A DNA stretch of 64,000 nucleotides from Promethearchaeota archaeon (GCA_048939765.1 JBHLPF010000016.1:30-64029); one strand, 5' to 3'; shown: positions 1 through 64,000, counted from the first letter of the stretch. Made by a program: numbers and translations. The notes: a model not told the origin generated them from the sequence alone.

Positions 1-1275
1 GATTACTAGTTGTTCTGGGGTTGTAGCATTAAACATTGAAGTGTATCGGCTACGCAAATACTGGACAATCATTTCCCGATCATAGGTATGAGCTTCAGAG
101 TTGGTGCTATCTTGCAGGACTGAAGCTAGACCAGAATCGGCTTCCCAATCATATTCAGTGAGAGAATATGTCCAATCGAAATGAGGGTTTATTCGTTTAA
201 ACTCAGAGACTATGTATTCGCAGTCGAGGCTTGTGCGGAAGTCATAATCAGTGGGGTCCAGGTCTATAGTAAGTATTTCGAGTTTTGCTTCTTTGAACCT
301 GGAAATACTCTGATGGCCGGTTCCACGGAGCGGCAAATAGAGGTAGGAAGGCAGAAACGTGCATTCGACCGCCTTAGCGATATACTTGACCAGGTCTTGG
401 GTGAGGGCCTCTTCTGGATTGGTTCTATCTTCATATGTCCAAATTGGCGGAACAGTTTCCTCAGTCACACTGTTCTCAGTAGGTGCCCCACCTAGAGGAG
501 GACCAGTGTAATAAGTTGGACCCGCTGAGAGATCCAGCCATAGTATCCGAGACTGCTTCCCACCTCCAGCGATTTGATAGGTCGATTGCCAAGGCATGGA
601 GACGGAGGTGTAGCCGTTAAGCTCAGCATCTAGTTCATTCTCTGACGCATTATAGTAATAGGGATGATGTCCAGTGGGATCGAATGAATAGGTGTCAATA
701 ATGACCAAAGTGGGTGTAGGATCGGAAGTGATATTCTCGGCGATATAGGCTTCGATAAGACCTGAGGGGGCGTAGTAGGCTCTAGGGTAGTCCAGATTGA
801 TAAACCAAGGCGAGCAATCTTCCCTTGAGTTTTCATAGAGATAAGACCGATAGGCTTGGACATGACTGAGGTCAAGATATGATATGTGATATGACAATGA
901 GAAATTCAAATCGTAGCTCACTCGATCTAATTGCACATATTGTTTTATGTCGATTGGCGCATACCATTGCGGGAGAGCATTAACAAGTGATTCCTCAGAG
1001 ATTCTTGTTTCATCGATACCTAAGAATACTATATTGATGTCATAATTCATGTGTTCAGGGAGGACTGGCACAGTGAAAGAATCCTGAGCTGCATCAAGGT
1101 TTCTATATTCTGCTGGTGCAATCGAATCCGATGGCTTGATGCTAGTAGGTGAACTACTTTGAGCTTCGGATGTAAGGACAGCAAATCCGTTCGTAAGCAG
1201 AAGGGCAGTGACAACTATGCTTAGGATGATCTTGCTCCAATCTCGAGCTCTTTGGTTTGGAAGTTCCATAGACAT
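1..1275 (-). CDS. secreted or membrane-anchored protein of unknown function (C-terminal part lies left of the window)
   Basis: The minus-strand frame is open from nt 1 up to in-frame ATGs at 1269/1275 (others at 1341, 1347, 1392). My translation starts MSMELPNQRARDWSKIILSIVVTALLLTNGFAVLTSEAQS, a basic n-region plus hydrophobic helix. It is absent from the ORF track because its stop is outside the window. No family recognised. Confidence 0.6.
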   Translation of the reverse strand, partial: MSMELPNQRARDWSKIILSIVVTALLLTNGFAVLTSEAQSSSPTSIKPSDSIAPAEYRNLDAAQDSFTVPVLPEHMNYDINIVFLGIDETRISEESLVNALPQWYAPIDIKQYVQLDRVSYDLNFSLSYHISYLDLSHVQAYRSYLYENSREDCSPWFINLDYPRAYYAPSGLIEAYIAENITSDPTPTLVIIDTYSFDPTGHHPYYYNASENELDAELNGYTSVSMPWQSTYQIAGGGKQSRILWLDLSAGPTYYTGPPLGGAPTENSVTEETVPPIWTYEDRTNPEEALTQDLVKYIAKAVECTFLPSYLYLPLRGTGHQSISRFKEAKLEILTIDLDPTDYDFRTSLDCEYIVSEFKRINPHFDWTYSLTEYDWEADSGLASVLQDSTNSEAHTYDREMIVQYLRSRYTSMFNATTPEQLVI

Positions 1276-1427
1276 AATGATCACGTGAACTATGGAATAC
1301 TTGAATATCAAAACTCGTAAACTCCCTGGTTGGTTTTTCATATTCATGTTTGATTGAATTTCCCAAAACCCGACCGCACTGTTTGTTTTCATGCAGACTC
1401 AAAGAGAGAGAAAGGATAGAAGGAGCG

Positions 1428-1455
1428 GGACGGGCGCACCCTTGCGGGGCCGTCC
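1428..1455 (-). promoter_or_regulatory. GC-rich 3'-UTR hairpin: candidate SECIS element and/or operon terminator
   Basis: mRNA sense is GGACGG-C-CCC-GCAA-GGG-UGCGC-CCGUCC: a 6-bp lower stem, an asymmetric internal loop, a 3 G-C pair upper stem and a 4-nt loop. It lies 30 nt after the vhuU stop and is followed by a pyrimidine-rich tract. Confidence 0.4.
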
Positions 1456-1485
1456 AACCCAGTCCAAGTCTTTACGACCGAGTCT

Positions 1486-1650
1486 TCATCCGCCGCCAGT
1501 CACGAGCTCCTTCCTGACTATCTCGCGACACTCCCCATCATCGTCTTCCTCAACGACGACGAAATGAGCGCCGCATGATAGTCAGCAGTCGTAGCACCGC
1601 ACAACCATCTCTACGAGGTTGAGCAGTCCTTCCGGTATTTCTTCCGTCAT
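1486..1650 (-). CDS. vhuU: VhuU-like mini-subunit: selenocysteine-containing C-terminal segment of the [NiFe(Se)] hydrogenase large subunit (TGA at 1584..1582 read as Sec)
   Basis: Manual translation from the ATG 11 nt after the vhuA stop gives MTEEIPEGLLNLVEMVVRCYDC-U-LSCGAHFVVVEEDDDGECREIVRKELVTGGG*. This matches the C-terminal Ni-ligand motif RxYD[PC][C/U]xxCxxH, which the upstream 438-aa subunit lacks. The track misses it because of the in-frame TGA. Confidence 0.8.
1514..1585 (-). promoter_or_regulatory. coding-region RNA structure around the Sec codon (9-bp perfect inverted repeat plus inner 8-bp hairpin)
   Basis: Plus-strand CTGACTATC (1514..1522) and GATAGTCAG (1577..1585) are exact reverse complements, and the 5' arm in the mRNA includes the UGA. 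An inner stem pairs 1555..1562 with 1538..1545. Confidence 0.35.
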
Positions 1651-1661
1651 GTTTTACACCA

Positions 1662-2978
1662 TTATCTCTTCACCATAGGCTCTGGAAGCTTCAAGCTCTC
1701 GTGAGCCTTGTCTTCGAAAATCTGCTTAGCTGCGACCATGAGAGACTTCTCTATGCCCGCAATGTTGTTGTTAGTGGCGACGACGAGGTTCGCCTTGGTG
1801 AGCATCCCCTCGTCGTCTGAGATGTAGTTGTGCAGGAGAATGCCCCGAGGTGCTTCCACGATTCCCACGCCATCTCCCGCCTTGGGTTCTACATCGGAGA
1901 GTTTTACATCTGTGCTAACAATGTCAGGATCTTGGAGTAGGGTCGCTATCCATTCGAATGCCTGTACCAACTCAATGATTCGTGCATAGTGATATGCAAA
2001 GGTGTGGTGTGAAGGTCTACCCACCAGTTCACGCATCTCTTTGAGCGCCGCATCTGCCAGAGGAGTTGCCATCTTCTCATTGACATTGCAACGGGCCAGG
2101 GTGTTTGCACGCCATATGCCATCGGGATATCCTGCTGGCTTGTAGTATATATGAGTTGCATAGCTGTGTTTAGCTACATGTTCACCGTAGTATTTCGTAT
2201 AGTCTTTTGGTTCGAAGTCCGCGACTATTTTGCCACCCGGCTCTTGCACTCGCACAGTACCGTCATAGATGTCAAGTTCCCCTTTGTTTGAGAGACCTAT
2301 GTAGTAGGTTGGAACCACAGCGACCTTTGTTATCACATCAAGGTAGTCCGTCACCACCTTCTTTGCAAGGTCAACGGTATTCAGTGTTAGTTGCTGAATC
2401 TCTTCGAGCCGTCCGATGAAAAAGTCACGGTCCTCTTCCTTCATCGAAGTCAGCATTCCACCGGGAATTCCGGTCGTCGGATGTACCGCCTTCGCGCCGA
2501 TGGCTCTGATCAGCTCTTGACCGAACTCCATCAGTTTGATTGCTTGAACAGCCACATCAGGGAGGTCTCTCAACACAGCTGCAACATTTCTATCCGCAGG
2601 ATTTGCAAATGGCCCGTACACAAAGTCAGGAGCAGCAAGTGCGTAGAAGTGGATTGCATGTGATGAGAACTGCTTCGCCTCTATCATCAACCTGCGTAGT
2701 TTGATTGCAGCAGGAGGAGGTGTAATATCCCAAGCCGCCTCAACAGCCTTGATTGATGCAAGATGGTGAGGAATCGGGCAGATACCGCAAATCCTGGGAG
2801 CAATCCGTGGAGCCTCCTCCATGGGACGTCCTTCTAGGAATTTCTCAAAGAACCTTGTGCTATTCACGTTGAACTGTACATCTTTGACCTTGCCATCCTT
2901 GCCCAGTTTGAGTGTCAATGAGCCATGACCCTCGAGCCGAGTCACTGGATCAATTCGGATGGTCTTCTCTTCTGTCAT
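1662..2978 (-). CDS. vhuA: [NiFe] hydrogenase large subunit, MvhA/VhuA type (group 3c-like), lacking the C-terminal Ni-ligand motif
   Basis: 438 aa with N-terminal PVTRLEGHG and the RICGICPIPH (RxCGxCxxxH) motif. It ends ...KLPEPMVKR without DPCxxCxxH. ATGA overlap with vhuG. Confidence 0.9.
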   Translation of the reverse strand: MTEEKTIRIDPVTRLEGHGSLTLKLGKDGKVKDVQFNVNSTRFFEKFLEGRPMEEAPRIAPRICGICPIPHHLASIKAVEAAWDITPPPAAIKLRRLMIEAKQFSSHAIHFYALAAPDFVYGPFANPADRNVAAVLRDLPDVAVQAIKLMEFGQELIRAIGAKAVHPTTGIPGGMLTSMKEEDRDFFIGRLEEIQQLTLNTVDLAKKVVTDYLDVITKVAVVPTYYIGLSNKGELDIYDGTVRVQEPGGKIVADFEPKDYTKYYGEHVAKHSYATHIYYKPAGYPDGIWRANTLARCNVNEKMATPLADAALKEMRELVGRPSHHTFAYHYARIIELVQAFEWIATLLQDPDIVSTDVKLSDVEPKAGDGVGIVEAPRGILLHNYISDDEGMLTKANLVVATNNNIAGIEKSLMVAAKQIFEDKAHESLKLPEPMVKR

Positions 2979-3898
2979 TTTGTCTTCGCCTCCTCGCGCT
3001 TAATTCTCATTCTTCCAAGGTGACTAGAAGCATAGTCGAATCTCCAGAAAGTTCCCAAGGGGTCTTTCACTTGTTCCACCAACTTCTCGGGCTCAATTGG
3101 CGCATATGATCCTAGCATCGAGATTGATGCTGCGCCGTGGTCCTGCGTAACTGGCGGTGGTGGACCAAAGCATCCACGACAGGTGGCACCTTTATTCACG
3201 CACTGACCCTCACATAGACCCCAGGTTGCAGAGCCTACGCAGATGTAGCCTTGTTCTAGCAGGCACCTGTCTGGGTCAGCAATTCCTTGATACGGTCGCA
3301 AAATCTCATTGATAGGAGTGTCCTTCTTCTCTCGATTGCAATAGTGGCACACAGTATGTGGCGGAAGGTCTATGGGCTGACCTGAGAGAAGCGCGCTCAC
3401 TGCTGTGTATATGAGGTCAGGAGTGGGTGGACAACCGGGAAGGTAGATGTCGATGTCCACAAAGTCAGAGTTTGGTTTCACCACGGGGGCTATTCCAGGC
3501 AAGTTCTCATATGGAACCTTGCCATCCTTCACAGTCTTATTGTTCCTGAATTTGACATCATAGCATTCCTCGATATCAGAGAAATTAGCCAAACCTGGTA
3601 TCCCACCAAAGCATGAGCATGAACCGAAGGCTATCAGTATCTTGCATTTTTCACGCATCAACTTCAGTAGATGAATATCCTCCTCGGTTCGTGCCATTCC
3701 TTCATAGAGGCCCACAACGATTGACTTGTCTTCATAGCTCTCCAGATGATGGAGCTTGAAGTCTGCAACTGCCTGCCAATATTTAATCTCAATCGCTGGA
3801 AGAACCTCAGCCAATCGGAGGTGAATGTCAACAAGACTCTGGAAACAACCCCAGCAGCTCGACCCTTGGCCCATTGCAATTGGAACTGGATCTGCCAC
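2975..3898 (-). CDS. vhuG: [NiFe] hydrogenase small subunit, MvhG/VhuG type
   Basis: 307 aa with Cys clusters (SSCWGC, GSCSCFGG, LPGCPP, CHYC, CRGCFGP) typical of small subunits. GTG start with a GGGAGGT SD. Confidence 0.9.
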   Translation of the reverse strand: MADPVPIAMGQGSSCWGCFQSLVDIHLRLAEVLPAIEIKYWQAVADFKLHHLESYEDKSIVVGLYEGMARTEEDIHLLKLMREKCKILIAFGSCSCFGGIPGLANFSDIEECYDVKFRNNKTVKDGKVPYENLPGIAPVVKPNSDFVDIDIYLPGCPPTPDLIYTAVSALLSGQPIDLPPHTVCHYCNREKKDTPINEILRPYQGIADPDRCLLEQGYICVGSATWGLCEGQCVNKGATCRGCFGPPPPVTQDHGAASISMLGSYAPIEPEKLVEQVKDPLGTFWRFDYASSHLGRMRIKREEAKTK

Positions 3899-3900
3899 CT

Positions 3901-4134
3901 TCAGACCTCCCTCAGTTTGAAGACGAGCTCATGATGCTCCTCTCCCGCGATCTCTATATTGCCCCATCGAAGCAAGCCAAGTAGGTTCCACATGAGCACC
4001 TTCTTGTCCATCTCTGTCTTCTCGCTGATTGTGCTGACACTTGCTGGGCCTTCCTTGAGTGATTCAAGTATGGACTTCCTCTGTTGCGTCACAACAGCAT
4101 AGTTCTGATCGAAGTACATTGTGAACTCTGTCAT
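3901..4134 (-). CDS. small winged-helix-like protein conserved in both hdr operons
   Basis: Start trimmed to the ATG at 4134, which forms an ATGA overlap with the mvhD stop and has GGGAGGT 8 nt upstream. The 77-aa product RKSILESLKEGPASVSTISEKTEMDKKVLMWNLLGLLRWGNIEIAGEE is clearly homologous to 14191..14556. Confidence 0.6.
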   Translation of the reverse strand: MTEFTMYFDQNYAVVTQQRKSILESLKEGPASVSTISEKTEMDKKVLMWNLLGLLRWGNIEIAGEEHHELVFKLREV

Positions 4135-4571
4135 ACCCATGACCTCCCTATTGGACCAACTTCTTTCACTTGTTCTATTAGCTTCGTCACTCCGTCTGCG
4201 AATACCTGCGCCTCGGAGGCACTTGCCCACTGAAGTCGGATTCGTCTTGGGTCAATGCCCGCCTGTTTGACTGCTTCAGCCATAATTGCCCATCTGGCTC
4301 TCATCTTCAAATTACCAGATGTATAGTGACAGTCTCCTGGATGGCATCCTGATACCAATACTCCATCTGCACCCTGATCAAGTGCACCAAGGATAAACTC
4401 GGTGTCAATCCTTCCAGTGCAGTTTACCCGGATGATACGTGCATTGGGTGGATATTGGATTCGGCTTGTACCAGCCAAGTCCGCTCCAGCATAACTACAC
4501 CAATTGCAGCAGAATGCTACAATCCTCGGTTCCCATTCATTACTAGTCTTGGTTTTGGATGCAGTGGCCAT
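4131..4571 (-). CDS. mvhD: MvhD/VhuD-type [2Fe-2S] electron-transfer subunit
   Basis: IVAFCCNWCSYAGADLAG ... VSGCHPGDCHY, the MvhD/FlpD signature. TAATG overlap with hdrA. Confidence 0.9.
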   Translation of the reverse strand: MATASKTKTSNEWEPRIVAFCCNWCSYAGADLAGTSRIQYPPNARIIRVNCTGRIDTEFILGALDQGADGVLVSGCHPGDCHYTSGNLKMRARWAIMAEAVKQAGIDPRRIRLQWASASEAQVFADGVTKLIEQVKEVGPIGRSWV

Positions 4572-6337
4572 TAGGCAGAACCTCCTTCAGGGTTCATAGG
4601 CGGACACAGAAACGCCTCAACCATTGCAAGAATTTGGTCATCAGTGGAGTGTAACATCATAATTGCAGAACTAGGACAAGCTGCTGCGCATGTGCCGCAT
4701 CCATGACACTTCGCCTCCGTCACGAATGCGATGGGCGGATCGTGTGACTCATCCATTGAGATCGCTCCGTATGGACAAGCGGTGACACATGTATGACAGG
4801 ATGAGCAAAGCTCCGGTGTGACACGTGATACAGTAGCCTCTATCTCTACATCCCCGCGAGCCATGAGTCCAACTGCTTTTGCGGCTGCGCCACTGGCGTC
4901 CGTTATTGCCTCAGAAGCGCTCTTTGCCGCTTGAGCTCCCCCTGCAATCATCACGCCAGCGGTGTGTGTGGTCAAGGGCGCAAGCTTGACATGCTCAGGA
5001 TTGAAGAATCCATCTGGACTTCTTGTGAGGCTGAAGACCTTGGAAACCTCGTCAACTCCATCAGGGGGCACCAATGCTGTGGCTAGGACTAACAGGTCTG
5101 GTTTCATTGCGAGGTCGTCGTCAGAGAAGACATCATGCCAATGCAGAGCCAGCTCTCCATCCGAAACCTGAGCTCGCGGCTTCTTCTCTGGCGGGTATTT
5201 GCTGTAGATGACGTGCTTGGCTCTGGCCTCTCTATGTATCTCTTCATGACCTCTTCCATATGTTCTGAGATCCTCATACAGAATGACTATTTCATCGGCA
5301 ATGTCCTTGAGTTCTCCTGCACTCTTTGCGATTGCTGTGCAACAGACCCTGGAGCAGTGTTCATGCCCCATCACACCAGCCTCACGAGAACCTACGCATC
5401 CAATGTACGCAATAGTTTTTGGTGGTTTTCCATTGCTTGGCCTCAAGACCTCTCCCTTGAGGCGCATTTCCTCCAGCTCAGCTAGTGTCACAATGTCCGG
5501 ATGGTCTCCGTAGGAATAGTAGTTGTACGGTTTGAATGGTTGAATCCCGGTGGCCACAATAATAGTGCCGACTCGATGTACCTTGTCCACATCATTTGTG
5601 GTCACTGTTATATCGAAGTTGCCAATATAGCCATCGAGGTCAGTCACAGTTGACTCCGTTAAGACTTCGATCCTGTCATGACCCTTTACCCTATTGATGA
5701 GCTGCTTCGTCAATGTATCACCCTGCTCACCTGTTGGATAGACACTAGCCAGCTTCGCCACTTGTCCTCCGAGGTTCTTCTCTCGTTCGACAAGAATGGC
5801 ATCAAAGCCTCGGTCTGCCACATCCAGAGCTGCACGCATCCCAGTGACGCCGCCTCCAACAACCAGAGCTTTCGGCTCTACTTTCACAGTCTTGACGGGC
5901 AGAGACTCAAGAAGCGCAGCACGTGCAACTGACATCCTGACAAGGTCCTTTGCCTTCTCTGTTGCTTCCTCAGGCTGTCGCATATGGCACCATGCCACGT
6001 GTTCTCTGAGGTTGACTTGATCAAACAAGTAGCGGTTAACATCCGCCTCTTCAACTACTCTCCGAAATGTCGGTTCATGCATCCGTGGACTACAGGAAGC
6101 GACAACCACACGGTTTAGATTATACTCCTTGATACTGTCCTTGATGAGCTGCTGTCCTGAGTCTGCACACATGAACATCGTCGACGTGGCGAACGCCACG
6201 TGAGGTAGACTCTCCGCGCTCTTGGCCACAGCCTCCACATCGACTGTACCTGCGATATTGTGCCCACACATGCAGACGAATACACCAATTCTTGGCACAT
6301 CGGCTGCAGCATCTGTTTTGATTTCTGCTTCAGTCAC
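4571..6337 (-). CDS. hdrA: heterodisulfide reductase subunit A (N-terminal Cys domain + FAD domain + C-terminal 2x[4Fe-4S])
   Basis: N-terminus RIGVFVCMCGHNIAGTVDVEAV...VVVASCSPRMHEPTFRR as in methanogen HdrA. Also GGGVTGMRAALD, CVGSRE...CSRVCC, and the C-terminal CSSCHTCVTACP / CHGCGTCAAACP. GTG start with GTGA overlap. Confidence 0.9.
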   Translation of the reverse strand: MTEAEIKTDAAADVPRIGVFVCMCGHNIAGTVDVEAVAKSAESLPHVAFATSTMFMCADSGQQLIKDSIKEYNLNRVVVASCSPRMHEPTFRRVVEEADVNRYLFDQVNLREHVAWCHMRQPEEATEKAKDLVRMSVARAALLESLPVKTVKVEPKALVVGGGVTGMRAALDVADRGFDAILVEREKNLGGQVAKLASVYPTGEQGDTLTKQLINRVKGHDRIEVLTESTVTDLDGYIGNFDITVTTNDVDKVHRVGTIIVATGIQPFKPYNYYSYGDHPDIVTLAELEEMRLKGEVLRPSNGKPPKTIAYIGCVGSREAGVMGHEHCSRVCCTAIAKSAGELKDIADEIVILYEDLRTYGRGHEEIHREARAKHVIYSKYPPEKKPRAQVSDGELALHWHDVFSDDDLAMKPDLLVLATALVPPDGVDEVSKVFSLTRSPDGFFNPEHVKLAPLTTHTAGVMIAGGAQAAKSASEAITDASGAAAKAVGLMARGDVEIEATVSRVTPELCSSCHTCVTACPYGAISMDESHDPPIAFVTEAKCHGCGTCAAACPSSAIMMLHSTDDQILAMVEAFLCPPMNPEGGSA

Positions 6338-9075
6338 TCTACTTCACCTCCCCTCGCGAGGACAATAGTTGCTCTCATCGCTGCTGCACTTCCTGCTGCA
6401 ACAGAGTCCGGAATGTCTTTCGGACCGTCGGAGCAGCCGCAGGTGTAGATGCCATCCACATCTGCATCAACTGGGTACAACAGCGGATGTTCTACCTTCA
6501 CATACCCATCGTCATCAAGTTCAATTCCAATGTCATCTGCGAGAATTCGCATGCCCTGTGAAGGTTGGATTCCTCCGCTTAGAACAATTAAATCATGCTT
6601 GTTCTGCAGAAACATTAGATCCTCTATGTTCTCAACTCTGACTAGAGAATCTCCATAGTCGGTTTCTACTACTTCAGCGACTCTGCCTCTGATGAAATTG
6701 ACCCCGAATCGTGTCTTAGCCATTTCAAGGAACTCCTCAAAGCCCTTCCCAAATGCTCTGATATCAGCATAGTACACGGTGACGTCAATATTGGGATCAT
6801 GTTCCTTTGCCATGACAGCATTCTTGATGGAATACATACAACAAACTCTTGAACAATTAGGTACTCCTTTGCTCAAATCTCTCGCGCCTACGCAATTGAT
6901 GAACCCTATTGAGCGAGGCGCCTTGCCATCACTCAGACGAACCAAGTGGCCAGCCGTCGGTCCAGCTGCATTGATCAAACGCTCATACTCCATTGCAGTG
7001 ATGACATTCGGTTGGGTTTCATATCCAAGACGAGGATACTCTTTGACGTCAAACAACTTGTAGCCAGTTGACATCACAATTGCTCCTACATCAAGCTCGA
7101 TTATCTTATCCTGCTGAGTATGGTCTATTGCTTCACGCTGACACGCTTCAACGCACTCCATACACTCGGAGCACACAGTGCAGTTCAGACATCTTCCCGC
7201 CTCGACTGCAGCGGTTTCAGCATCAAAACCAGTCTCCACTTCCTTGAAGGTGGTTCTTCTGTTGTAGATTGATATCTTTGGCATTTCTGCTCTTGGATGA
7301 ACTCCGAAGCGTGCCTTTCTGATTTCTTCAGAAGCAACTTCCAAGAAGGTCTCGGGGCGACCTGTTTTCAAGTCCTCACCTTGGAGGAATCTATGAATAG
7401 ACTCAGCGGCGGCATTTCCTTGACCTACGGCCTCAACGACAAGTCCAGGACCAGTAGCAAGATCACCGCCTGCAAAGACATTCTCCATGCTTGTCTGGAG
7501 AGTGACGGGGTCGACCACTGGAGTTCCCCACTCAGTCATTTCCAGCCCAACATGAGGACCTTTCGGATCAGCACGCTGACCTATTGCGATAATCATGTTC
7601 TCGAATGGAATCGAGAACTCGGAACCAGGAATCGGCACTGGTCGTCTTCTTCCTGAGTCATCAGGCTCCCCGAGTTTCATTTCTATACAGGTGACTCCTA
7701 GGAGTTTCCCCTTTGACTCGATGCACTCTGCAGGATTCGTTAGAACCTTCAACTCTATTCCTTCCTCAAGTGCATCTTCGATTTCATTATGAATTGCTGG
7801 CATCTCTGCCCTTGACCTTCGATAGATGATGGTCACGTTCTTGACACCAAGTCTCTTGGCAACCCGGGCTGCATCAATTGCAGCGTTGCCGCCACCAATG
7901 ACAGCCACATTGTGGCCGAGTGAGACTTCTTCACCACGGTTCACTCTGTCAAGGAAATCAATTGCATGATATACTCCAGTTGACTCCTCTCCCCTAATTC
8001 TCAATTTCGAGCTGATTGGAGCACCAGTCCCTAGGAATACAGCTTTGAAGCCCTCTTTTAGAAGGCTCTCGACGGAGGTGATCTCCTTGCTACACTGGAT
8101 CTTGACACCCATGCTTTCAACGATCTTGATTTCATCAGCGAGAACGTTTCTTGGAAGTCGGTGCTCGGGAATTGCATAGCGGAGCAATCCGCCAGCCTCT
8201 TCGCGCTTCTCGAATACAGTCACCGGATAGCCCAATCTCACCAGTTTCTCGGCACAGGCAATACCTGCGGGTCCAGCGCCGACAACAGCGACCTTCGCCT
8301 TCTTGTCAATGACCGGGATTTCTCCCTTATACCCTCCTTCTTCACGCTCATTGTCATAGAGCCACCGATGTAGGTTGCGGATACTAACTGCGTCATCAAC
8401 AGTACGTCTCTCACACTTCTCCTCACAGAGAGCAGGACAGACACGGCCAAGTGAGCCAGGAAACGGAATCGCATCTCTGACCAGCTTCAATGCCTTGCCA
8501 TTCTCGCCTCTTCGCATCAAAGCCGTGAAACCTTGAGCATTGACATGTGCAGGACAGGTCGTAAAGCATGGAGCGTGGCCACGCTTGTCGATTGTATGTG
8601 TGTTAGGGGTTGCCTGCGGGAAGGGAATATAGATTGCCTTCCTGAATCCTATTCCTTGGTCAAATTCGTTGGGAACCTCAATCGGACAGGCAGACACACA
8701 GTCTCCGCAGCCATTACACTTCTCTTCGTCCACGTATCGCGCTTTCTTGAGAACCTTGACTTTGAAGTTGCCAGCGCTTCCAGAAACCTCCTGAACCTCA
8801 CTGTATGTGAGCAGCTGAATATTCGGATGCCGCTGCACCTCACTTAGTCGAGGTGTCAGAATGCAAGCAGAACAATCCAAGGTGGGGAAGGTCTTATCGA
8901 TCATGGCCATGCGGCCACCGATGCTGCTTGATTTCTCAAGCAGGTGAACCTTGTAGCCTTGATCAGCTATGTCCAAGGCTGCTTGCATCCCAGCGACTCC
9001 TCCACCCACTACAAGGGCTTCATTCGACCATTTGCCTTTGGTGGCACTAGTCTTTGGTCTGGCCAGGGTCACCAC
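6334..9075 (-). CDS. HdrA-like flavoprotein lacking the N-terminal domain, with an inserted GltD/NfnB-like NAD(P)H:FAD [4Fe-4S] module
   Basis: HdrA parts: VVGGGVAGMQAALD, DKTFPTLDCSACIL, CVGARD...CSRVCC. Insert: FPGSLGRVCPALCEEKCERR, VAVVGAGPAGIACAEKL, GGLLRYAIPEHRLP, VIGGGNAAIDAAR, RRRPVPIPGSEF, FAGGD. Confidence 0.85.
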   Translation of the reverse strand: MVTLARPKTSATKGKWSNEALVVGGGVAGMQAALDIADQGYKVHLLEKSSSIGGRMAMIDKTFPTLDCSACILTPRLSEVQRHPNIQLLTYSEVQEVSGSAGNFKVKVLKKARYVDEEKCNGCGDCVSACPIEVPNEFDQGIGFRKAIYIPFPQATPNTHTIDKRGHAPCFTTCPAHVNAQGFTALMRRGENGKALKLVRDAIPFPGSLGRVCPALCEEKCERRTVDDAVSIRNLHRWLYDNEREEGGYKGEIPVIDKKAKVAVVGAGPAGIACAEKLVRLGYPVTVFEKREEAGGLLRYAIPEHRLPRNVLADEIKIVESMGVKIQCSKEITSVESLLKEGFKAVFLGTGAPISSKLRIRGEESTGVYHAIDFLDRVNRGEEVSLGHNVAVIGGGNAAIDAARVAKRLGVKNVTIIYRRSRAEMPAIHNEIEDALEEGIELKVLTNPAECIESKGKLLGVTCIEMKLGEPDDSGRRRPVPIPGSEFSIPFENMIIAIGQRADPKGPHVGLEMTEWGTPVVDPVTLQTSMENVFAGGDLATGPGLVVEAVGQGNAAAESIHRFLQGEDLKTGRPETFLEVASEEIRKARFGVHPRAEMPKISIYNRRTTFKEVETGFDAETAAVEAGRCLNCTVCSECMECVEACQREAIDHTQQDKIIELDVGAIVMSTGYKLFDVKEYPRLGYETQPNVITAMEYERLINAAGPTAGHLVRLSDGKAPRSIGFINCVGARDLSKGVPNCSRVCCMYSIKNAVMAKEHDPNIDVTVYYADIRAFGKGFEEFLEMAKTRFGVNFIRGRVAEVVETDYGDSLVRVENIEDLMFLQNKHDLIVLSGGIQPSQGMRILADDIGIELDDDGYVKVEHPLLYPVDADVDGIYTCGCSDGPKDIPDSVAAGSAAAMRATIVLARGGEVE

Positions 9076-9983
9076 TTTGCCTCCTGCTCGCGGCGGATGA
9101 CCTTAGACTCTATTCTATGAGCGAATTCGAGTAGGACATCAGGACTAATCTTGTTCAGGGGTAAGCCAAGGGTTTCTTGATCGATTCCCATGGCAGCTCC
9201 CATGAATTGGGGCAATGTGAGTACTGGAATTCGATCCCTTGGTTCACCACCTTCGCCAAACTGAACCTGTGTCAGCTGAATATTACAGAATACACACGCG
9301 GTCAGTATTCCTTTGGCTCCTGCGGCCTTGACGTTTGTAATCTTCTCAGAGCCAATGGCAGTGGCTAATTCCTCATCCATGGCGAGCATTGGGCCTCCAC
9401 AGCACCGGACCTTCCCTGCGTAGTCAACAGCTTGAGCACCACAGGCTTCAATGATATCATCGATAGACCTTGGCACCTCGGGATCGTCTACTTGAACTAT
9501 TTCAGCCGGACGGGTCACGTGGCAACCATAGTGTGCAGCGAGAACTACTCCGTTATACGGCTGAACTACTGCTCTTCTAATCGCATCGTAGCCCACCTCA
9601 TCTCGAAGGATTTGCAGAAGGTGCTTCACCTCAACTTTGCCGGTGTATTCTAGGTCTTCCTCGGCCAGAATTTCGTTGACTGTGGCCTTTAGTTCAGGCT
9701 CATTGTCCAGCATGTGTTTCACATGTTTCAGGGAACCGGAACATGCTCCACAGATTGCAATGATATCTTTCCCGAACCGCTCTGCAATTGCCAGAAGACG
9801 CCCACTCATAGCTGCGAAAGCTTCCCGACTCAGTGATTCAACATATTGAGCCCCGCAGCAATTAACATCCTTCATGTGGTGAGCAGTTACACCAAGGTGC
9901 TTTAGGACCGCCATAGTGGCTGCTTCGTAGGCAGGAAGCCTGACTGGTGTAGTGCAACCAGTGTAAACAAAATAGTCTGTCAA
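9069..9983 (-). CDS. hdrB: heterodisulfide reductase subunit B (two CCG domains)
   Basis: DVNCCGAQ...CGACSGS and VRCCGGP...CVFCNIQ. TTG start with TTGA overlap and a GGAGGTGA SD. Confidence 0.9.
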   Translation of the reverse strand: MTDYFVYTGCTTPVRLPAYEAATMAVLKHLGVTAHHMKDVNCCGAQYVESLSREAFAAMSGRLLAIAERFGKDIIAICGACSGSLKHVKHMLDNEPELKATVNEILAEEDLEYTGKVEVKHLLQILRDEVGYDAIRRAVVQPYNGVVLAAHYGCHVTRPAEIVQVDDPEVPRSIDDIIEACGAQAVDYAGKVRCCGGPMLAMDEELATAIGSEKITNVKAAGAKGILTACVFCNIQLTQVQFGEGGEPRDRIPVLTLPQFMGAAMGIDQETLGLPLNKISPDVLLEFAHRIESKVIRREQEAKW

Positions 9984-10546
9984 CTCCCATCACCTCCAGA
10001 GAAATACTTCTTCTTCAATCTTTGAGTGAATTCATTATTCCATCCCAAGTCGGTGTCAAGGCCTAAGTCATCTCTGTCATCCTCGATGAAGTCAGAGTAT
10101 GCATCTCCTAGAAGCCACCCATCGCTTAGGGCTTTCTCCACTGTTGATTTGAAAACCTCAGGGACATATCCATCCCTTGCAGCAATGTGTCGGACAGCCT
10201 GAAAGATCTCAGCCGGACTGACACCCTCTTGGCATCTCTCTTCGCACATTCTACATGTCATGCAAAGCCATGGCAAATCGCTCTGCAAGACTTCATCCCT
10301 CTTTCCAATGATTATCTTCTGAATGAGCTGGCGCGGGCGGTATCTATCGGAAAAAGAAGATACGGCACATGATGCTGTGCATATTCCGCACTGAATGCAC
10401 TTGTTGATGCCTTCGCCACCAGGTTCAGCTGCCACCTCTTTAGCAAAATGGGAAGAAGGAGTATGTTCAGCTTCAATTCCTTTATCGGTCTCTGTTCGAG
10501 TACCCATGTTTGGTCGACCTCTTTCAGACAGGATTCTCCGGACCAT
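9980..10546 (-). CDS. hdrC: heterodisulfide reductase subunit C (2x[4Fe-4S])
   Basis: CIQCGICTASC and CMTCRMCEERC. The start is ambiguous: the ATG at 10546 has its SD directly abutting, while the ATG at 10507 has AGAGGT 8 nt upstream and aligns with the paralog N-terminus. Confidence 0.85.
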   Translation of the reverse strand: MVRRILSERGRPNMGTRTETDKGIEAEHTPSSHFAKEVAAEPGGEGINKCIQCGICTASCAVSSFSDRYRPRQLIQKIIIGKRDEVLQSDLPWLCMTCRMCEERCQEGVSPAEIFQAVRHIAARDGYVPEVFKSTVEKALSDGWLLGDAYSDFIEDDRDDLGLDTDLGWNNEFTQRLKKKYFSGGDGS

Positions 10547-10680
10547 CCACCTTGTAACAAGGGGCTGGCTATCCTTTCTCCGTCTGTAATCTGTGGTGGA
10601 ATTCCAGTTACAGGATGTGCCGAAACTCCGACAAAGTGATTATATGTCTAGTGTCTTCGAGGAGTGCGTATCTCGTTCAT

Positions 10681-10701
10681 CTTCGTGATAAATATCGTAC
10701 A
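10681..10701 (-). promoter_or_regulatory. conserved upstream box shared by both hdr operons (includes a TATA-like ATATTTAT on the minus strand)
   Basis: cttcgtgataaatatcgtaca versus tttcatgaacgatatcgtaca at 17961..17981: 16/21 identical with a 10-nt identical core ATATCGTACA. Both lie about 130 nt upstream of the hdrC start. Confidence 0.3.
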
Positions 10702-10804
10702 CGAGGGTTATGCTCCGTGTTCGATATCGACACTATGATGTGTTTCTATGAAATTCCCCTTTTCTGAATGATTTTCTTGTGTTTTGTTGACTTGTGAACT
10801 CATG

Positions 10805-13800
10805 TCACGGGCCCACTTCAGAGTAAAGATTTCTTGAAGCAGCTTCAATCATAGGCATAAGTTGACTTGTCTTGTAGTGCTTCATGTCGATTGCATTCTG
10901 CGGGCAGGCCGCGCTACAAGTGCCGCATCCTTGACATGCCTCTCGCGCAATCAACATAGCATCGTCCTCAAGCCGAGGTGCTCCATAGGGACAGACTTCA
11001 GCACATAATTCACATTTGATGCATTTGTTGGTGTCAATCTCTGCGTAGATGGGTTCTATTTTGAATTCTCCAGGCCCCATCAAAGCTTGCGCCTTCGCGG
11101 CGGCTGCTTCACCCATTGAAACTGCTTTGGCGATGTCCATTGGACCAAGGCAAGCGCCAGCGACAAACACACCATCCTGGAACGACTCTACTGGCCTTAG
11201 TTTGGGATGTGCGCAAAGGAAGTACCCATAGTGGTCAGTGGTCATCTTCAGCATACGCGCCATATCGGGATTCTCAGGCTGTGGATGTAATGCTGTCGCC
11301 AAGACAACTAAGTCATATGTGAGCCCAATATTCATTCCAGTATACAGGTCTTCAGCATATACCTGGATCTTGTCCTCTATCGGGTTATGCTCCAATTCAG
11401 AAGCCCTCCCTTTCACGATGTTGACACCCATCTCACGTGCTCTCTGATAGAGCTCCTCGTATCCGATACCATGCGTTCGAATATCCATCGTGTATATCGT
11501 AACATCAGTTTCTGGATACTTCTCCTTGATTTGAGTTGCTTGCTTCAGAGAGTTTTCACAGCCAACATAGCAGCAGTAGTCTCTATCGAACCTTGCATCA
11601 CGAGACCCTACGCATTGGAGGAATGCAATGCTAGATGGGGTTTTTCCGTCAGAAGGTCGTTTTATCTTACCATGAGTTGGCCCAGCAGCATTTGTCAATC
11701 GTTCGAACTGTGCATTTGTGATGATATGGGGTAGAATTCCGTACCCGTACTCACGAGTGTCCACTGGTTCGTATGAACGTGAACCTGTGGTAACGATGAT
11801 GGTTCCTACATCTCGGTTCAGAATCTGGTCTGTCATTTTGTGGTCTATAGCATTCGCCTTGCATGCGTCGACACATTGGTTACATTCGCAACATACTGCA
11901 CAACTGATACATCGTTCAGCTTCAGCTAGTGCGCTCTTCTCATTGAATCCAAGTTCGACTTCAGCAAAGCTATTCTTTCGCTTCCCTGTGCTCAATACAG
12001 GCATGACAACTCTGGGAGAACTCCGGATCCCATCCTTGAGGATGAGATCCTTAGGCACAGGAGATGGTTCTTCTCCTCTTCCTAGCGCAAGGTCTTCGCC
12101 AGTTAGGAACCTATCAATTGAGATGGCCGCCTCCTTGCCTGCTCCTACAGCTTCAACGACAGTGGCAGGACCCGTGACCACATCGCCCCCCGCAAAAACG
12201 CCCTTCTTGCTTGTCTGATATGTAACCTCGTCGACAACGACTGTGCCCCACTTAGTAAGCTCTAGGCCCTTGAGTGGACCTTTCGGATCGACTAGCTGAC
12301 CAATCGCAATTATGATGTCATCAACCTTCATATCATACTCCGAATCTGGTATTGGAATGGGACGCCTCCGACCTGATGCATCCGGTGCACCGAGACGCAT
12401 CTGAACACATCGGATTCCATTCACTTTCTCGTCAGTCTCGAGTATCTCCACAGGCGATGATAGAATCTTTATTTTGATTCCCTCTCGTTCAGCCTCATCT
12501 ATTTCACTGCGGATGGCAGGCATCTCATCCCTTGACCGACGATAGACAATTGTGACTCGATTTGCACCCAGGCGCTTTGCACTTCTAGCTGCATCAATCG
12601 CGGCATTCCCGCCACCAATCACAACCACATCTTCACCGAGCGTGACCTTTCTTCCTTGATTGAATCGCTCCAAGAAGTCAAGGGCATGATGAACACCTTT
12701 TGCGTCTTCTCCATTCACTTTTAGCTTACTACTCAACGATGCACCAGTTGCCAGAAAGACCGCTTTGTAACCGTCCTTCTTTAGGTCAGAAAGAGATTCG
12801 ACATTCACTCCTGTCTTCATCTCAACACCCAACGATTCGACTGCTGCGATTTCTTCCCCAAGAATTTCTCTTGGAAGACGGTACTCTGGTATTGCATATC
12901 GCAACAAGCCCCCTGCTTCAGGCTTTGCCTCAAAGACTGTCACTGGATAGCCCAATTTGATAAGATCGTAGGCACATGCAATCCCAGCTGGTCCTGAGCC
13001 AACTATTGCCACTTTCTTTTTCTTGGTTGGCTTGATTCGTGCAAATGGGTCTTCACCTTTCTCGCGTGCGTTGTCAGCCAAGAAACGATGGAGATTCCTA
13101 ATGGACAATGGCTCGTCGATTGATCCCCGCTCGCATCTCTCTTCGCAAAGACTTGTGCAAACCCTACCTAGCGAACCAGGGAATGGATTCGACTCCCGAA
13201 AGATCTCGAGCGCCTTGTCAAAGTTCTTCTCACGCATCAGTGTGATAAATGCATGGCTGTTGACTCCTGCAGGACAAGCTATTCGGCAAGCAGCTGTGCC
13301 TCTCTTATCAATGGTGAATGTGTTGGGCACTGCTTGTGGAAATGGTCGATAGATTGCCTTTCTATCAGCTAGACCATATTCGTATTCATTTGTCACACGA
13401 ACTGGGCATACTGGTTCACATTCACCGCAGCCATTGCAGGCATCAGCACTGACATAGCCTGCTTTCTTTCTAACTGAGAGTTTGAAATCACCCACATGAC
13501 CATCCACTTTCTCCAGCTCACTATACGCAAGGAGTTCGATCTCAGGATGTCGTTCTACTGATGCCATGATGGGGCCAAGTATGCAGATTGCGCAGTCATT
13601 TTGGGGAAACACCTTATCTAGAAGAGCCATCTGTCCGCCTATGGTTGGTCGCTTTTCTATGAGAGAAACCGGATAGCCAGAATTGGCCAGGTCCAGTGCC
13701 GCAGAAATTCCAGCAACGCCTCCGCCCACAACAGCTACTCGAGGTATGATCACTACGGATTCCATTTCCAGTGATTCAAGTTTTCGGGCACGTGCAATAG

Positions 13801-14194
13801 CCATCTCTATAAGGTGCTTTGCCTTTTCGGTCGCCTTTTCCTTTTCATCCATATGACACCATGAAACATGTTCCCGAATGTTCACCATCTCGAAGAGGAA
13901 TCGGTTTAGTCCAACCTCTTCGATCGTCTTTCGAAATACAGGCTCATGTGTCCGTGGCGTACATGATGCAACAATGACCCTATTGATATCATGTTCCTCT
14001 ATACTCTCTTTTATCGACTTAAGGCCGTCAGAAGAACAGGTGAACATGAGATCATTACTGAAGACTACGTTTGGAAGGTCCTTGACATGGTCACGCACAG
14101 CTTCCACGTCAACAGTCCCTGCAATGTTCAGGCCACAGTGACAAGTCCAGACTCCAATTCGGACATCGTCGCTTCTATCAACTGCCATCATCAT
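10805..14194 (-). CDS. full-length HdrA with inserted GltD/NfnB-like NAD(P)H module (1129 aa)
   Basis: N-terminal domain RIGVWTCHCGLNIAGTVDVEAV...ASCTPRTHEPVFRK; VVGGGVAGISAALD; insert FPGSLGRVCTSLCEERCERG, VAIVGSGPAGIACAYDL, GGLLRYAIPEYRLP; CVGSRD; C-terminal CIKCELCAEVCP / CQGCGTCSAACP. Confidence 0.85.
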   Translation of the reverse strand: MMMAVDRSDDVRIGVWTCHCGLNIAGTVDVEAVRDHVKDLPNVVFSNDLMFTCSSDGLKSIKESIEEHDINRVIVASCTPRTHEPVFRKTIEEVGLNRFLFEMVNIREHVSWCHMDEKEKATEKAKHLIEMAIARARKLESLEMESVVIIPRVAVVGGGVAGISAALDLANSGYPVSLIEKRPTIGGQMALLDKVFPQNDCAICILGPIMASVERHPEIELLAYSELEKVDGHVGDFKLSVRKKAGYVSADACNGCGECEPVCPVRVTNEYEYGLADRKAIYRPFPQAVPNTFTIDKRGTAACRIACPAGVNSHAFITLMREKNFDKALEIFRESNPFPGSLGRVCTSLCEERCERGSIDEPLSIRNLHRFLADNAREKGEDPFARIKPTKKKKVAIVGSGPAGIACAYDLIKLGYPVTVFEAKPEAGGLLRYAIPEYRLPREILGEEIAAVESLGVEMKTGVNVESLSDLKKDGYKAVFLATGASLSSKLKVNGEDAKGVHHALDFLERFNQGRKVTLGEDVVVIGGGNAAIDAARSAKRLGANRVTIVYRRSRDEMPAIRSEIDEAEREGIKIKILSSPVEILETDEKVNGIRCVQMRLGAPDASGRRRPIPIPDSEYDMKVDDIIIAIGQLVDPKGPLKGLELTKWGTVVVDEVTYQTSKKGVFAGGDVVTGPATVVEAVGAGKEAAISIDRFLTGEDLALGRGEEPSPVPKDLILKDGIRSSPRVVMPVLSTGKRKNSFAEVELGFNEKSALAEAERCISCAVCCECNQCVDACKANAIDHKMTDQILNRDVGTIIVTTGSRSYEPVDTREYGYGILPHIITNAQFERLTNAAGPTHGKIKRPSDGKTPSSIAFLQCVGSRDARFDRDYCCYVGCENSLKQATQIKEKYPETDVTIYTMDIRTHGIGYEELYQRAREMGVNIVKGRASELEHNPIEDKIQVYAEDLYTGMNIGLTYDLVVLATALHPQPENPDMARMLKMTTDHYGYFLCAHPKLRPVESFQDGVFVAGACLGPMDIAKAVSMGEAAAAKAQALMGPGEFKIEPIYAEIDTNKCIKCELCAEVCPYGAPRLEDDAMLIAREACQGCGTCSAACPQNAIDMKHYKTSQLMPMIEAASRNLYSEVGP

Positions 14195-14556
14195 TCATCC
14201 CCTTTGGTTCCCATTAGGCTCCTAGCGTACAGGTACTCCCGTTTCTCTTCACCCACAATTTCGACCTCGTTCCATTTCATCAATGCCAAGATATTCCAGA
14301 GGACTCTGTGTGGCTCAAGTTCCGTTGCCCTCGCGATTTGTGAGACCGTTGCGAAACCATCATCCAATTGCTTCAGAATATAGTGCCTTTCGTACTCCTC
14401 TTGGATGGTCTTGTCTACCAACTCCTTAAATCTCTCTTGAGTTAGTTCGCCATTTTGGACAAGAACATCACCCTTTCCTATGAGCCATCTGAGTCGTTCG
14501 TCTCCGAAAGCATCCACCATCGCCTCTATGCGACTACTATCTACTGTTTCTCTCAT
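14191..14556 (-). CDS. small winged-helix-like protein, paralog of 3901..4134 with an N-terminal extension
   Basis: RHYILKQLDDGFATVSQIARATELEPHRVLWNILALMKWNEVEIVGEE aligns with the operon-1 protein. ATGA overlap with the downstream hdrA. Confidence 0.6.
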   Translation of the reverse strand: MRETVDSSRIEAMVDAFGDERLRWLIGKGDVLVQNGELTQERFKELVDKTIQEEYERHYILKQLDDGFATVSQIARATELEPHRVLWNILALMKWNEVEIVGEEKREYLYARSLMGTKGDE

Positions 14557-14558
14557 AA

Positions 14559-15896
14559 TTAGGCACCTCCCTTAGCGAGAGTAATACTCGCACGCATAGC
14601 AGCCGCGCTTCCTGCCGCAACACTATCTGGTATGTCCTTTGGAGATTCCGCACACCCGCAAACGTAGATGCCGGGAACCTTTGTATCAACAGGTTTGATA
14701 GTTGCATTCTTAACGGCTAGGAATCCGTCTGCATCGAGCTCGAGTCCCATCTGAATTGAGAGGTCCTTCAATGTCTTAGGAGGCAGAATTCCAGGACAAA
14801 CTACGACCAGCTCGTGCTCGTTCTGCAAGAACTTACCAGTTTCAGTATCCTCCACACGTACAACGATATTCCCATTCTTTAGATTCTCTGAAACTTCGCC
14901 AACACGACCCCGTATGAACTTCACACCAAACCGTGTCTTCGCCATCTCTTTGAACTCTTCAAAGCCCTTGCCGAATGCCCGAAGGTCCGCATAGTAGAGC
15001 GAAACGTCCTTCACATGGTCGTGAGCTAGCTCAAATGCCATCACTCCATTCTTGATCGAATACATGCAGCATATGCGAGAACAGTTGGGAACGCCTTTCT
15101 CTACATCCCGGGCTCCAACGCACTGAATGAAGCCAATCGACTTTGGAATCTTTCCATCGCTCAATCGCATGAGATGCCCGCCACTTGGACCAGCGGCATT
15201 GATGATGCGTTCATACTCTAATGCGTGCATGACATTCTTGTATCTCCCATACCCAAGCCTAGGATACTTGGTGACATCATAGAGTTCGTAGCCTGTGGCA
15301 ACCACGATTGCTCCAACCGGAATCTCGACCTCTTCATCGACTGCATCAAGCATCACCGCTTCTCTTGCGCAAGACTTCTCACACATACCGCATCTGATGC
15401 AGTTCTTTTCGTCAATCGTGTACACCAGAGGGGTGCTCTGGGGAAATCCGATATAGATTGCTTTTCGAAATCCGAGGTCTTGATCGAACTCATTGGGTAC
15501 TTCGATTGGGCAATGTGGTACACAATCTCCGCAGCCGGAGCAAAGATCCTCGTTGACTTTTCGAGCTTTCCTCAATACTTTGACACGGAAATCTCCAGCC
15601 TTACCCGTTACCCCAGTGACTTCGGAGTAGGTCAGGAGCTCGATATTTGGATGTCTTGCAACCTCAGAAAGCCTTGGTGTGAGGATACATGCAGAACAGT
15701 CAAGCGTCGGAAAAGTCTTATCAAGCATTGCCATGACGCCCCCTATGGAGGGCGATTTCTCTACCAAAACAACTTGGTAATTCTGGTTAGCGATATCAAG
15801 GGCGGCCTGCATCCCCGCGACGCCACCTCCAATGACCATAGCGGTCTCAGAAGGAACCAGATGGTCATAGGTTACCTTGTCACCGGCAATCGTCAT
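14559..15896 (-). CDS. HdrA-like core flavoprotein (no N-terminal domain, no GltD insert, no C-terminal ferredoxin)
   Basis: 445 aa and very similar to the HdrA parts of 6334..9075: VIGGGVAGMQAALD, DKTFPTLDCSACILTPRLSEV, CSGCGDCVPHCP, CIRCGMCEKSC, CVGARD...CSRICC. Confidence 0.85.
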   Translation of the reverse strand: MTIAGDKVTYDHLVPSETAMVIGGGVAGMQAALDIANQNYQVVLVEKSPSIGGVMAMLDKTFPTLDCSACILTPRLSEVARHPNIELLTYSEVTGVTGKAGDFRVKVLRKARKVNEDLCSGCGDCVPHCPIEVPNEFDQDLGFRKAIYIGFPQSTPLVYTIDEKNCIRCGMCEKSCAREAVMLDAVDEEVEIPVGAIVVATGYELYDVTKYPRLGYGRYKNVMHALEYERIINAAGPSGGHLMRLSDGKIPKSIGFIQCVGARDVEKGVPNCSRICCMYSIKNGVMAFELAHDHVKDVSLYYADLRAFGKGFEEFKEMAKTRFGVKFIRGRVGEVSENLKNGNIVVRVEDTETGKFLQNEHELVVVCPGILPPKTLKDLSIQMGLELDADGFLAVKNATIKPVDTKVPGIYVCGCAESPKDIPDSVAAGSAAAMRASITLAKGGA

Positions 15897-16360
15897 GTCC
15901 CAGCACCTCCTGCTATTGCTGCTTCCTTCTGTCTAGCCTTCGGGATTGGTTTAGACAATGGACTGGGACCCAGTTTCTTGATGGTTTGGGTCATCTCAGT
16001 TATGCCTTCAGCCCATTGCTGGCCCTCCGATGCACTTGCCCATAGCAGCTTCAATCTATCAGGATGTAAGCCCATTAGGCTCAGCGCAGAGGATAGAGCT
16101 TCATAACGAACAAGTGTGCGATAATTGCCAGTAGAATAATGGCAATCTCCAATGTGGCATCCACTTATTATAACGCCGTCAGCTCCGTTCTTGAAGGCTT
16201 GGAGAACCATTAACGGATCCACACGGCCAGAACACATCAGGCGGATGACCTTCGCATTTGTGGGATACTGGATTCGAGAAATTCCGGCTAGGTCAGCCCC
16301 TCCGTACGAACACCAATTACAGGTGAAAGCCACAATATTCGGCTCAAAGCTCTTGCTCAT
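15893..16360 (-). CDS. mvhD: MvhD-type [2Fe-2S] subunit
   Basis: IVAFTCNWCSYGGADLAG...ISGCHIGDCHY, with a roughly 25-aa C-terminal tail. Confidence 0.85.
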   Translation of the reverse strand: MSKSFEPNIVAFTCNWCSYGGADLAGISRIQYPTNAKVIRLMCSGRVDPLMVLQAFKNGADGVIISGCHIGDCHYSTGNYRTLVRYEALSSALSLMGLHPDRLKLLWASASEGQQWAEGITEMTQTIKKLGPSPLSKPIPKARQKEAAIAGGAGT

Positions 16361-17271
16361 GTTGCTGCACCTCCTTTTCCAACTGCCCCTCCTTTGAGTT
16401 TAGCAACAAAAGAGGCAGTGCTAGCAGTATGCTGTTGAAGCCCGATTTCCTTGGGACTAAAACCAAAAGCCAGAGCGAGGATCTGGGGGTAATGGATGAC
16501 AGGGATATTCAGGTCTTCAATACCGTACTTATTCTTGATAATCCTCTGGCCCATATCATGCTGAATGTGACATAATGAACAGACAGTGACTAGTCCGTCG
16601 ACATCAGCTTCTTTTGCGTCCAATAGGCGTTCCTTGAGCACCTCATCCGCGAGGTCATCAGCTGATCCTCTAAGAAGCCCTCCGCAGCATCTGTGTCTAC
16701 CACTATAATTCTTGCTGGTTGCTCCAATACCTTCCAAGATTTCGTCTGCAAAGGTTGGCCGCTCAGAGTACTCGATGTTGAGGATTTCGTGTGGTTTAAG
16801 CATGTGACATCCATAGCGAAGTCCAAGCTCGACACCTTCGAAATCCTTCACCATCTTGCTTCTTATGACATCAATTCCAATCTCATGGTACAAGAAGTCG
16901 ATAAGATGAAACGCGTCAACAGTTCCATTGTATCTCAATCCAGCAGGCCGGAGGATGTTGTTAATCTGTTCATGAACTCCGGGGTATTTTTTGATGGTGT
17001 GATTGACTCTCTTATATGAGTGAAAACAACCGCTGCATGGTGTAAGCATGTTCAAACCCATCTCTTCTGCTTTGGCTAGATTACGGGATGCAAAGGCTAA
17101 GCTCGTTGTGAGGTCTAGCGACTGCATCCAAAATGGCGCACAACATGTCTCATTTGGGATATCAACTATCTCAACATCAAGATGCTCCAAGACCTTGCGA
17201 GTAGCCGCTTCATACCCAAGCAATGAGCGTCTAGAGGGAACAAGACAGCCCCAGGCAATAGCCATCTTCAT
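16357..17271 (-). CDS. hdrB: heterodisulfide reductase subunit B paralog
   Basis: NETCCAPF...CSGCFHS and RHRCCGGL...CSLCHIQ (two CCG domains). ATGA overlap with hdrC. Confidence 0.9.
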   Translation of the reverse strand: MKMAIAWGCLVPSRRSLLGYEAATRKVLEHLDVEIVDIPNETCCAPFWMQSLDLTTSLAFASRNLAKAEEMGLNMLTPCSGCFHSYKRVNHTIKKYPGVHEQINNILRPAGLRYNGTVDAFHLIDFLYHEIGIDVIRSKMVKDFEGVELGLRYGCHMLKPHEILNIEYSERPTFADEILEGIGATSKNYSGRHRCCGGLLRGSADDLADEVLKERLLDAKEADVDGLVTVCSLCHIQHDMGQRIIKNKYGIEDLNIPVIHYPQILALAFGFSPKEIGLQQHTASTASFVAKLKGGAVGKGGAAT

Positions 17272-17834
17272 AATGACTCATCCCTCCCTTTGTAGAGTGC
17301 GAGTATCTTATCGAAGCCAGAGGCTTGAATGATTTTAGCGATCTCATCCATCGCAGGCTCCTGCAATGGTGGTAGGTCAAGCTTCTCTCGCATCTTGTTC
17401 ACGGCAAAGGTCATTGGAACGACTCGACCGTGCTCAACAACAGTCTTCGCCATGTCCAAATAGCCCTCAGCGGCATGTCCTTCTCTCACTGCCATGTTCC
17501 GTAGTATCGTCACTATGTCGGTGAAGTTGACCTCTTGCACACAGCGCTCCTCACATGTAAAGCAAGCAGCACACATCCAGATATCATCACTAGAGAGCAC
17601 TAATTCCTTGAGTCCTAACAAGACATTCCCTAGCACTTTTCTGGGTCTATAATCAGTCACTGCTCCGACTGGACAACCTCCACTACAGGCTCCACATTTC
17701 AGGCATCTAAGCAGCCCTTCTCCCCCAACTTGACTTGCTACCTCATACTTGAAAGCCCGCGTTACATCCTCATCCCTAATTGGAGCATCGTCTCGTTGGG
17801 TCCTGACTTCATCAGTCTGTCCCATGTTCGTCAC
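17268..17834 (-). CDS. hdrC: heterodisulfide reductase subunit C paralog
   Basis: CLKCGACSGGCP and CAACFTCEERC. GTG start with an AAGGGGT SD; an alternative ATG lies 9 nt downstream. Confidence 0.85.
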   Translation of the reverse strand: MTNMGQTDEVRTQRDDAPIRDEDVTRAFKYEVASQVGGEGLLRCLKCGACSGGCPVGAVTDYRPRKVLGNVLLGLKELVLSSDDIWMCAACFTCEERCVQEVNFTDIVTILRNMAVREGHAAEGYLDMAKTVVEHGRVVPMTFAVNKMREKLDLPPLQEPAMDEIAKIIQASGFDKILALYKGRDESL

Positions 17835-17960
17835 CCAGTACCCCTTTCTGATCCCTGATGTGCTATCGATGTTATCGGGGTTCAGTCGACTACCAGTTTC
17901 CTCAGCGCAAAACCAGTAAGTTCCAATGCCACGTTTTCGATGTCCCTACTTTAAATCAGG

Positions 17961-17981
17961 TTTCATGAACGATATCGTACA
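17961..17981 (-). promoter_or_regulatory. conserved upstream box shared by both hdr operons (copy 2)
   Basis: See 10681..10701. It is followed towards the gene by the TATA-like TTTAAA at about 17948..17955. Confidence 0.3.
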
Positions 17982-18277
17982 AACTAGTATGGACAATTCG
18001 AAGTATTATATCTCTGACGATTCTGAATTCCATTCAACTGGAATCAATCGCTATTGTAATGCAAAGGATTCTCACGAAGTTATGATTGAAATCGTGCATT
18101 TCCAGACATATCGTGTCGAGAGCGCTTTTTGGCTCTCTGGTGACTTCTATTCACTCAAAACAGCGCACTTGTTCGATGTCAGCTCTACCGATACTATGAG
18201 AATTGCGATTTTGTTCACGTTTCGTGAGAGTAATGATTTGCGAATCCAATCATATCACCATTTAAGGAGTAACAATA

Positions 18278-18296
18278 TCGTGCATTTGATGCACGA
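18278..18296 (-). terminator. perfect 8-bp hairpin directly after the aminotransferase stop
   Basis: tcgtgcat-ttg-atgcacga, 3 nt downstream of the stop codon at 18300..18302, followed on the minus strand by the U-rich UAUUGUUACUCCUUAAAU. Confidence 0.35.
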
Positions 18297-18299
18297 AAT

Positions 18300-19439
18300 C
18301 TAAAACGACCGCAGCAGCTCATCAAACTTGGACAGACCTTCTATCAGCTTCTCCGAGCTGTACCCGAATCCAATTCTGAGATACCTCTCCATGCCAAAGT
18401 ATTCTCCAGGTATGATTAGCAGGCTCTTCTCACGTAGTAACCGGCCTACTAGCTCAAGTGAACTGATAGGAAGATTATGCTTCGGAAAGCATATTGCGGC
18501 AGCCTGCGGGGGAATGTACTCGAAGATATCTGATCGCTCATTCAGCCAGCCCTTGAGTATGTTCCAGTTCTTCTTCACTATGCCAGCAGTTCTCCCGAGT
18601 ATCTGCTTACGCATTTCTGGTTGCAAGGCAATTGTGGCGAGCATGTCACTAAGCTTACCCGGCCCTATTGTAGTGTAGTCAGAGTAAGACCATAGCTCTT
18701 TTGCGAATGGCGCCTCAGAAGTCAAGAGCCAACCAAGTCGAAGCCCGGGCAGACCGTATGCTTTGGATAGGCTATTCGTGACAATGACCTTATTATACAT
18801 CCCAAAAATAGTCGGGGTCATCTCAGAATCAAGCTCAGCCCCTTGATAGATTTCGTCCGAAATAACCCACGTGTCTACATCTGCGGCGATGTCTGAGATG
18901 GCCTTCAATTGCTCTGTATCAAAAATAGCACCTGTTGGATTATTCGGATTGCAGATAACAATGGCTGCAGTCTTGCTTGATACTGCGTTCTTCAGTCCTT
19001 CCAAATCAGGAAGCCACCGGCTTCCCTCCATTTGAAGATAGTATGGAACTACTTTACCGCCCAAGCCACGTGTGAGACCATGCATCTGCATGTAATTGGG
19101 GAGCATCATCACGATCTCGTTGCGGTGCTTGTGCTCATACAGCAGATTCCAGATGGTGATGAAGTTGGCTTCCGCGCCTCCGTTTGTTACAAGCACATTG
19201 TCTGCTGTCGCGCCTTCATACATGGCAGCTATTGTTTCTCGAAGCTGCACGGTGCCATTTGTCTGCGAATAGCCAATGCTTGTCTTAAGGAATGCATCGA
19301 GCTGTTCAGTGTCATGTATCAGGTCGGCGATTGACAAAGGACTTACTCCGCTCTCAGTGAGATTGATATCAACGATGTTTTCCCATTCAGATTGCATCCG
19401 CTCCATCTCAAAAGCATTAAGTTTCACAATTCGCACCAT
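18300..19439 (-). CDS. class I/II PLP-dependent aminotransferase
   Basis: ICNPNNPTG and the PLP-lysine motif NSLSKAYGLPGLRLGW. The track start at 19472 is a TTG, so I trimmed it to the ATG at 19439, which leaves a TATATAA box (19479..19485) about 40 nt upstream. Confidence 0.85.
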   Translation of the reverse strand: MVRIVKLNAFEMERMQSEWENIVDINLTESGVSPLSIADLIHDTEQLDAFLKTSIGYSQTNGTVQLRETIAAMYEGATADNVLVTNGGAEANFITIWNLLYEHKHRNEIVMMLPNYMQMHGLTRGLGGKVVPYYLQMEGSRWLPDLEGLKNAVSSKTAAIVICNPNNPTGAIFDTEQLKAISDIAADVDTWVISDEIYQGAELDSEMTPTIFGMYNKVIVTNSLSKAYGLPGLRLGWLLTSEAPFAKELWSYSDYTTIGPGKLSDMLATIALQPEMRKQILGRTAGIVKKNWNILKGWLNERSDIFEYIPPQAAAICFPKHNLPISSLELVGRLLREKSLLIIPGEYFGMERYLRIGFGYSSEKLIEGLSKFDELLRSF

Positions 19440-19478
19440 CCAGCTGAACCGTTGCCTCGCGATTTGGCCCAATCGAGC

Positions 19479-19485
19479 TATATAA
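19479..19485. promoter_or_regulatory. TATA-like box in the divergent aminotransferase/EamA intergenic region
   Basis: tatataa sits about 40-47 nt from both divergent start codons (19439 minus strand, 19532 plus strand). Confidence 0.3.
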
Positions 19486-19531
19486 GAAGTCCGAAGCAGT
19501 CTGCGAGTTTCGTCAGGGAGAATGAAGACTA

Positions 19532-20434
19532 TTGGATGAATTTACGTTTGGCGTCATCTTGGGAGTGCTCTGTGCGCTATTCTTTGCTGTTCAAAATGTT
19601 GTCATAAAGTGGATAGGAGAAGATGTCCGCCCCGTTGCTGCCAATTCAATTCGAGTTTGGATTTCTCTCCCTATTGTCTTCTTTATAGCAGTGAATCCCT
19701 TCCGTCAATCGAATCTTGCATTACCACTCGAAACCTACATAGCTCTGGTGTTATCTGTGTTCTTCGCCGCAGGTTTTGCGGACACAGTCTATTACCAGAG
19801 TCAGGACAGGATTGGGGTTTCTTCTGCATTTGCTATAACAAACACCTATCCAATAGTAACCTACGTCCTAGCAATCCTATTTCTCGGTGACTCATGGATT
19901 CCAGTGCGTTTCCTTGGAGTGGTCCTGGCCATTTCTGGCATCATTCTAATTTCACGGGAACAGGATGTTCAATACCTTGACAAACCTGAAGTGAAGACAG
20001 GCGGATTGGACAAAATCGGATACTTCATGGCGGCTATCACTGCCATAATGTATGCATTGGCAACCATTATGGTGGATATTGGAACCACTGGGATCGATCC
20101 ATTGGATGCCAATTTGATAAGATTGGCATGTGGGTCACTAATGCTTATGCCGGCATTTTATTTCTCTAGAAGAAGGGGAATGCGAATGCCATCTAGACAT
20201 GGGATCAAAGTTGTAGCTGGTGCTGCAATTCTCGGAATGGCATTGGCTTCAACATTTTGGGTTGCATCAGTGAAATTCGTTGGAGCCACAATAAGTGCAG
20301 TTTTAGGTTCAACATCACCTCTCTTTGCATTGCCCCTTTCCATGAGATATCTTGATGAAACAGTGAATTGGAAAGTAGGAATAGGCACACTTGCAACGAT
20401 AATCGGAATATGGATAGCTTTAATCGCTGGATGA
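19532..20434 (+). CDS. EamA/DMT-family transporter
   Basis: 300 aa with about 10 predicted TM helices in two EamA-like halves. TTG start; no in-frame ATG is available upstream. Confidence 0.8.
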   Translation: MDEFTFGVILGVLCALFFAVQNVVIKWIGEDVRPVAANSIRVWISLPIVFFIAVNPFRQSNLALPLETYIALVLSVFFAAGFADTVYYQSQDRIGVSSAFAITNTYPIVTYVLAILFLGDSWIPVRFLGVVLAISGIILISREQDVQYLDKPEVKTGGLDKIGYFMAAITAIMYALATIMVDIGTTGIDPLDANLIRLACGSLMLMPAFYFSRRRGMRMPSRHGIKVVAGAAILGMALASTFWVASVKFVGATISAVLGSTSPLFALPLSMRYLDETVNWKVGIGTLATIIGIWIALIAG

Positions 20435-20456
20435 CAGGTCGCTTCCTGCGATTCTA

Positions 20457-22337
20457 TTACACCACCTCAAAGAGCGAGGGTGAAATATATTCGCCATGTG
20501 CCTGCTTTGCTTCTTGTAGCCTTTCTCTCTGCTCATTTAGCAGCTTGGATAGAATATCGGGGGCGTCGGATACAAATTCGAAGTATTCTTGTTCAATCCT
20601 ATCAATCTTCGCCAGCAGTTCTGGGACACGTATCATGAATTGCCTCTCGTATTGCTCATATGTGTATTCCTTATCCAGATGTTTCTTGAAGAGCTGTTTC
20701 AGATCCTCGAACAGTGGTATATACCCTGTAGGTGTGCTTCTTGCTTTCGCTTCTCCATGGACCCGTAAATCCATCCATTGAAGCCAAACCCGTTTGTCTG
20801 CCTTGTCGGTAAGGTAATTTCCATCTTCAGCCAGCTGGAAGTAATTAACACTGAATATTATCGGAACCTTTTGGAGCGATTCAACAAAGACAAGATGGTT
20901 GGTGATGTATTTCCCCAACGGAATGGAAATGAAGTCCATATTGGAGAATGCTTGGAACTTGCGAACTCCGCTTGGGCCAAGAGTTGCTGCAGTGGATTCT
21001 GACTCCAGACTCGCACCCATTGTGACTACCCCATGCGCCCAGTCAAACGACTGCTGGACAGGAACCCATGTGTCAGCATCCCTGCCCCCATAGATAATTG
21101 CCCCAAGCTCCACACCGCATGGATCTTCCAGAGTCTTATCTACATTGGAAAGCCCCTCTAAGCCTATAGTATACCGTGCATTCTTATGAGCATAGGGAAT
21201 GTCTTCACCATTTTCATCTTTCTTTCCCTCAAACCAGTCTCCTGAGAAATTAATACCCCTCTTCGGCGGTTTGCGGCCATCCTCCAACCAATATGGAATT
21301 CCGTCGTAGCTCACAAGGACATTGGAGAAGATGGCGGGCTCATGTGAATTCAGTACCTCCCATATTACAGGGTCGTCCTTTGCACTCACTGAGCGAATTA
21401 TGCCGAAGATTCCTCTTTCAACATTTACCGCGGTTGCAACGCCATCTATATTCTTGATATATGCTAAATCATCACCCACAATTGTGCAGCCGGGAATCAT
21501 TGAGGTACTTGTCTTCCCGCAGCCCGATGGGAATGCACCAGTCATATAGGTCTTCCTTCCATTCGGGCCAAAGACTGACATTAAGAACATATGCTCAGCC
21601 AACCAGCCCTCTCTGTCAGCCTTTCGTATTGCTAGACGAAGAGACAGTTTCTTCAGTCCTATTGAGTTACCAGCATACTGTGTATTGAAACTATAGACAG
21701 TATTTCCTTTGTAGTCAATAGCTACTCCTCTATTTTGCCAATCTATGCTCACAGAATGGATTAGCTTTCCAGAGCTATGAAGCATCTGAAAAATCTCTGC
21801 ATCCTCTGGTAGTCTCCGAAAGTAGTCGTAGCCACGTCGATAGAGTAAGTCCTCGCTGTGTGCAACATAGAACGAATCAGTGATCTGTATGACTGGAATA
21901 GAAAACACTGAATCCCGAGGGCCAAGACAAAAGAAGCGGACAACCATCTTTTTGTTTTGCATGCTTCCCCTCAATCTATCCTGCACCATTTCGAGACCCT
22001 TCTTCCTATCCATTTGATTAAGCTGCTCACCAAGAGTCTCGCCTTCAGGAACCAGATAGGTCGTCTGTTCTCTGTCTCGTGCTTGATCGTTCAATCCATC
22101 GAAGTGAACGGTGTGAGTTGGAATTGCTAGAGGAGTTTCCTCACCTCTTGCTATGGCAGTCCTTCTGATGTACTCCACATCCATTCGACTATCATCACAG
22201 ATGAAGACCTTCATCGGGTCGCATAGCTCAATTGCTTCTGCAATGAACTTGTGAACTCTCTGATTGGGAATTGTCAAGAGTTTTCTTAGGTTCGCATCAG
22301 TGAGGCGTGATTCGAGGATGGATATGTAGTCGTTCAC
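20457..22337 (-). CDS. pckG: phosphoenolpyruvate carboxykinase (GTP)
   Basis: 626 aa with the P-loop/kinase-1a region GAFPSGCGKTSTSM and overall GTP-PEPCK-like length and motifs. GTG start with GAGGTG 5 nt upstream. Confidence 0.9.
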   Translation of the reverse strand: MNDYISILESRLTDANLRKLLTIPNQRVHKFIAEAIELCDPMKVFICDDSRMDVEYIRRTAIARGEETPLAIPTHTVHFDGLNDQARDREQTTYLVPEGETLGEQLNQMDRKKGLEMVQDRLRGSMQNKKMVVRFFCLGPRDSVFSIPVIQITDSFYVAHSEDLLYRRGYDYFRRLPEDAEIFQMLHSSGKLIHSVSIDWQNRGVAIDYKGNTVYSFNTQYAGNSIGLKKLSLRLAIRKADREGWLAEHMFLMSVFGPNGRKTYMTGAFPSGCGKTSTSMIPGCTIVGDDLAYIKNIDGVATAVNVERGIFGIIRSVSAKDDPVIWEVLNSHEPAIFSNVLVSYDGIPYWLEDGRKPPKRGINFSGDWFEGKKDENGEDIPYAHKNARYTIGLEGLSNVDKTLEDPCGVELGAIIYGGRDADTWVPVQQSFDWAHGVVTMGASLESESTAATLGPSGVRKFQAFSNMDFISIPLGKYITNHLVFVESLQKVPIIFSVNYFQLAEDGNYLTDKADKRVWLQWMDLRVHGEAKARSTPTGYIPLFEDLKQLFKKHLDKEYTYEQYERQFMIRVPELLAKIDRIEQEYFEFVSDAPDILSKLLNEQRERLQEAKQAHGEYISPSLFEVV

Positions 22338-22586
22338 GTGAACACCTCAACTCATAACCTGAGTTTGACAAATCGCGATTGCCATGTTTGTTTTATAACG
22401 CACGCGCCAGCGGCAATGTCGCGAATCGCTCACACCTTTAACACTTTCTGTACCAGAAGCAAAAAGTGCTAGTTTAGAGCCAGTGGTTGGGCAAGAAGGT
22501 AACACTCAAAAGCTAGGCGGAAGCGAACACTGACTGTGCCCAACTCAATTGGGCTGATGATTGTCTGCTGCTCGGAGTGTGCTCGA

Positions 22587-24797
22587 ATGCTCAAGGAGTT
22601 CGATTATGATGTGCCGAAGATTGAGCGGGGGTATGCCAACCAGACCCTTTACATTAATCTCAATGATAATTCCATCAGGATCAAGCCTGTTGATGCCAAG
22701 ATGAAAGCAACCTTCACTGGCGGGAAAGGTTTCGACCTCTGGTTGATGTGGAATAGTCTTCCCAAAGACCGAATTGTGAACTGGGACGACCCTGATAATG
22801 AGATTTGCATTGCGACAGGTCCACTCGGCGGTATAACCCAGTACCCAGGTGCAGGCAAATCAATTGTTACAGCTATTTCTCCTGAAACAGGTCAAGTCAT
22901 TGATAGCAACGTGGGAGGCTATTTCGGACCCAATTTGAAATTCTCAGGCTTCGATGCCTTGGAGATTCAGGGGAAAGCCAAGAAGGATGTATACATCTTC
23001 ATCGATGGCGATAATGGGAAAATCGAGATTCATGACGCTTCAGACCTCCCTGACACTGCCTATGAAATCACTCATGTTTTGAGCTTAAGGCATACAGACA
23101 AGGAAGGAAAGGATGTGTCTGTAGTTACTGCAGGTCCCGGAGGGAAACACTCATGGTTCAGCTGCCTCAATTTCTCTTGGTGGGATATGAGGCGAAACAT
23201 TCCGCGCTATAAGCAAGCAGGACGCGGAGGAATTGGGACCGTCTTTCGAAATAAGAAGATAAAGGCACTTGTTGCCAAGAAGGAAAAAATCACGCTAGAA
23301 ATGAATGGCCCTGCAGATCTCGAAGGTGTCAAGAAGGTTGGAAGAGAACACTCCGGTGAAATACTTGAGGTGGACCCCAAGCAGAACAGAATGCGCGTTG
23401 TTGGCACTGCCCACCTCCCTTCCATCATGGACGAGTTCGACCTTCTGCCTACATGGAATTTCAGGGCGGGTGGAGCTCCGGAGGCTAAGACCCTCTTCGC
23501 TGATGTTTGGGAAAAGACCTACACTAACACCGGAAAGGGGTGGGATGGCTGTTGGAGACCCTGCGCTATTAACTGCTCACACTGTATCGAAGGATTTGTT
23601 CCGAAGACGGGACCATTCAAGGGCAAGAAGGTTGTAGTCGACGGTCCGGAGTATGAAACCGTTGCAGGCTGCGGTTCTAACGTGGGAATCTTTGACCCCC
23701 ACTGGGTGGCAGAGCTGAACTTCTACTGTGATGCCTATGGCATTGATACAATCAGCTTTGGTACGACCATGGCTTTCGTGATGGAACTCTTCTCAGACGG
23801 ACATATCAGCAAAAAAGCTACAGGGGGCCATGCTCTCAAATGGGGAGCAGCAGAGGAAGCTCTAGCAGTACTACATGAGATTGCAGAGGGCAATGGTTTT
23901 GGAGGACAGCACTTCGGGAAAGGCGTGGCATACTTGAAGAAGTATTTCGCTGAGAAATTTGGAGTCGACTCAAAACATATGCAGGACATTGGAATGGAAC
24001 ACAAGGGTCTTGAATACTCGGAATATGTCACCAAGGAGAGCCTTGCTCAGCAGGGCGGCTACGGTCTCACTTTGAAGGGACCGCAGCATGATGAAGCATG
24101 GCTTATCTTCATGGATCAAGTCCACAAGTACCTACCGACTTTCGAGGACAAAGCTCAAGCACTTCACTACTTCCCGATGTGGAGAACATGGTTCGGTCTT
24201 AATGGATTATGCAAACTACCCTGGAACGATGTGGTACCGGCAGATAACGCAGACACCGATGAACCAGCCAAGGTGCCAGTCCATGTAGCATTTTATGCTC
24301 GTTTCTTCAGCGCCGTCACTGGTCGCAAGGTGAAGGGCGATGATCTCATTGAGATGAGTGAGAAAGTCTACAACTTCCAACGTATCTTCAATATTCGGCA
24401 GGGAAAGGGACTCAGGATAAACGATTCCTTCATTCCCTATCGCAGTGCTGGACCAGTGACAAATTGGGAATATGAGAGCCGGCAAGAGAGATACGATGAG
24501 CAGCTCGAGGAATTGGGTATTGATATTTCTGGAATGAATACCACTGAGAAGAACAAAGCTCTGCGAAAGCATAGAGAGGAAGCGTATCGGCTACTAACTG
24601 ATGCGGCCTACAAGCGTCGCGGCTGGACGCGCAATGGTGTCCCCAGCATGAAGAAGGTCAAGAAGCTAGGTCTTGATTGGATTCCTGAGGTTGTGGAGAT
24701 TGTGAAGAAGCATGAAGGAACAGAACCTCCGAAAGATACACTTCCCGCTTCTAATAAAGCCTGGAAAAACCGCAAGACAACGATCCGTGAAGACTGA
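22587..24797 (+). CDS. aldehyde:ferredoxin oxidoreductase family tungsto/molybdopterin enzyme (long form, 736 aa)
   Basis: DGPEYETVAGCGSNVG (EYE motif) and the Cys motif CWRPCAINCSHC. The N-terminus MLKEFDYDVPKIERGYANQTLYINL fits AOR starts. The track's GTG extension was trimmed, and GGAGTG lies upstream of the ATG. Confidence 0.85.
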   Translation: MLKEFDYDVPKIERGYANQTLYINLNDNSIRIKPVDAKMKATFTGGKGFDLWLMWNSLPKDRIVNWDDPDNEICIATGPLGGITQYPGAGKSIVTAISPETGQVIDSNVGGYFGPNLKFSGFDALEIQGKAKKDVYIFIDGDNGKIEIHDASDLPDTAYEITHVLSLRHTDKEGKDVSVVTAGPGGKHSWFSCLNFSWWDMRRNIPRYKQAGRGGIGTVFRNKKIKALVAKKEKITLEMNGPADLEGVKKVGREHSGEILEVDPKQNRMRVVGTAHLPSIMDEFDLLPTWNFRAGGAPEAKTLFADVWEKTYTNTGKGWDGCWRPCAINCSHCIEGFVPKTGPFKGKKVVVDGPEYETVAGCGSNVGIFDPHWVAELNFYCDAYGIDTISFGTTMAFVMELFSDGHISKKATGGHALKWGAAEEALAVLHEIAEGNGFGGQHFGKGVAYLKKYFAEKFGVDSKHMQDIGMEHKGLEYSEYVTKESLAQQGGYGLTLKGPQHDEAWLIFMDQVHKYLPTFEDKAQALHYFPMWRTWFGLNGLCKLPWNDVVPADNADTDEPAKVPVHVAFYARFFSAVTGRKVKGDDLIEMSEKVYNFQRIFNIRQGKGLRINDSFIPYRSAGPVTNWEYESRQERYDEQLEELGIDISGMNTTEKNKALRKHREEAYRLLTDAAYKRRGWTRNGVPSMKKVKKLGLDWIPEVVEIVKKHEGTEPPKDTLPASNKAWKNRKTTIRED

Positions 24798-24869
24798 TGC
24801 AAAACACTAAATGCATAGTTGGAGAAGCTCCCACAAATCAGCGATTATTCGCAATCTCTGGGAAGTTGT

Positions 24870-25841
24870 ATGCAGAAGAAGGAGGGAGTGTTTTCAAAAC
24901 ACTTTCAGAGATTAGCTTTAGCTTTGGTATTCTATACGCTACTCTTCATTTCTGCTGGCTCTGCGTATACTCCGCATGATTTCGCTGTGGATTTGGCACG
25001 ATCAGATTTGCCTGCAATCACGACGCAATATACCGACATGGGTTCTCTAAGCTTCAGCTCAGACGAGGATCTCCGGGAGTGGGCGAATCTGAACGGTTTC
25101 GAGGGAGATGGGAGTTCTCAAAATCCTCTCTTCATTTATGATTTGAACGTGACAGGCCTGTCGGAACCTAGTCTCAGGCTATCAAATATCACTAGAACAT
25201 GGTTCATCTTTGAACATTGCATGTTCCAGACTCATATATGGTATGGTTCATTAGAACTGACTAATGTGACAAATGGCCTCTTTACCAATTGTGCTGTCTT
25301 TGGACAGGTCCTTCTCAATAACGTCTCTTTCGACGTGATTATGGATTCATATTTTGCTGATGGAGTCTATATTGATGACACAATGGATTGTGCACTGATT
25401 GGCAATTGGTTTGATGAGGATTCACATGTAGATGTCAATTCCATCTACATCATATCAACAAACGTATCCTTCTATGAGAATACTTTCCTCGGAGCATTGA
25501 ATCTCCTAAACTGTACGGGCTGTTACGTGATCTCTAATCTCTTCTTCAATTCAATTGTCGATGATGGTGTTTCAAACATATGGGACAACAACAGGTATTG
25601 GAATTATAATGGGATAGGTGTCTATATCATTCCTGGAATCGCTGAGAGCGTCGATTCAAGCCCATTATCACTTGAAACCATCACGACCCCGCTTCCCCCG
25701 ACATTCATACCCATCACTCCAACAACCACTGCTTCCAACGTTGACAATACAGTGGACTACGTTCTTTTTGGAATCACGTGCTTTGAAATTACTGTAGTGA
25801 TAGTAATAGTCATCATCAGAAGAGGTCGTGCTCAATCCTAA
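24870..25841 (+). CDS. secreted parallel-beta-helix-like protein with C-terminal TM anchor
   Basis: Signal-like MQKKEGVFSKHFQRLALALVFYTLLFISAGSA. Repetitive N/V/F-rich turns (LTNVTNGLFTNCAVFGQVLLNNVSF...). C-terminus TPTTTASN...VLFGITCFEITVVIVIVIIRRGR. Confidence 0.6.
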   Translation: MQKKEGVFSKHFQRLALALVFYTLLFISAGSAYTPHDFAVDLARSDLPAITTQYTDMGSLSFSSDEDLREWANLNGFEGDGSSQNPLFIYDLNVTGLSEPSLRLSNITRTWFIFEHCMFQTHIWYGSLELTNVTNGLFTNCAVFGQVLLNNVSFDVIMDSYFADGVYIDDTMDCALIGNWFDEDSHVDVNSIYIISTNVSFYENTFLGALNLLNCTGCYVISNLFFNSIVDDGVSNIWDNNRYWNYNGIGVYIIPGIAESVDSSPLSLETITTPLPPTFIPITPTTTASNVDNTVDYVLFGITCFEITVVIVIVIIRRGRAQS

Positions 25842-26030
25842 TAGTCAACATGAAGAAACGGAGCGGCCAATAGTCTGAATTAGTCCTAAGTCAAAGTAGG
25901 CCTCAAATTCTCGCAAAGATAGATTCTTGCCAGGAGCGGTATTAATCACCTTCCGCAAAGCCCATACTATTTATCCGTGAATGTAAAATGAAATAGTAGT
26001 AAGAATGGAACCACGGTAGGTCAGGGATTT

Positions 26031-26663
26031 ATGCTGATTCAGTCTGCTTACACATTTCCTTTGGGCATGGTGGCTATGGGCCTCGGCTTCTTGATACTCT
26101 ATCTGCTATGTTCAAGCTGTTCGGGAAAGAAACCTGAGGACATTAGTGTACTTGAAAGAGAGAGGGAAACCTACATTCCTTCAAGGGAAAAGACATGGAC
26201 AACTGAAGAAGAACGGTCAGCTCCTACAACACGGAAACCAAGAATGACCCCGTTCCCATCTGCAGCCGAAGTCACAGTAGAACCTAGTGGAGACTTCAAT
26301 CCGGAAAGAATGGATCCAGTGCTTTTTGAGAAGCTACTTGATGATATGACAAGCAGCGCTTTCACCTTTGAAATAGAAGGATTAACCACACCGGAACTGA
26401 GAGATAAGATAGACAAGGTACTCCGCGATTATGGATTCACGATTGTAAGGAATATCATTGAAGAGGAGAATGCTGAAAGAATTGAGGTAAAGATTGGCGG
26501 TTGGACCAGACAGATCAGCACCGACAAGGGACTAGGGGTTAGAATTACACTCAAGGGAGTACCAGAGAGGGAGAAGGCATTCTGTCACATGACTGTATCA
26601 GCTGAGGATAGAACATTAATCCTTCCAACCATTAGTAATCTGAGAAAGAAGATAATATCCTAG
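26031..26663 (+). CDS. hypothetical protein with N-terminal TM helix
   Basis: An ATG ORF of 210 aa with the TM segment GMVAMGLGFLILYLLCSS. No family recognised. Confidence 0.5.
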   Translation: MLIQSAYTFPLGMVAMGLGFLILYLLCSSCSGKKPEDISVLERERETYIPSREKTWTTEEERSAPTTRKPRMTPFPSAAEVTVEPSGDFNPERMDPVLFEKLLDDMTSSAFTFEIEGLTTPELRDKIDKVLRDYGFTIVRNIIEEENAERIEVKIGGWTRQISTDKGLGVRITLKGVPEREKAFCHMTVSAEDRTLILPTISNLRKKIIS

Positions 26664-26731
26664 GTCCTCAGGGCTATTAAAAAAGAAGAACGAGGAAAGG
26701 GAGCTTGCGCTCGCCTCTCCTTTCTAGTAGA

Positions 26732-27553
26732 CTATTGTCCTAGCTTCTCTGCAATTCTGGTCATCCCATAGATGTATAGAATGATCAATAGTATGGCTCC
26801 CAGATTGGAGATTCCAACAGCTCTCATATCTCCGAAGAAGTCTATTGATGTGGGGAATGAAACAGCTCCCCATGGATTAAGGAATATGTAGGCGGTCACA
26901 TTGTAGGTGATACCTAGCAGGAAGACCAAGACCATGAGAATGTAGAAAATCTTTGCCAAATCACCAAAGAACTTCCCAACTCTTTCACCGGTATACATCT
27001 TGAGGAGCTTGAATAGACCATACATGAACAGAATGATGCCAAAAGCCACAAACAAGCCGCCACCCATGTAGAGGAATGGAGGCATAATGTGGTTGATGCT
27101 CATTGTGCCGATAAAATCGTCTAGAACCCAGTTGGCATAGAAGCCGGCTGCTAGGATGATAAAGAGACCCTTCAGTATGTGAAAGATGTTCTTAATCAAA
27201 TCCCAATTGCCCATTCTTGGTTCCAGTATTGGCCCCAAGAAGAACAACAGACCCACAATGAGGATCATGACTGCGGCAGCTGCTGCTGTCGGTTCAACAA
27301 TCATCCAGACTATCGAATTGACAATGATAGCAAGACCGAGTACCATCCATGCCATGTTCTCTTGGCCTATTGCGTAGTATAGGGGGAACAATAGTCCCAA
27401 TACAAGTGCAAAGTAGTAGACCCAAACCTCTGCACCCATCCCTGATGCAAATGACGACAGTGCCGTCCACGGAGTGTAGAGCAAGTAGAACAGTGCCAAT
27501 GCAACTGCGGAAAGGTACAAGATTAGGGTCTTGAAGCCTATTTCTTCACTCAA
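26732..27553 (-). CDS. polytopic membrane protein, unknown function
   Basis: 273 aa with about 8 hydrophobic helices. TTG start supported by AGAGGTG 6-7 nt upstream. Confidence 0.6.
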   Translation of the reverse strand: MSEEIGFKTLILYLSAVALALFYLLYTPWTALSSFASGMGAEVWVYYFALVLGLLFPLYYAIGQENMAWMVLGLAIIVNSIVWMIVEPTAAAAAVMILIVGLLFFLGPILEPRMGNWDLIKNIFHILKGLFIILAAGFYANWVLDDFIGTMSINHIMPPFLYMGGGLFVAFGIILFMYGLFKLLKMYTGERVGKFFGDLAKIFYILMVLVFLLGITYNVTAYIFLNPWGAVSFPTSIDFFGDMRAVGISNLGAILLIILYIYGMTRIAEKLGQ

Positions 27554-27793
27554 TAAAACTCACACCTCTATTGGCCCGTAAGCCACTATAGTTAAGTTTC
27601 TACATGCACGGTAGCTTATATGGATGATGATACATCGCCGAAAATCGATACGACAAAAGCCGAATATTCCCGTCATTCTTCGATTTAACGTACATTTTGC
27701 ACTTGATTGGCGCCAGTTGAACGTTTGTGTCCGTTTCATCGCATCTCATCAGCACGCATCGTTATTAGGAGGGGGCGTCTCAGTTCTCATCCC

Positions 27794-28708
27794 ATGCAGG
27801 CTAGCTCTGAGATCTATGTCCTAGGAATATTGAGTGCATTGGGGGCTACACTCCTCTTTGGCATCACAAATGTCGTGTACAAGAAGTTCGATGAGGAACT
27901 CGATGCTCTTGATATCACATTTTCTCGCATTTGGATCAGTCTTCTGCCAGCATATTCCTTCGCAGTATTGTCTGCGGGCACATTTGAGTTCGAGGTGCCT
28001 CCTCAGTCAATGCTTCCACTTGCTGTCTCGATGATTTTGGGAATCGTCGTAGGAGACACCGTCTACTTTCTGAGTCAGCAGCGAATAGGAGTGGCTAGGG
28101 CTTTTCCAATAGCAATGAGCTATCCATTGGCCGTCTATCTTCTTGCAGCATTGTTTCTCGAAGAACCAGTCATACTTCAGCGAGTAATAGGGGCGGTACT
28201 TGCTGTGGTTGGAGTCGCAGCAATTGCGAGAACAGAGGCCTCAGAAGAAACTTCGGAGGAATCAATAGCGGATGATAGAATGAAGAGAGTGGGGGTATTC
28301 CTTGCTTTTCTAACAGTCTGCCTATGGGCAATGAGTGATGTGATCTTTCAATTTGGCCTTACAGGAATTGGCGCTGCTGAAGCTAATTTCTTCCGGATGC
28401 TCGTGGCCTCCATAGTCTTGATTCCTGTCTTCTTCATCGCACAAGCAAAAGGGAAACCGCTCCCCAGCAGACGCATAATACTTGTGGCGCTCATTACTGG
28501 GTTCTTTAGCATAGCATTAAGCCTAATTCTCTATAGTTATGCTGTGAAGTTTGTAGGAGCAACGGTAACCTCTGTGATTGTAGCTTCTGCGCCAATCTTC
28601 ACTGCACCTTTATCTGCAATATATCTCAAGGAAGAGATGGGATTGAAGGTGGTAGGTGGCACTATCTTGACAGTTGTTGGCGTGGCCCTGGTCGTGATAA
28701 TCATCTAA
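27794..28708 (+). CDS. EamA/DMT-family transporter
   Basis: Trimmed from the TTG at 27707 to the ATG at 27794 (MQASSEIYVLGILSALGATLLFG). Two EamA-like halves. Confidence 0.8.
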   Translation: MQASSEIYVLGILSALGATLLFGITNVVYKKFDEELDALDITFSRIWISLLPAYSFAVLSAGTFEFEVPPQSMLPLAVSMILGIVVGDTVYFLSQQRIGVARAFPIAMSYPLAVYLLAALFLEEPVILQRVIGAVLAVVGVAAIARTEASEETSEESIADDRMKRVGVFLAFLTVCLWAMSDVIFQFGLTGIGAAEANFFRMLVASIVLIPVFFIAQAKGKPLPSRRIILVALITGFFSIALSLILYSYAVKFVGATVTSVIVASAPIFTAPLSAIYLKEEMGLKVVGGTILTVVGVALVVIII

Positions 28709-28934
28709 CTGCGGTTTCCGGAGATTTCCCTACATATGTGGAAAGATGCGGCATCATCTAAGCTCGGGATAATCCCTTCCATTCGTGAACGGATTATCAA
28801 AACGATGATGACCACCGCAACGCCCAAAGAACTGAATTCAACTGCAATACCTATAGCTGCCAAAGATCATATGTCAATACGCTGATAGTCAGCTTTTAGA
28901 AGGCGATAGAGCGTGCTTATGGAAGTTGGTTCTA

Positions 28935-30125
28935 ATGAACATCAGACGGGCAATGGAAGACGATTTTGATACAATTGCTGAACTTGATAGGTATGTATAC
29001 AGCTTGCCACCTGATTATATAGAAATGAGCCGGGAGAGATTTCCGTACACCTTTGATGACTACTACTTGCTTGAAGATCATGGGATGGCTGTTGCATCAG
29101 CACGACTCATTCCCCTTCAACAGAACCTCCGCGGCATCTGGAAGAAGATGGGTGCCGTAGCGATGGTCACAAGCTATCCAGAAACGCGCAGAAGGGGGCA
29201 TATTCGCAAACTGATGAGTCACATGTTTCACGCCATGCACGATGATGGATACGCATCAAGTGTCCTATACCCTTTCAAAGACTCTTTCTACGGGGCATTT
29301 GGTTATGTCAACTGTCCCCCGAGACTCAGAGTAGTTGCCAATCCTTCTCACCTCAGTAGGTGGAAGCTTCCGGAGGGGTACAGAGTGAAACGACTATCTA
29401 TGAAGGATGCAGCTGAGTACTATAAGACTCTCTTCAAAGAGATAGGCGCTAAAACACACGGTGCCACAACGAGGAGCGAGAAACGTTGGAACGAATTGAC
29501 AACGGCTTCAAAAATAGAGATTGCAGCTGTTTTCGGACCAACTGGCAATCCCGAAGGCGTGATGCTGTATCATCATAAGGGATATTCAGATTTTCTGGGC
29601 GAAGCCAATATTGGCTCAATGAATGTTAGAGAATGGTACTGGAATAACAACTTGGCAAGAAGCGCATTGCTAAATTTCATCTATCTTCATGCCGATCAAA
29701 TCGTGCAAGCGACACTCCCTGCCAATCCGCTGAAAGATGATTACTACCAGTGGATTGAAGGACGCAACATCCTTGAGCTCAAAACCGGACTTACCTATAT
29801 GGCCCGTTGCATAGATGTACAGGTCGCTTTGGAAGGCTTGCCAGCCACAAACGATGGTCAGCTAACATTCCGAGTCACAGATCCACTCTGCGAATGGAAC
29901 AATCAAACATTCTGGGTAGACGCAAGTGGTGGAAGTATGAAAGTGGAGCCAATAGGTGATGCAGAGACAGATACTGTTTTGACAATCGAGGGGATCTCAG
30001 CACTCCTCTACGGGACATTGAATGTGAATGATCTACCGCCGTATAGCTGGATCTCAGGAGACGTACCAAGTCTACTCAGTGAATGGTTCCCAAAGAACTA
30101 CATTTGGATGTATGAAGACTTCTGA
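28935..30125 (+). CDS. GNAT acetyltransferase, Eis-like three-domain architecture
   Basis: About 396 aa. N-terminal GNAT-like MNIRRAMEDDFDTIAELD...RRRGHIRKLM, and a C-terminal region of the size and pattern seen in Eis/SCP2-type proteins. Trimmed to the ATG at 28935. Confidence 0.7.
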   Translation: MNIRRAMEDDFDTIAELDRYVYSLPPDYIEMSRERFPYTFDDYYLLEDHGMAVASARLIPLQQNLRGIWKKMGAVAMVTSYPETRRRGHIRKLMSHMFHAMHDDGYASSVLYPFKDSFYGAFGYVNCPPRLRVVANPSHLSRWKLPEGYRVKRLSMKDAAEYYKTLFKEIGAKTHGATTRSEKRWNELTTASKIEIAAVFGPTGNPEGVMLYHHKGYSDFLGEANIGSMNVREWYWNNNLARSALLNFIYLHADQIVQATLPANPLKDDYYQWIEGRNILELKTGLTYMARCIDVQVALEGLPATNDGQLTFRVTDPLCEWNNQTFWVDASGGSMKVEPIGDAETDTVLTIEGISALLYGTLNVNDLPPYSWISGDVPSLLSEWFPKNYIWMYEDF

Positions 30126-30175
30126 TATGATAGGAACTGCGGAACTGCTTAATGTTCCGCATTCCTACCTTACAT

Positions 30176-30853
30176 TTACTGACTACGAGTAGCACCCACT
30201 CTCAGGTAAGTATGTTTGTAGTCTTTTGGCTTGTCACGGGATGATAATTCTCGCTTGAGGCGGTCGTAGTCCCTCTCGCAATTCGATTCCAATTGGAATT
30301 TTGACCACTTGAGCTTGATTTCCTTATCGGTGAATATGTCTATGTCCGTGGGTCCTGCAATCAAGTCAATATCGGGCTGCACTCCGATTCGCTCAAGTGC
30401 TTCCTCCAAGAATCCTCCCCCCAAAAGGAGCCAAACCTCAGAATTCTCATCAAACCAGACATCAATCACAGTCCCAACTTTGAAACCGTCCGAGTCAATG
30501 ACCTTTGCCTTTGATATCTGGGAAAGTCTTCGATCATTTTCGGTGATGATGTCCTCACAAAGGGTTGAGCAGAGTGTTTTACCATCAACCGCTAGGACGA
30601 CTTTGTCCTCCTCAATGACGTCAATGTTGTCTACACTGAAGATAGGGTCCTCGTCCGGACGGACTCCAAATCTCTCCAGAAGCTCCTCTAGCCTTGACCC
30701 CCCAATTATGACGGATTTCGGAATGAGCCTGTTTTCTTCAATAGCGAAGATGAAATCTACAATTCTCCCAAGAGTTTCTCCTTTTGCATCCACAACAGGT
30801 TTCTTCTTGATCTCGCTGTATTTCACATCGATACATTTCTGCACGCAGTACAC
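30176..30853 (-). CDS. tandem PRC-barrel domain protein
   Basis: Two repeats: VVDAKGETLGRIVDFIF...VIIGG and VIDSDGFKVGTVIDVWF...LLLGG. The start is uncertain (GTG at 30853 or a downstream GTG). Confidence 0.65.
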   Translation of the reverse strand: MYCVQKCIDVKYSEIKKKPVVDAKGETLGRIVDFIFAIEENRLIPKSVIIGGSRLEELLERFGVRPDEDPIFSVDNIDVIEEDKVVLAVDGKTLCSTLCEDIITENDRRLSQISKAKVIDSDGFKVGTVIDVWFDENSEVWLLLGGGFLEEALERIGVQPDIDLIAGPTDIDIFTDKEIKLKWSKFQLESNCERDYDRLKRELSSRDKPKDYKHTYLRVGATRSQ

Positions 30854-30956
30854 CTCAGCTTGTTAACAATAGTGAAGATGTATATAGACTTACCTATCTA
30901 TATGATATTGCCACGGGAACTCTCACTCCCTTAATAGTTTCTGCTTTGAAGAGACA

Positions 30957-30983
30957 TAGAAAGAAAAGAGCCCAAAAGGGCTC
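30957..30983 (-). terminator. intrinsic-terminator-like hairpin plus U-tract after 31000..31302
   Basis: Minus-strand RNA reads GAGCCC-UUUU-GGGCUC followed by UUUUCUUUCUA. It starts 16 nt after the stop codon. Confidence 0.5.
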
Positions 30984-30999
30984 GCAGCTATGGAGAAAT

Positions 31000-31302
31000 C
31001 TAGTAGACTTCTCGAGGACTCTGTCGCAGTCTGTCTGGAAGTTGCCCGCCCTCGCCTAGGACTTCCAGTTCATGGTCTCGGCCGTATCGGCCGCCATCAC
31101 CAAAAAGAAAGCCAGTCTTCTGAATCCCACGAGCTTGGCGTTCAGCAGCTCTTCTGATAATCATTCCAACGTTTGTGGGTACAGACATCAGCATCTTTTT
31201 CTGAGCTTCATCGATAACAAGCAGAATGGTGTCGTCACTAGATGTCCTAGTGGTTTCATGAAACTGCGAGTCGTTTTGGTTAAACTCCAGGTAGTATGGC
31301 AT
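31000..31302 (-). CDS. 100-aa hypothetical protein; possible single-domain gelsolin/cofilin-like protein
   Basis: ATG with GGAGGA about 10 nt upstream and its own terminator. The segment DDTILLVIDEAQKKMLMSVPTNVGMIIRRAAERQARGI...ELEVLGEGGQLPDRL resembles the gelsolin-repeat pattern (D-hFhLD...W.G...E+.AA..A..I...V.EG.EP..F). Judged by eye only. Confidence 0.5.
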   Translation of the reverse strand: MPYYLEFNQNDSQFHETTRTSSDDTILLVIDEAQKKMLMSVPTNVGMIIRRAAERQARGIQKTGFLFGDGGRYGRDHELEVLGEGGQLPDRLRQSPREVY

Positions 31303-31379
31303 CCGGGTCTAATCCTCCATAGGGGAGACTAATTGATTCTTTGTTGGATGCCATATATACATTATTTGCGTGAGTACCT

Positions 31380-32069
31380 CTATGTGGGCAATAGGTGTGC
31401 AGTACCACAATGTGCGCAGACAACAGCTTCCTCATAGGGTTCTGGAAGTGGCAAAGGAGCACCGCAGTTCTGGCATTTCAGCTCCTTGATGTCAGATCGT
31501 TCCTCAGCCGGGATGTCCAGACGAAAGACTTGTTGAGCGACATCACGTAGGGTCTTCCCGATTCTTCCGGCTGCTCTTGCGACTGCATCAGTTTCGGAAT
31601 CTGACAGCGACCCTAGCCCTACAGCCTTGAAGAAGTTATCAATGGCCCTGCCTATCCTTCCGAATATTGAGCCAGCTTTCCAGGACAGGACGTCGCTAAC
31701 ATGCAATTCTGCTAGCTCATCGTCAGGATGACCTGGTATCTGATATCCTTGTTTCCAATCGGTACGGTCCGACCTAGTGGATGACAACTGCTGGCCGCAG
31801 CCAGGACAGCCTAGTCTCCACTCTGGTTTTTTAAACCAACCCTTCTTGATCTTTAACTCTCCCGTATCGTACCAGCACCTCTTGTGAGCAACTTTTCCAC
31901 AGTTAGGACAGGAGAACAGGTAGTACTTGTCTGGCTTTGCTTTTTGCACCCTTGCAGCAGGAAGTTGAAGATAAGCAAGGTCGTTAGGAGTGTTGTTCAG
32001 TAGGTACTTCCCGCAGATGAAACAAGTCTTGCCATCATACTTGCCCATCTTGTCAACTGGCACTCTCAT
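31380..32069 (-). CDS. multi-zinc-ribbon protein
   Basis: CFICG, CPNCGKVAHKRC, CPGCGQ at the N-terminus and CQNCG...CAHCG at the C-terminus. No enzymatic domain recognised. Confidence 0.65.
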   Translation of the reverse strand: MRVPVDKMGKYDGKTCFICGKYLLNNTPNDLAYLQLPAARVQKAKPDKYYLFSCPNCGKVAHKRCWYDTGELKIKKGWFKKPEWRLGCPGCGQQLSSTRSDRTDWKQGYQIPGHPDDELAELHVSDVLSWKAGSIFGRIGRAIDNFFKAVGLGSLSDSETDAVARAAGRIGKTLRDVAQQVFRLDIPAEERSDIKELKCQNCGAPLPLPEPYEEAVVCAHCGTAHLLPT

Positions 32070-32307
32070 CCATCAAGCCTCATGCAGGCGTGGTTCTTTT
32101 CGTCTTAAAGCCCTTCGCACTCATGCAGCGTGAATCACGGGGTTGTCCAATGGCATTGTTTTCAACCTCGTCCCGGACGGTATGAAGGTAGCGACGATGC
32201 ATTTGAAACCTTGAGGAAGGAAAACCAGGTTTGTGGAATTGCCAAATCGCTTAATAGTGACTCATATTAGCATGTAGAGAATACACAGAAACGAGAGGAT
32301 TCACCGT

Positions 32308-32979
32308 ATGTTCGACCTAGTCCAAGAGGGTGACATCGGACCAAGCCTAGCGCCAAGGACAATGGTGTATGTCATTACGAGCGGAGAAACAGATGTTAAC
32401 AGGCTTGATAGACTAACAGCTCGAGGAAAGAATCAAGTCGTGGAGCTTGCCAGATCTCGAGTAGCAACAGGAATCCAGATTATCTACTCCGCGTCAAACG
32501 GTGCAGCACGAGAGACTGCGAAAATCCTCAGTGATGAATTTCAAGTTGACGCAAAGAAGAAAGACTGCTTTGAAGACATCAAGTTGGGAAAGGGGAGTTT
32601 GAATGCACAGATCTTAGCTGAAACTCTGCCAGACCTCTGGAATGATGTTGACCATGTTCCCGAAACGGGAGAGTCGCTTATGATGGCGCGTCATAGGTTA
32701 GCTGATTGTATTAGGGGACTGATAGGTAGACATAGAGGAAACAGTATTGCCATAATCCTGAGTACTACGATGACGATTCTATTTCATACGCTGGTCGTAG
32801 GCGGCGATCCCAATTTAGATGACTGGCTTGAAACTGGTCATGCCTCATGTGCAGCATATGAATATACCAAGGATGGTTGGACTCTGATTATGCCACCAGA
32901 CAATAGTTTCCTGGTGGAAGGAAACACTGTGCGAGATACTTTGCCAGATGAGGTAAAGGATGCCCTTGGGATTCCATAG
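32308..32979 (+). CDS. histidine-phosphatase (PGAM/SixA)-fold protein with degenerate catalytic motifs
   Basis: VYVITSGETDVN...LTARGKNQ...IIYSASNGAARETAKIL...ETGESL...IAIILSTTMTI follows the family pattern, but RHG is TSG and the distal SHG/His is STT. Confidence 0.6.
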   Translation: MFDLVQEGDIGPSLAPRTMVYVITSGETDVNRLDRLTARGKNQVVELARSRVATGIQIIYSASNGAARETAKILSDEFQVDAKKKDCFEDIKLGKGSLNAQILAETLPDLWNDVDHVPETGESLMMARHRLADCIRGLIGRHRGNSIAIILSTTMTILFHTLVVGGDPNLDDWLETGHASCAAYEYTKDGWTLIMPPDNSFLVEGNTVRDTLPDEVKDALGIP

Positions 32980-33047
32980 TACATCAATGGAAAAAGACGA
33001 GTTCCCGGGTCACGCCCTTTGCCTGACCCGAGATTAGTGTATTCTAA

Positions 33048-36000
33048 TTACCTGCGTCGTGCCAACACCAGAACTAGGACGAGCATTGCCACCATTGCTC
33101 CAACCATAAGGTATAGCGTGGAATGACCAGTTGGTGGTTGTGGTGGTGTGGTTGAGGTATATGGAGTAGTTGTCGTTGTGCCATTGGCTTGCGCTGATAG
33201 GAATGCACTCGAATATGACACAAAGACGGGGTCGCATCGAACCTCTTCTCCTCCCCACATCTCATATCCAGCAGTCATGAACAGCATTGATGCCTCAACT
33301 GTCCAGTCAGTGACAGTCTGGCCTGCAGCTGACTCGTACATGACACTAAATGCTCCAAGAGGCGCTGTGGATGAACCGGAGATATACTCGGTCGTGAATC
33401 CATCACCACCCCAGTAGTAGGGCAGGCCGCCCATTGTTACATTGGCATATGGTGTGTCTTCTGCTCCAAACTGGTAGTATGAAGCTGCAACGCTATCTGC
33501 ATTTGTGTCTGCGACGGGAACGCCTTCAGCATGGTATGTGGTTCGAGTGGCAGTTCCAAGAATTCCAAAGAAATTCACTGCGAGGCTCCTGTCCTGCAAG
33601 ACACGGTTGTCAAACTCATTCAGAGTCCACTCACCAAACACCTGATCGACCTTGAAGGCGACAGCATGGTTCCATCTTGCGGGATCTTCAGGATCATAGG
33701 CCACCATGTCGACATTGAAACTGATGTCAAATGACATCTTCTCAACAGTTGCAGTTGATATACAGTGGTCGAAATCAGTGTTCGTTAGACTTGACACGGC
33801 CTCGTATGACTGGCGATAGTCCCAGCAGCCTCTGATGCCATCAGAGTCACGAATCTGCAGTGGATAGATGGTCACATTGACATTATAGATGGTGATCCCG
33901 AATTCCACAGGAGTATCGGGGCTGACAACTTCATTTCCGCTGTCTGCATCTGATCCCAAGGGGCGTTCGAGCTCCAATCGTTCAATGTCATCGATGAGCA
34001 CGAAGTGCGTCACCTCATCCGTGACAACCTGGCCGTCTCGTATCTGGAAGTCAGGCGCGCCATTATCCAGCTCACCCTCACCATCGTTGAACAGAAGAAG
34101 GCCTGCATACCTGGCCTTGAAACCAGCCCACTCCTGCCGCTGCGCTGTTGCGGCTACACGAAAGTGCTGTTCTGTACCCCAGGCAAACCAAGTATTGGAC
34201 CATTTGCCTGACTCAATTCCAGGTATGTCTGCATGAACGTCTGTACGGTTCTTGGACATCCATGCAATCCACTCATAGCCTGGCGCGGGTATCTCATCAA
34301 TATCATCAGCCCACAAAGTATCACGGATATCATCCATCTCAACTGGACCAATGGGTGTTCCATCTTCAGCAGAGTACCAGTAGAACATCTCACTCGCCTG
34401 ATAGTCCATGAGCGTTCTTACCACTCCCATCCACGACGTAGACCTGAACTCATCACCAATCCTTCCAGGAGATGGATCGAATTCGACTCCCACTATCATG
34501 CCTTCAAGCGTGGTGTTGCCCTCGTCGTGCCATGTTGCAGTCCTCTTGACATAGTACTGGTCATCTGTTGTGAACTCATTGCCATCAAGGTCAAGAGCAC
34601 CTTCATCGGTAACTGACCAAACCGGTTCCTCCCAAACCGGAATGTCGCCGACAATCAGTCTATGCGGGCTCCAAAGAATATTGGAGGTAATTGGCGCCTT
34701 GATTGTTTTATTGCCGATCGGGTACAAATCGTAGTCGTTGCTAGCATGGGGTGACGCATTCAAGAACTGCTCATCAAGCAAGCCTACCTCTACACTGACG
34801 TCATCGTAGATCGCTGGTGGTGTATTCGGGGAAAGAGCGAAATCAATACGACCAACCGTTAGGTCCTCGCCGATTGCAAGCTCGTATCCGAGATACTCAA
34901 CCAGATTGATTGCAGGGATCAACTGTGGTGGTGAAACCAGACCTGTATCAAGATTCTGATACTGAATGGCAACAATGGAGATATCGCCGCTGAATGGACC
35001 TACTAAATCCACTGTGAAATAGTGTCTTATAGCATATGTCCATGAGTGGGTTTCATTCTGTCCACTACCGTATCCACCAAATGAGACAGTCACATTCTGA
35101 AGGGTTCTGTTCACAAATATCCCATCTACGTCGATGAATAGTCCTGGCTCAGCTTCAAAGTTCGTGGCTTCGGAGTATAGTTCATAGGTGCCGTTTATGA
35201 TGCCTTTGGGAGCATGAACATCAAAGGTGATATTCAGTATATCATTCGGCATGGCACGTTCAGCAATATCACCATTCTGATTGAGCACATTGGCCTCAAT
35301 AAACGCATTCTTGAATGATAGCTGAACTGTGTTCTTCCGTTCAATCTCCCGACGTGGATTCAGGCTGCGTCCGTCCTGACTCACAACAGTCCAGAAGTAT
35401 GGTTGGGGTTTTACTGTGTCGCCTTCAATGTACACGTCGTCATGCATGTCAGTGTAGTCTGTGTAAGAACCTGTCCACTTGATCTCTTGCTGAGTAGGTG
35501 ATTCGTAAACAGCATTGAGAGAATAGAAGCGGCTCAAGTCTGTGGTGTAATTGAGTACAATGTCATAGGTTACGGTCCACAAATTGACAACATCCAGCCA
35601 TATCCAGTTGATATTGTCGAAATACCCAGGTACTGCATAGGCTCCAGTGCTGTTATAGACAAAGAACAACACTAGCGGGAAGTAGTCATAGTGCTTTTCT
35701 GCTGCAGAGTAGTTCCAAAGCTGATCCAAGTCCTTCAATGCCCATGGATGGTGAAGCCCATAATCTGGGTCCCAACTGAGAATCGAGAATTGGACCATAA
35801 CGTCAGCTAGAGGCTCATTGGAAACCATCCTGAAAGTGAATAGGTCGCCAACGTCTACATAGTGGAGGATATTCCCAGTGCCATCGATTACTTCTGCATA
35901 GTAGTATTCCGGCAATGCAAAATCGCTTCTTGGTACTTCCATTCCTAAGCCAATTGGGGGAGTGGCGTACTCTCCAGCTTCAGCCTTTGCCAGCCAAGAC

Positions 36001-36632
36001 GGGGTAATTGGTCGTCCCAAAGTATCTACAGCCTGTAATCCTGTCCAGAGAATCGCGTTCACTACCTCTTCGGTGAACATCATCGCAAAGACAAGATCAT
36101 AGGACCTCTTCACGGTGTCATTCTCATAAACACAATATGCCTCATAGAGTTCCATGAAACCGAGACCCGTTGGAACCACTGCATCGTGGACATAATTGAA
36201 GCTAATACTATTCCATGCTCCAGAAGTGACGTTATACTCCATGCCGAATGCTGTCCTTTGGTGAGGTTGCGTTGCCCCCCAGAAACCGACTGCATCTAGA
36301 GTTGAAGCAGAGCTGAGAAACTCCCAAGGAATTGAGATATTCACTAGAAGCTGATCATCAGCATTGACTCTAAATCCATTCTCAGCGGTTGAGGTGCCAT
36401 TCCAGACCCAGTCTTCAGCATAGCCTATCCAAACCGTAGGCTGAGGACCAAACACCCATTCAGAATGTTCGTCATCATGACTGAAGCTTTCGGTCTCGTT
36501 AACGACCTGCCAGCCGACACGAAGTTCAGGATCACTTTCTCCTTGTGCACTGACAATCCTTGTTCCAGCGAATGCCAGAGCAGAACCGAGCAAAAGAACA
36601 AGCATGACAAATCCAGTTTTTCCTTTCTTCAT
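33048..36632 (-). CDS. 1194-aa secreted surface protein with Thr/Pro stalk and C-terminal TM anchor
   Basis: Signal peptide MKKGKTGFVMLVLLLGSALAFAG and GAGGTGA SD. Many N-x-S/T sequons. C-terminus GTTTTTPYTSTTPPQPP...LYLMVGAMVAMLVLVLVLARRR. Confidence 0.75.
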   Translation of the reverse strand: MKKGKTGFVMLVLLLGSALAFAGTRIVSAQGESDPELRVGWQVVNETESFSHDDEHSEWVFGPQPTVWIGYAEDWVWNGTSTAENGFRVNADDQLLVNISIPWEFLSSASTLDAVGFWGATQPHQRTAFGMEYNVTSGAWNSISFNYVHDAVVPTGLGFMELYEAYCVYENDTVKRSYDLVFAMMFTEEVVNAILWTGLQAVDTLGRPITPSWLAKAEAGEYATPPIGLGMEVPRSDFALPEYYYAEVIDGTGNILHYVDVGDLFTFRMVSNEPLADVMVQFSILSWDPDYGLHHPWALKDLDQLWNYSAAEKHYDYFPLVLFFVYNSTGAYAVPGYFDNINWIWLDVVNLWTVTYDIVLNYTTDLSRFYSLNAVYESPTQQEIKWTGSYTDYTDMHDDVYIEGDTVKPQPYFWTVVSQDGRSLNPRREIERKNTVQLSFKNAFIEANVLNQNGDIAERAMPNDILNITFDVHAPKGIINGTYELYSEATNFEAEPGLFIDVDGIFVNRTLQNVTVSFGGYGSGQNETHSWTYAIRHYFTVDLVGPFSGDISIVAIQYQNLDTGLVSPPQLIPAINLVEYLGYELAIGEDLTVGRIDFALSPNTPPAIYDDVSVEVGLLDEQFLNASPHASNDYDLYPIGNKTIKAPITSNILWSPHRLIVGDIPVWEEPVWSVTDEGALDLDGNEFTTDDQYYVKRTATWHDEGNTTLEGMIVGVEFDPSPGRIGDEFRSTSWMGVVRTLMDYQASEMFYWYSAEDGTPIGPVEMDDIRDTLWADDIDEIPAPGYEWIAWMSKNRTDVHADIPGIESGKWSNTWFAWGTEQHFRVAATAQRQEWAGFKARYAGLLLFNDGEGELDNGAPDFQIRDGQVVTDEVTHFVLIDDIERLELERPLGSDADSGNEVVSPDTPVEFGITIYNVNVTIYPLQIRDSDGIRGCWDYRQSYEAVSSLTNTDFDHCISTATVEKMSFDISFNVDMVAYDPEDPARWNHAVAFKVDQVFGEWTLNEFDNRVLQDRSLAVNFFGILGTATRTTYHAEGVPVADTNADSVAASYYQFGAEDTPYANVTMGGLPYYWGGDGFTTEYISGSSTAPLGAFSVMYESAAGQTVTDWTVEASMLFMTAGYEMWGGEEVRCDPVFVSYSSAFLSAQANGTTTTTPYTSTTPPQPPTGHSTLYLMVGAMVAMLVLVLVLARRR

Positions 36633-36861
36633 GTATTAGTCACCTCGCCCTGACCAATTTGGATTTGGGAGATTCCATTATGCTCCAATCAAGAATGCAT
36701 CTGAGCATAATCCTAAGCATGAATTCCGAAACCTGAAATTGATCGTGTGGCGCGTTATTAGTGGTCACGTCTATCGTAACCCCTGATGGAAAAGACCGAC
36801 TAACTGCAGTATATCATCCCTCTTAGAGTATATTAAGGTATATGGATGAATCATACAATTG

Positions 36862-37821
36862 TCAACTTGACAAGATTGCTTCCACTATGCCTTCGTTTTC
36901 TTCGATGACTGCTACTCCCCTACTCTCAAGAATTCTCAGGAGGTCATAGGTTTCCGCAAGGGCTAGCACCATTGAGCTTGCATCATAATCGCCAAACTGT
37001 TTCCGCGATAGCCAGTAGAGTGTCCGAGGCTGTGATGACAAGTAGCTCCTCATCTGGCTCAACTTCATATCATATTCAGACTGCAGTTCGGCAACCCTAC
37101 CTGTGAGATCTGAGATGGGTTCACGATGCCCGGGAAGAGCCGTATAACCAGAGAGAGTTTCCATTCGTCTCAAAGATTTCATGTATCGGACCATGGATAT
37201 CTGTTCACTGATATCGTAGTCAAGACTTGGATTCGAACTGATGGTACCAAGGATATGGTCGCCACTAAACACCACTCGACAGGATTCGCATACGAAACAA
37301 CAAGAACCGAGCGAATGACCTGGAACCCAGATTGTTCTCAGAGCACCAATACTTGTCTTGATTGCGGCACCTTCCTCTAGAAGAAACACGTTTGGTACAG
37401 ACTCTCCGAATCTGAGGAAGTAGCTCTCAAGATACCCAATAGGCATCAGTGGACGTTCATCAGTTCGGACCCCTGCCATTTCGATGATCCGAGTATACGA
37501 CTGAACACGCTCCTTTATGAAGCCCTCATAGTCCACCACTCTGTTGCTATCCGCCTCATGGATACTTACACCGATGGCTGAGTCCCCCTTGTGAGCATTC
37601 TCTCGTACAATTGTTCTTGCGAGTCCAGTATGGTCCACATGGCCATGGGTCAACAGAATACGATCGATATCTTCTGTTGTATATCCGACTCGCAATAGAC
37701 CTTTGCGAAGTGATGAAAGCGCTTCTTCGGTTTTAGGCCCAGTGTCAATCAAGACAACAGGATCGCCCTCTATCAGATAGGCGTTCATGGAGCCAACAGC
37801 GAATGGAGTTGGAATCTCCAA
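36862..37821 (-). CDS. metallo-beta-lactamase-fold hydrolase
   Basis: LLTHGHVDHTG (HxHxDH), a downstream VPGHS, and the GDH..G motif. TTG start. Confidence 0.8.
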   Translation of the reverse strand: MEIPTPFAVGSMNAYLIEGDPVVLIDTGPKTEEALSSLRKGLLRVGYTTEDIDRILLTHGHVDHTGLARTIVRENAHKGDSAIGVSIHEADSNRVVDYEGFIKERVQSYTRIIEMAGVRTDERPLMPIGYLESYFLRFGESVPNVFLLEEGAAIKTSIGALRTIWVPGHSLGSCCFVCESCRVVFSGDHILGTISSNPSLDYDISEQISMVRYMKSLRRMETLSGYTALPGHREPISDLTGRVAELQSEYDMKLSQMRSYLSSQPRTLYWLSRKQFGDYDASSMVLALAETYDLLRILESRGVAVIEENEGIVEAILSS

Positions 37822-37875
37822 CCGATGAATCTCCCTTGGAATCTCTATTGTAGATATCCTCCCGACAATCTGTTT

Positions 37876-39882
37876 CTACAGCTCCTCAAAATAGACTCGC
37901 AAGAGTTCTGCCACATTGCGTGCCCTTGACACACAACCACGATCTCGGTGTGGCGATGATCCGTCAAATAAGTCTGATATTGTTCCTAAAGCTCCTCGTC
38001 TCACTGCCCCTAGGACTGGCCTAAAGAATTCCTGTTCAACAAACGCTCGTGTAGATTTCTTTCTTCCCATTACGGTGAGATACGCAGAGATGTAAGGTCC
38101 AATCAGCCAAGGATGAACACTACCTTGATGAGTGGCATCTGCTCTGCTTCGAGGACCCCCTGTGCATGCACGTGCATACCTTGGGTCTTGTGTTGATAGA
38201 GTTCTCAATCCATAGGGCGTTACGAGCTCTTTCGTTACAACCTTAAGAATGGATCTTGCCATGTCACCTTCAAGCAATGGAAAAGGTAGACTCAGGGCGA
38301 ATATTTGATTTGGTCGAATTGATGTATCATTCTCCTCGTCATTGACAACATCAAAGAGGCATCCTCTATCATCATCATAGAAAGTCTGTAAGAATGCCTC
38401 TTGAATCCAAGAAGCCACCGCTCTGAACTCATACGGATCACGACCTATTAGTTCAGACATGCCAGCCATAGCCATTAGTGAATTATACCATAATGCATTG
38501 GTTTCAACACATTTTCCAACTCTTGGCGTTGCGACCCAGTTGCCAATCTTCTCATTCATCCAAGAAACTTCAATGCCTTCGATTCCAGAAGAAATCAAGC
38601 CATCGTGATCCTCATGGATGTTGTACTTCGTGCCAATTCTAAAGGCTGCGATAATTGATTCCATTGTATCCCAGATGATTCCGCGTAGAAACTCGGTATC
38701 ATTTGTGGCTTGGATGTATTTGTGTACGCCCATAATATACCAGAGTGACGCATCGACTGAGTCATATTGAGGTTGAATCCCCTTATCCGGAAAATCATTT
38801 GCAACAAGGCCATAGCGAGAATGCCTCGCGTATGTCGTTAGAATCGCCCTTGCATCCTGGAATCTGCCAATTGACATTGTGAGGCCAGGAAGTGAGATTA
38901 GAGCATCAAGGCCTATGTCAGCAAGTTGATGATATCCAGCAATCACAGATCTCATTCTCGTGGACGCCCGATCAACAATGAATGAATCGGCATTGAGCAC
39001 AAGCCACTCTATGTCTTCATCGCGTTCCTTTGCCGACATAGAATATGCGCGGTCGTTGAGCACTTTCCGTCTTCGCAGCTCTTCGAATCGAAGCTTGGCA
39101 AAATCCTTGCGCTCCGCATTTGCCAAACCTCCCAAGTCTTTGCGCAATTGCTTTCTCGTCGGTCCCACTGCGAAGAGGAAAGACAGGAAGTGCTCCCCTG
39201 GTTCAAGAACAGTATGAAAGACGCCCGGGACATAGAGTTGTTCCTGATGTGGTAGGCCCATATCCTTCTCTCGTCTATAGACCTGTGTGTCGGAAGTCCG
39301 AATCCCTGAAGCCACGAATTCGGCATCCGGAGTATATGAAAGCATCCATGGGCTATTTGGACGGTCATCGAAGGAGAAGAATGAGTTTTCGTCTATTGCC
39401 TCAACTTGAGGTGTAAAATCCAGGTGAGGGGGTCTCGCATGGAAATCTCTGCATGTCTGCAATGGAGTGACTGTAAACACCGTTTCTTCTTCATTCTTCA
39501 CTTCGTAGTTTATAATAGTGAAGTTTCGTCTATATGCCATGAACATTGTCTTGTCTATGGTCACACCATCAGTTGCATACTTCATCTCGGGAAGCGGATT
39601 CAACTCAAAACGCTTTAGCATCCGATAGCCTCGATGTACTACCCCATTGATTGTCTGTTCAGTGGCGAGATTGGCTTCACCCTCAGATGTAGCAACAACC
39701 TCATCAAGACGAGATAGTGTGAGCCATCTATCAACAGGAGGACTTAGAGACGACACCAAAAGCCCATGATAGCCTCTGGTATTGAGCCCTGCTATTGTGG
39801 ATGAAGCATAGCCTCCAATACCATTTGTATACAGCCATTCGAATGTGACAGCTCTATTGAGCTTCAGGTCAGCTTCATCCAT
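37876..39882 (-). CDS. glycogen debranching enzyme (archaeal type, amylo-alpha-1,6-glucosidase family)
   Basis: N-terminus WLYTNGIGGYASSTIAGLNTRGYHGLL and a C-terminal (alpha/alpha)6-like region with WMNEKIGNW...ALWYN. Trimmed from the TTG at 39906 to the ATG at 39882. Confidence 0.85.
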   Translation of the reverse strand: MDEADLKLNRAVTFEWLYTNGIGGYASSTIAGLNTRGYHGLLVSSLSPPVDRWLTLSRLDEVVATSEGEANLATEQTINGVVHRGYRMLKRFELNPLPEMKYATDGVTIDKTMFMAYRRNFTIINYEVKNEEETVFTVTPLQTCRDFHARPPHLDFTPQVEAIDENSFFSFDDRPNSPWMLSYTPDAEFVASGIRTSDTQVYRREKDMGLPHQEQLYVPGVFHTVLEPGEHFLSFLFAVGPTRKQLRKDLGGLANAERKDFAKLRFEELRRRKVLNDRAYSMSAKERDEDIEWLVLNADSFIVDRASTRMRSVIAGYHQLADIGLDALISLPGLTMSIGRFQDARAILTTYARHSRYGLVANDFPDKGIQPQYDSVDASLWYIMGVHKYIQATNDTEFLRGIIWDTMESIIAAFRIGTKYNIHEDHDGLISSGIEGIEVSWMNEKIGNWVATPRVGKCVETNALWYNSLMAMAGMSELIGRDPYEFRAVASWIQEAFLQTFYDDDRGCLFDVVNDEENDTSIRPNQIFALSLPFPLLEGDMARSILKVVTKELVTPYGLRTLSTQDPRYARACTGGPRSRADATHQGSVHPWLIGPYISAYLTVMGRKKSTRAFVEQEFFRPVLGAVRRGALGTISDLFDGSSPHRDRGCVSRARNVAELLRVYFEEL

Positions 39883-40041
39883 TATTATCAAGAGCAGGGT
39901 CCTCAATTCAACTCGTTTCTATACTAGAGTCGAATCAACTAGGCACTATAAGGATTCTGTGATTACGTGCAGAAACACTGGAACAGGTAGCGTCATAAGG
40001 AGCTCAATGGCTCCTGAAATGCCATATAGGGGTGGCACTCC

Positions 40042-41316
40042 ATGCCGGACATTTCTAGTGACATCACGGCGAATGCCGAATCATTAGGAATTAACCAAGC
40101 TAGCTCAGGCCTTCTTGGTCTGAGCAGAAGCCTCTGGCGTCTAGCAATCGTGGTCGGCATCGCACAGTTTTCCGTTAGCATTTGGAATTGGGAGTTTAGC
40201 ATCTTTCTCGAAACATTTCTTGAACCTTGGCAAATGGGCTTGACCTTTTCAACCAGTACGCTAGCTAGTTTGATTGGCTATTTTCTATCTGGTACAATTG
40301 CTGATCGTATAGGTCGCCGGAAAACCATGATGTTTGCATTCTTGCCAGTGATATTGGGAGTCCTTTCACTAGCGAATTATCCTGTGTGGCCACTCATCCC
40401 TCTTGAGTATGCGTCTTTCATGTTTGGGTGGAGCTTCATAATAATTATGAGTAGAGCGATACCAGCTGATGAGATTGAGAGGACTGGGGGACACAACGCT
40501 GCGCGAAGATTCACAATGGTTCTCATGCCTGCCTTTCTCGTCGACGGTATCAGCCCTGCGGTTGGAGCTACACTGCTGAATTTGGGCCTAGGTTCCAGAG
40601 ACCTTCACATCATGGCAGGCATAGGAGCAATGATTGCTTGTGTTGCTGCCTATTTCCTTATTCAAGAATCCTTGGCAGGAGAGATAATTGAGAGGACAAG
40701 GGGAGGTCCACTAATCTCCTTCAGACGTTTGGGTTCCAACTTCTGGAAACTGACCATAGGCATGTTCACATTTATCTTCTTCTTCAATTCAGCCCTAGCA
40801 TATTATGGAAATATCATTGTAGGTGAATGGGGACTCGATGAAACAACTTTTGGATATGCATGGAGCGGGTTCTCCATAGCCATGGTATTACTTATGCATA
40901 CTATCAGTGGCTATGTTGATAGAGGCTTGAAGAAATCACTATTCCTGGCTGTCCTGGGAAATGGTATAATAATCGCAGTATTCTCATTTGGAAGCGGAGC
41001 TTGGACGCTTTTCCTTCTCAACTTTATCTGGGCAGTTCCGGTAGTAATGTGGATAGGTGCTGAAAGAACCTTAGTTGTTCATGATATCGATGAAGAGAAT
41101 AAGGGGAGGGCACTTGGCACATATCAATTCATTTCGAGTTCTACGAATCTAGTTGCAGCACCCTTTGGCGCCTATATCTGGACCATTTCCGGAAGCCTCA
41201 GGACCCTCTGGCTAATCTCAGGCATCGGTGGCATAATCGCAGCCATGTTTCTAGGTGCCGCATTGAAGTCAATGACATCAGAGGGCGACGCAAATGTTCT
41301 CCCTGACTCGGATTGA
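40042..41316 (+). CDS. MFS-type transporter (paralog A)
   Basis: 424 aa with about 12 TM helices and the MFS loop motif GTIADRIGRRKTM. By eye about 40-45 percent identical to 45223..46461. Confidence 0.8.
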   Translation: MPDISSDITANAESLGINQASSGLLGLSRSLWRLAIVVGIAQFSVSIWNWEFSIFLETFLEPWQMGLTFSTSTLASLIGYFLSGTIADRIGRRKTMMFAFLPVILGVLSLANYPVWPLIPLEYASFMFGWSFIIIMSRAIPADEIERTGGHNAARRFTMVLMPAFLVDGISPAVGATLLNLGLGSRDLHIMAGIGAMIACVAAYFLIQESLAGEIIERTRGGPLISFRRLGSNFWKLTIGMFTFIFFFNSALAYYGNIIVGEWGLDETTFGYAWSGFSIAMVLLMHTISGYVDRGLKKSLFLAVLGNGIIIAVFSFGSGAWTLFLLNFIWAVPVVMWIGAERTLVVHDIDEENKGRALGTYQFISSSTNLVAAPFGAYIWTISGSLRTLWLISGIGGIIAAMFLGAALKSMTSEGDANVLPDSD

Positions 41317-41381
41317 CCGAGGAATCTTCTTATCTCGGTTCGCTGCGTACAAATAGCATAAACAGGTAGCGGGGAACAGGA

Positions 41382-43298
41382 ATGGCGAAAGAAGGCTCAC
41401 GTATCACACGCAGGCTCAAGAAAACAGGTGAGCTTCTTCTAGGTGGAGCCAAACAGCAGGTCACAGGCTACAAGAGCCGTTTTGACAGTCTAAGCGGAAT
41501 CTATGACGATTTTCTGTCTGGATATATCAATCAGTATCCAGAGGGAAAGGCAGATCCTTCATTTGTGGACCGATTCTTTGGCAAGCGTGAACTGTCCTTC
41601 GCGGGTATTGATGGTACTATATGCAAGTATGATGTGTTCGACCTTATCATCTTCTTCGCTGGAGCTTACTCCTCGCACGGCGTAGCCCGAATTGATGACT
41701 CAGGGAATATTGATTTGGAATATGAGGAGCAATACCTCGAGAGGGGCATAGGTCTGTCGAGTGTGCTTCCCATTTATATCAATGAGGTACCCCTCGTAGA
41801 TCAGACAATTCTCTCACGAGCTGAAGATGGCAGTGTGGACCACACCGTAGCTCACACTGACTCTTGGATAATCGACAATTCCGCATTTGCGGATTACATG
41901 ATGACATTGTCAGAGTTCTATCTCGCTTACCGACTGGTCAGCGAGGAGAATCCTGTTGATATCCTTCTTATGGATCGGATCTGCTCTTCTGAAATCTCTT
42001 CATCCTATGCAGAAACCTCTGACTTCAGAATCGATATTGAAAAGGAGTGTGGACTTGTTGGACAAGATGTTGATGGCAGACCGTTTAGTGCTACTGAGTG
42101 GGTTCAAGCGAGAAGGCTCCTCGGGAATTTGCAGCTTGGCACTCCCCCTGCAAGGGGAGAATACCTTCTTCCGAGGATTATGGCAGAACTAAGTATCGAG
42201 AGCTCTGGATTAACGAGAGATGAGCTCTCCATGCGAATGGGAATTGATTCAGAACCAAGACGGGAACGACTTGACAAGGAGCTTGAGTCGGCAATCCGGG
42301 GAAAGGGAGCCTCCAAAGGAATTGTTGTTCGCAAGGGAAAGCACTTCAGTCTGCGGCCTGAATATCGTGATCTCAGAGGACGATTAGAAACCTTGGTTGT
42401 AGAAACTTGTGAACGTCTTTTCTCCGAGGATTCCTCAATAACATATGATGAGAGATTCAAGGTGGGCAAACGATGGCTGACAACCAATGACCTGTCATTC
42501 CTTGCCTTGGCCTCTCTATACCTGACCATCGAGAAATCCTGGCAGAATAAGACCCTTCTAATTGGAGTTGCTAAGGATACTTCTGCAAGAGACCTCAAGA
42601 GACAAGTGATACCGGTTTTGAATCATCTTGGCATATCTGACAAAGGATTCATTGGAGAAAAAGGCGACACACCAGATACTGACAGGATGATTCTGCAGTG
42701 GGTCTCTCTCCAAGAGAGGGAGCGTTTGAAGACGCCATGGGCTACCATTGAATATGACACAGCCTTCAAGACGATAGTACCACATTTTGATAGAAAGCCC
42801 GGACTCGTGTCAGGGGCCAGAAGGAATCAAATCTCACTAGAGAAGACTTTCGTCAAGTCATATTTCCAGCTATGCGAAGCAAAATCGAACCCTCGTTTGC
42901 GGAGCAATGTGCTTCTTTATGATAGGCTGGTATATCCCGGATTTGATGATTTGGATTCAACCTTACTTGAGCTGAAGCATGACTATGAGAGCAAAGCGGA
43001 ATACCCAGAACCCATTGAAGCTGTTCTCTATTGCAGTGTTGAGAATCCAATACAATCATTCATTATCGCATTGTTCAAAGCCATGACAAGTGCGAGCATT
43101 CCCGAGTTATTCGGTCATCTGAAGCCACTCTTTGTTGCAGACAAGGTGGCAAAGTATAATTTCAGTCAATTCAAGAATATGGTCGAGAGCGCTGGAAGTT
43201 GGCTCATCAATCGACCTGAGTTGCGTGAGTTTCTATTCTATCTAAGCACATTTCGAGAAAGGAGGTCTGATGTTGAACAGTCACGAAGACGTACCTAG
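41382..43298 (+). CDS. NurA-like nuclease, enlarged (638 aa) with an inserted winged-helix-like segment
   Basis: NurA-like motifs in order: FAGIDGT, ILLMDRICS, LIGVAKDTSARDL, PDTDRMILQWV. The central segment GLTRDELSMRMGI...GIVVRKGKHFSL looks like a wHTH. Confidence 0.6.
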   Translation: MAKEGSRITRRLKKTGELLLGGAKQQVTGYKSRFDSLSGIYDDFLSGYINQYPEGKADPSFVDRFFGKRELSFAGIDGTICKYDVFDLIIFFAGAYSSHGVARIDDSGNIDLEYEEQYLERGIGLSSVLPIYINEVPLVDQTILSRAEDGSVDHTVAHTDSWIIDNSAFADYMMTLSEFYLAYRLVSEENPVDILLMDRICSSEISSSYAETSDFRIDIEKECGLVGQDVDGRPFSATEWVQARRLLGNLQLGTPPARGEYLLPRIMAELSIESSGLTRDELSMRMGIDSEPRRERLDKELESAIRGKGASKGIVVRKGKHFSLRPEYRDLRGRLETLVVETCERLFSEDSSITYDERFKVGKRWLTTNDLSFLALASLYLTIEKSWQNKTLLIGVAKDTSARDLKRQVIPVLNHLGISDKGFIGEKGDTPDTDRMILQWVSLQERERLKTPWATIEYDTAFKTIVPHFDRKPGLVSGARRNQISLEKTFVKSYFQLCEAKSNPRLRSNVLLYDRLVYPGFDDLDSTLLELKHDYESKAEYPEPIEAVLYCSVENPIQSFIIALFKAMTSASIPELFGHLKPLFVADKVAKYNFSQFKNMVESAGSWLINRPELREFLFYLSTFRERRSDVEQSRRRT

Positions 43299-45144
43299 CC
43301 ATTTATTCACCGATTTCGACGGAACATTTGATGGAAGACTTGCCAGAGTCATTCCTGTAGCTGCAAACTACACCTCAGAGTGGGCAGGCTCAGCCGCAAG
43401 GTATGACTGCAGAATCAAGATAAAGTACAACAAGGAACTGATGGCCCAGCTTGAAGAAGGCATGATGATAGCGGTCCGCAATTTCAAGGGGCAGGCGAAG
43501 TCAGCCAAGAGGAAAGGAGTCCAGCGTTTCACAGTGATGGTCATTAGTAAAGTATGGCCCCTACACTATGGACTTGGAGGTATTAGTGACAGCCATTATT
43601 ATCCAATGCAGATGGAGATGATAGAGCAAGCAGTACCAGATTGGGACACTGATGACCAGGCAACAATGATGGTTCATCTCACAGCAATTCCGATCAACTA
43701 TGATCTCATTGTTCCAGAGAAAGGAGAGATAGAATTCAGGAAGGGATTTTCATATCCTCTTATTGGGGATAGGGTACATGTCATAAATCTGGAGACGGTA
43801 GACCTCATCTATAATGGAAGAGTTAGAGAGACTCTGGGGTTGAAGAAGAAGGCGACATCATCTGATCCCAGGAAAGACCCGCGGGTTGGTATTCTCAGGA
43901 TGTTCATGGATTCTGAGAAGGAGGTTCCTGTTCTTGTGGACCTCTATAAGCTTCTCAGATACCACTTCGGAGTATTCTCATTCACTGGAGGCGGAAAAAG
44001 CAACCTTCTCTCAAATCTATTCAGAAGAATCCTCTACCATACCAAAGACACCAAACTTGTTATCTTCGATGTCAGTTGCGAGTACCCATTCCTCTTGTCG
44101 GATGTGCTATCGGACGCCAAAATTCAGGCTAGGGTAATTGTTGAAGAAGAACCAAGAACGGCTGAGGACTTCGCTAGGTCGATTGTAAAACCACGCGACT
44201 TCGAGGACGACCCACGAGCAAATACCGCGCTTAAATCACTCTATGATATGGACTTGGTGACTTTCTATAATCTCCCTCAATCACGGATGCCAACATACCG
44301 TTCTGTTCTCGATGACATCAATGATCTACAAAACGATAACTCATCAAAGCCAACCTATGTCCAAGCACTTGATCAAGTTAAAGCAGCTGTAATGGGATGG
44401 ATGGACGCCTGGGATAAGTCAGAAAGCGATGCACTTGATGACAAGTTCGTTGATATGCTCCATAAAGAAGCGGTTACAGCTGTAGAGGAGTTTTCAGTTT
44501 ATGCCAAATCTGGAGTCGCGGCATGGGCCAGTACAAGAGGGAAACTGAAAGATGTCATTGCACGGACCAAGAGTGGCAAGAAGAAGGGCATGACTGTAAA
44601 GGATATGCTCAAGATGATGAGCGGCCCTGAACGCGTCATCTGCATATCGATTGCAGATCCAGACATTATCAGAGATATCGTAATTCGTATGACAGGTTCC
44701 GCCTTGAAGTATAGGAAGAGAAGCTTTGAGATAAAGCCGCAGATACTATTCGTATTCGATGAAGCTCAGGAGTTCATTCCTTCGAACGCTACTGGTCAAG
44801 TAGCGCGGTGCAGCAGTGCTATAGAGAGGCTATTACGCCAAGGAAGGAAGTATGGACTGGGGGGAACGATTGCCACACAGAGAATCGCATATCTAAATAC
44901 AAACATCATGCAACAATTGCATACCTTCTTCGTGGGAACATTGCCCAGACCGTATGATCGAACAGTCGTTAGCAGTTCATTCCAAATCGACCTCAGTATT
45001 CTCGACAAGACACTCGAGTTCCCTCCAGGATCATGGCTTCTATCAAGCTATATAGCAATGGGCATTGATAACGTGCCCGTGTTTGTAAAAGCCGATAACT
45101 CTGAGGATGCATTGCAAGACCATATTTCAGCCATAACTGAATAG
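43270..45144 (+). CDS. HerA/FtsK-like hexameric ATPase (DUF87-type)
   Basis: Walker A FSFTGGGKSNLLSNL, Walker B ILFVFDEAQEFIP, GGTIATQR, and an N-terminal barrel-like region. GGAGG SD. 29-nt overlap with the NurA-like gene. Confidence 0.8.
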   Translation: MLNSHEDVPSHLFTDFDGTFDGRLARVIPVAANYTSEWAGSAARYDCRIKIKYNKELMAQLEEGMMIAVRNFKGQAKSAKRKGVQRFTVMVISKVWPLHYGLGGISDSHYYPMQMEMIEQAVPDWDTDDQATMMVHLTAIPINYDLIVPEKGEIEFRKGFSYPLIGDRVHVINLETVDLIYNGRVRETLGLKKKATSSDPRKDPRVGILRMFMDSEKEVPVLVDLYKLLRYHFGVFSFTGGGKSNLLSNLFRRILYHTKDTKLVIFDVSCEYPFLLSDVLSDAKIQARVIVEEEPRTAEDFARSIVKPRDFEDDPRANTALKSLYDMDLVTFYNLPQSRMPTYRSVLDDINDLQNDNSSKPTYVQALDQVKAAVMGWMDAWDKSESDALDDKFVDMLHKEAVTAVEEFSVYAKSGVAAWASTRGKLKDVIARTKSGKKKGMTVKDMLKMMSGPERVICISIADPDIIRDIVIRMTGSALKYRKRSFEIKPQILFVFDEAQEFIPSNATGQVARCSSAIERLLRQGRKYGLGGTIATQRIAYLNTNIMQQLHTFFVGTLPRPYDRTVVSSSFQIDLSILDKTLEFPPGSWLLSSYIAMGIDNVPVFVKADNSEDALQDHISAITE

Positions 45145-45222
45145 AAACCTCTACAAAGATGTCCATCATCGACACTGACTTAAGAGTGATTCAGTAGCCA
45201 GAGCTTCCAGGAGGACGGCGCA

Positions 45223-46461
45223 ATGGCAAGCCCAGAGAAAGCTGCACGAGAAGAAGCAAATCAAGCTAGGGCTCCAACCCGTGAGATTTTGGGCCTCGGT
45301 TCCGATCTGTGGAGAGCTGCCATTCTTCTCGGTCTAGCTCAGTTTTCAATCGGCCTATGGAATTGGCAATTCAGTGTGCATCTTGACACCTTTCTAGAGC
45401 CATGGCAAATAGGGCTGACTTATTCAGCCAGACCAGCTGCAATGCTTCTGGGAGGATATCTCTCGGGTATGATGGGGGATTTTTTTGGTAGAAAGAAGAC
45501 AATGGCGATTAGCCTTGTGCCAATTTCATTCGGACTCACCGCACTTTCTTTCTATCCAGTTTGGCCAATGATCCCAATTCAGTTTGGTTTTGTAATGTTT
45601 GGAATGAGTTCTGTGCGTCTAATGCAAAGGGCGATTCCAGCAGATGTTGTCCAGGCTCAACGGAGCCAAGACGCTGCACGCAAGTTCATGATGATCATGG
45701 TACCCATGTGGGCTATGGATGGAATCAGTCCGTTATTGGGAACATTCATACTGAGTATTGGATTTCAACCTCAGCATCTCTACCTTATAGCAGCAGTAGG
45801 CGGAGCATTCACCTGTGTCGCGATTCTACTCACAGTCAAGGAGTCGCTTGGAGATGAGATAATCAAGAAAGCGAAACAAGGTCCAAAAGTACCAATTCGA
45901 AGTCTTGGAGCTAATTTCTGGTTGTTTTCAGGGGGTATGCTCATGTACTTCTTTTTCTACAGCTCAGCAATATCGTATCTAGGAGTCCTCTCCGTTGATG
46001 AATGGGGCGTTGATATTTCGGTCTACGGAGTTTCTTGGAGTGTATTCTCAATCACAGGCGCACTAATTATGTATTCAATGAGCGGCCTTGCTGATAAGAA
46101 TCTAAAAGCTGCGCTTATTGCCGCAGTCTTTGGAAATGGGTTGTCATTCATTGGTCTCAGCGTAGGTACAGGTGATTTATGGCTCATTGTCTTGAATATA
46201 CTCTGGGCATTTCCTTTCATGGTATGGTTGGGGACTGTGAGGAGCATCGTGGCAAGTACTGTATCAGAAGAGCTCAAGGGTCGAGCGTTTGGCACCTATG
46301 ACATGGTCCTTGGGTTGACTGCTGTGTTTGCCACGTCATTCGGAGCACTTCTCTGGCAAATTTCTGGAAGCCTAAGACTCGTTTGGATGCTCGCAGGAAT
46401 TGGGATGATTCTGGTTACGGTTGTGATAGCGTTTATTATACGACGAATTGAGATTGACTAA
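45223..46461 (+). CDS. MFS-type transporter (paralog B)
   Basis: 412 aa with GMMGDFFGRKKTM and a CAGGAGGA SD. Collinear similarity with 40042..41316 (LWR.AI..G.AQFS...WNW.FS..L.TFLEPWQ.GLT.S). Confidence 0.8.
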   Translation: MASPEKAAREEANQARAPTREILGLGSDLWRAAILLGLAQFSIGLWNWQFSVHLDTFLEPWQIGLTYSARPAAMLLGGYLSGMMGDFFGRKKTMAISLVPISFGLTALSFYPVWPMIPIQFGFVMFGMSSVRLMQRAIPADVVQAQRSQDAARKFMMIMVPMWAMDGISPLLGTFILSIGFQPQHLYLIAAVGGAFTCVAILLTVKESLGDEIIKKAKQGPKVPIRSLGANFWLFSGGMLMYFFFYSSAISYLGVLSVDEWGVDISVYGVSWSVFSITGALIMYSMSGLADKNLKAALIAAVFGNGLSFIGLSVGTGDLWLIVLNILWAFPFMVWLGTVRSIVASTVSEELKGRAFGTYDMVLGLTAVFATSFGALLWQISGSLRLVWMLAGIGMILVTVVIAFIIRRIEID

Positions 46462-46532
46462 AATTAGATCCGTAATTAATTGCAGTCATTCGGGATTTGG
46501 CATCTCTAGAATCCTATTGATGTCTCTAACTG

Positions 46533-47651
46533 ATGAGTACCTATAAATCGGGGCTTGTTCTGTGGAAGCTCGGAGTTGGAGCTATGTCTGGCCATCTGGA
46601 AGATAGTTACGCCAAGATTCAGGATTGGTTGAAGGAAAACACGAAGAGATTCGCTTTCAAGAAACTCGAAAAGGAAATTGTTACAAGCGGGGTCTGTGTG
46701 GAATGCGGAGCATGTGTGGAGAATTGTCCAGTTAATGCCCTTACAGGTGATTATTCAACTGGCAAGTACGTTCCCACATTGACGGGAAAATGCACGGCCT
46801 GCGGCATTTGCTACGCAAATTGCCCTAGGACATACTTCTATCGAGATAATTTGCTAGGAAATGTCAGAAGTGCATGGAAAGCGAAAGCAGTCAACCGAAG
46901 TAGATCTGCACAAGATGGCGGAGCTGTAACCGCTATTCTTTCAAATATGCTTGAAACCGGGCGGATAGATGCTGCTGTTGTGGTGCAGGGAAATCCGGAT
47001 AAACCGTGGATGCCCGTAGCGAAGATTGCCAAGACAGCAAAAGAAGTTGAAGAGTGCGCAGGCTCAATCTACACCCATGCGCCTATTGTCCAAGGTGTTG
47101 TCCAGGCATTCAAGGAAGGTGCCAAGAAGATTGCAGTTGTTGGCACATCCTGCAATATTGACGCTGTTCATAATATGGAAACATTGCCTTCCGGGCCTAT
47201 CAAGGCCACCAAGGGTGCAGAAGCCATCCAATTCGGATTATTTTGCACCAAGTCATACGACTACACTGGCTTGACAAACTTCCTCAAGGAGCAGGGAATA
47301 GACATCAAGGATGCAAAACGCTTCGCCATTGCTGGAGGCAAGATGATGGTTGAACACTCTGAAGGTGAAGCTGAATGGGAAGTGGGTGCATTGGAGGAAT
47401 TCTCGGCAAGCTCCTGTGCGTATTGCCAAGACATGAATGGCAGGAATGCAGACATCTCTTGCGGCAACGTTGGCTCCGATGATGGATGGACTACTCTCCT
47501 GATTATGACTGAGCGCGGGGAGAAGGTCTTCAAGCAAGCTGTTAAATCAAAAGCAATTGAAGCTGATCCTATTGATGAAAAGGCGATTCGAGCTATTGAC
47601 AATCTTGCTCGATTCAAAGCGGCACGCTGGTATAAGATGAAAGCCCATTGA
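46533..47651 (+). CDS. F420 hydrogenase/dehydrogenase beta-subunit family protein (FrhB/FpoF-like) with N-terminal 2x[4Fe-4S]
   Basis: CVECGACVENCP and CTACGICYANCP, followed by a FrhB/FdhB-like body (GGAVTAIL..., VVGTSCNI). The start could instead be the second ATG, 17 codons in. Confidence 0.75.
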   Translation: MSTYKSGLVLWKLGVGAMSGHLEDSYAKIQDWLKENTKRFAFKKLEKEIVTSGVCVECGACVENCPVNALTGDYSTGKYVPTLTGKCTACGICYANCPRTYFYRDNLLGNVRSAWKAKAVNRSRSAQDGGAVTAILSNMLETGRIDAAVVVQGNPDKPWMPVAKIAKTAKEVEECAGSIYTHAPIVQGVVQAFKEGAKKIAVVGTSCNIDAVHNMETLPSGPIKATKGAEAIQFGLFCTKSYDYTGLTNFLKEQGIDIKDAKRFAIAGGKMMVEHSEGEAEWEVGALEEFSASSCAYCQDMNGRNADISCGNVGSDDGWTTLLIMTERGEKVFKQAVKSKAIEADPIDEKAIRAIDNLARFKAARWYKMKAH

Positions 47652-47668
47652 CAGAGAGCGGGCAATCA

Positions 47669-48184
47669 ATGAGAAAGAATATAGTCCTCACAGGAAGACC
47701 AGGGATTGGCAAGAGCACGGTAATCAGGAAGGTAATTCATGCTCTTGGCTTGGATAGCGTAGATGGATTTTGGTCATCTGAGATTCGCGAGAAGAATCGA
47801 CGAGTAGGGTTTTCCATCAATACATTGTCTGGAGAAACAGGCATTCTCGCTCACGTGGATTTAAGGAGAGGTCCTCGTGTAGGGAAATACCGCGTGAATA
47901 TTGAGGATTTGGAGTCACTTGCCATCCCTACTCTTGCTAAAGCTCGAGATCTTCGCAAGATCATTGTGATAGATGAAATTGCCTCAATGGAGTTGTACTC
48001 ACCTCAATTCGCCCCGGAGGTAAGGAGATGTCTTGACACAGGACGAGTCCTTGCTACTCTCCAACAGCGCCGTGGCAGTTTCCAAAATGAAGTCAGGAAT
48101 CGCAACGATGTGGACCTAATAGAGATCACTTTCGCTAATAGAAACGCTATTCCTGAGGAGGTCCTCTCAAGACTCCAAGTATAG
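47669..48184 (+). CDS. THEP1-type nucleoside-triphosphatase
   Basis: MRKNIVLTGRPGIGKST (P-loop), GF.S.E.R...RVGF, and Walker B IIVIDEI. Trimmed from the TTG at 47648. Confidence 0.75.
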   Translation: MRKNIVLTGRPGIGKSTVIRKVIHALGLDSVDGFWSSEIREKNRRVGFSINTLSGETGILAHVDLRRGPRVGKYRVNIEDLESLAIPTLAKARDLRKIIVIDEIASMELYSPQFAPEVRRCLDTGRVLATLQQRRGSFQNEVRNRNDVDLIEITFANRNAIPEEVLSRLQV

Positions 48185-48186
48185 AT

Positions 48187-49938
48187 CTATCTCCTTCTAG
48201 TCCTGAAATAAAGGGACAAGATTATGATTGTTGATAAACCGCCGATGATCGCAACAACTACAGAGATGGCCAATGGCAGACCCGGTCGTGTCATTGAGGT
48301 GATTTTATACTGTAGCCATCCAGTGTCGTACACATTCCTTGCTGACGAGTTATCCTCTGCCACAACCTTATAGTGAACCACAACCCCGTTGCTGAATTCA
48401 CCCAGATGTGCAGAGTAGAAATCATTTGACTCGTGCATCATCTCTACAACTTCCGTTTCGGTCCCATCCCCAGTATACCATTCAACCGTGATATTCCGAA
48501 TTCGGTTTATGTCCCACGCATAAGCTTGAACTGTGAGGTTCGTTGTTGTGGGAGTTGAATACAATTCAATCGCCTGAACCTCACTGACTAGGGGATGGTG
48601 TGCATCTGGTCCCACGGTAAGAGTCACAACTGCAAAGGACGTCTGATTGAAGAAGTCCTTTAGAGTCAGGTTGTACACATACACAGCCACCTCCAAGCCG
48701 TCGATAGAGATAGAGATATTCTCTCCTAGCCAAGTTCCATTCAGAAGGACTTCCCCGTTTCTTGTCAAACTATAGGAGCGAGGATTCGTCTCTTCTGCTG
48801 ACCATTCTAGGGAGTACCCAGTATATCCCTCTTCATATTCAAAATCACTAATCGAGTCTATTATCGGCGCCCGAGTATCCTCATAGACTGTGACATTGAC
48901 CGTGTTGTTTACTGACCTGTCAAAATCATCGAAGAGGACGATCTGGAATGTGTAATTGCCCAAGTACAGATAGTCGAGTGGAAACTCGATTGGTCCGCCC
49001 GTGGGCTCTGAGAAGGTCCAGTTAGTTGAAGAAACATTCGTCGGTGCATGAAGGGGCAGGCTAAGATTGCCATATTGTGTGTCGTTGTAGCGAATCCAGA
49101 CATTTATCGAGTAGTTCTTTGGATTGCTATCGTAAGCCATCCATCGTATTCTCTGGTCAATCGAGCCCCACTCAAACTCAATGTTTCCGGGGTCACTCAC
49201 TGTTGGAGCAGTCAGGTCCAGGACCACTGTCACATTGACTGAGCTAGTGGAGTTGTATCCAAGTGTATCATTGACGAACAAAGTATAGAGATACCATCGA
49301 GATGCGTTCAGTCCATCAACATTGATGGTAATATTGTCACCATCCCATTCGTCACTCAGAATCACCGTGTCATTGCTAGTTGGCTCATTTGAGATCCTTG
49401 TTATGTTAAAGAAGTCTGGATTGGTTTCAGTAATATTCCATCGAATCTCATGCCCAAAGCTACCTTCTTCGTAGCTTATGTTCTCAGGCTGTGCTATGAT
49501 AGGTGCAGCTTCGTCAGGAATAACATGGACTACCACAACATCCCACGCAGACTCATCATCCTCATTGAAGACTGTACAGTTGAATACGAAGTCAGATGGC
49601 ACTTCACTTGGTTCATCGAGAAGGCCCTCATCATACAAGTGATTCAGGAACACAGTAATATCGCTACCAGTCCAGGTTCCCTGTCGGTAGACATCTCCAT
49701 CTCTTGTGATGCTGTAATTCTTGGGATTCGTTGCAGTTGGGGACCATCGGATCAATTCACTCAATGATCCATTCTCAAATGTGAGATCCGGAGGACTATT
49801 GATGGAAATTGAAGCAACAAAAAAGGTCTGTGAGCCTGAGAGAGGGCGGCTAGCTAGCGGTCCGCCAATTGTAGGCTGAAGCACAAGCCAAGTTAGAACC
49901 AGAGCGACGATTGCACCTTGCTTTCGTTTGGATACCAT
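48187..49938 (-). CDS. secreted surface protein with four tandem Ig-like repeats and a PGF-CTERM-like tail
   Basis: Signal/anchor IVALVLTWLVLQP. C-terminus RPGLPLAISVVVAIIGGLSTIIILSLYFRTRRR. More than 20 N-x-S/T sequons. Confidence 0.75.
   Translation of the reverse strand: MVSKRKQGAIVALVLTWLVLQPTIGGPLASRPLSGSQTFFVASISINSPPDLTFENGSLSELIRWSPTATNPKNYSITRDGDVYRQGTWTGSDITVFLNHLYDEGLLDEPSEVPSDFVFNCTVFNEDDESAWDVVVVHVIPDEAAPIIAQPENISYEEGSFGHEIRWNITETNPDFFNITRISNEPTSNDTVILSDEWDGDNITINVDGLNASRWYLYTLFVNDTLGYNSTSSVNVTVVLDLTAPTVSDPGNIEFEWGSIDQRIRWMAYDSNPKNYSINVWIRYNDTQYGNLSLPLHAPTNVSSTNWTFSEPTGGPIEFPLDYLYLGNYTFQIVLFDDFDRSVNNTVNVTVYEDTRAPIIDSISDFEYEEGYTGYSLEWSAEETNPRSYSLTRNGEVLLNGTWLGENISISIDGLEVAVYVYNLTLKDFFNQTSFAVVTLTVGPDAHHPLVSEVQAIELYSTPTTTNLTVQAYAWDINRIRNITVEWYTGDGTETEVVEMMHESNDFYSAHLGEFSNGVVVHYKVVAEDNSSARNVYDTGWLQYKITSMTRPGLPLAISVVVAIIGGLSTIIILSLYFRTRRR
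48598..49797 (-). repeat. four tandem repeats of about 90-110 aa within the surface protein
   Basis: The recurring pattern [DE]x[FY]E.GS....I.W.....NP..[YF][SN]I[TN]R occurs at about residues 48, 146, 248 and 358. Each repeat ends in V(N)VTV...AP. Confidence 0.6.
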
Positions 49939-50127
49939 TTGGTTGACTTCCTAAAGAGACCTAGTTTGTGCTCGATGCCCGCTCGAACTTCGAGGCACGG
50001 TTTTATACTTTGCGACTAGGCGAAGATTGCACTCATTGCTAAATAGTCTATCAAGCGAATGCTGATAAGAGGGATGTGCACACTAGACCCAGCGCCTACA
50101 GTGTTGTTTGATAGAGGACTGTATAAT

Positions 50128-51060
50128 ATGCCCGAGGCGATATTCTCTATTTGGTGGGATGACACGCTTGGACCAATGGTCGGTCGAAGCTTCCCTGAGG
50201 AGGAACCACTCACTGGAGAGGAAGCTCTGAGCATTTTCATGGGACACGGTGTAAATCAGGAAGCTAAAATGGGATATACCAAGCTTAGGAGAGGATTGAT
50301 TATTTCATATATGCAGGCTCCAAACTGTATAGCTGTCTTGCTCTCGCATGGCGAAGAATCGGGCATTGTAGAGAGGAACCTGCAGAGACTGGTCAAAGAT
50401 ATTGACATGAACGCAGATGATTGGGACGCTGAGTTGACTAGCGCATTCAGCAAGTTGCTGCTTTTGATAAAGGAGTTTTCAGGTCCGGATTTGCTTGATA
50501 ATCCTGGTGTATCCAAGATGGTGCAGGACATGCATTCGGGGAGAGTGGGACCTCTTGCTCCACGACATATACTCGAAGGCACTGTCAAATATCCAAATGC
50601 AACAGACTATCTTGGCGAAGACCAAGAAGAAACAAGAATGATTCTTACAGACTTGGTTGATGCTGGCATTCTAGTACCGAAGACATATGGTCGCCGGGTT
50701 CAATGCAGACAGTGCGGTGGAGAGGATGTGGAAATCACTCTGCTGTGTCCAAATTGCGGCTCCCAAAAGCTGCATAAAGTCTACACGGTCCATTGCCCTT
50801 GGTGCAGAGAACAGACACCCACAGTAATTGAAGATCAACTCACCAAAGTGAAGTGTGTTCAATGCAAAGCAGACATGGAGGTCTCAGATCTCAATGTACT
50901 TCATGTCGAACCCCTTTGCCAGGATTGTGGTACCGCGTCCAATGAACCGAGGATAGCTTTTGCCTGTGCGACATGTGGAAAGAGTCTTAATGCTGTTGAC
51001 CTTCTGGGTGGAACTGGTCTCGCCTATTACCATGCAAAGCGAACCGAGATTGATGAATGA
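50128..51060 (+). CDS. longin/roadblock-like N-terminal domain + winged-helix + four zinc-ribbon protein
   Basis: N-terminus MPEAIFSIWWDDTLGPMVGRSFP...NCIAVLLSHGEESGIVERNLQRLVKDI. Central ETRMILTDLVDAGILV. C-terminal CRQCGG..CPNCG, CPWC..CVQC, CQDCG, CATCG. Trimmed from 50059. Confidence 0.55.
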   Translation: MPEAIFSIWWDDTLGPMVGRSFPEEEPLTGEEALSIFMGHGVNQEAKMGYTKLRRGLIISYMQAPNCIAVLLSHGEESGIVERNLQRLVKDIDMNADDWDAELTSAFSKLLLLIKEFSGPDLLDNPGVSKMVQDMHSGRVGPLAPRHILEGTVKYPNATDYLGEDQEETRMILTDLVDAGILVPKTYGRRVQCRQCGGEDVEITLLCPNCGSQKLHKVYTVHCPWCREQTPTVIEDQLTKVKCVQCKADMEVSDLNVLHVEPLCQDCGTASNEPRIAFACATCGKSLNAVDLLGGTGLAYYHAKRTEIDE

Positions 51061-51144
51061 TAGTACTGCAGAAGCACACCACAACAGTTATGTTCTAGTC
51101 AACATGGCGCTTTTGCGGATATTCACTTGAATGGAAGGATATGA

Positions 51145-52011
51145 ATGGCAGGAGATGTCTTCAAGCTAGGTGTTGTGAAATTCGGATGCATCGGCGCGGC
51201 TCCCTTGCTCGACCTCCTAATTGATGAGAGAGCTGATCGTCAGGATCTCGAAGTCAGGGTGTTCACAAGTGGAGCAAAGCTTGACCCCGATTCATGTGTC
51301 GGACCGACTCAGATGGTAATTGAATACAAACCAGATCTGGTTTTGTCTGTGAGTCCTAATGCTGCTCTAAAGGGACCGACGAAGTCTAGAGAGATGTTGC
51401 ATGAGGCTGGATTACCGACAATTACTATCTCAGATGGTCCTTCTGAGAAAGGATTCTACAAGAAAGATGAAGAGGGCAAGAAGAAGAAATCAGTGCTGGA
51501 TAAGCAAGGATTCTTTATTCTATACGCGGATTCCATGATAGGAGCCAGAAGAGAATTCCTGGACCCGACAGAGATGACTCTATTCAATTCAGATATGATC
51601 AGAGTTCTATCAAACTCTGGAGTTATGCGGCTTCTTCAGCATGAGATCTATGGAGTCATGGATGCCCTAAGAAGCGGCAAGGACCCCAAGATGCCCACGA
51701 TGAAGGTCACAGCTGAGAAGGCGGTAGAGGCTGGCGGATTCTCCAATCCATACGCTGCTGCAAAAGCATATGCAGCCCTTAAAATCGCAGAGGCTGTAGC
51801 TGATGTCACTGTCAAGGGTTGCTTCGTGGAACAGGAGATGGAGAAGTACGTACCCATTGTTGCAGCTGGACATGAGATGATGCGAGCTGCGGCCATGATT
51901 TCAGATGAAGCAAGAGAGCTTGAGAAGAGTATGGATACTCTCCTAAGGACACCTCACAACAAAAAGGGTGTACTTCAGAGAAAGACCAAACTTGGCGAAA
52001 AGCCGGCATAG
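51145..52011 (+). CDS. mtd: F420-dependent methylenetetrahydromethanopterin dehydrogenase
   Basis: KFGCIGAAPLLDLLIDERADR, MIGARREFLDP, VTAEKAVEAGGFSNPYAAAKAYAA and AAGHEMMRAAA match Mtd throughout. GGAAGGA SD. Confidence 0.9.
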   Translation: MAGDVFKLGVVKFGCIGAAPLLDLLIDERADRQDLEVRVFTSGAKLDPDSCVGPTQMVIEYKPDLVLSVSPNAALKGPTKSREMLHEAGLPTITISDGPSEKGFYKKDEEGKKKKSVLDKQGFFILYADSMIGARREFLDPTEMTLFNSDMIRVLSNSGVMRLLQHEIYGVMDALRSGKDPKMPTMKVTAEKAVEAGGFSNPYAAAKAYAALKIAEAVADVTVKGCFVEQEMEKYVPIVAAGHEMMRAAAMISDEARELEKSMDTLLRTPHNKKGVLQRKTKLGEKPA

Positions 52012-52013
52012 GT

Positions 52014-53678
52014 CTATCTCTTGGTGATTCTATTCACGGCTTCGCGAGCGTTAAGCAGAATGCGCTCAGCCTGCTTTTCGCTCAGTCCCTTTATTTTCGA
52101 AGCTAGCCGCTTGGGCGTTTCACCTGCAAGCTGAGCTGCTGAATCGTAGCCCGCTTTCTTGAGCTTCAGTTCTAATGCAGGTCCAATGCCCGTGACTCTT
52201 TTGAGGGGCAACATCTTCTTCAGGTCTTCCCCCAAGAACTCGTTGAATTCCTTGTCACTCATCTCCTGTGAGGCATCAATTACAGCCATCTGAGTCCTGA
52301 TTGATTCGAAGTCCTCGTCCTCAAGATAGGCAGATACTGTCTTGTCGACCATTTTCTGATCGAAATCAAGCGCAAAATCCTCCATCTCGATCTCACGCCC
52401 AAGAATTTCAGGAAGATGAGCGTTCTGCCATAGGGCGAGTAATGAAAAGAAAATGGCAAACGGCCCTCCAATATCTCCGACCCAATCAGGCGGATTACCA
52501 AATGGCACCCCTAAATCAGCAGCCCAAAAGAGGGCCATATAACCAATATAGAACCAAATCACAAGTGAAAGCCGGAGGCCTTTTCGGTTAGGTGAGCCAA
52601 GTTCAGACCAGATGAGTAGAAGACAAAGCCCTAGAATATAGCCCTCCACGAAGCGCTCCCATCCAAGCAGCGGAAGGGCTAGTACTTCGACTGAAGCACT
52701 TGATGTTCCTGGGGAAGCAATGTAATAGAATGTTTGGCCAAAAATCGCCAATAGTCCGAACGCAAGGACAGCGGTGCTGAAGGCAGTCTTTCTACCTCGG
52801 AAGTCAGCAATCGTCCCAGCGATTATTACACCAGCGACGACGAATAGTAGTTGAAGGATACCAAATGAGGGTATACCTCCCAAGTCAATAGCAGCATCTT
52901 CGACAAGAGGGATGAAAGCTTCGCCAACCAGATCGTATAGACTTCTAATCGCCATTTTTGTGGAAAAGTACCAAATAATATGAGAGGCGAGCAGGAAGAA
53001 CATAGGCACAAAGTATCTTAGCGCATTGGCTTGGACAGCAAGAGGATGAGGTGACCATTTCCACGGCTTAAGTGTGAAACTCGCAAATATACTCCCAATG
53101 ACCAAGAACTCCATTACTGGAAGGCCAATTGATGCCAATAGAGTTTCAAGGAGCATAAACATCATAGAAATCAGAATACTTGCAGATAGAAAAGACGCAA
53201 CAATTCGTCCTCTGAATTTAGCAACAACAGTCTGATTGAGTGAGACCCCCCAACTTACCAATACACTCACTAATCCGCTGAATATTGCCAGAATGAAGGC
53301 AGTTTCTAGTGTAGGAGAGTCCTGTGGTGGATAGTCAAGAGCTTTGAACCAGACACTCATTATCATTGGGATCAATGCTGAAATGCTAAGCACGAATTTC
53401 CCTCTGCGGGTTCTATCAAGAATCAAACCGATGGGAATAATGACTAGGGCTGCCATTCCCATTCCGAGACCAAGAAGTAGTAGGTGGTCAATTCCGGAGT
53501 TTGTAAAGTAATCCTCCGCCAGCAATTTGCTAATAATGAAAATGCAGTAGGCGATGAATGGGGAAAAAAAGAGATAGTAAACAGCAGTCTTGCCTGGGAA
53601 ATTCCTGTATTCCAGCGTGTTTTCCACCAACTTTGTTGAATGGCTGCGAAGATAAGAATATGGACCTTTCGGGTACAA
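52014..53678 (-). CDS. polytopic membrane protein with cytoplasmic C-terminal (HhH)2 domain
   Basis: About 12 TM helices, then LPLKRVTGIGPALELKLKKAGYDSAAQLAGETPKRLASKIKGLSEKQAERILLNAREAV (two helix-hairpin-helix motifs). TTG start, so the N-terminus is uncertain. Confidence 0.7.
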   Translation of the reverse strand: MYPKGPYSYLRSHSTKLVENTLEYRNFPGKTAVYYLFFSPFIAYCIFIISKLLAEDYFTNSGIDHLLLLGLGMGMAALVIIPIGLILDRTRRGKFVLSISALIPMIMSVWFKALDYPPQDSPTLETAFILAIFSGLVSVLVSWGVSLNQTVVAKFRGRIVASFLSASILISMMFMLLETLLASIGLPVMEFLVIGSIFASFTLKPWKWSPHPLAVQANALRYFVPMFFLLASHIIWYFSTKMAIRSLYDLVGEAFIPLVEDAAIDLGGIPSFGILQLLFVVAGVIIAGTIADFRGRKTAFSTAVLAFGLLAIFGQTFYYIASPGTSSASVEVLALPLLGWERFVEGYILGLCLLLIWSELGSPNRKGLRLSLVIWFYIGYMALFWAADLGVPFGNPPDWVGDIGGPFAIFFSLLALWQNAHLPEILGREIEMEDFALDFDQKMVDKTVSAYLEDEDFESIRTQMAVIDASQEMSDKEFNEFLGEDLKKMLPLKRVTGIGPALELKLKKAGYDSAAQLAGETPKRLASKIKGLSEKQAERILLNAREAVNRITKR

Positions 53679-53755
53679 TTTGCGAATTCAACTGCAGGCG
53701 ATATCTTAAAGAGAACCTAGCATAGAGCCCAAGCATCTAAGGAGAGCTACACTTA

Positions 53756-54661
53756 TTGTCGGGAAGACTTGGGATCTATGAGTTCATGGTACTGACAGCT
53801 GGAGGAGTCCCTATATTTCACTACTCACAAGATGAATCTAGAAAACTCGATGAATTGTTATCCGGATTCCTGACTGCAATCACCTCCTTTGCATCTGAGT
53901 TTGGTGAGAAGTCGGTTCAAAGCTTATCATTTGAAGGCTCGGAACTCTTGTATGAGGAAACAGAAGCGGATATTCTCTGTGTCATTCTAGCTGATACAGA
54001 TGCACCCAAGAAGATACTTAGAGCCGTGCTCAGAGACCTGAGTCGAAAATTCATCAACAAATACTCCGGCGATCTGGACTTCGACCTCGCAATTGAAGGT
54101 GCCTTCAAGGATTTCAAGGATGACGTAGAACGAGCATTGAACTACTACGATGGAGTGCTAATGATCACATCAAGCCTGAGTTCTTTCGTCGTACCTGCAC
54201 TCAAGAAAGATGCATATCAGCTAGCAGCTGGCTCTCAGGGGCTTCTTGACCAATTCCACAGGGATTTTGGGAGCAATGGGAATCGAATCCTAGAAGCAGT
54301 TAACGGAAATGATTCTATATATGATATCAGCCAATCCCTAGGGATTGAGGAGCAACAAGTCCAAGAAGTAATTGAATATCTAGCCATCTGGGGAGTCCTA
54401 CAGATATCCAAGATTGCTCCGGAGGTAAAGGCGGAAGATGCAAGGTTTGATGCATTTCTTGATCTAGTCGGTCTTCCGCAAAGAGATTACCAACTGCTTA
54501 AGCGAGCAATGCCTCTATGTAATGGCGCAAGGCCCTTGGCTGAGATTAGCACCAAACTTGGAGTTACATCCGAGCGCCTCTTTGAAGTCCTGAGTAAGCT
54601 GGGAGATGAGGTCGAGTGGAAGAGACTCAAAGTTACTGATCTTCTCAATCAGAATCTTTAG
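53756..54661 (+). CDS. longin/roadblock-like N-terminal domain + two winged-helix-like segments
   Basis: IYEFMVLTAGGVPIFHYS...LLSGFLTAITSFASEFG...ADILCVILADTDAPKKILRAVLRDLSRKFINKYSG; later EVIEYLAIWGVLQI and LFEVLSKLGDEVEWKRL. TTG start. Confidence 0.55.
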   Translation: MSGRLGIYEFMVLTAGGVPIFHYSQDESRKLDELLSGFLTAITSFASEFGEKSVQSLSFEGSELLYEETEADILCVILADTDAPKKILRAVLRDLSRKFINKYSGDLDFDLAIEGAFKDFKDDVERALNYYDGVLMITSSLSSFVVPALKKDAYQLAAGSQGLLDQFHRDFGSNGNRILEAVNGNDSIYDISQSLGIEEQQVQEVIEYLAIWGVLQISKIAPEVKAEDARFDAFLDLVGLPQRDYQLLKRAMPLCNGARPLAEISTKLGVTSERLFEVLSKLGDEVEWKRLKVTDLLNQNL

Positions 54662-54746
54662 TATTTCCCAAGAGAGATTATAAGGCGTTAGAGTGAGTCT
54701 GGTCTCACAGCAACGATTGAAAATCTAAGGAATTCAGTGGTAAATA

Positions 54747-55508
54747 ATGAGTCCTAAAATCGTCAGCATCCATAGTTTCAGAGGCGGCACAGGCAAATCA
54801 AACATTGCTGCGAACCTAGCTGCAGTTGCAGCTCTTGATGGAAAACGAGTAGCTGTGATGGACACAGACATCGCTTCACCGGGAATCCACGTGATTTTCG
54901 GACTTGGTCGTGAGAAGCTCAAACGCACCCTCAACGACTACCTCCGGGGAGAGTGTGACATCGCAGACGCATGCATAGACCTGACGGGGCGCAAGGAGTA
55001 TTCAGGCATGAAGCCAGGGAAACTATTCCTTATTCCCAGCTCAATGATAGCCGATGACATCACTCGAATTCTCCGTGAGGGCTATGAAGTGAGTGATCTC
55101 AGAAATGGATTCACAGAGGTCATCCGGGCAAAGGATTTGGACTTGTTGATCATTGATACTCATCCTGGACTTGATAGAGAAACTCTATTGTCGATGGTCA
55201 CTGCTGATTATCTTTTTGTAGTGGCGAGAATTGATGAGCAGGACTTGTTGGGTACGGCGGCCACGCTGGACGTTGCACGTAGACTGCAAGTTCCTGAGAT
55301 TAGAATTGTTATCAACAAGAGGCCAAACATCTACGAGGACAAAGCAATAATAGGCGAAGTTGAGAAGAAGTTCAAATCGCCTGTGGTTACTATCATTCCA
55401 ATGCTACCACTTCTTATCGATACCGGAAGTCGCTATGTCGTAGCTATCAGGCATCCAGATAGTGAATTCACCAAGTGCATCGAAGAGATATACGAAGTCA
55501 TCAAGTAG
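54747..55508 (+). CDS. MinD/ParA-family P-loop ATPase
   Basis: Deviant Walker A SFRGGTGKSNIAANLA (Arg in place of the signature Lys), VAVMDTD, and Walker B LLIIDTHPG. Confidence 0.85.
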   Translation: MSPKIVSIHSFRGGTGKSNIAANLAAVAALDGKRVAVMDTDIASPGIHVIFGLGREKLKRTLNDYLRGECDIADACIDLTGRKEYSGMKPGKLFLIPSSMIADDITRILREGYEVSDLRNGFTEVIRAKDLDLLIIDTHPGLDRETLLSMVTADYLFVVARIDEQDLLGTAATLDVARRLQVPEIRIVINKRPNIYEDKAIIGEVEKKFKSPVVTIIPMLPLLIDTGSRYVVAIRHPDSEFTKCIEEIYEVIK

Positions 55509-55517
55509 CTTATGCAT

Positions 55518-55649
55518 GTTATTTGAACCAGAGAGGTACATAGATAATCGCGACAGCTAGCAGAAGGATAATGAAGCAAATCACTAGGATGAGTAGTAGA
55601 AGACTGTCAGATGTGCTTCGCGAGTCTATTGATGGATTTTGATTCTCCA
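55518..55649 (-). CDS. possible 43-aa single-TM micro-protein (below the track cutoff)
   Basis: My translation is MENQNPSIDSRSTSDSLLLLILVICFIILLLAVAIIYVPLWFK*. ATG start and no SD seen. Convergent with the minD-like gene. Confidence 0.3.
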
Positions 55650-55773
55650 TATTGGATTCATGCTTTATTATGACATTTGTTCATATGAAGCTGCGCCAAA
55701 CGCAGTTGTATTGTGTGACCACAAAGTTTCTATCAGGTGTTATGGGCTTTCGAGATTCGCGGAGCACGAGCTT

Positions 55774-56220
55774 ATGGAAATAGAGGTCAGACTTGCCACG
55801 GCTCAAGACAAACCTTCCTTGGAGGAGTTCTATAGGCGAGAAGGTTTTGATTTCCAGGAATTGTCGCATCGTCCTGCCATATCTTCTAGCGGATCTGTCA
55901 GAGAGACTATGTATATCATAGCAGTAACAGTAGACATGGTCGTAGCCGCTTTGAAACTTGATGTCATTAGGGATCCGGATTTAGGGGACATTGGTCATAT
56001 ATTCCATTTCGAGATAGAAGATGCACTGGAAAGCACTGATTTGGGGCAAAGGATGCTCAATAGGGCGATTGAACTCGCTCAGGAAAAGGGGCTGAGGGCA
56101 CTTGATGCCATGGTAAGAGAGGATCGGGCTGACGTTATCTCGCTTCTTCTAGATAGCGAATTCAATGAGATGAGAAAAGAGGTTCATCTTCGCCGATATT
56201 TCAGAGAGCGCATCTTCTAG
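55774..56220 (+). CDS. GNAT-family acetyltransferase
   Basis: Trimmed to MEIEVRLATAQDKPSLEEFY. Contains QRMLNRAIELAQEKGLRAL (acetyl-CoA-binding-like). 148 aa. Confidence 0.7.
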   Translation: MEIEVRLATAQDKPSLEEFYRREGFDFQELSHRPAISSSGSVRETMYIIAVTVDMVVAALKLDVIRDPDLGDIGHIFHFEIEDALESTDLGQRMLNRAIELAQEKGLRALDAMVREDRADVISLLLDSEFNEMRKEVHLRRYFRERIF

Positions 56221-58031
56221 ATTATTCCATCAAGTCCCAGTTTCTTCAAAGTTGCTGCTGTAGGCAGTCCATCCTCCTTATCCCAACCCATCAGATCATA
56301 ATATCGGTCAAGACTGGCCTCAAAGTCCTCCTTGCTAATATATGCAGGAAGCCCTTCATTAGGACCACTGACCTGTCCTTCCCAGAATCTCTGAGGAAGA
56401 ATATCATCAGCTCGAGAGATTCCTTCCCTGTGATTGAACATTCGAGTAAGAGTTTCGACTCGTTGACCAAAAAGATTGATGCTGTCTTGGTCATAGGTTA
56501 AGCCTGTAGCTCCATTCAAAAGCCGAATGAGAGGCTCAAATCCAAGCGGAAAATGCCAGACGAAATGGCATACTACCAAGGAATCGCGAAGAATCTTGAG
56601 ATACCTGCCTTCTATCATTGATTCAACCATGTCAACTGCGGATTCCAATGGTGGATCATTTGTGGCGGGCCAGCCTCTGAGATGACTAGCTCCCACATCT
56701 CCAGTTGCATAAGAGAGACCCAATCCCTTCTTGCCTCTAGGATCCCAAGCAGCAACTTCAAGTCCCTTTACATGTACTGCAAATGCTTCACTACCCTTTC
56801 CTATCTTTGCAGCAGCTTTCTTTGCACCAAGTGTCAAGATGTCACCAATGCCCTCTCTCATTCCAATCATTCGGAGCAGGCGAATAGCCGCATCTCCATC
56901 GCCGAATCTAAGTGGGAATCCTATATCATCCTCAGTGAGGATACCTTTCTCAAAGGCCTCCATTGCAAAGCCTATCACTGACCCTGAACTAATAGTATCA
57001 AGTCCCAAATCATCGGCGATGTAGCAAAGCTTGAACAGTGTTTGCGGGTCTCTAATACCAAGGCCTCCAGCCATCATACCCCAGGTTTCATACTCCGGAG
57101 TTGTTAGAACTTGTTCGCCGTCTATCTCTGTTTGATATGCATGAGTGCAACGCATTATACAATGGGGACAGGACATATCATTTCCTGCATACCAATCACT
57201 CAATTTCTCTGGCCACAGGTCTTCGTTTTCATCAAGATATCCACTCTGCCAATTCCTAGTGGGAAATTGGCCTCGACTGTTTGAAACTTCAGTCAACATG
57301 GAAGTGCCATATTTCTTGAATCCATATTCAGGGCCCTTGTCATCCCAAAGCTTTTGGGCTTCCTTTCTAACTTCGCCCAATACGTTTCCATCGAATGGTT
57401 CTATCTTTCTTGTTCCCTTTGCAACGACAGCCTTGAGATTCTTTGATCCCACTACTGCCCCAGCACCACCACGCCCTGTCTGATGTGCAATCTCACAACT
57501 TCCTGTGGAAATCAGACTCATGTTCTCTCCGGCAGGGCCAATTACATAGACAATAGCACCCTTCTGATGAGAATCCTTCAAAACACTAGTTGATTCATGA
57601 ACACCCTTTCCCCAGATAGACGATGCATTTTCGAACGAGATAGTTTCGTCCTGAATCACAACTGTTGTTGGATTCTTCGCTTTTCCTTTTATTCCCACAG
57701 CGTCATAACCGGACGTCTTAATCTCTCTTCCAAGTGCCCCTCCACAATGGGTATCTAGAAAGATCCCGGTTAGTGGGGACTTTGTTACAAGTGACCATCT
57801 CCCAACGTTGGGAGCAGGAAGTCCCTGAAGCGGGCCAGTCATGAATAGGAGTAGATTATCAGGACCCAATGGATCTATACCTGCTTCAATATCACGATAG
57901 AGCAAGTATGCACCGAGCCCCTTGCCGCCTATGAATTTCTCATATATCTCAGTATCAAGTATCTCTTCGGTCGTTTCCTGAGTGGTTAAGTCAATCCATA
58001 TGATCTTTCCATTCCAACCTAGTAGCGTCAT
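56217..58031 (-). CDS. aor: aldehyde:ferredoxin oxidoreductase
   Basis: 604 aa with MTLLGWNGKIIWIDLT, TPEYETWGMMAGG, the Cys motif MSCPHCIMRCTH, and the C-terminal GWDKEDGLPT...LGL. Confidence 0.9.
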   Translation of the reverse strand: MTLLGWNGKIIWIDLTTQETTEEILDTEIYEKFIGGKGLGAYLLYRDIEAGIDPLGPDNLLLFMTGPLQGLPAPNVGRWSLVTKSPLTGIFLDTHCGGALGREIKTSGYDAVGIKGKAKNPTTVVIQDETISFENASSIWGKGVHESTSVLKDSHQKGAIVYVIGPAGENMSLISTGSCEIAHQTGRGGAGAVVGSKNLKAVVAKGTRKIEPFDGNVLGEVRKEAQKLWDDKGPEYGFKKYGTSMLTEVSNSRGQFPTRNWQSGYLDENEDLWPEKLSDWYAGNDMSCPHCIMRCTHAYQTEIDGEQVLTTPEYETWGMMAGGLGIRDPQTLFKLCYIADDLGLDTISSGSVIGFAMEAFEKGILTEDDIGFPLRFGDGDAAIRLLRMIGMREGIGDILTLGAKKAAAKIGKGSEAFAVHVKGLEVAAWDPRGKKGLGLSYATGDVGASHLRGWPATNDPPLESAVDMVESMIEGRYLKILRDSLVVCHFVWHFPLGFEPLIRLLNGATGLTYDQDSINLFGQRVETLTRMFNHREGISRADDILPQRFWEGQVSGPNEGLPAYISKEDFEASLDRYYDLMGWDKEDGLPTAATLKKLGLDGII

Positions 58032-58071
58032 GTCTGTTCACATCCTGAAGCAATAATTGATTGCTCGCGCT

Positions 58072-58221
58072 TCATGATATTTCAATTTTCGAGATTTCAT
58101 CCAATTCGATGTCTCGCAGATTATTGAGAAGTGCAAGGATAATGTCACGAAAAACGCTCGCAACAAATTCGTTCATGTGCACTTCTTCTCCTCCGACAAC
58201 AAGTTTCAACTTTGAAGCCAT
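58072..58221 (-). CDS. 49-aa conserved-looking small protein upstream of aor (below the track cutoff)
   Basis: My translation is MASKLKLVVGGEEVHMNEFVASVFRDIILALLNNLRDIELDEISKIEIS*. AGAGGT lies 8 nt upstream of the ATG. Same strand as aor and 40 nt before it. The track lists only an antisense ORF here. Confidence 0.45.
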   Translation of the reverse strand: MASKLKLVVGGEEVHMNEFVASVFRDIILALLNNLRDIELDEISKIEIS

Positions 58222-58302
58222 TGGTCCGACCTCTAGACTGGATGATTGTTGAGCACCTTTTAGATATTCCTAAACATGAAAGAAATCTCCTTGCGTGCAC
58301 CC

Positions 58303-59022
58303 CTACGAATGGGGAGTTTCAAGACCTCGTAACCAACTGTCAACGACACGAACCCCTACCTCAGGGAAATCAGTTATGATCCCATCGACACCCCACTTCA
58401 GAATACGACGCATGTCAGCTTCATCATCAGCACCCCATACATTGACCTTCAGCCCCGCTTCATGAGCTTGATTCACAAGGTCATTTGTGACATCCGGCAG
58501 TACTGGATGAATTGCGTTTGCACCAACGTTCAAGGTATGCTTTACCATTTCTTCCATTCCAAGTTGGAAAATTGCTCCAGTTTGTACATCCTTATTCAAT
58601 TCATTTACTATCTCAATGGACACAAGAAAGAATGACGAAATGATTGTGGAGTCCAACATTCCTCTTTCAATTACCAACTCCAGGATTTGCTCCTCGACGC
58701 CAAAGGATTTCAGGTCAATATTGATTCCTATTTTGCCTTGAATCAAATCAAGCACCTCTTCAAGAAGGGGCACTTCTTCACCCTCGCCTGCATCCAACGA
58801 CTTAATCTCTTCTATAGTCAGCTCTTCTATCATTCCCACACCGTTGGTTGTAGCTGACACATCTGGGTCATGCATACAAACTAACTGGCCATCTGCGGAA
58901 CCCCATACGTCCACCTCGATCATATCGACTCCGGACTGCATGGCAATTTCATACGACCTGAGGGTATTCTCAGGTGCAGCAATAGGGGAACCGCGGTGAC
59001 CCATTACAAGAATATCCCTCAA
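58303..59022 (-). CDS. glycerophosphodiester phosphodiesterase
   Basis: VMGHRGSPIAAPENTLRSY...IEVDVWGSADGQLVCMHD...VNVWG (GDPD motifs). TTG start. Confidence 0.85.
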   Translation of the reverse strand: MRDILVMGHRGSPIAAPENTLRSYEIAMQSGVDMIEVDVWGSADGQLVCMHDPDVSATTNGVGMIEELTIEEIKSLDAGEGEEVPLLEEVLDLIQGKIGINIDLKSFGVEEQILELVIERGMLDSTIISSFFLVSIEIVNELNKDVQTGAIFQLGMEEMVKHTLNVGANAIHPVLPDVTNDLVNQAHEAGLKVNVWGADDEADMRRILKWGVDGIITDFPEVGVRVVDSWLRGLETPHS

Positions 59023-59065
59023 AACAAATCAACTCCTATTGCTCACATTCGTGTATCGCAAGAAT

Positions 59066-59362
59066 CTAATCATCCTGACGCGCCAGTCCAGTACCGCCAC
59101 ACCTTGGACATGTTTCCTCTCCATCTTCTGAGCCAATCTTCCCTGTTCCTCTGCAGTAATAGCAGTCATCTCTCGGCATTTCAATGGAGGCATCTATTTC
59201 CTTTGCCAGAGCCGTTCCCATCCCAATTAGCACAACTCCGATGAACAAACTGACGAGCGCAATGAAATAGAGGTCAGCAAAGTAAAGGAGCAACACTAGT
59301 GAAACAGCAAGGATCAAAATGCCAACAACAATGAGTAGTAGACCTCTCTTCTTCCGTTCCAT
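59066..59362 (-). CDS. membrane-anchored protein with DnaJ-type CxxCxGxG zinc finger
   Basis: Trimmed to MERKKRGLLLIVVGILILAV (TAGGTG SD). Two TM helices, then CYYCRGTGKI...CPRCGGTG. Confidence 0.6.
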   Translation of the reverse strand: MERKKRGLLLIVVGILILAVSLVLLLYFADLYFIALVSLFIGVVLIGMGTALAKEIDASIEMPRDDCYYCRGTGKIGSEDGEETCPRCGGTGLARQDD

Positions 59363-59498
59363 TCGAAACACCTAAGCCAACCTTAAGGGCGTCTTAGGCG
59401 GGCGGAAGGTCCTCTTTATACATTGTGGCTTGATTCAGTATCCATGGACAAGAGATAATAGTCCTCACAGAGTAAACTTGCAGCTAGCGTGATTCGGC

Positions 59499-60413
59499 AT
59501 GTCAAGAACAGATTTGTTTGCAAGATACACTCAGCTATACCAAAAGACACGGGCCAGAGAGATCGTGCCAGAAGGCTCCTTTGTGCGTCAGCTGAGCGAT
59601 ATAACGCGCCTAGGGCTTGATATAGGCATTTTCTTCAAATCAATACGAAAGAAGCCAGTCCAGGTGTTCTTGGGAAATCCCATTCCGTTCGAAGTGGCAA
59701 AAGAAGAAGGCTTTCTCGAAACAGAGGATGAAACGTTTCTTTGCAGAACGATTCTGTCAGACATTAGATCGCTAGAATACCTAAAGGTAGCTTTTTCCGC
59801 AGGCTTCCTCCTTGATGCCTATCAAGAAAGAGTCGATTTCCTGAAGAAGTGCCAACGAATAGTCGATGTGCTTGTCCGTAAGGCAAGAAATGTTGTTCAT
59901 ATGGGCGACTTCACTCCGTTTCAATTTGACAATAGAGTGAGCACACTCAATGATTTCCTGAAGAAGACGCTCAAAATGGATGATATATCTGTCGAAGCAG
60001 CATCGATCGCATTTCATGTTGCAGATCCCCTATACATCACTCTCACTGGGAACGACATCATTGTCATGAGTGATGAGAGCGCAGTTCCTCATGGAGTGTT
60101 CTACTTCGTTGGTGGGATAGGGTATACATTCGACAAGACGCTTGGAGCCGTCAGTGAAGAGCGTCTCTTCAGGACAACCGAAGACCTTTCATCATTCGGG
60201 ATTGACAAAGCTTACATAGAAACAAAGATTTCACAAGTGACTGAAGATTTCCAGAACAATCTTCATTCATTGATTTTCTCAGACGTGTGGAGGAAGAGTC
60301 CAGCCAAACCGCTGAGTGTGAACTTTGGTGGTGACATCCTCATCAGAGCAGAGCCCACAAGCGAGATATGGATGGGTGTCTTTGAAGTATATCTGAAATC
60401 GCCAAAAACCTAG
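59499..60413 (+). CDS. hypothetical protein
   Basis: An ATG ORF of 304 aa. No motif recognised. Confidence 0.5.
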   Translation: MSRTDLFARYTQLYQKTRAREIVPEGSFVRQLSDITRLGLDIGIFFKSIRKKPVQVFLGNPIPFEVAKEEGFLETEDETFLCRTILSDIRSLEYLKVAFSAGFLLDAYQERVDFLKKCQRIVDVLVRKARNVVHMGDFTPFQFDNRVSTLNDFLKKTLKMDDISVEAASIAFHVADPLYITLTGNDIIVMSDESAVPHGVFYFVGGIGYTFDKTLGAVSEERLFRTTEDLSSFGIDKAYIETKISQVTEDFQNNLHSLIFSDVWRKSPAKPLSVNFGGDILIRAEPTSEIWMGVFEVYLKSPKT

Positions 60414-60783
60414 CAAAGGCAAGTCTTAGTCGCAGGATGAAGATGTGGCTAGGCTTAAGATCAGAACTCGGTAGTTTGCCGACTCACCTCGAGATATGCT
60501 TGGATATGTCGCCTGAACTAGAGAAGAGTATTGATTTCAAAAGAGAGAACACTTGGGCTATCAGGATGATCAATGCTGTCTTTGATGGATAATGAATTCC
60601 AAGAATGGCAATTCTTTTTGAAAGTAACCTCGCAAACCTTTTGTGGAAGCTATGGGCATAGTCTGGGCTATAGTGTTGTCACATCAATAACACATCTTCA
60701 CAACCCTCTCATATGGGAGAGCTTAACGACTTCTTGAATTACAACACTTTTTGGGATAGCAAAAGGAGTATGAGGTGAGAGAT

Positions 60784-61107
60784 ATGCCATATATTGTTAC
60801 ACGTACGTGGTACCCAACGCATAAAACACCTGAAGTAGCCAAGAGATATCTCGAGGTGCTGGAGAAATTTCCACCAGATGAAAAACTGATTGAACCAGTC
60901 GTACCTGCATCAATAAAAGCCACAGAACGAGGAATTGCTTCATTAGGTATATCACTGGTAAAGGAAGGAAAACTGGAAGAAGCCTTGTCACGAACCATAG
61001 AGTCCATGGTAATGTATCACGAAATCGAAGGATACGAATATTCAGTAGAAGTACAATATACAGCTGTAGAAGCTCTAGCTTTTATCGGAATGAGCATACC
61101 AGAGTGA
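60784..61107 (+). CDS. hypothetical small protein (107 aa)
   Basis: ATG with GAGGTGA 6 nt upstream and a terminator-like hairpin downstream. No family recognised. Confidence 0.5.
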   Translation: MPYIVTRTWYPTHKTPEVAKRYLEVLEKFPPDEKLIEPVVPASIKATERGIASLGISLVKEGKLEEALSRTIESMVMYHEIEGYEYSVEVQYTAVEALAFIGMSIPE

Positions 61108-61117
61108 AATAGTAATA

Positions 61118-61157
61118 GGAGGAGCTACATTTTCTCGTGGCTCTTCCCCTATTTTTC
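61118..61157 (+). terminator. hairpin plus T-tract after 60784..61107
   Basis: GGAGGAGC (61118..61125) pairs with GCTCTTCC (61140..61147), 8 bp with one G-U, followed by CCTATTTTTCGG. Confidence 0.4.
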
Positions 61158-61309
61158 GGATAAGGCTAGCCAGTTATGGGTAGTCACAAACACACTCCAG
61201 TCCTTAATAGAGATGGCCGCAATATAACGAACAATCTTAGACTCTCAGAATCGCGCTCAACTAGATACTCATTATGCTATTCTCAAGATATCACCTTGAT
61301 TGTAATTCC

Positions 61310-62899
61310 TCAAATCATGAGTGGATCGAAGGAATCTATTGCGATGAAGACTGCCCGAAAAGCGTAGATTCTGAATGTGTAAGTGACACCTACTTGTCCA
61401 ACTCCCTCGATAGCTGCAATGAGGTCATCTACTGCATTTGGTCCAAAAGCTGATGCAAGCAGCGGTAATGATTCTAATGTCACCGATGGAACCTCATTTC
61501 CCTCTGCAATTACCAAATCCGCCGCAATGCTTTCCAAGGAGTTGTAGACTTGATTGGGTCTTGACTGAACATCAGTTTCATTCCCAACAGCCCCAAGGCG
61601 CATTGACCATGACTGTCCATATTGTGAGATGGTCCTGGAGTAAGAATGAGTGAGGTATTCTCCAACATCCCCATTCATTTCAAAGGAGAAGCGTGATCGA
61701 GAGCAATCAATTTGTACATTATCCCATTGAGATAGAGTAAGCATAGTCTGACCACAGACTTTCATCACCAAGCTATCACCATCTTGAACGTCATCGAGGA
61801 TGAAAGATTCAACGAGGACTCCAGTACTGAGGTCTAGAGAATCCGACTCACTAGCCAGCAAAGCAGCACTGGTTTCAATCGCGTCAGCATCAATAGAATC
61901 GAATGATTGGCGTACTAAACCGGAGAAGCCGATTAGGTCAAGACTGCGAGTTCGCGCCATCAGGGTTTGCCACTCCAAAGCTGACAAAGTCATATCAAAG
62001 TAAATGCAGTACGGCATCTGCGACATATTCAGTGATTCCAGTTCTGAATCAACCAGCTGCAATGAGCTTAGGTGACTCTGATAGACTTCCTGAAGCACGG
62101 ATGTCGTTCCCAAACTGGTAGGGTCCCCTTCGAAATATGACGACCTGGGTGCAGTCATTGTTATTGTAAATTGGACAGATGATTGATTAAGAGCAATCAG
62201 CCAGTTTCTCAGCCGATCCATGGATGCCACGTTTCCCTCCATTATGTGAAGATCCAATGAAACTCCGGCAGAGCTTAGATTCTGAATGAGCGACGAACTA
62301 GGAGCCATATCGATGTAACCAAAGTCGAAATCAGCTAATGGGACTTCAAGGGTTAAATTCAATTCACCTGCAGGTTGAATCAATGCGATGGGTGTTTGCC
62401 CTAGTACGAGTGTCGTCACAGGAAAACTCCAGCCAAGCAGATTGAGGATGATTATTGTGACGCAAGTCTTCCTTCCGATTTGACGAATACTTGTATTAAA
62501 TCGAAAACGACCCATCACGAAAATGATGCATAATGTAGCAGCATTCAAAATGAGGAAAATGATGAAGCCATGAACAAGAAGTGAAAGCACTCCGAAGAAT
62601 CCTGATGCAATAAGCAAGATAATGAAGTTCGCAGGCGCAAATCTGTCCCTATAATATGCTCTTACCATTAATGGTAGAATAATCATGAGTGGGAGTATAT
62701 AGAGTACAATCGGAAGGGAGTCTAGGAGCCCAATTCCCGCTAGAGTCATGCGACCAGTCACAGAGAGCATGGTATACAGAATCAAAGAGATATTGAGTAC
62801 TAGAACTCCGGTCGCATAAAGATGAAGCCATCCATCCAACTTCGCATTCAGTTTGACTTTGGCTCTTAATGCCCGACGTCTGCCGATGAACCCGCTCAT
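61310..62899 (-). CDS. membrane protein with a large extracytoplasmic C-terminal domain, unknown function
   Basis: Start moved to the ATG at 62899 (AAGGAGGA SD 6 nt upstream; MSGFIGRRRALRAK...). The track start at 63106 would overlap the divergent reductase gene. About 5 TM helices followed by a soluble domain. Confidence 0.6.
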   Translation of the reverse strand: MSGFIGRRRALRAKVKLNAKLDGWLHLYATGVLVLNISLILYTMLSVTGRMTLAGIGLLDSLPIVLYILPLMIILPLMVRAYYRDRFAPANFIILLIASGFFGVLSLLVHGFIIFLILNAATLCIIFVMGRFRFNTSIRQIGRKTCVTIIILNLLGWSFPVTTLVLGQTPIALIQPAGELNLTLEVPLADFDFGYIDMAPSSSLIQNLSSAGVSLDLHIMEGNVASMDRLRNWLIALNQSSVQFTITMTAPRSSYFEGDPTSLGTTSVLQEVYQSHLSSLQLVDSELESLNMSQMPYCIYFDMTLSALEWQTLMARTRSLDLIGFSGLVRQSFDSIDADAIETSAALLASESDSLDLSTGVLVESFILDDVQDGDSLVMKVCGQTMLTLSQWDNVQIDCSRSRFSFEMNGDVGEYLTHSYSRTISQYGQSWSMRLGAVGNETDVQSRPNQVYNSLESIAADLVIAEGNEVPSVTLESLPLLASAFGPNAVDDLIAAIEGVGQVGVTYTFRIYAFRAVFIAIDSFDPLMI

Positions 62900-62997
62900 T
62901 GGTCGTCCTCCTTGGATGCGATATGGGGCACATAAACCTTCACGCTGAAGCGCAAGGCAAAATAAGCTGCTGAATCCGGAATATTCAGGTCTCTGAT

Positions 62998-64000
62998 GTG
63001 TATGATGTAACAGTGATAGGAGCAGGCCCTGGTGGATCAACAGCCGCCAGATATCTGGCAAAGCAGGGTTTTGATGTCTGTCTAATTGACAAGGATAGAT
63101 TTCCAAGAGACAAGCCCTGTGGAGGTGGATTTTCGACCCAACTTGTTGAGGAATTTCCCTATCTCAAGAAGAGAGAGGAGGAATTTCTCAAAGGAGTATG
63201 TCATGTCGGTGTGCTACATTCTCCCAACCGGAGGACAGTGATGCGAGCCCGTGTTGATATGGCAGTCGCTCTTAGAACTGATCTTGACAATGCAATGTTT
63301 GAAACTGCGTTAGACGCTGGTACTTCTTCGATTACAGGACAAAGAGTGAAGTCGATTAGCATTTCAAATAACTTTGCCAAAGTTTCGCTTGACAATGGAA
63401 AAGAAATCTCTACAAGGGTGATAGTAGGCGCGGACGGAGTCACCAGTATGGTTGCAAGATCAACTGGATTAAACACTAAGTGGTCATCAAAGGATGTAAC
63501 GGCCTGCAGGGTTGCAGAGGTACCGGTCAATCCTGCTACTATAGAAGAGTTATACACTGCAGATAGGGAATACCACTTCTTCGCGAATTTGGGGGGAGTG
63601 CCGGGATACGGTTGGATTTTTCCCAAATTTGAAACCATAAATGTCGGTCTGGGGATTGTTGCAGATCATGCCAAGGGACTTCTCAGACACTTTCGTTCTT
63701 TCACCAAATTCCTAATGAAAAAGGGATATCTGATTGAAGATGCCGACTTGAGAAATGCGAAAGGCGCTTTGCTTCCTACTGGGGGGACCATCTCAAAGAC
63801 CTATGCGAGGCGATGCGTGCTTGTTGGTGACTCTGCAGGTATGGTGAACCCAATCACAGGAGGGGGCATAGCATATGCAATGAAGGCGGGAAAGCTGGCA
63901 GCGGCTGTGTTGGGGAAGTGTCTTGATGATGACATGCTTGATGAAGCCAGTCTGAGCACCTACCAAAAGATGTGGATGCAACTCTTTGGGAATGAGATAG
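62998..64000 (+). CDS. geranylgeranyl reductase family flavoprotein (3' end outside the window)
   Basis: Manual translation from the GTG at 62998: (M)YDVTVIGAGPGGSTAARYLAKQGFDVCLIDKDRFPRDKPCGGG...VIVGADGVTSMVAR...GYGWIFPK...LVGDSAGMVNPITGGGI. Absent from the track because there is no stop in the window. Confidence 0.85.
   Translation, partial: MYDVTVIGAGPGGSTAARYLAKQGFDVCLIDKDRFPRDKPCGGGFSTQLVEEFPYLKKREEEFLKGVCHVGVLHSPNRRTVMRARVDMAVALRTDLDNAMFETALDAGTSSITGQRVKSISISNNFAKVSLDNGKEISTRVIVGADGVTSMVARSTGLNTKWSSKDVTACRVAEVPVNPATIEELYTADREYHFFANLGGVPGYGWIFPKFETINVGLGIVADHAKGLLRHFRSFTKFLMKKGYLIEDADLRNAKGALLPTGGTISKTYARRCVLVGDSAGMVNPITGGGIAYAMKAGKLAAAVLGKCLDDDMLDEASLSTYQKMWMQLFGNEI

What the first reader, a model, noticed from the sequence alone, without database searches (positions are those of the whole stretch)
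41382..45144. Stand-alone enlarged NurA-like nuclease + HerA-like ATPase cassette without Mre11/Rad50
The 624-aa protein has FtsK/HerA-type motifs: GGGKSN Walker A, FVFDEAQEF Walker B, ATQR and an N-terminal barrel-like region. The overlapping upstream 638-aa protein carries NurA-like motifs in canonical order (GIDGT, LLMDR, GVAKDTS, DTDRMIL). It is far longer than the NurA sizes I remember (roughly 330-450 aa) and contains a central winged-helix-like insert (GLTRDELSMRMGI...VVRKGKHFSL). In archaea herA-nurA normally sit with mre11-rad50 for end resection. Here the pair is isolated between transporter genes. HerA-family ATPases paired with nuclease or other effectors are a recurring architecture of prokaryotic anti-phage systems, so this could be a defence-type module rather than the housekeeping resection machine.
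Basis: partly seen in the sequence, partly recalled or inferred. Interest (0 to 1): 0.65.

Follow-up and report, generated by a model that had tools for sequence, protein, structure and literature searches.

The report
Core long-NurA/HerA operon in Thorarchaeota
An Asgard (Thorarchaeota-type) genome carries a tightly coupled two-gene operon for a HerA DNA-pumping ATPase and an unusually long, so far unannotated NurA-type nuclease with a built-in winged-helix domain. Here it behaves as a stable core gene pair, most likely for processing DNA ends, while its distant relatives are wired to DNA-modification genes like restriction systems.

Summary
ORFs 41382-43298 (638 aa) and 43270-45144 (624 aa) overlap by 29 nt, and every cited motif is present. 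The 624-aa protein is a bona fide HerA. The 638-aa protein matches no Pfam, NCBIfam, PADLOC or PDB sequence model directly. Its AlphaFold model's ten best PDB matches are all NurA. Broader family profiles align collinearly with P. furiosus NurA across its catalytic motifs, and two distant members pass Pfam's NurA threshold. A winged-helix insert is supported.

The defence reading is not supported for this locus. In Thorarchaeota and Bathyarchaeia the pair looks vertically inherited. It is syntenic among metabolic genes, under strong purifying selection (dN/dS 0.02-0.07), and has no modification or defence neighbours. No Mre11/Rad50 lies nearby.

There the long-NurA/HerA pair sits beside DpdA-like TGT, DpdC-like DUF6884 or C5-methyltransferase genes in 41 of 53 informative loci.

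Most likely function: an ATP-driven DNA-end helicase-nuclease used for chromosome maintenance. This is a new variant of a known kind. The main open question is whether these genomes also carry a canonical NurA/HerA.

The parts
41382..43298 (+). Gene for the 638-aa 'long NurA' nuclease: an RNase-H-like NurA fold with a winged-helix insert
   Evidence: ORF. AF2 model pTM 0.82. Top 10 Foldseek PDB hits are all NurA, E 1e-8 to 1e-5. Family profile aligns to P. furiosus NurA at E 0.0086. 148 full-length homologues found.
41604..41618 (+). Motif I, GIDGT (D77). It aligns with P. furiosus NurA AVDGS, chain D71, which is D51 if the construct carries a 20-residue N-terminal tag.
   Evidence: D77 and G78 are invariant in 35 diverse members.
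41907..41978 (+). Helix alpha1 with invariant E178 (LSEFYLAY), then strand beta4 with LLMDR (D198). YLAY...LLD aligns with P. furiosus NurA YLAYRKL...ILMD (chain D146, native D126 on the same assumption).
   Evidence: The E178 assignment as catalytic glutamate is inferred from RNase-H-like topology.
42162..42359 (+). Winged-helix (wHTH) insert, residues ~261-326. It is the least conserved segment of the protein.
   Evidence: H-H-H-beta-beta topology with block pLDDT mostly 86-94. Local fold hits to OhrR, ScpB and MotA. Weak profile hits to GntR-like, SelB, TFIIE-beta and IclR wHTH proteins. Mean pairwise identity 0.42 against 0.60-0.69 for the core.
42564..42767 (+). Second half of the catalytic core: GVAKDTS (K398, D399), DTDRMIL (D432, D434), EYDTAF (E457, D459)
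   Evidence: D399, D434 and D459 are invariant and K398 is >=90 % conserved across the broad family. Coordinates.
43110..43154 (+). C-terminal motif FGHLKPLFVADKVAK. D587 aligns with the first His of the LAHH motif in P. furiosus NurA (chain H431, native H411 on the tag assumption), giving an inferred D-E-D-D active site.
   Evidence: Two independent profiles give the same alignment register. G578 is invariant; D587 and K591 are >=90 % conserved.
43261..43298 (+). Translational-coupling junction: GGAGGT ribosome-binding-like site and the HerA ATG (43270) inside the 3' end of the NurA-like ORF, a 29-nt overlap
   Evidence: An overlap of 26-29 nt is found in five of the eight Thorarchaeota orthologues compared; the larger values in the other three reflect the script picking the first in-frame start codon.
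43270..45144 (+). Gene for the 624-aa HerA-family hexameric DNA translocase/ATPase
   Evidence: Pfam DUF87 3e-13, above cutoff. PADLOC and NCBIfam HerA models. PDB HerA sequence hits. Fold hits are HerA structures apart from two Setx chains.
43306..43785 (+). N-terminal all-beta region of HerA (residues ~13-172), probably the HAS-barrel
   Evidence: Beta-strands at 22-31, 43-52, 66-71, 85-98, 132-148, 155-158 and 168-172 in the AF2 model. Full-length fold alignments to HerA. No Pfam HAS-barrel hit and only moderate model confidence.
43987..44004 (+). HerA Walker A (GGGKSN, K243)
   Evidence: invariant in 22 orthologues.
44749..44883 (+). HerA Walker B (FVFDEAQEF, D497/E498), the RQGRKYG segment and the ATQR motif (R538)
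40042..41316 (+). Upstream MFS transporter gene. It is a conserved neighbour in Thorarchaeota; there is no evidence that it is functionally part of the module.

Best explanation
The two genes encode a two-subunit, ATP-driven DNA-end helicase-nuclease of the HerA-NurA type that serves as a chromosomal housekeeping machine in Thorarchaeota and Bathyarchaeia.

Shown:
- The genes are translationally coupled.
- HerA has intact Walker A, Walker B and arginine motifs.
- The partner has the NurA fold with a conserved acidic active site (D77, E178, D198, D587, plus D399, D434, D459).
- The pair looks vertically inherited, keeps its genomic position, and is under strong purifying selection.

Inferred from the solved S. 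solfataricus, T. kodakarensis and D. radiodurans HerA-NurA complexes:
- A HerA hexamer loads at a free DNA end and pumps duplex DNA through its pore into a NurA dimer docked on the HAS-barrel face. The dimer then digests one or both strands.
- This would generate 3' tails for RadA-dependent recombination or clear broken and linear DNA.
- The winged-helix insert, absent from characterised NurAs, most likely adds a DNA-gripping or end-recognition element, or a docking site for partners.
- The operon works without being encoded next to mre11-rad50.
For: Fold and homology:
- Foldseek top 10 hits are all NurA, E 1e-8 to 1e-5, then a gap to E 0.07.
- Two independent profiles align collinearly to P. 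furiosus NurA at three motifs.
- 20 of 35 family members touch Pfam NurA, and two exceed its gathering score.
- The catalytic residues are invariant or >=90 % conserved over 20-57 % identity to the window protein.

HerA: DUF87 above cutoff, conserved ATPase motifs, and the best fold hit is the T. kodakarensis HerA of the HerA-NurA complex.

Coupling:
- 29-nt overlap with an internal GGAGGT; overlap of 26-29 nt in most orthologues compared.
- HerA lies directly downstream in 24 of 30 Thorarchaeota and 51 of 55 Bathyarchaeia loci. The misses are contig ends, except L042 and L054.

Core behaviour:
- 148 homologue clusters, essentially all Thorarchaeota.
- 292 GTDB species genomes encode a relative.
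- Synteny is conserved down to 53 % identity.
- In the loci compared, NurA identity and identity of the adjacent GDE gene fall together.
- Thorarchaeota and Bathyarchaeia are each monophyletic, with 100 and 99 of 100 bootstraps.
- dN/dS is 0.02-0.07 for both genes.
- Neighbours are metabolic genes.
- No modification-gene homologue occurs in 1.2 Mb of Thorarchaeota and Bathyarchaeia loci.
- No relatives appear in phage or viral collections.
Against: - There is no functional or genomic link to Mre11-Rad50.
- HerA scores only 38-50 bits on all curated HerA equivalogs, repair and antiphage alike, against cutoffs of 800-970. It is therefore not an orthologue of the characterised resection HerA.
- Its best profile match is the 'Type III CRISPR coevolved' HerA. 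The sister clades of the NurA tree are restriction-modification-like, so the nearest relatives point to conflict systems rather than repair.
- The wHTH insert and the His-to-Asp change at the fourth active-site position are absent from characterised NurAs.
- I could not determine whether these genomes also contain a canonical HerA-NurA. If they do, this pair needs a different job.
Confidence: 0.5

Rival explanations
1. It is a chromosomally fixed, modification-independent anti-invader nuclease. The HerA-long-NurA complex destroys incoming linear or otherwise marked foreign DNA, with the wHTH acting as a sensor. On this view it is a stripped-down or ancestral relative of the modification-linked restriction cassettes found in its sister clades. 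A dual repair-and-defence role like that of RecBCD would fall between this reading and the best explanation.
For: - Sister clades of the same two-gene module sit next to DpdA-like TGT, DpdC-like DUF6884 or C5 methyltransferase genes in 41 of 53 informative loci, and in clear defence islands.
- The domain architecture, including the wHTH insert, is shared by all clades.
- The window's HerA matches best the PADLOC 'Type III coevolved' HerA family, to which the sister-clade HerAs fully belong.
- The wHTH is the fastest-evolving segment.
- One Bathyarchaeia-type locus (L004) lies beside a BsaWI-type R-M pair.
Against: - The genomic position is stable and distribution within Thorarchaeota and Bathyarchaeia looks lineage-wide. 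Defence genes are usually patchy and mobile.
- dN/dS is 0.02-0.07.
- No modification partner was found, so self-protection would have to rely on something else.
- No defence genes are nearby.
- The wHTH is only moderately divergent, not hypervariable.
Confidence: 0.27
2. It is a HerA-driven DNA-processing machine for some other chromosomal transaction, such as replication-fork or stalled-intermediate processing, chromosome resolution or segregation, or uptake and processing of environmental DNA. The nuclease would trim the DNA that HerA translocates.
For: - FtsK-HerA ATPases serve in segregation, conjugation and DNA import. There is a weak CedD hit of 29 bits.
- The pair is consistently flanked by a membrane transporter in Thorarchaeota.
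- It is a core, conserved pair without Mre11-Rad50 linkage.
Against: - Neither protein has predicted membrane or secretion features in any search.
- The CedD score is far below its cutoff of 600.
- The MFS neighbour is not conserved in Bathyarchaeia.
- A NurA-fold nuclease coupled to HerA is so far documented only in end resection or degradation.
Confidence: 0.13
3. The upstream protein is not a nuclease at all. It would be a structural or regulatory HerA partner that merely retains an RNase-H-like scaffold.
For: - No direct hit to any NurA sequence model.
- The fourth metal ligand differs from that of P. furiosus NurA.
- Foldseek TM-scores are modest, 0.35-0.55 normalised to the target.
Against: - D77, E178 and D399 are invariant and D198 and D587 are >=90 % conserved across very divergent members. 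This is hard to explain without catalysis.
- Asp is a standard alternative to His at this position in RNase-H-like nucleases (general knowledge).
- Strong purifying selection acts on the whole gene.
Confidence: 0.05

Closest known systems
Archaeal HerA-NurA end-resection complex (S. solfataricus 2YGK/4D2I, P. furiosus 3TAI, T. kodakarensis 9X1L/9X1M)
   Same: - Adjacent herA and nurA genes.
- NurA RNase-H-like fold with a motif I Asp, a helix Glu and a beta4 Asp.
- HerA with DUF87 core and Walker motifs.
- These structures are the best structural matches for both proteins.
   Different: - Gene order here is nurA-like then herA, with no mre11-rad50 nearby.
- The nuclease is ~200-300 residues longer, carrying a wHTH insert, an extra beta-rich region and a C-terminal helical region.
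- The fourth active-site ligand is Asp rather than His.
- There is no direct Pfam NurA hit, and HerA scores 38-44 bits against cutoffs of 800-970 for the repair equivalogs.
Bacterial NurA-HerA (Deinococcus radiodurans 7F6D/7WRX; Thermus thermophilus)
   Same: A stand-alone two-gene helicase-nuclease operon not linked to mre11-rad50, in a chromosomal location.
   Different: These are much weaker structural matches: D. radiodurans NurA E 0.33 and D. radiodurans HerA E 5e-8 to 2e-6. The bacterial NurA is short and lacks the wHTH.
'Type III coevolved' HerA/NurA (Shah et al. 2018 clusters 57/58; PADLOC PDLC01055)
   Same: This is the best-scoring HerA profile for the window protein, 147 bits, E 2.5e-43. 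The sister-clade HerAs are full-length members at 209-332 bits.
   Different: - The window HerA matches only partially.
- There is no CRISPR array or cas gene in the window.
- The long NurA matches no PADLOC model.
Dpd 7-deazaguanine restriction-modification system (DpdA/B/C plus DpdD-K)
   Same: Applies only to the sister clades. A TGT-family DpdA-like gene and a YaaA/DpdC-like DUF6884 domain sit directly beside the long-NurA/HerA pair (DpdC = PF03883 according to PMC12839542; the DUF6884-YaaA relationship according to PMC11701544).
   Different: - The window locus has no such genes.
- Even in the sister clades the DpdA and DpdC similarity is weak: 28-40 bits against a cutoff of 200 for DpdA.
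- The restriction part there is NurA/HerA rather than DpdD-K.
HerA-effector anti-phage systems (SIR2-HerA/Nezha, DUF4297-HerA) and TdpAB
   Same: A hexameric HerA paired with a nuclease or NADase effector. The HerA fold matches about as well as the repair HerAs do, E 1e-10 to 1e-8. TdpB is a weak fold hit to the NurA-like model, E 0.11.
   Different: - The effector here has a NurA fold, not SIR2 or DUF4297.
- HerA is below the antiphage equivalog cutoffs.
- The locus is not in a defence island.

Membership tests
NurA nuclease family (Pfam PF09376; archaeal DSB-repair NurA) | NurA-type RNase-H-like fold | tested here: met
   AF2 model pTM 0.82. The ten best PDB matches are all NurA, E 1e-8 to 1e-5, probability 1.00, and the next hit is at E 0.07.
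NurA nuclease family (Pfam PF09376; archaeal DSB-repair NurA) | Score at or above the Pfam NurA gathering threshold (21 bits) | tested here: not met
   The window protein has no hit at E <= 1. Membership is only transitive: distant members P0328 (27.4 bits) and P0364 (24.2 bits) pass, and 20 of 35 members hit at E <= 1.
NurA nuclease family (Pfam PF09376; archaeal DSB-repair NurA) | Catalytic residues in canonical order: motif I Asp, helix Glu, beta4 Asp, C-terminal His | tested here: met
   D77 and D198 align with P. furiosus NurA chain residues D71 and D146 in two independent profile alignments. E178 is invariant in helix alpha1. The fourth position is Asp (D587) instead of His. The Glu assignment rests on topology, not on a residue-level superposition.
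NurA nuclease family (Pfam PF09376; archaeal DSB-repair NurA) | Encoded next to, and co-inherited with, herA | tested here: met
   29-nt overlap in the window. HerA is adjacent in 75 of 85 Thorarchaeota and Bathyarchaeia loci; the misses are mostly contig ends. HerA was found in 76 and the long NurA in 75 of 84 distant loci.
NurA nuclease family (Pfam PF09376; archaeal DSB-repair NurA) | Dimer docking on the HerA hexamer; Mn-dependent 5'-3' exo/endonuclease activity | not testable with these tools
   This needs multimer modelling or biochemistry.
HerA helicase (FtsK-HerA superfamily) | HerA central (DUF87) domain above the Pfam cutoff, with Walker A, Walker B and arginine motifs | tested here: met
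   50.8 bits against a cutoff of 23.2. GGGKSN, FVFDEAQEF and ATQR are invariant or nearly so in 22 orthologues.
HerA helicase (FtsK-HerA superfamily) | N-terminal HAS-barrel | tested here: inconclusive
   The model shows an all-beta N-domain at residues 22-172 and full-length fold alignments to HerA. However, the model pLDDT is only 67 and there is no Pfam HAS-barrel hit.
DSB-repair HerA equivalogs (NCBIfam NF040819, NF040937) | Score at or above the curated cutoff (970 / 800 bits) | tested here: not met
   43.9 and 37.6 bits.
Archaeal mre11-rad50-herA-nurA resection operon | Physical linkage to mre11 and rad50 | tested here: not met
   The window has no Mre11/Rad50 domains or hallmark motifs. 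No such family appears among the recurrent neighbours in 85 related loci. Their presence elsewhere in the genome was not testable.
Anti-phage HerA systems (NCBIfam NF042943/NF042944; PADLOC systems) | Score at or above the curated cutoff, and a cognate effector recognised by PADLOC | tested here: not met
   46-50 bits against cutoffs of 800-850. The partner protein has no PADLOC hit.
Type III CRISPR-associated HerA/NurA (Shah 2018 clusters 57/58) | Full-length match to the cluster-57 HerA model and adjacency to type III cas genes | tested here: not met
   Partial match of 147 bits, against 209-332 bits for sister-clade HerAs. No tandem repeats and no cas domains in the window.
Restriction-modification-like / defence-island module | Adjacent DNA-modification gene, and a variable, island-like neighbourhood with patchy distribution | tested here: not met
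   No homologue of the TGT, DUF6884 or C5-MTase partners occurs in the window or in 86 Thorarchaeota and Bathyarchaeia-type loci, 1.2 Mb in total. Synteny is conserved. The sister clades do meet this criterion, 41 of 53 loci.

The most novel reading that the evidence does not exclude
The long-NurA/HerA module is a previously undescribed family with two arms.

One arm is a new restriction-modification-like defence cassette. In it, a NurA/HerA helicase-nuclease is the effector, and a DpdA-like TGT with a DpdC-like DUF6884 domain, or alternatively a C5 methyltransferase, marks self DNA.

The other arm, which includes the window's pair, has been fixed in the core genome of Thorarchaeota and Bathyarchaeia without any modification gene. 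It would act either as these lineages' replacement for the canonical resection machine or as a permanently installed RecBCD-like repair-and-defence nuclease. [quoted passage not shown]
Probability: 0.3. Interest if true: 0.65.

Novelty: new variant of a known kind. Interest (0 to 1): 0.45.

Why it matters
- A large protein family is currently annotated only as 'hypothetical protein', yet it is a NurA-type nuclease with a new architecture. The family comprises about 395 clusters at 50 % identity and occurs in at least 292 archaeal species genomes.
- Recognising it fills a gap in the DNA-repair and recombination inventory of Thorarchaeota (Asgard) and Bathyarchaeia, two abundant uncultured sediment lineages.
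- Its sister clades point to a possibly new modification-dependent defence system that uses NurA/HerA as the effector. Comparing the two arms could show how a helicase-nuclease moves between immunity and housekeeping.
- For the window itself the finding is a solid annotation improvement rather than a surprise in kind.

Tried and rejected
1. Direct profile searches of the 638-aa protein found nothing: Pfam, PADLOC and NCBIfam at E <= 1, PDB by phmmer, and PDB with the Thorarchaeota-only profile A1. Only the broader profiles A2 and A5 and the predicted structure revealed NurA.
2. Fold comparison could not assign HerA to a 'repair' or 'defence' clade. Repair and antiphage HerAs score within about two orders of magnitude of each other, and the model is only moderate, pLDDT 67. 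I could not build a proper phylogeny with canonical outgroups because no tool returns canonical NurA or HerA sequences.
3. Searches for viral carriers were all negative: GenBank phages by tblastn with two family members, IMG/VR with A3 and with P0395, and BFVD by fold.
4. The first genome scan with A2 failed because the alignment was too diverse. I repeated it with A3.
5. Literature searches found nothing specific on HerA/NurA/Mre11/Rad50 in Asgard archaea, Thorarchaeota or Bathyarchaeota, nor on any NurA-7-deazaguanine link. The Asgard asCOG paper is not held.
6. I could not test whether a canonical mre11-rad50-herA-nurA set exists elsewhere in the genome. Only the window and +/-7-10 kb flanks of related loci are readable.
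7. The apparent double copy in MAG EU527 is a mixed-strain bin, not paralogy: the copies are 93 % identical and sit in identical contexts.
8. Two scripts failed, one with an empty-list error and one by timeout, before the tree ran.
9. I considered a CRISPR-accessory reading based on the PADLOC model name and rejected it. The window has no array and no cas genes.

Full report
**What is in the window**

Two co-directional ORFs, 41382-43298 (638 aa) and 43270-45144 (624 aa), overlap by 29 nt. A GGAGGT ribosome-binding-like sequence lies just upstream of the second start codon, inside the first ORF. The close homologues show the window comes from a Thorarchaeota-type Asgard archaeon.

The surrounding 64 kb is core metabolism:
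- two Hdr/Mvh-like gene sets and NiFe hydrogenase subunits;
- PEPCK and aldehyde:ferredoxin oxidoreductase;
- glycogen debranching enzyme and a metallo-beta-lactamase;
- an FrhB-like protein, an NTPase and Mtd.

The window has no tRNA genes, no tandem repeats or CRISPR array, no cas or defence domains, no Mre11/Rad50 hallmark motifs, and no second HerA/NurA copy. The two MFS transporter genes flanking the pair are 44 % identical paralogues.

**HerA**

The 624-aa protein scores above the Pfam cutoff on the HerA central domain (DUF87), at 50.8 bits against 23.2. It matches eight solved HerA sequences. Its ATPase motifs GGGKSN, FVFDEAQEF and ATQR are invariant or nearly so in 22 orthologues.

The AlphaFold model is only moderate (pLDDT 67). 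It shows an N-terminal all-beta region followed by the ATPase core. Its 49 significant fold hits are HerA structures apart from two Setx helicase chains, and T. kodakarensis HerA from the HerA-NurA complex ranks first.

The protein is not an orthologue of any curated HerA type:
- It scores 38-50 bits on the NCBIfam repair and antiphage equivalogs, whose cutoffs are 800-970.
- Repair and defence HerAs are equally close by fold.
- Its best profile is PADLOC PDLC01055, 'HerA, Type III coevolved', at 147 bits with a partial match. That model comes from cluster 57 of Shah et al. 2018.

**The 638-aa protein is a NurA-fold nuclease**

Direct sequence searches are blank. Four lines of evidence nevertheless identify it:

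- *Fold.* The AlphaFold model is confident (pTM 0.82). Its ten best PDB matches are all NurA structures from T. kodakarensis, S. solfataricus and P. furiosus, with E 1e-8 to 1e-5 and probability 1.00. The next hit is at E 0.07.
- *Family size.* An exhaustive HMMER search shows a large family: 395 clusters at 50 % identity with E <= 0.001, mostly 580-640 aa.
- *Profile alignment.* A profile of 35 diverse members reaches P. furiosus NurA (E 0.0086) in three collinear pieces: AIDG with AVDGS, YLAY...LLD with YLAYRKL...ILMD, and G-H-x-PL-x-ADK with GGYLRPLQLAHH. An independent profile of distant members gives the same register.
- *Transitive Pfam link.* Twenty of the 35 members touch Pfam NurA, and two exceed its gathering score. 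In P0328 the model is split around a large insert.

The PDB construct appears to carry a 20-residue tag (my inference from the sequence lengths). On that basis, D77 corresponds to D51, D198 to D126, and D587 to H411, the residues I recall as the P. furiosus NurA metal ligands. E178 is invariant in the helix between strands beta3 and beta4. By RNase-H-like topology it is the catalytic glutamate; this is an inference.

Conservation supports a working active site. D77, E178, D399, D434 and D459 are invariant, and D198, K398 and D587 are at least 90 % conserved, in members only 20-57 % identical to the window protein.

The winged-helix insert at residues ~261-326 rests on three observations:
- the model's H-H-H-beta-beta topology at high pLDDT;
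- local fold hits to OhrR, ScpB and MotA;
- weak profile hits to GntR-like, SelB, TFIIE-beta and IclR winged helices.

It is the least conserved segment but is not hypervariable, with mean pairwise identity 0.42 against 0.60-0.69 for the catalytic core.

**How the pair behaves in genomes**

The 638-aa protein has 148 homologue clusters. The listed hits range from 53 to 95 % identity, and nearly all that carry an organism name are Thorarchaeota. A scan of one genome per GTDB species found relatives in 292 genomes. The best 80 are about 30 Thorarchaeota-type and about 50 Bathyarchaeia genomes.

HerA lies immediately downstream on the same strand in 24 of 30 Thorarchaeota and 51 of 55 Bathyarchaeia loci. 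The misses are contig ends, except L042 and L054.

Synteny is strong:
- In Thorarchaeota the order GDE, MFS, pair, (GTP cyclohydrolase II), FrhB-like, NTPase, PKD protein, TackOD1, Mtd holds down to 53 % identity. In the loci compared, NurA identity and GDE identity fall together.
- In a large Bathyarchaeia subclade the pair is followed by the pyruvate:ferredoxin oxidoreductase beta, alpha, delta and gamma genes.

Against close relatives, dN/dS is 0.02-0.07 for both genes. The overlap is 26-29 nt in most of the orthologues compared. This is the behaviour of a vertically inherited core operon, not of a defence island.

**The wider family tells a different story**

Members only 20-30 % identical sit in conflict-type contexts:
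- a Heimdallarchaeota locus with a C5 methylase, an HhH-GPD glycosylase and a SIR2-nSTAND protein;
- an integrase-bearing element with HNH, two TGT genes and MazG;
- a defence island with a C5 methylase, Eco57I, a PstI-type endonuclease, GmrSD, Vsr and an SLFN-type helicase;
- another locus with a C5 methylase, HhH-GPD and SIR2.

Eighty further metagenomic loci show a recurrent cassette: a stand-alone DUF6884 gene, the long NurA, HerA, and then one of the following:
- a TGT-DUF6884 fusion;
- a plain TGT;
- a C5 methyltransferase;
- sometimes UvrD, GIY-YIG or a SIR2-ORC/Cdc6-like gene.

Of 53 loci with enough flanking sequence, 41 have a modification gene within three genes of the pair.

DUF6884 is distantly related to YaaA (PMC11701544). 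DpdC is a member of the YaaA family, DUF328/PF03883 (PMC12839542). The partners hit the DpdA and DpdC models only weakly. The HerAs of these loci are full-length members of the PADLOC 'Type III coevolved' family at 209-332 bits.

As a reverse control, none of these partner families has any homologue in the window or in the 86 Thorarchaeota and Bathyarchaeia-type loci, 1.2 Mb in total.

A neighbour-joining tree of 87 long-NurA proteins puts Thorarchaeota plus Bathyarchaeia in one clade with 100 of 100 bootstraps. A long branch separates that clade from the modification-linked clades, whose subclades track the partner type. The tree is unrooted because I had no canonical NurA outgroup.

**Interpretation**

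The most likely reading (about 0.5) is that the window's pair is a housekeeping DNA-end helicase-nuclease of the HerA-NurA type.
- Shown: intact ATPase and nuclease motifs, translational coupling, and core-gene behaviour.
- Inferred: the pumping-and-cutting mechanism, drawn from the solved HerA-NurA complexes, and a DNA-gripping or recognition role for the winged-helix insert.

The main rival (about 0.27) is a chromosomally fixed, modification-independent anti-invader nuclease, possibly with a dual role like that of RecBCD. The conflict-system character of the nearest relatives supports it. Synteny, purifying selection and the lack of any modification partner count against it.

Other DNA transactions (about 0.13) and a non-catalytic partner (about 0.05) are less likely.

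**Novelty and limits**

The system is a new variant of a known kind. It is a HerA-NurA helicase-nuclease, but the NurA is long, contains a winged helix, has an inferred D-E-D-D active site, and is invisible to current annotation models. It is a core gene pair in two major uncultured archaeal lineages. I found no description of it, or of the modification-linked sister cassettes, in the held literature. The general concept of HerA-anchored capture systems with winged-helix sensors and nucleases has been published.

The key untested point is whether these genomes also encode a canonical NurA/HerA and Mre11/Rad50. The tools gave access only to the window and to local flanks of related loci.

Noticed in passing
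L087-L170 (related loci, not the window); for example L122:4054-9736, L140:186-5578, L089:6942-14117: Distant relatives of the pair (20-30 % identity) form a recurrent cassette: stand-alone DUF6884, long NurA, HerA, then a TGT-DUF6884 fusion, a TGT or a C5 methyltransferase. UvrD, GIY-YIG or SIR2-ORC/Cdc6-like genes often accompany it. A modification gene lies within three genes in 41 of 53 informative loci. This looks like an undescribed Dpd-like or R-M-like defence system that uses NurA/HerA as the effector.
   Followed up: partly
L088:1-17833: One distant pair lies inside what looks like an integrated or viral element: an integrase at the end, many small ORFs, HNH, two TGT genes and MazG. 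No related sequence was found in GenBank phages, IMG/VR or BFVD.
   Followed up: partly
L050, L063, L042, L054, L037, L074 (Bathyarchaeia loci): Exceptions to tight pairing. There are 2-4 kb of extra ORFs between the NurA-like gene and herA in L050 and L063. No herA lies within the flank in L042 and L054; L054 shares its upstream genes with L063. herA appears split into two ORFs in L037 and L074. These may be insertions, decay or assembly errors.
   Followed up: no
L045 versus L057: A contig binned as 'Candidatus Dormiibacterota bacterium' carries a Bathyarchaeia-type pair (41 % identity), and its upstream ORFs have the same sizes and order as those of a Bathyarchaeia contig from the same study. 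This is probably a mis-binned archaeal contig rather than a bacterial occurrence.
   Followed up: no
L171 and L172 (GCA_004524595.1, locus-tag prefix EU527): One Thorarchaeota MAG contains two copies of the whole syntenic region. The NurA-like proteins are 93 % identical and their neighbours are the same, which indicates a mixed-strain bin rather than gene duplication.
   Followed up: yes
window 40042-41316 and 45223-46461: The MFS transporter genes on either side of the pair are paralogues (44 % identity). The downstream copy is present only in the closest relatives (L007-L009), so it is a recent lineage-specific insertion between herA and the FrhB-like gene.
   Followed up: partly
window 4571-17834 (- strand): Two paralogous heterodisulfide-reductase-like sets: a CCG-domain protein plus a 4Fe-4S protein at 9069-10546 and again at 16357-17834. 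Each sits next to very large FAD/NAD(P) 4Fe-4S flavoproteins of 913 and 1129 aa. An MvhD-like protein (15893-16360) is nearby, and NiFe-hydrogenase subunits lie at 1662-3898.
   Followed up: no
window 33048-36632 (-): A 1194-aa protein with an N-terminal signal-like segment, a C-terminal Thr/Pro-rich stretch and a hydrophobic anchor, and no Pfam match. It is a conserved neighbour in Thorarchaeota (fam9, 15 loci), at 36-82 % identity.
   Followed up: no
window 24819-27553: Three consecutive ORFs of 340, 210 and 273 aa with no Pfam family at E <= 0.001.
   Followed up: no
An offline motif scan found no Mre11, Rad50 or ABC-signature hallmarks in them.
   Followed up: partly
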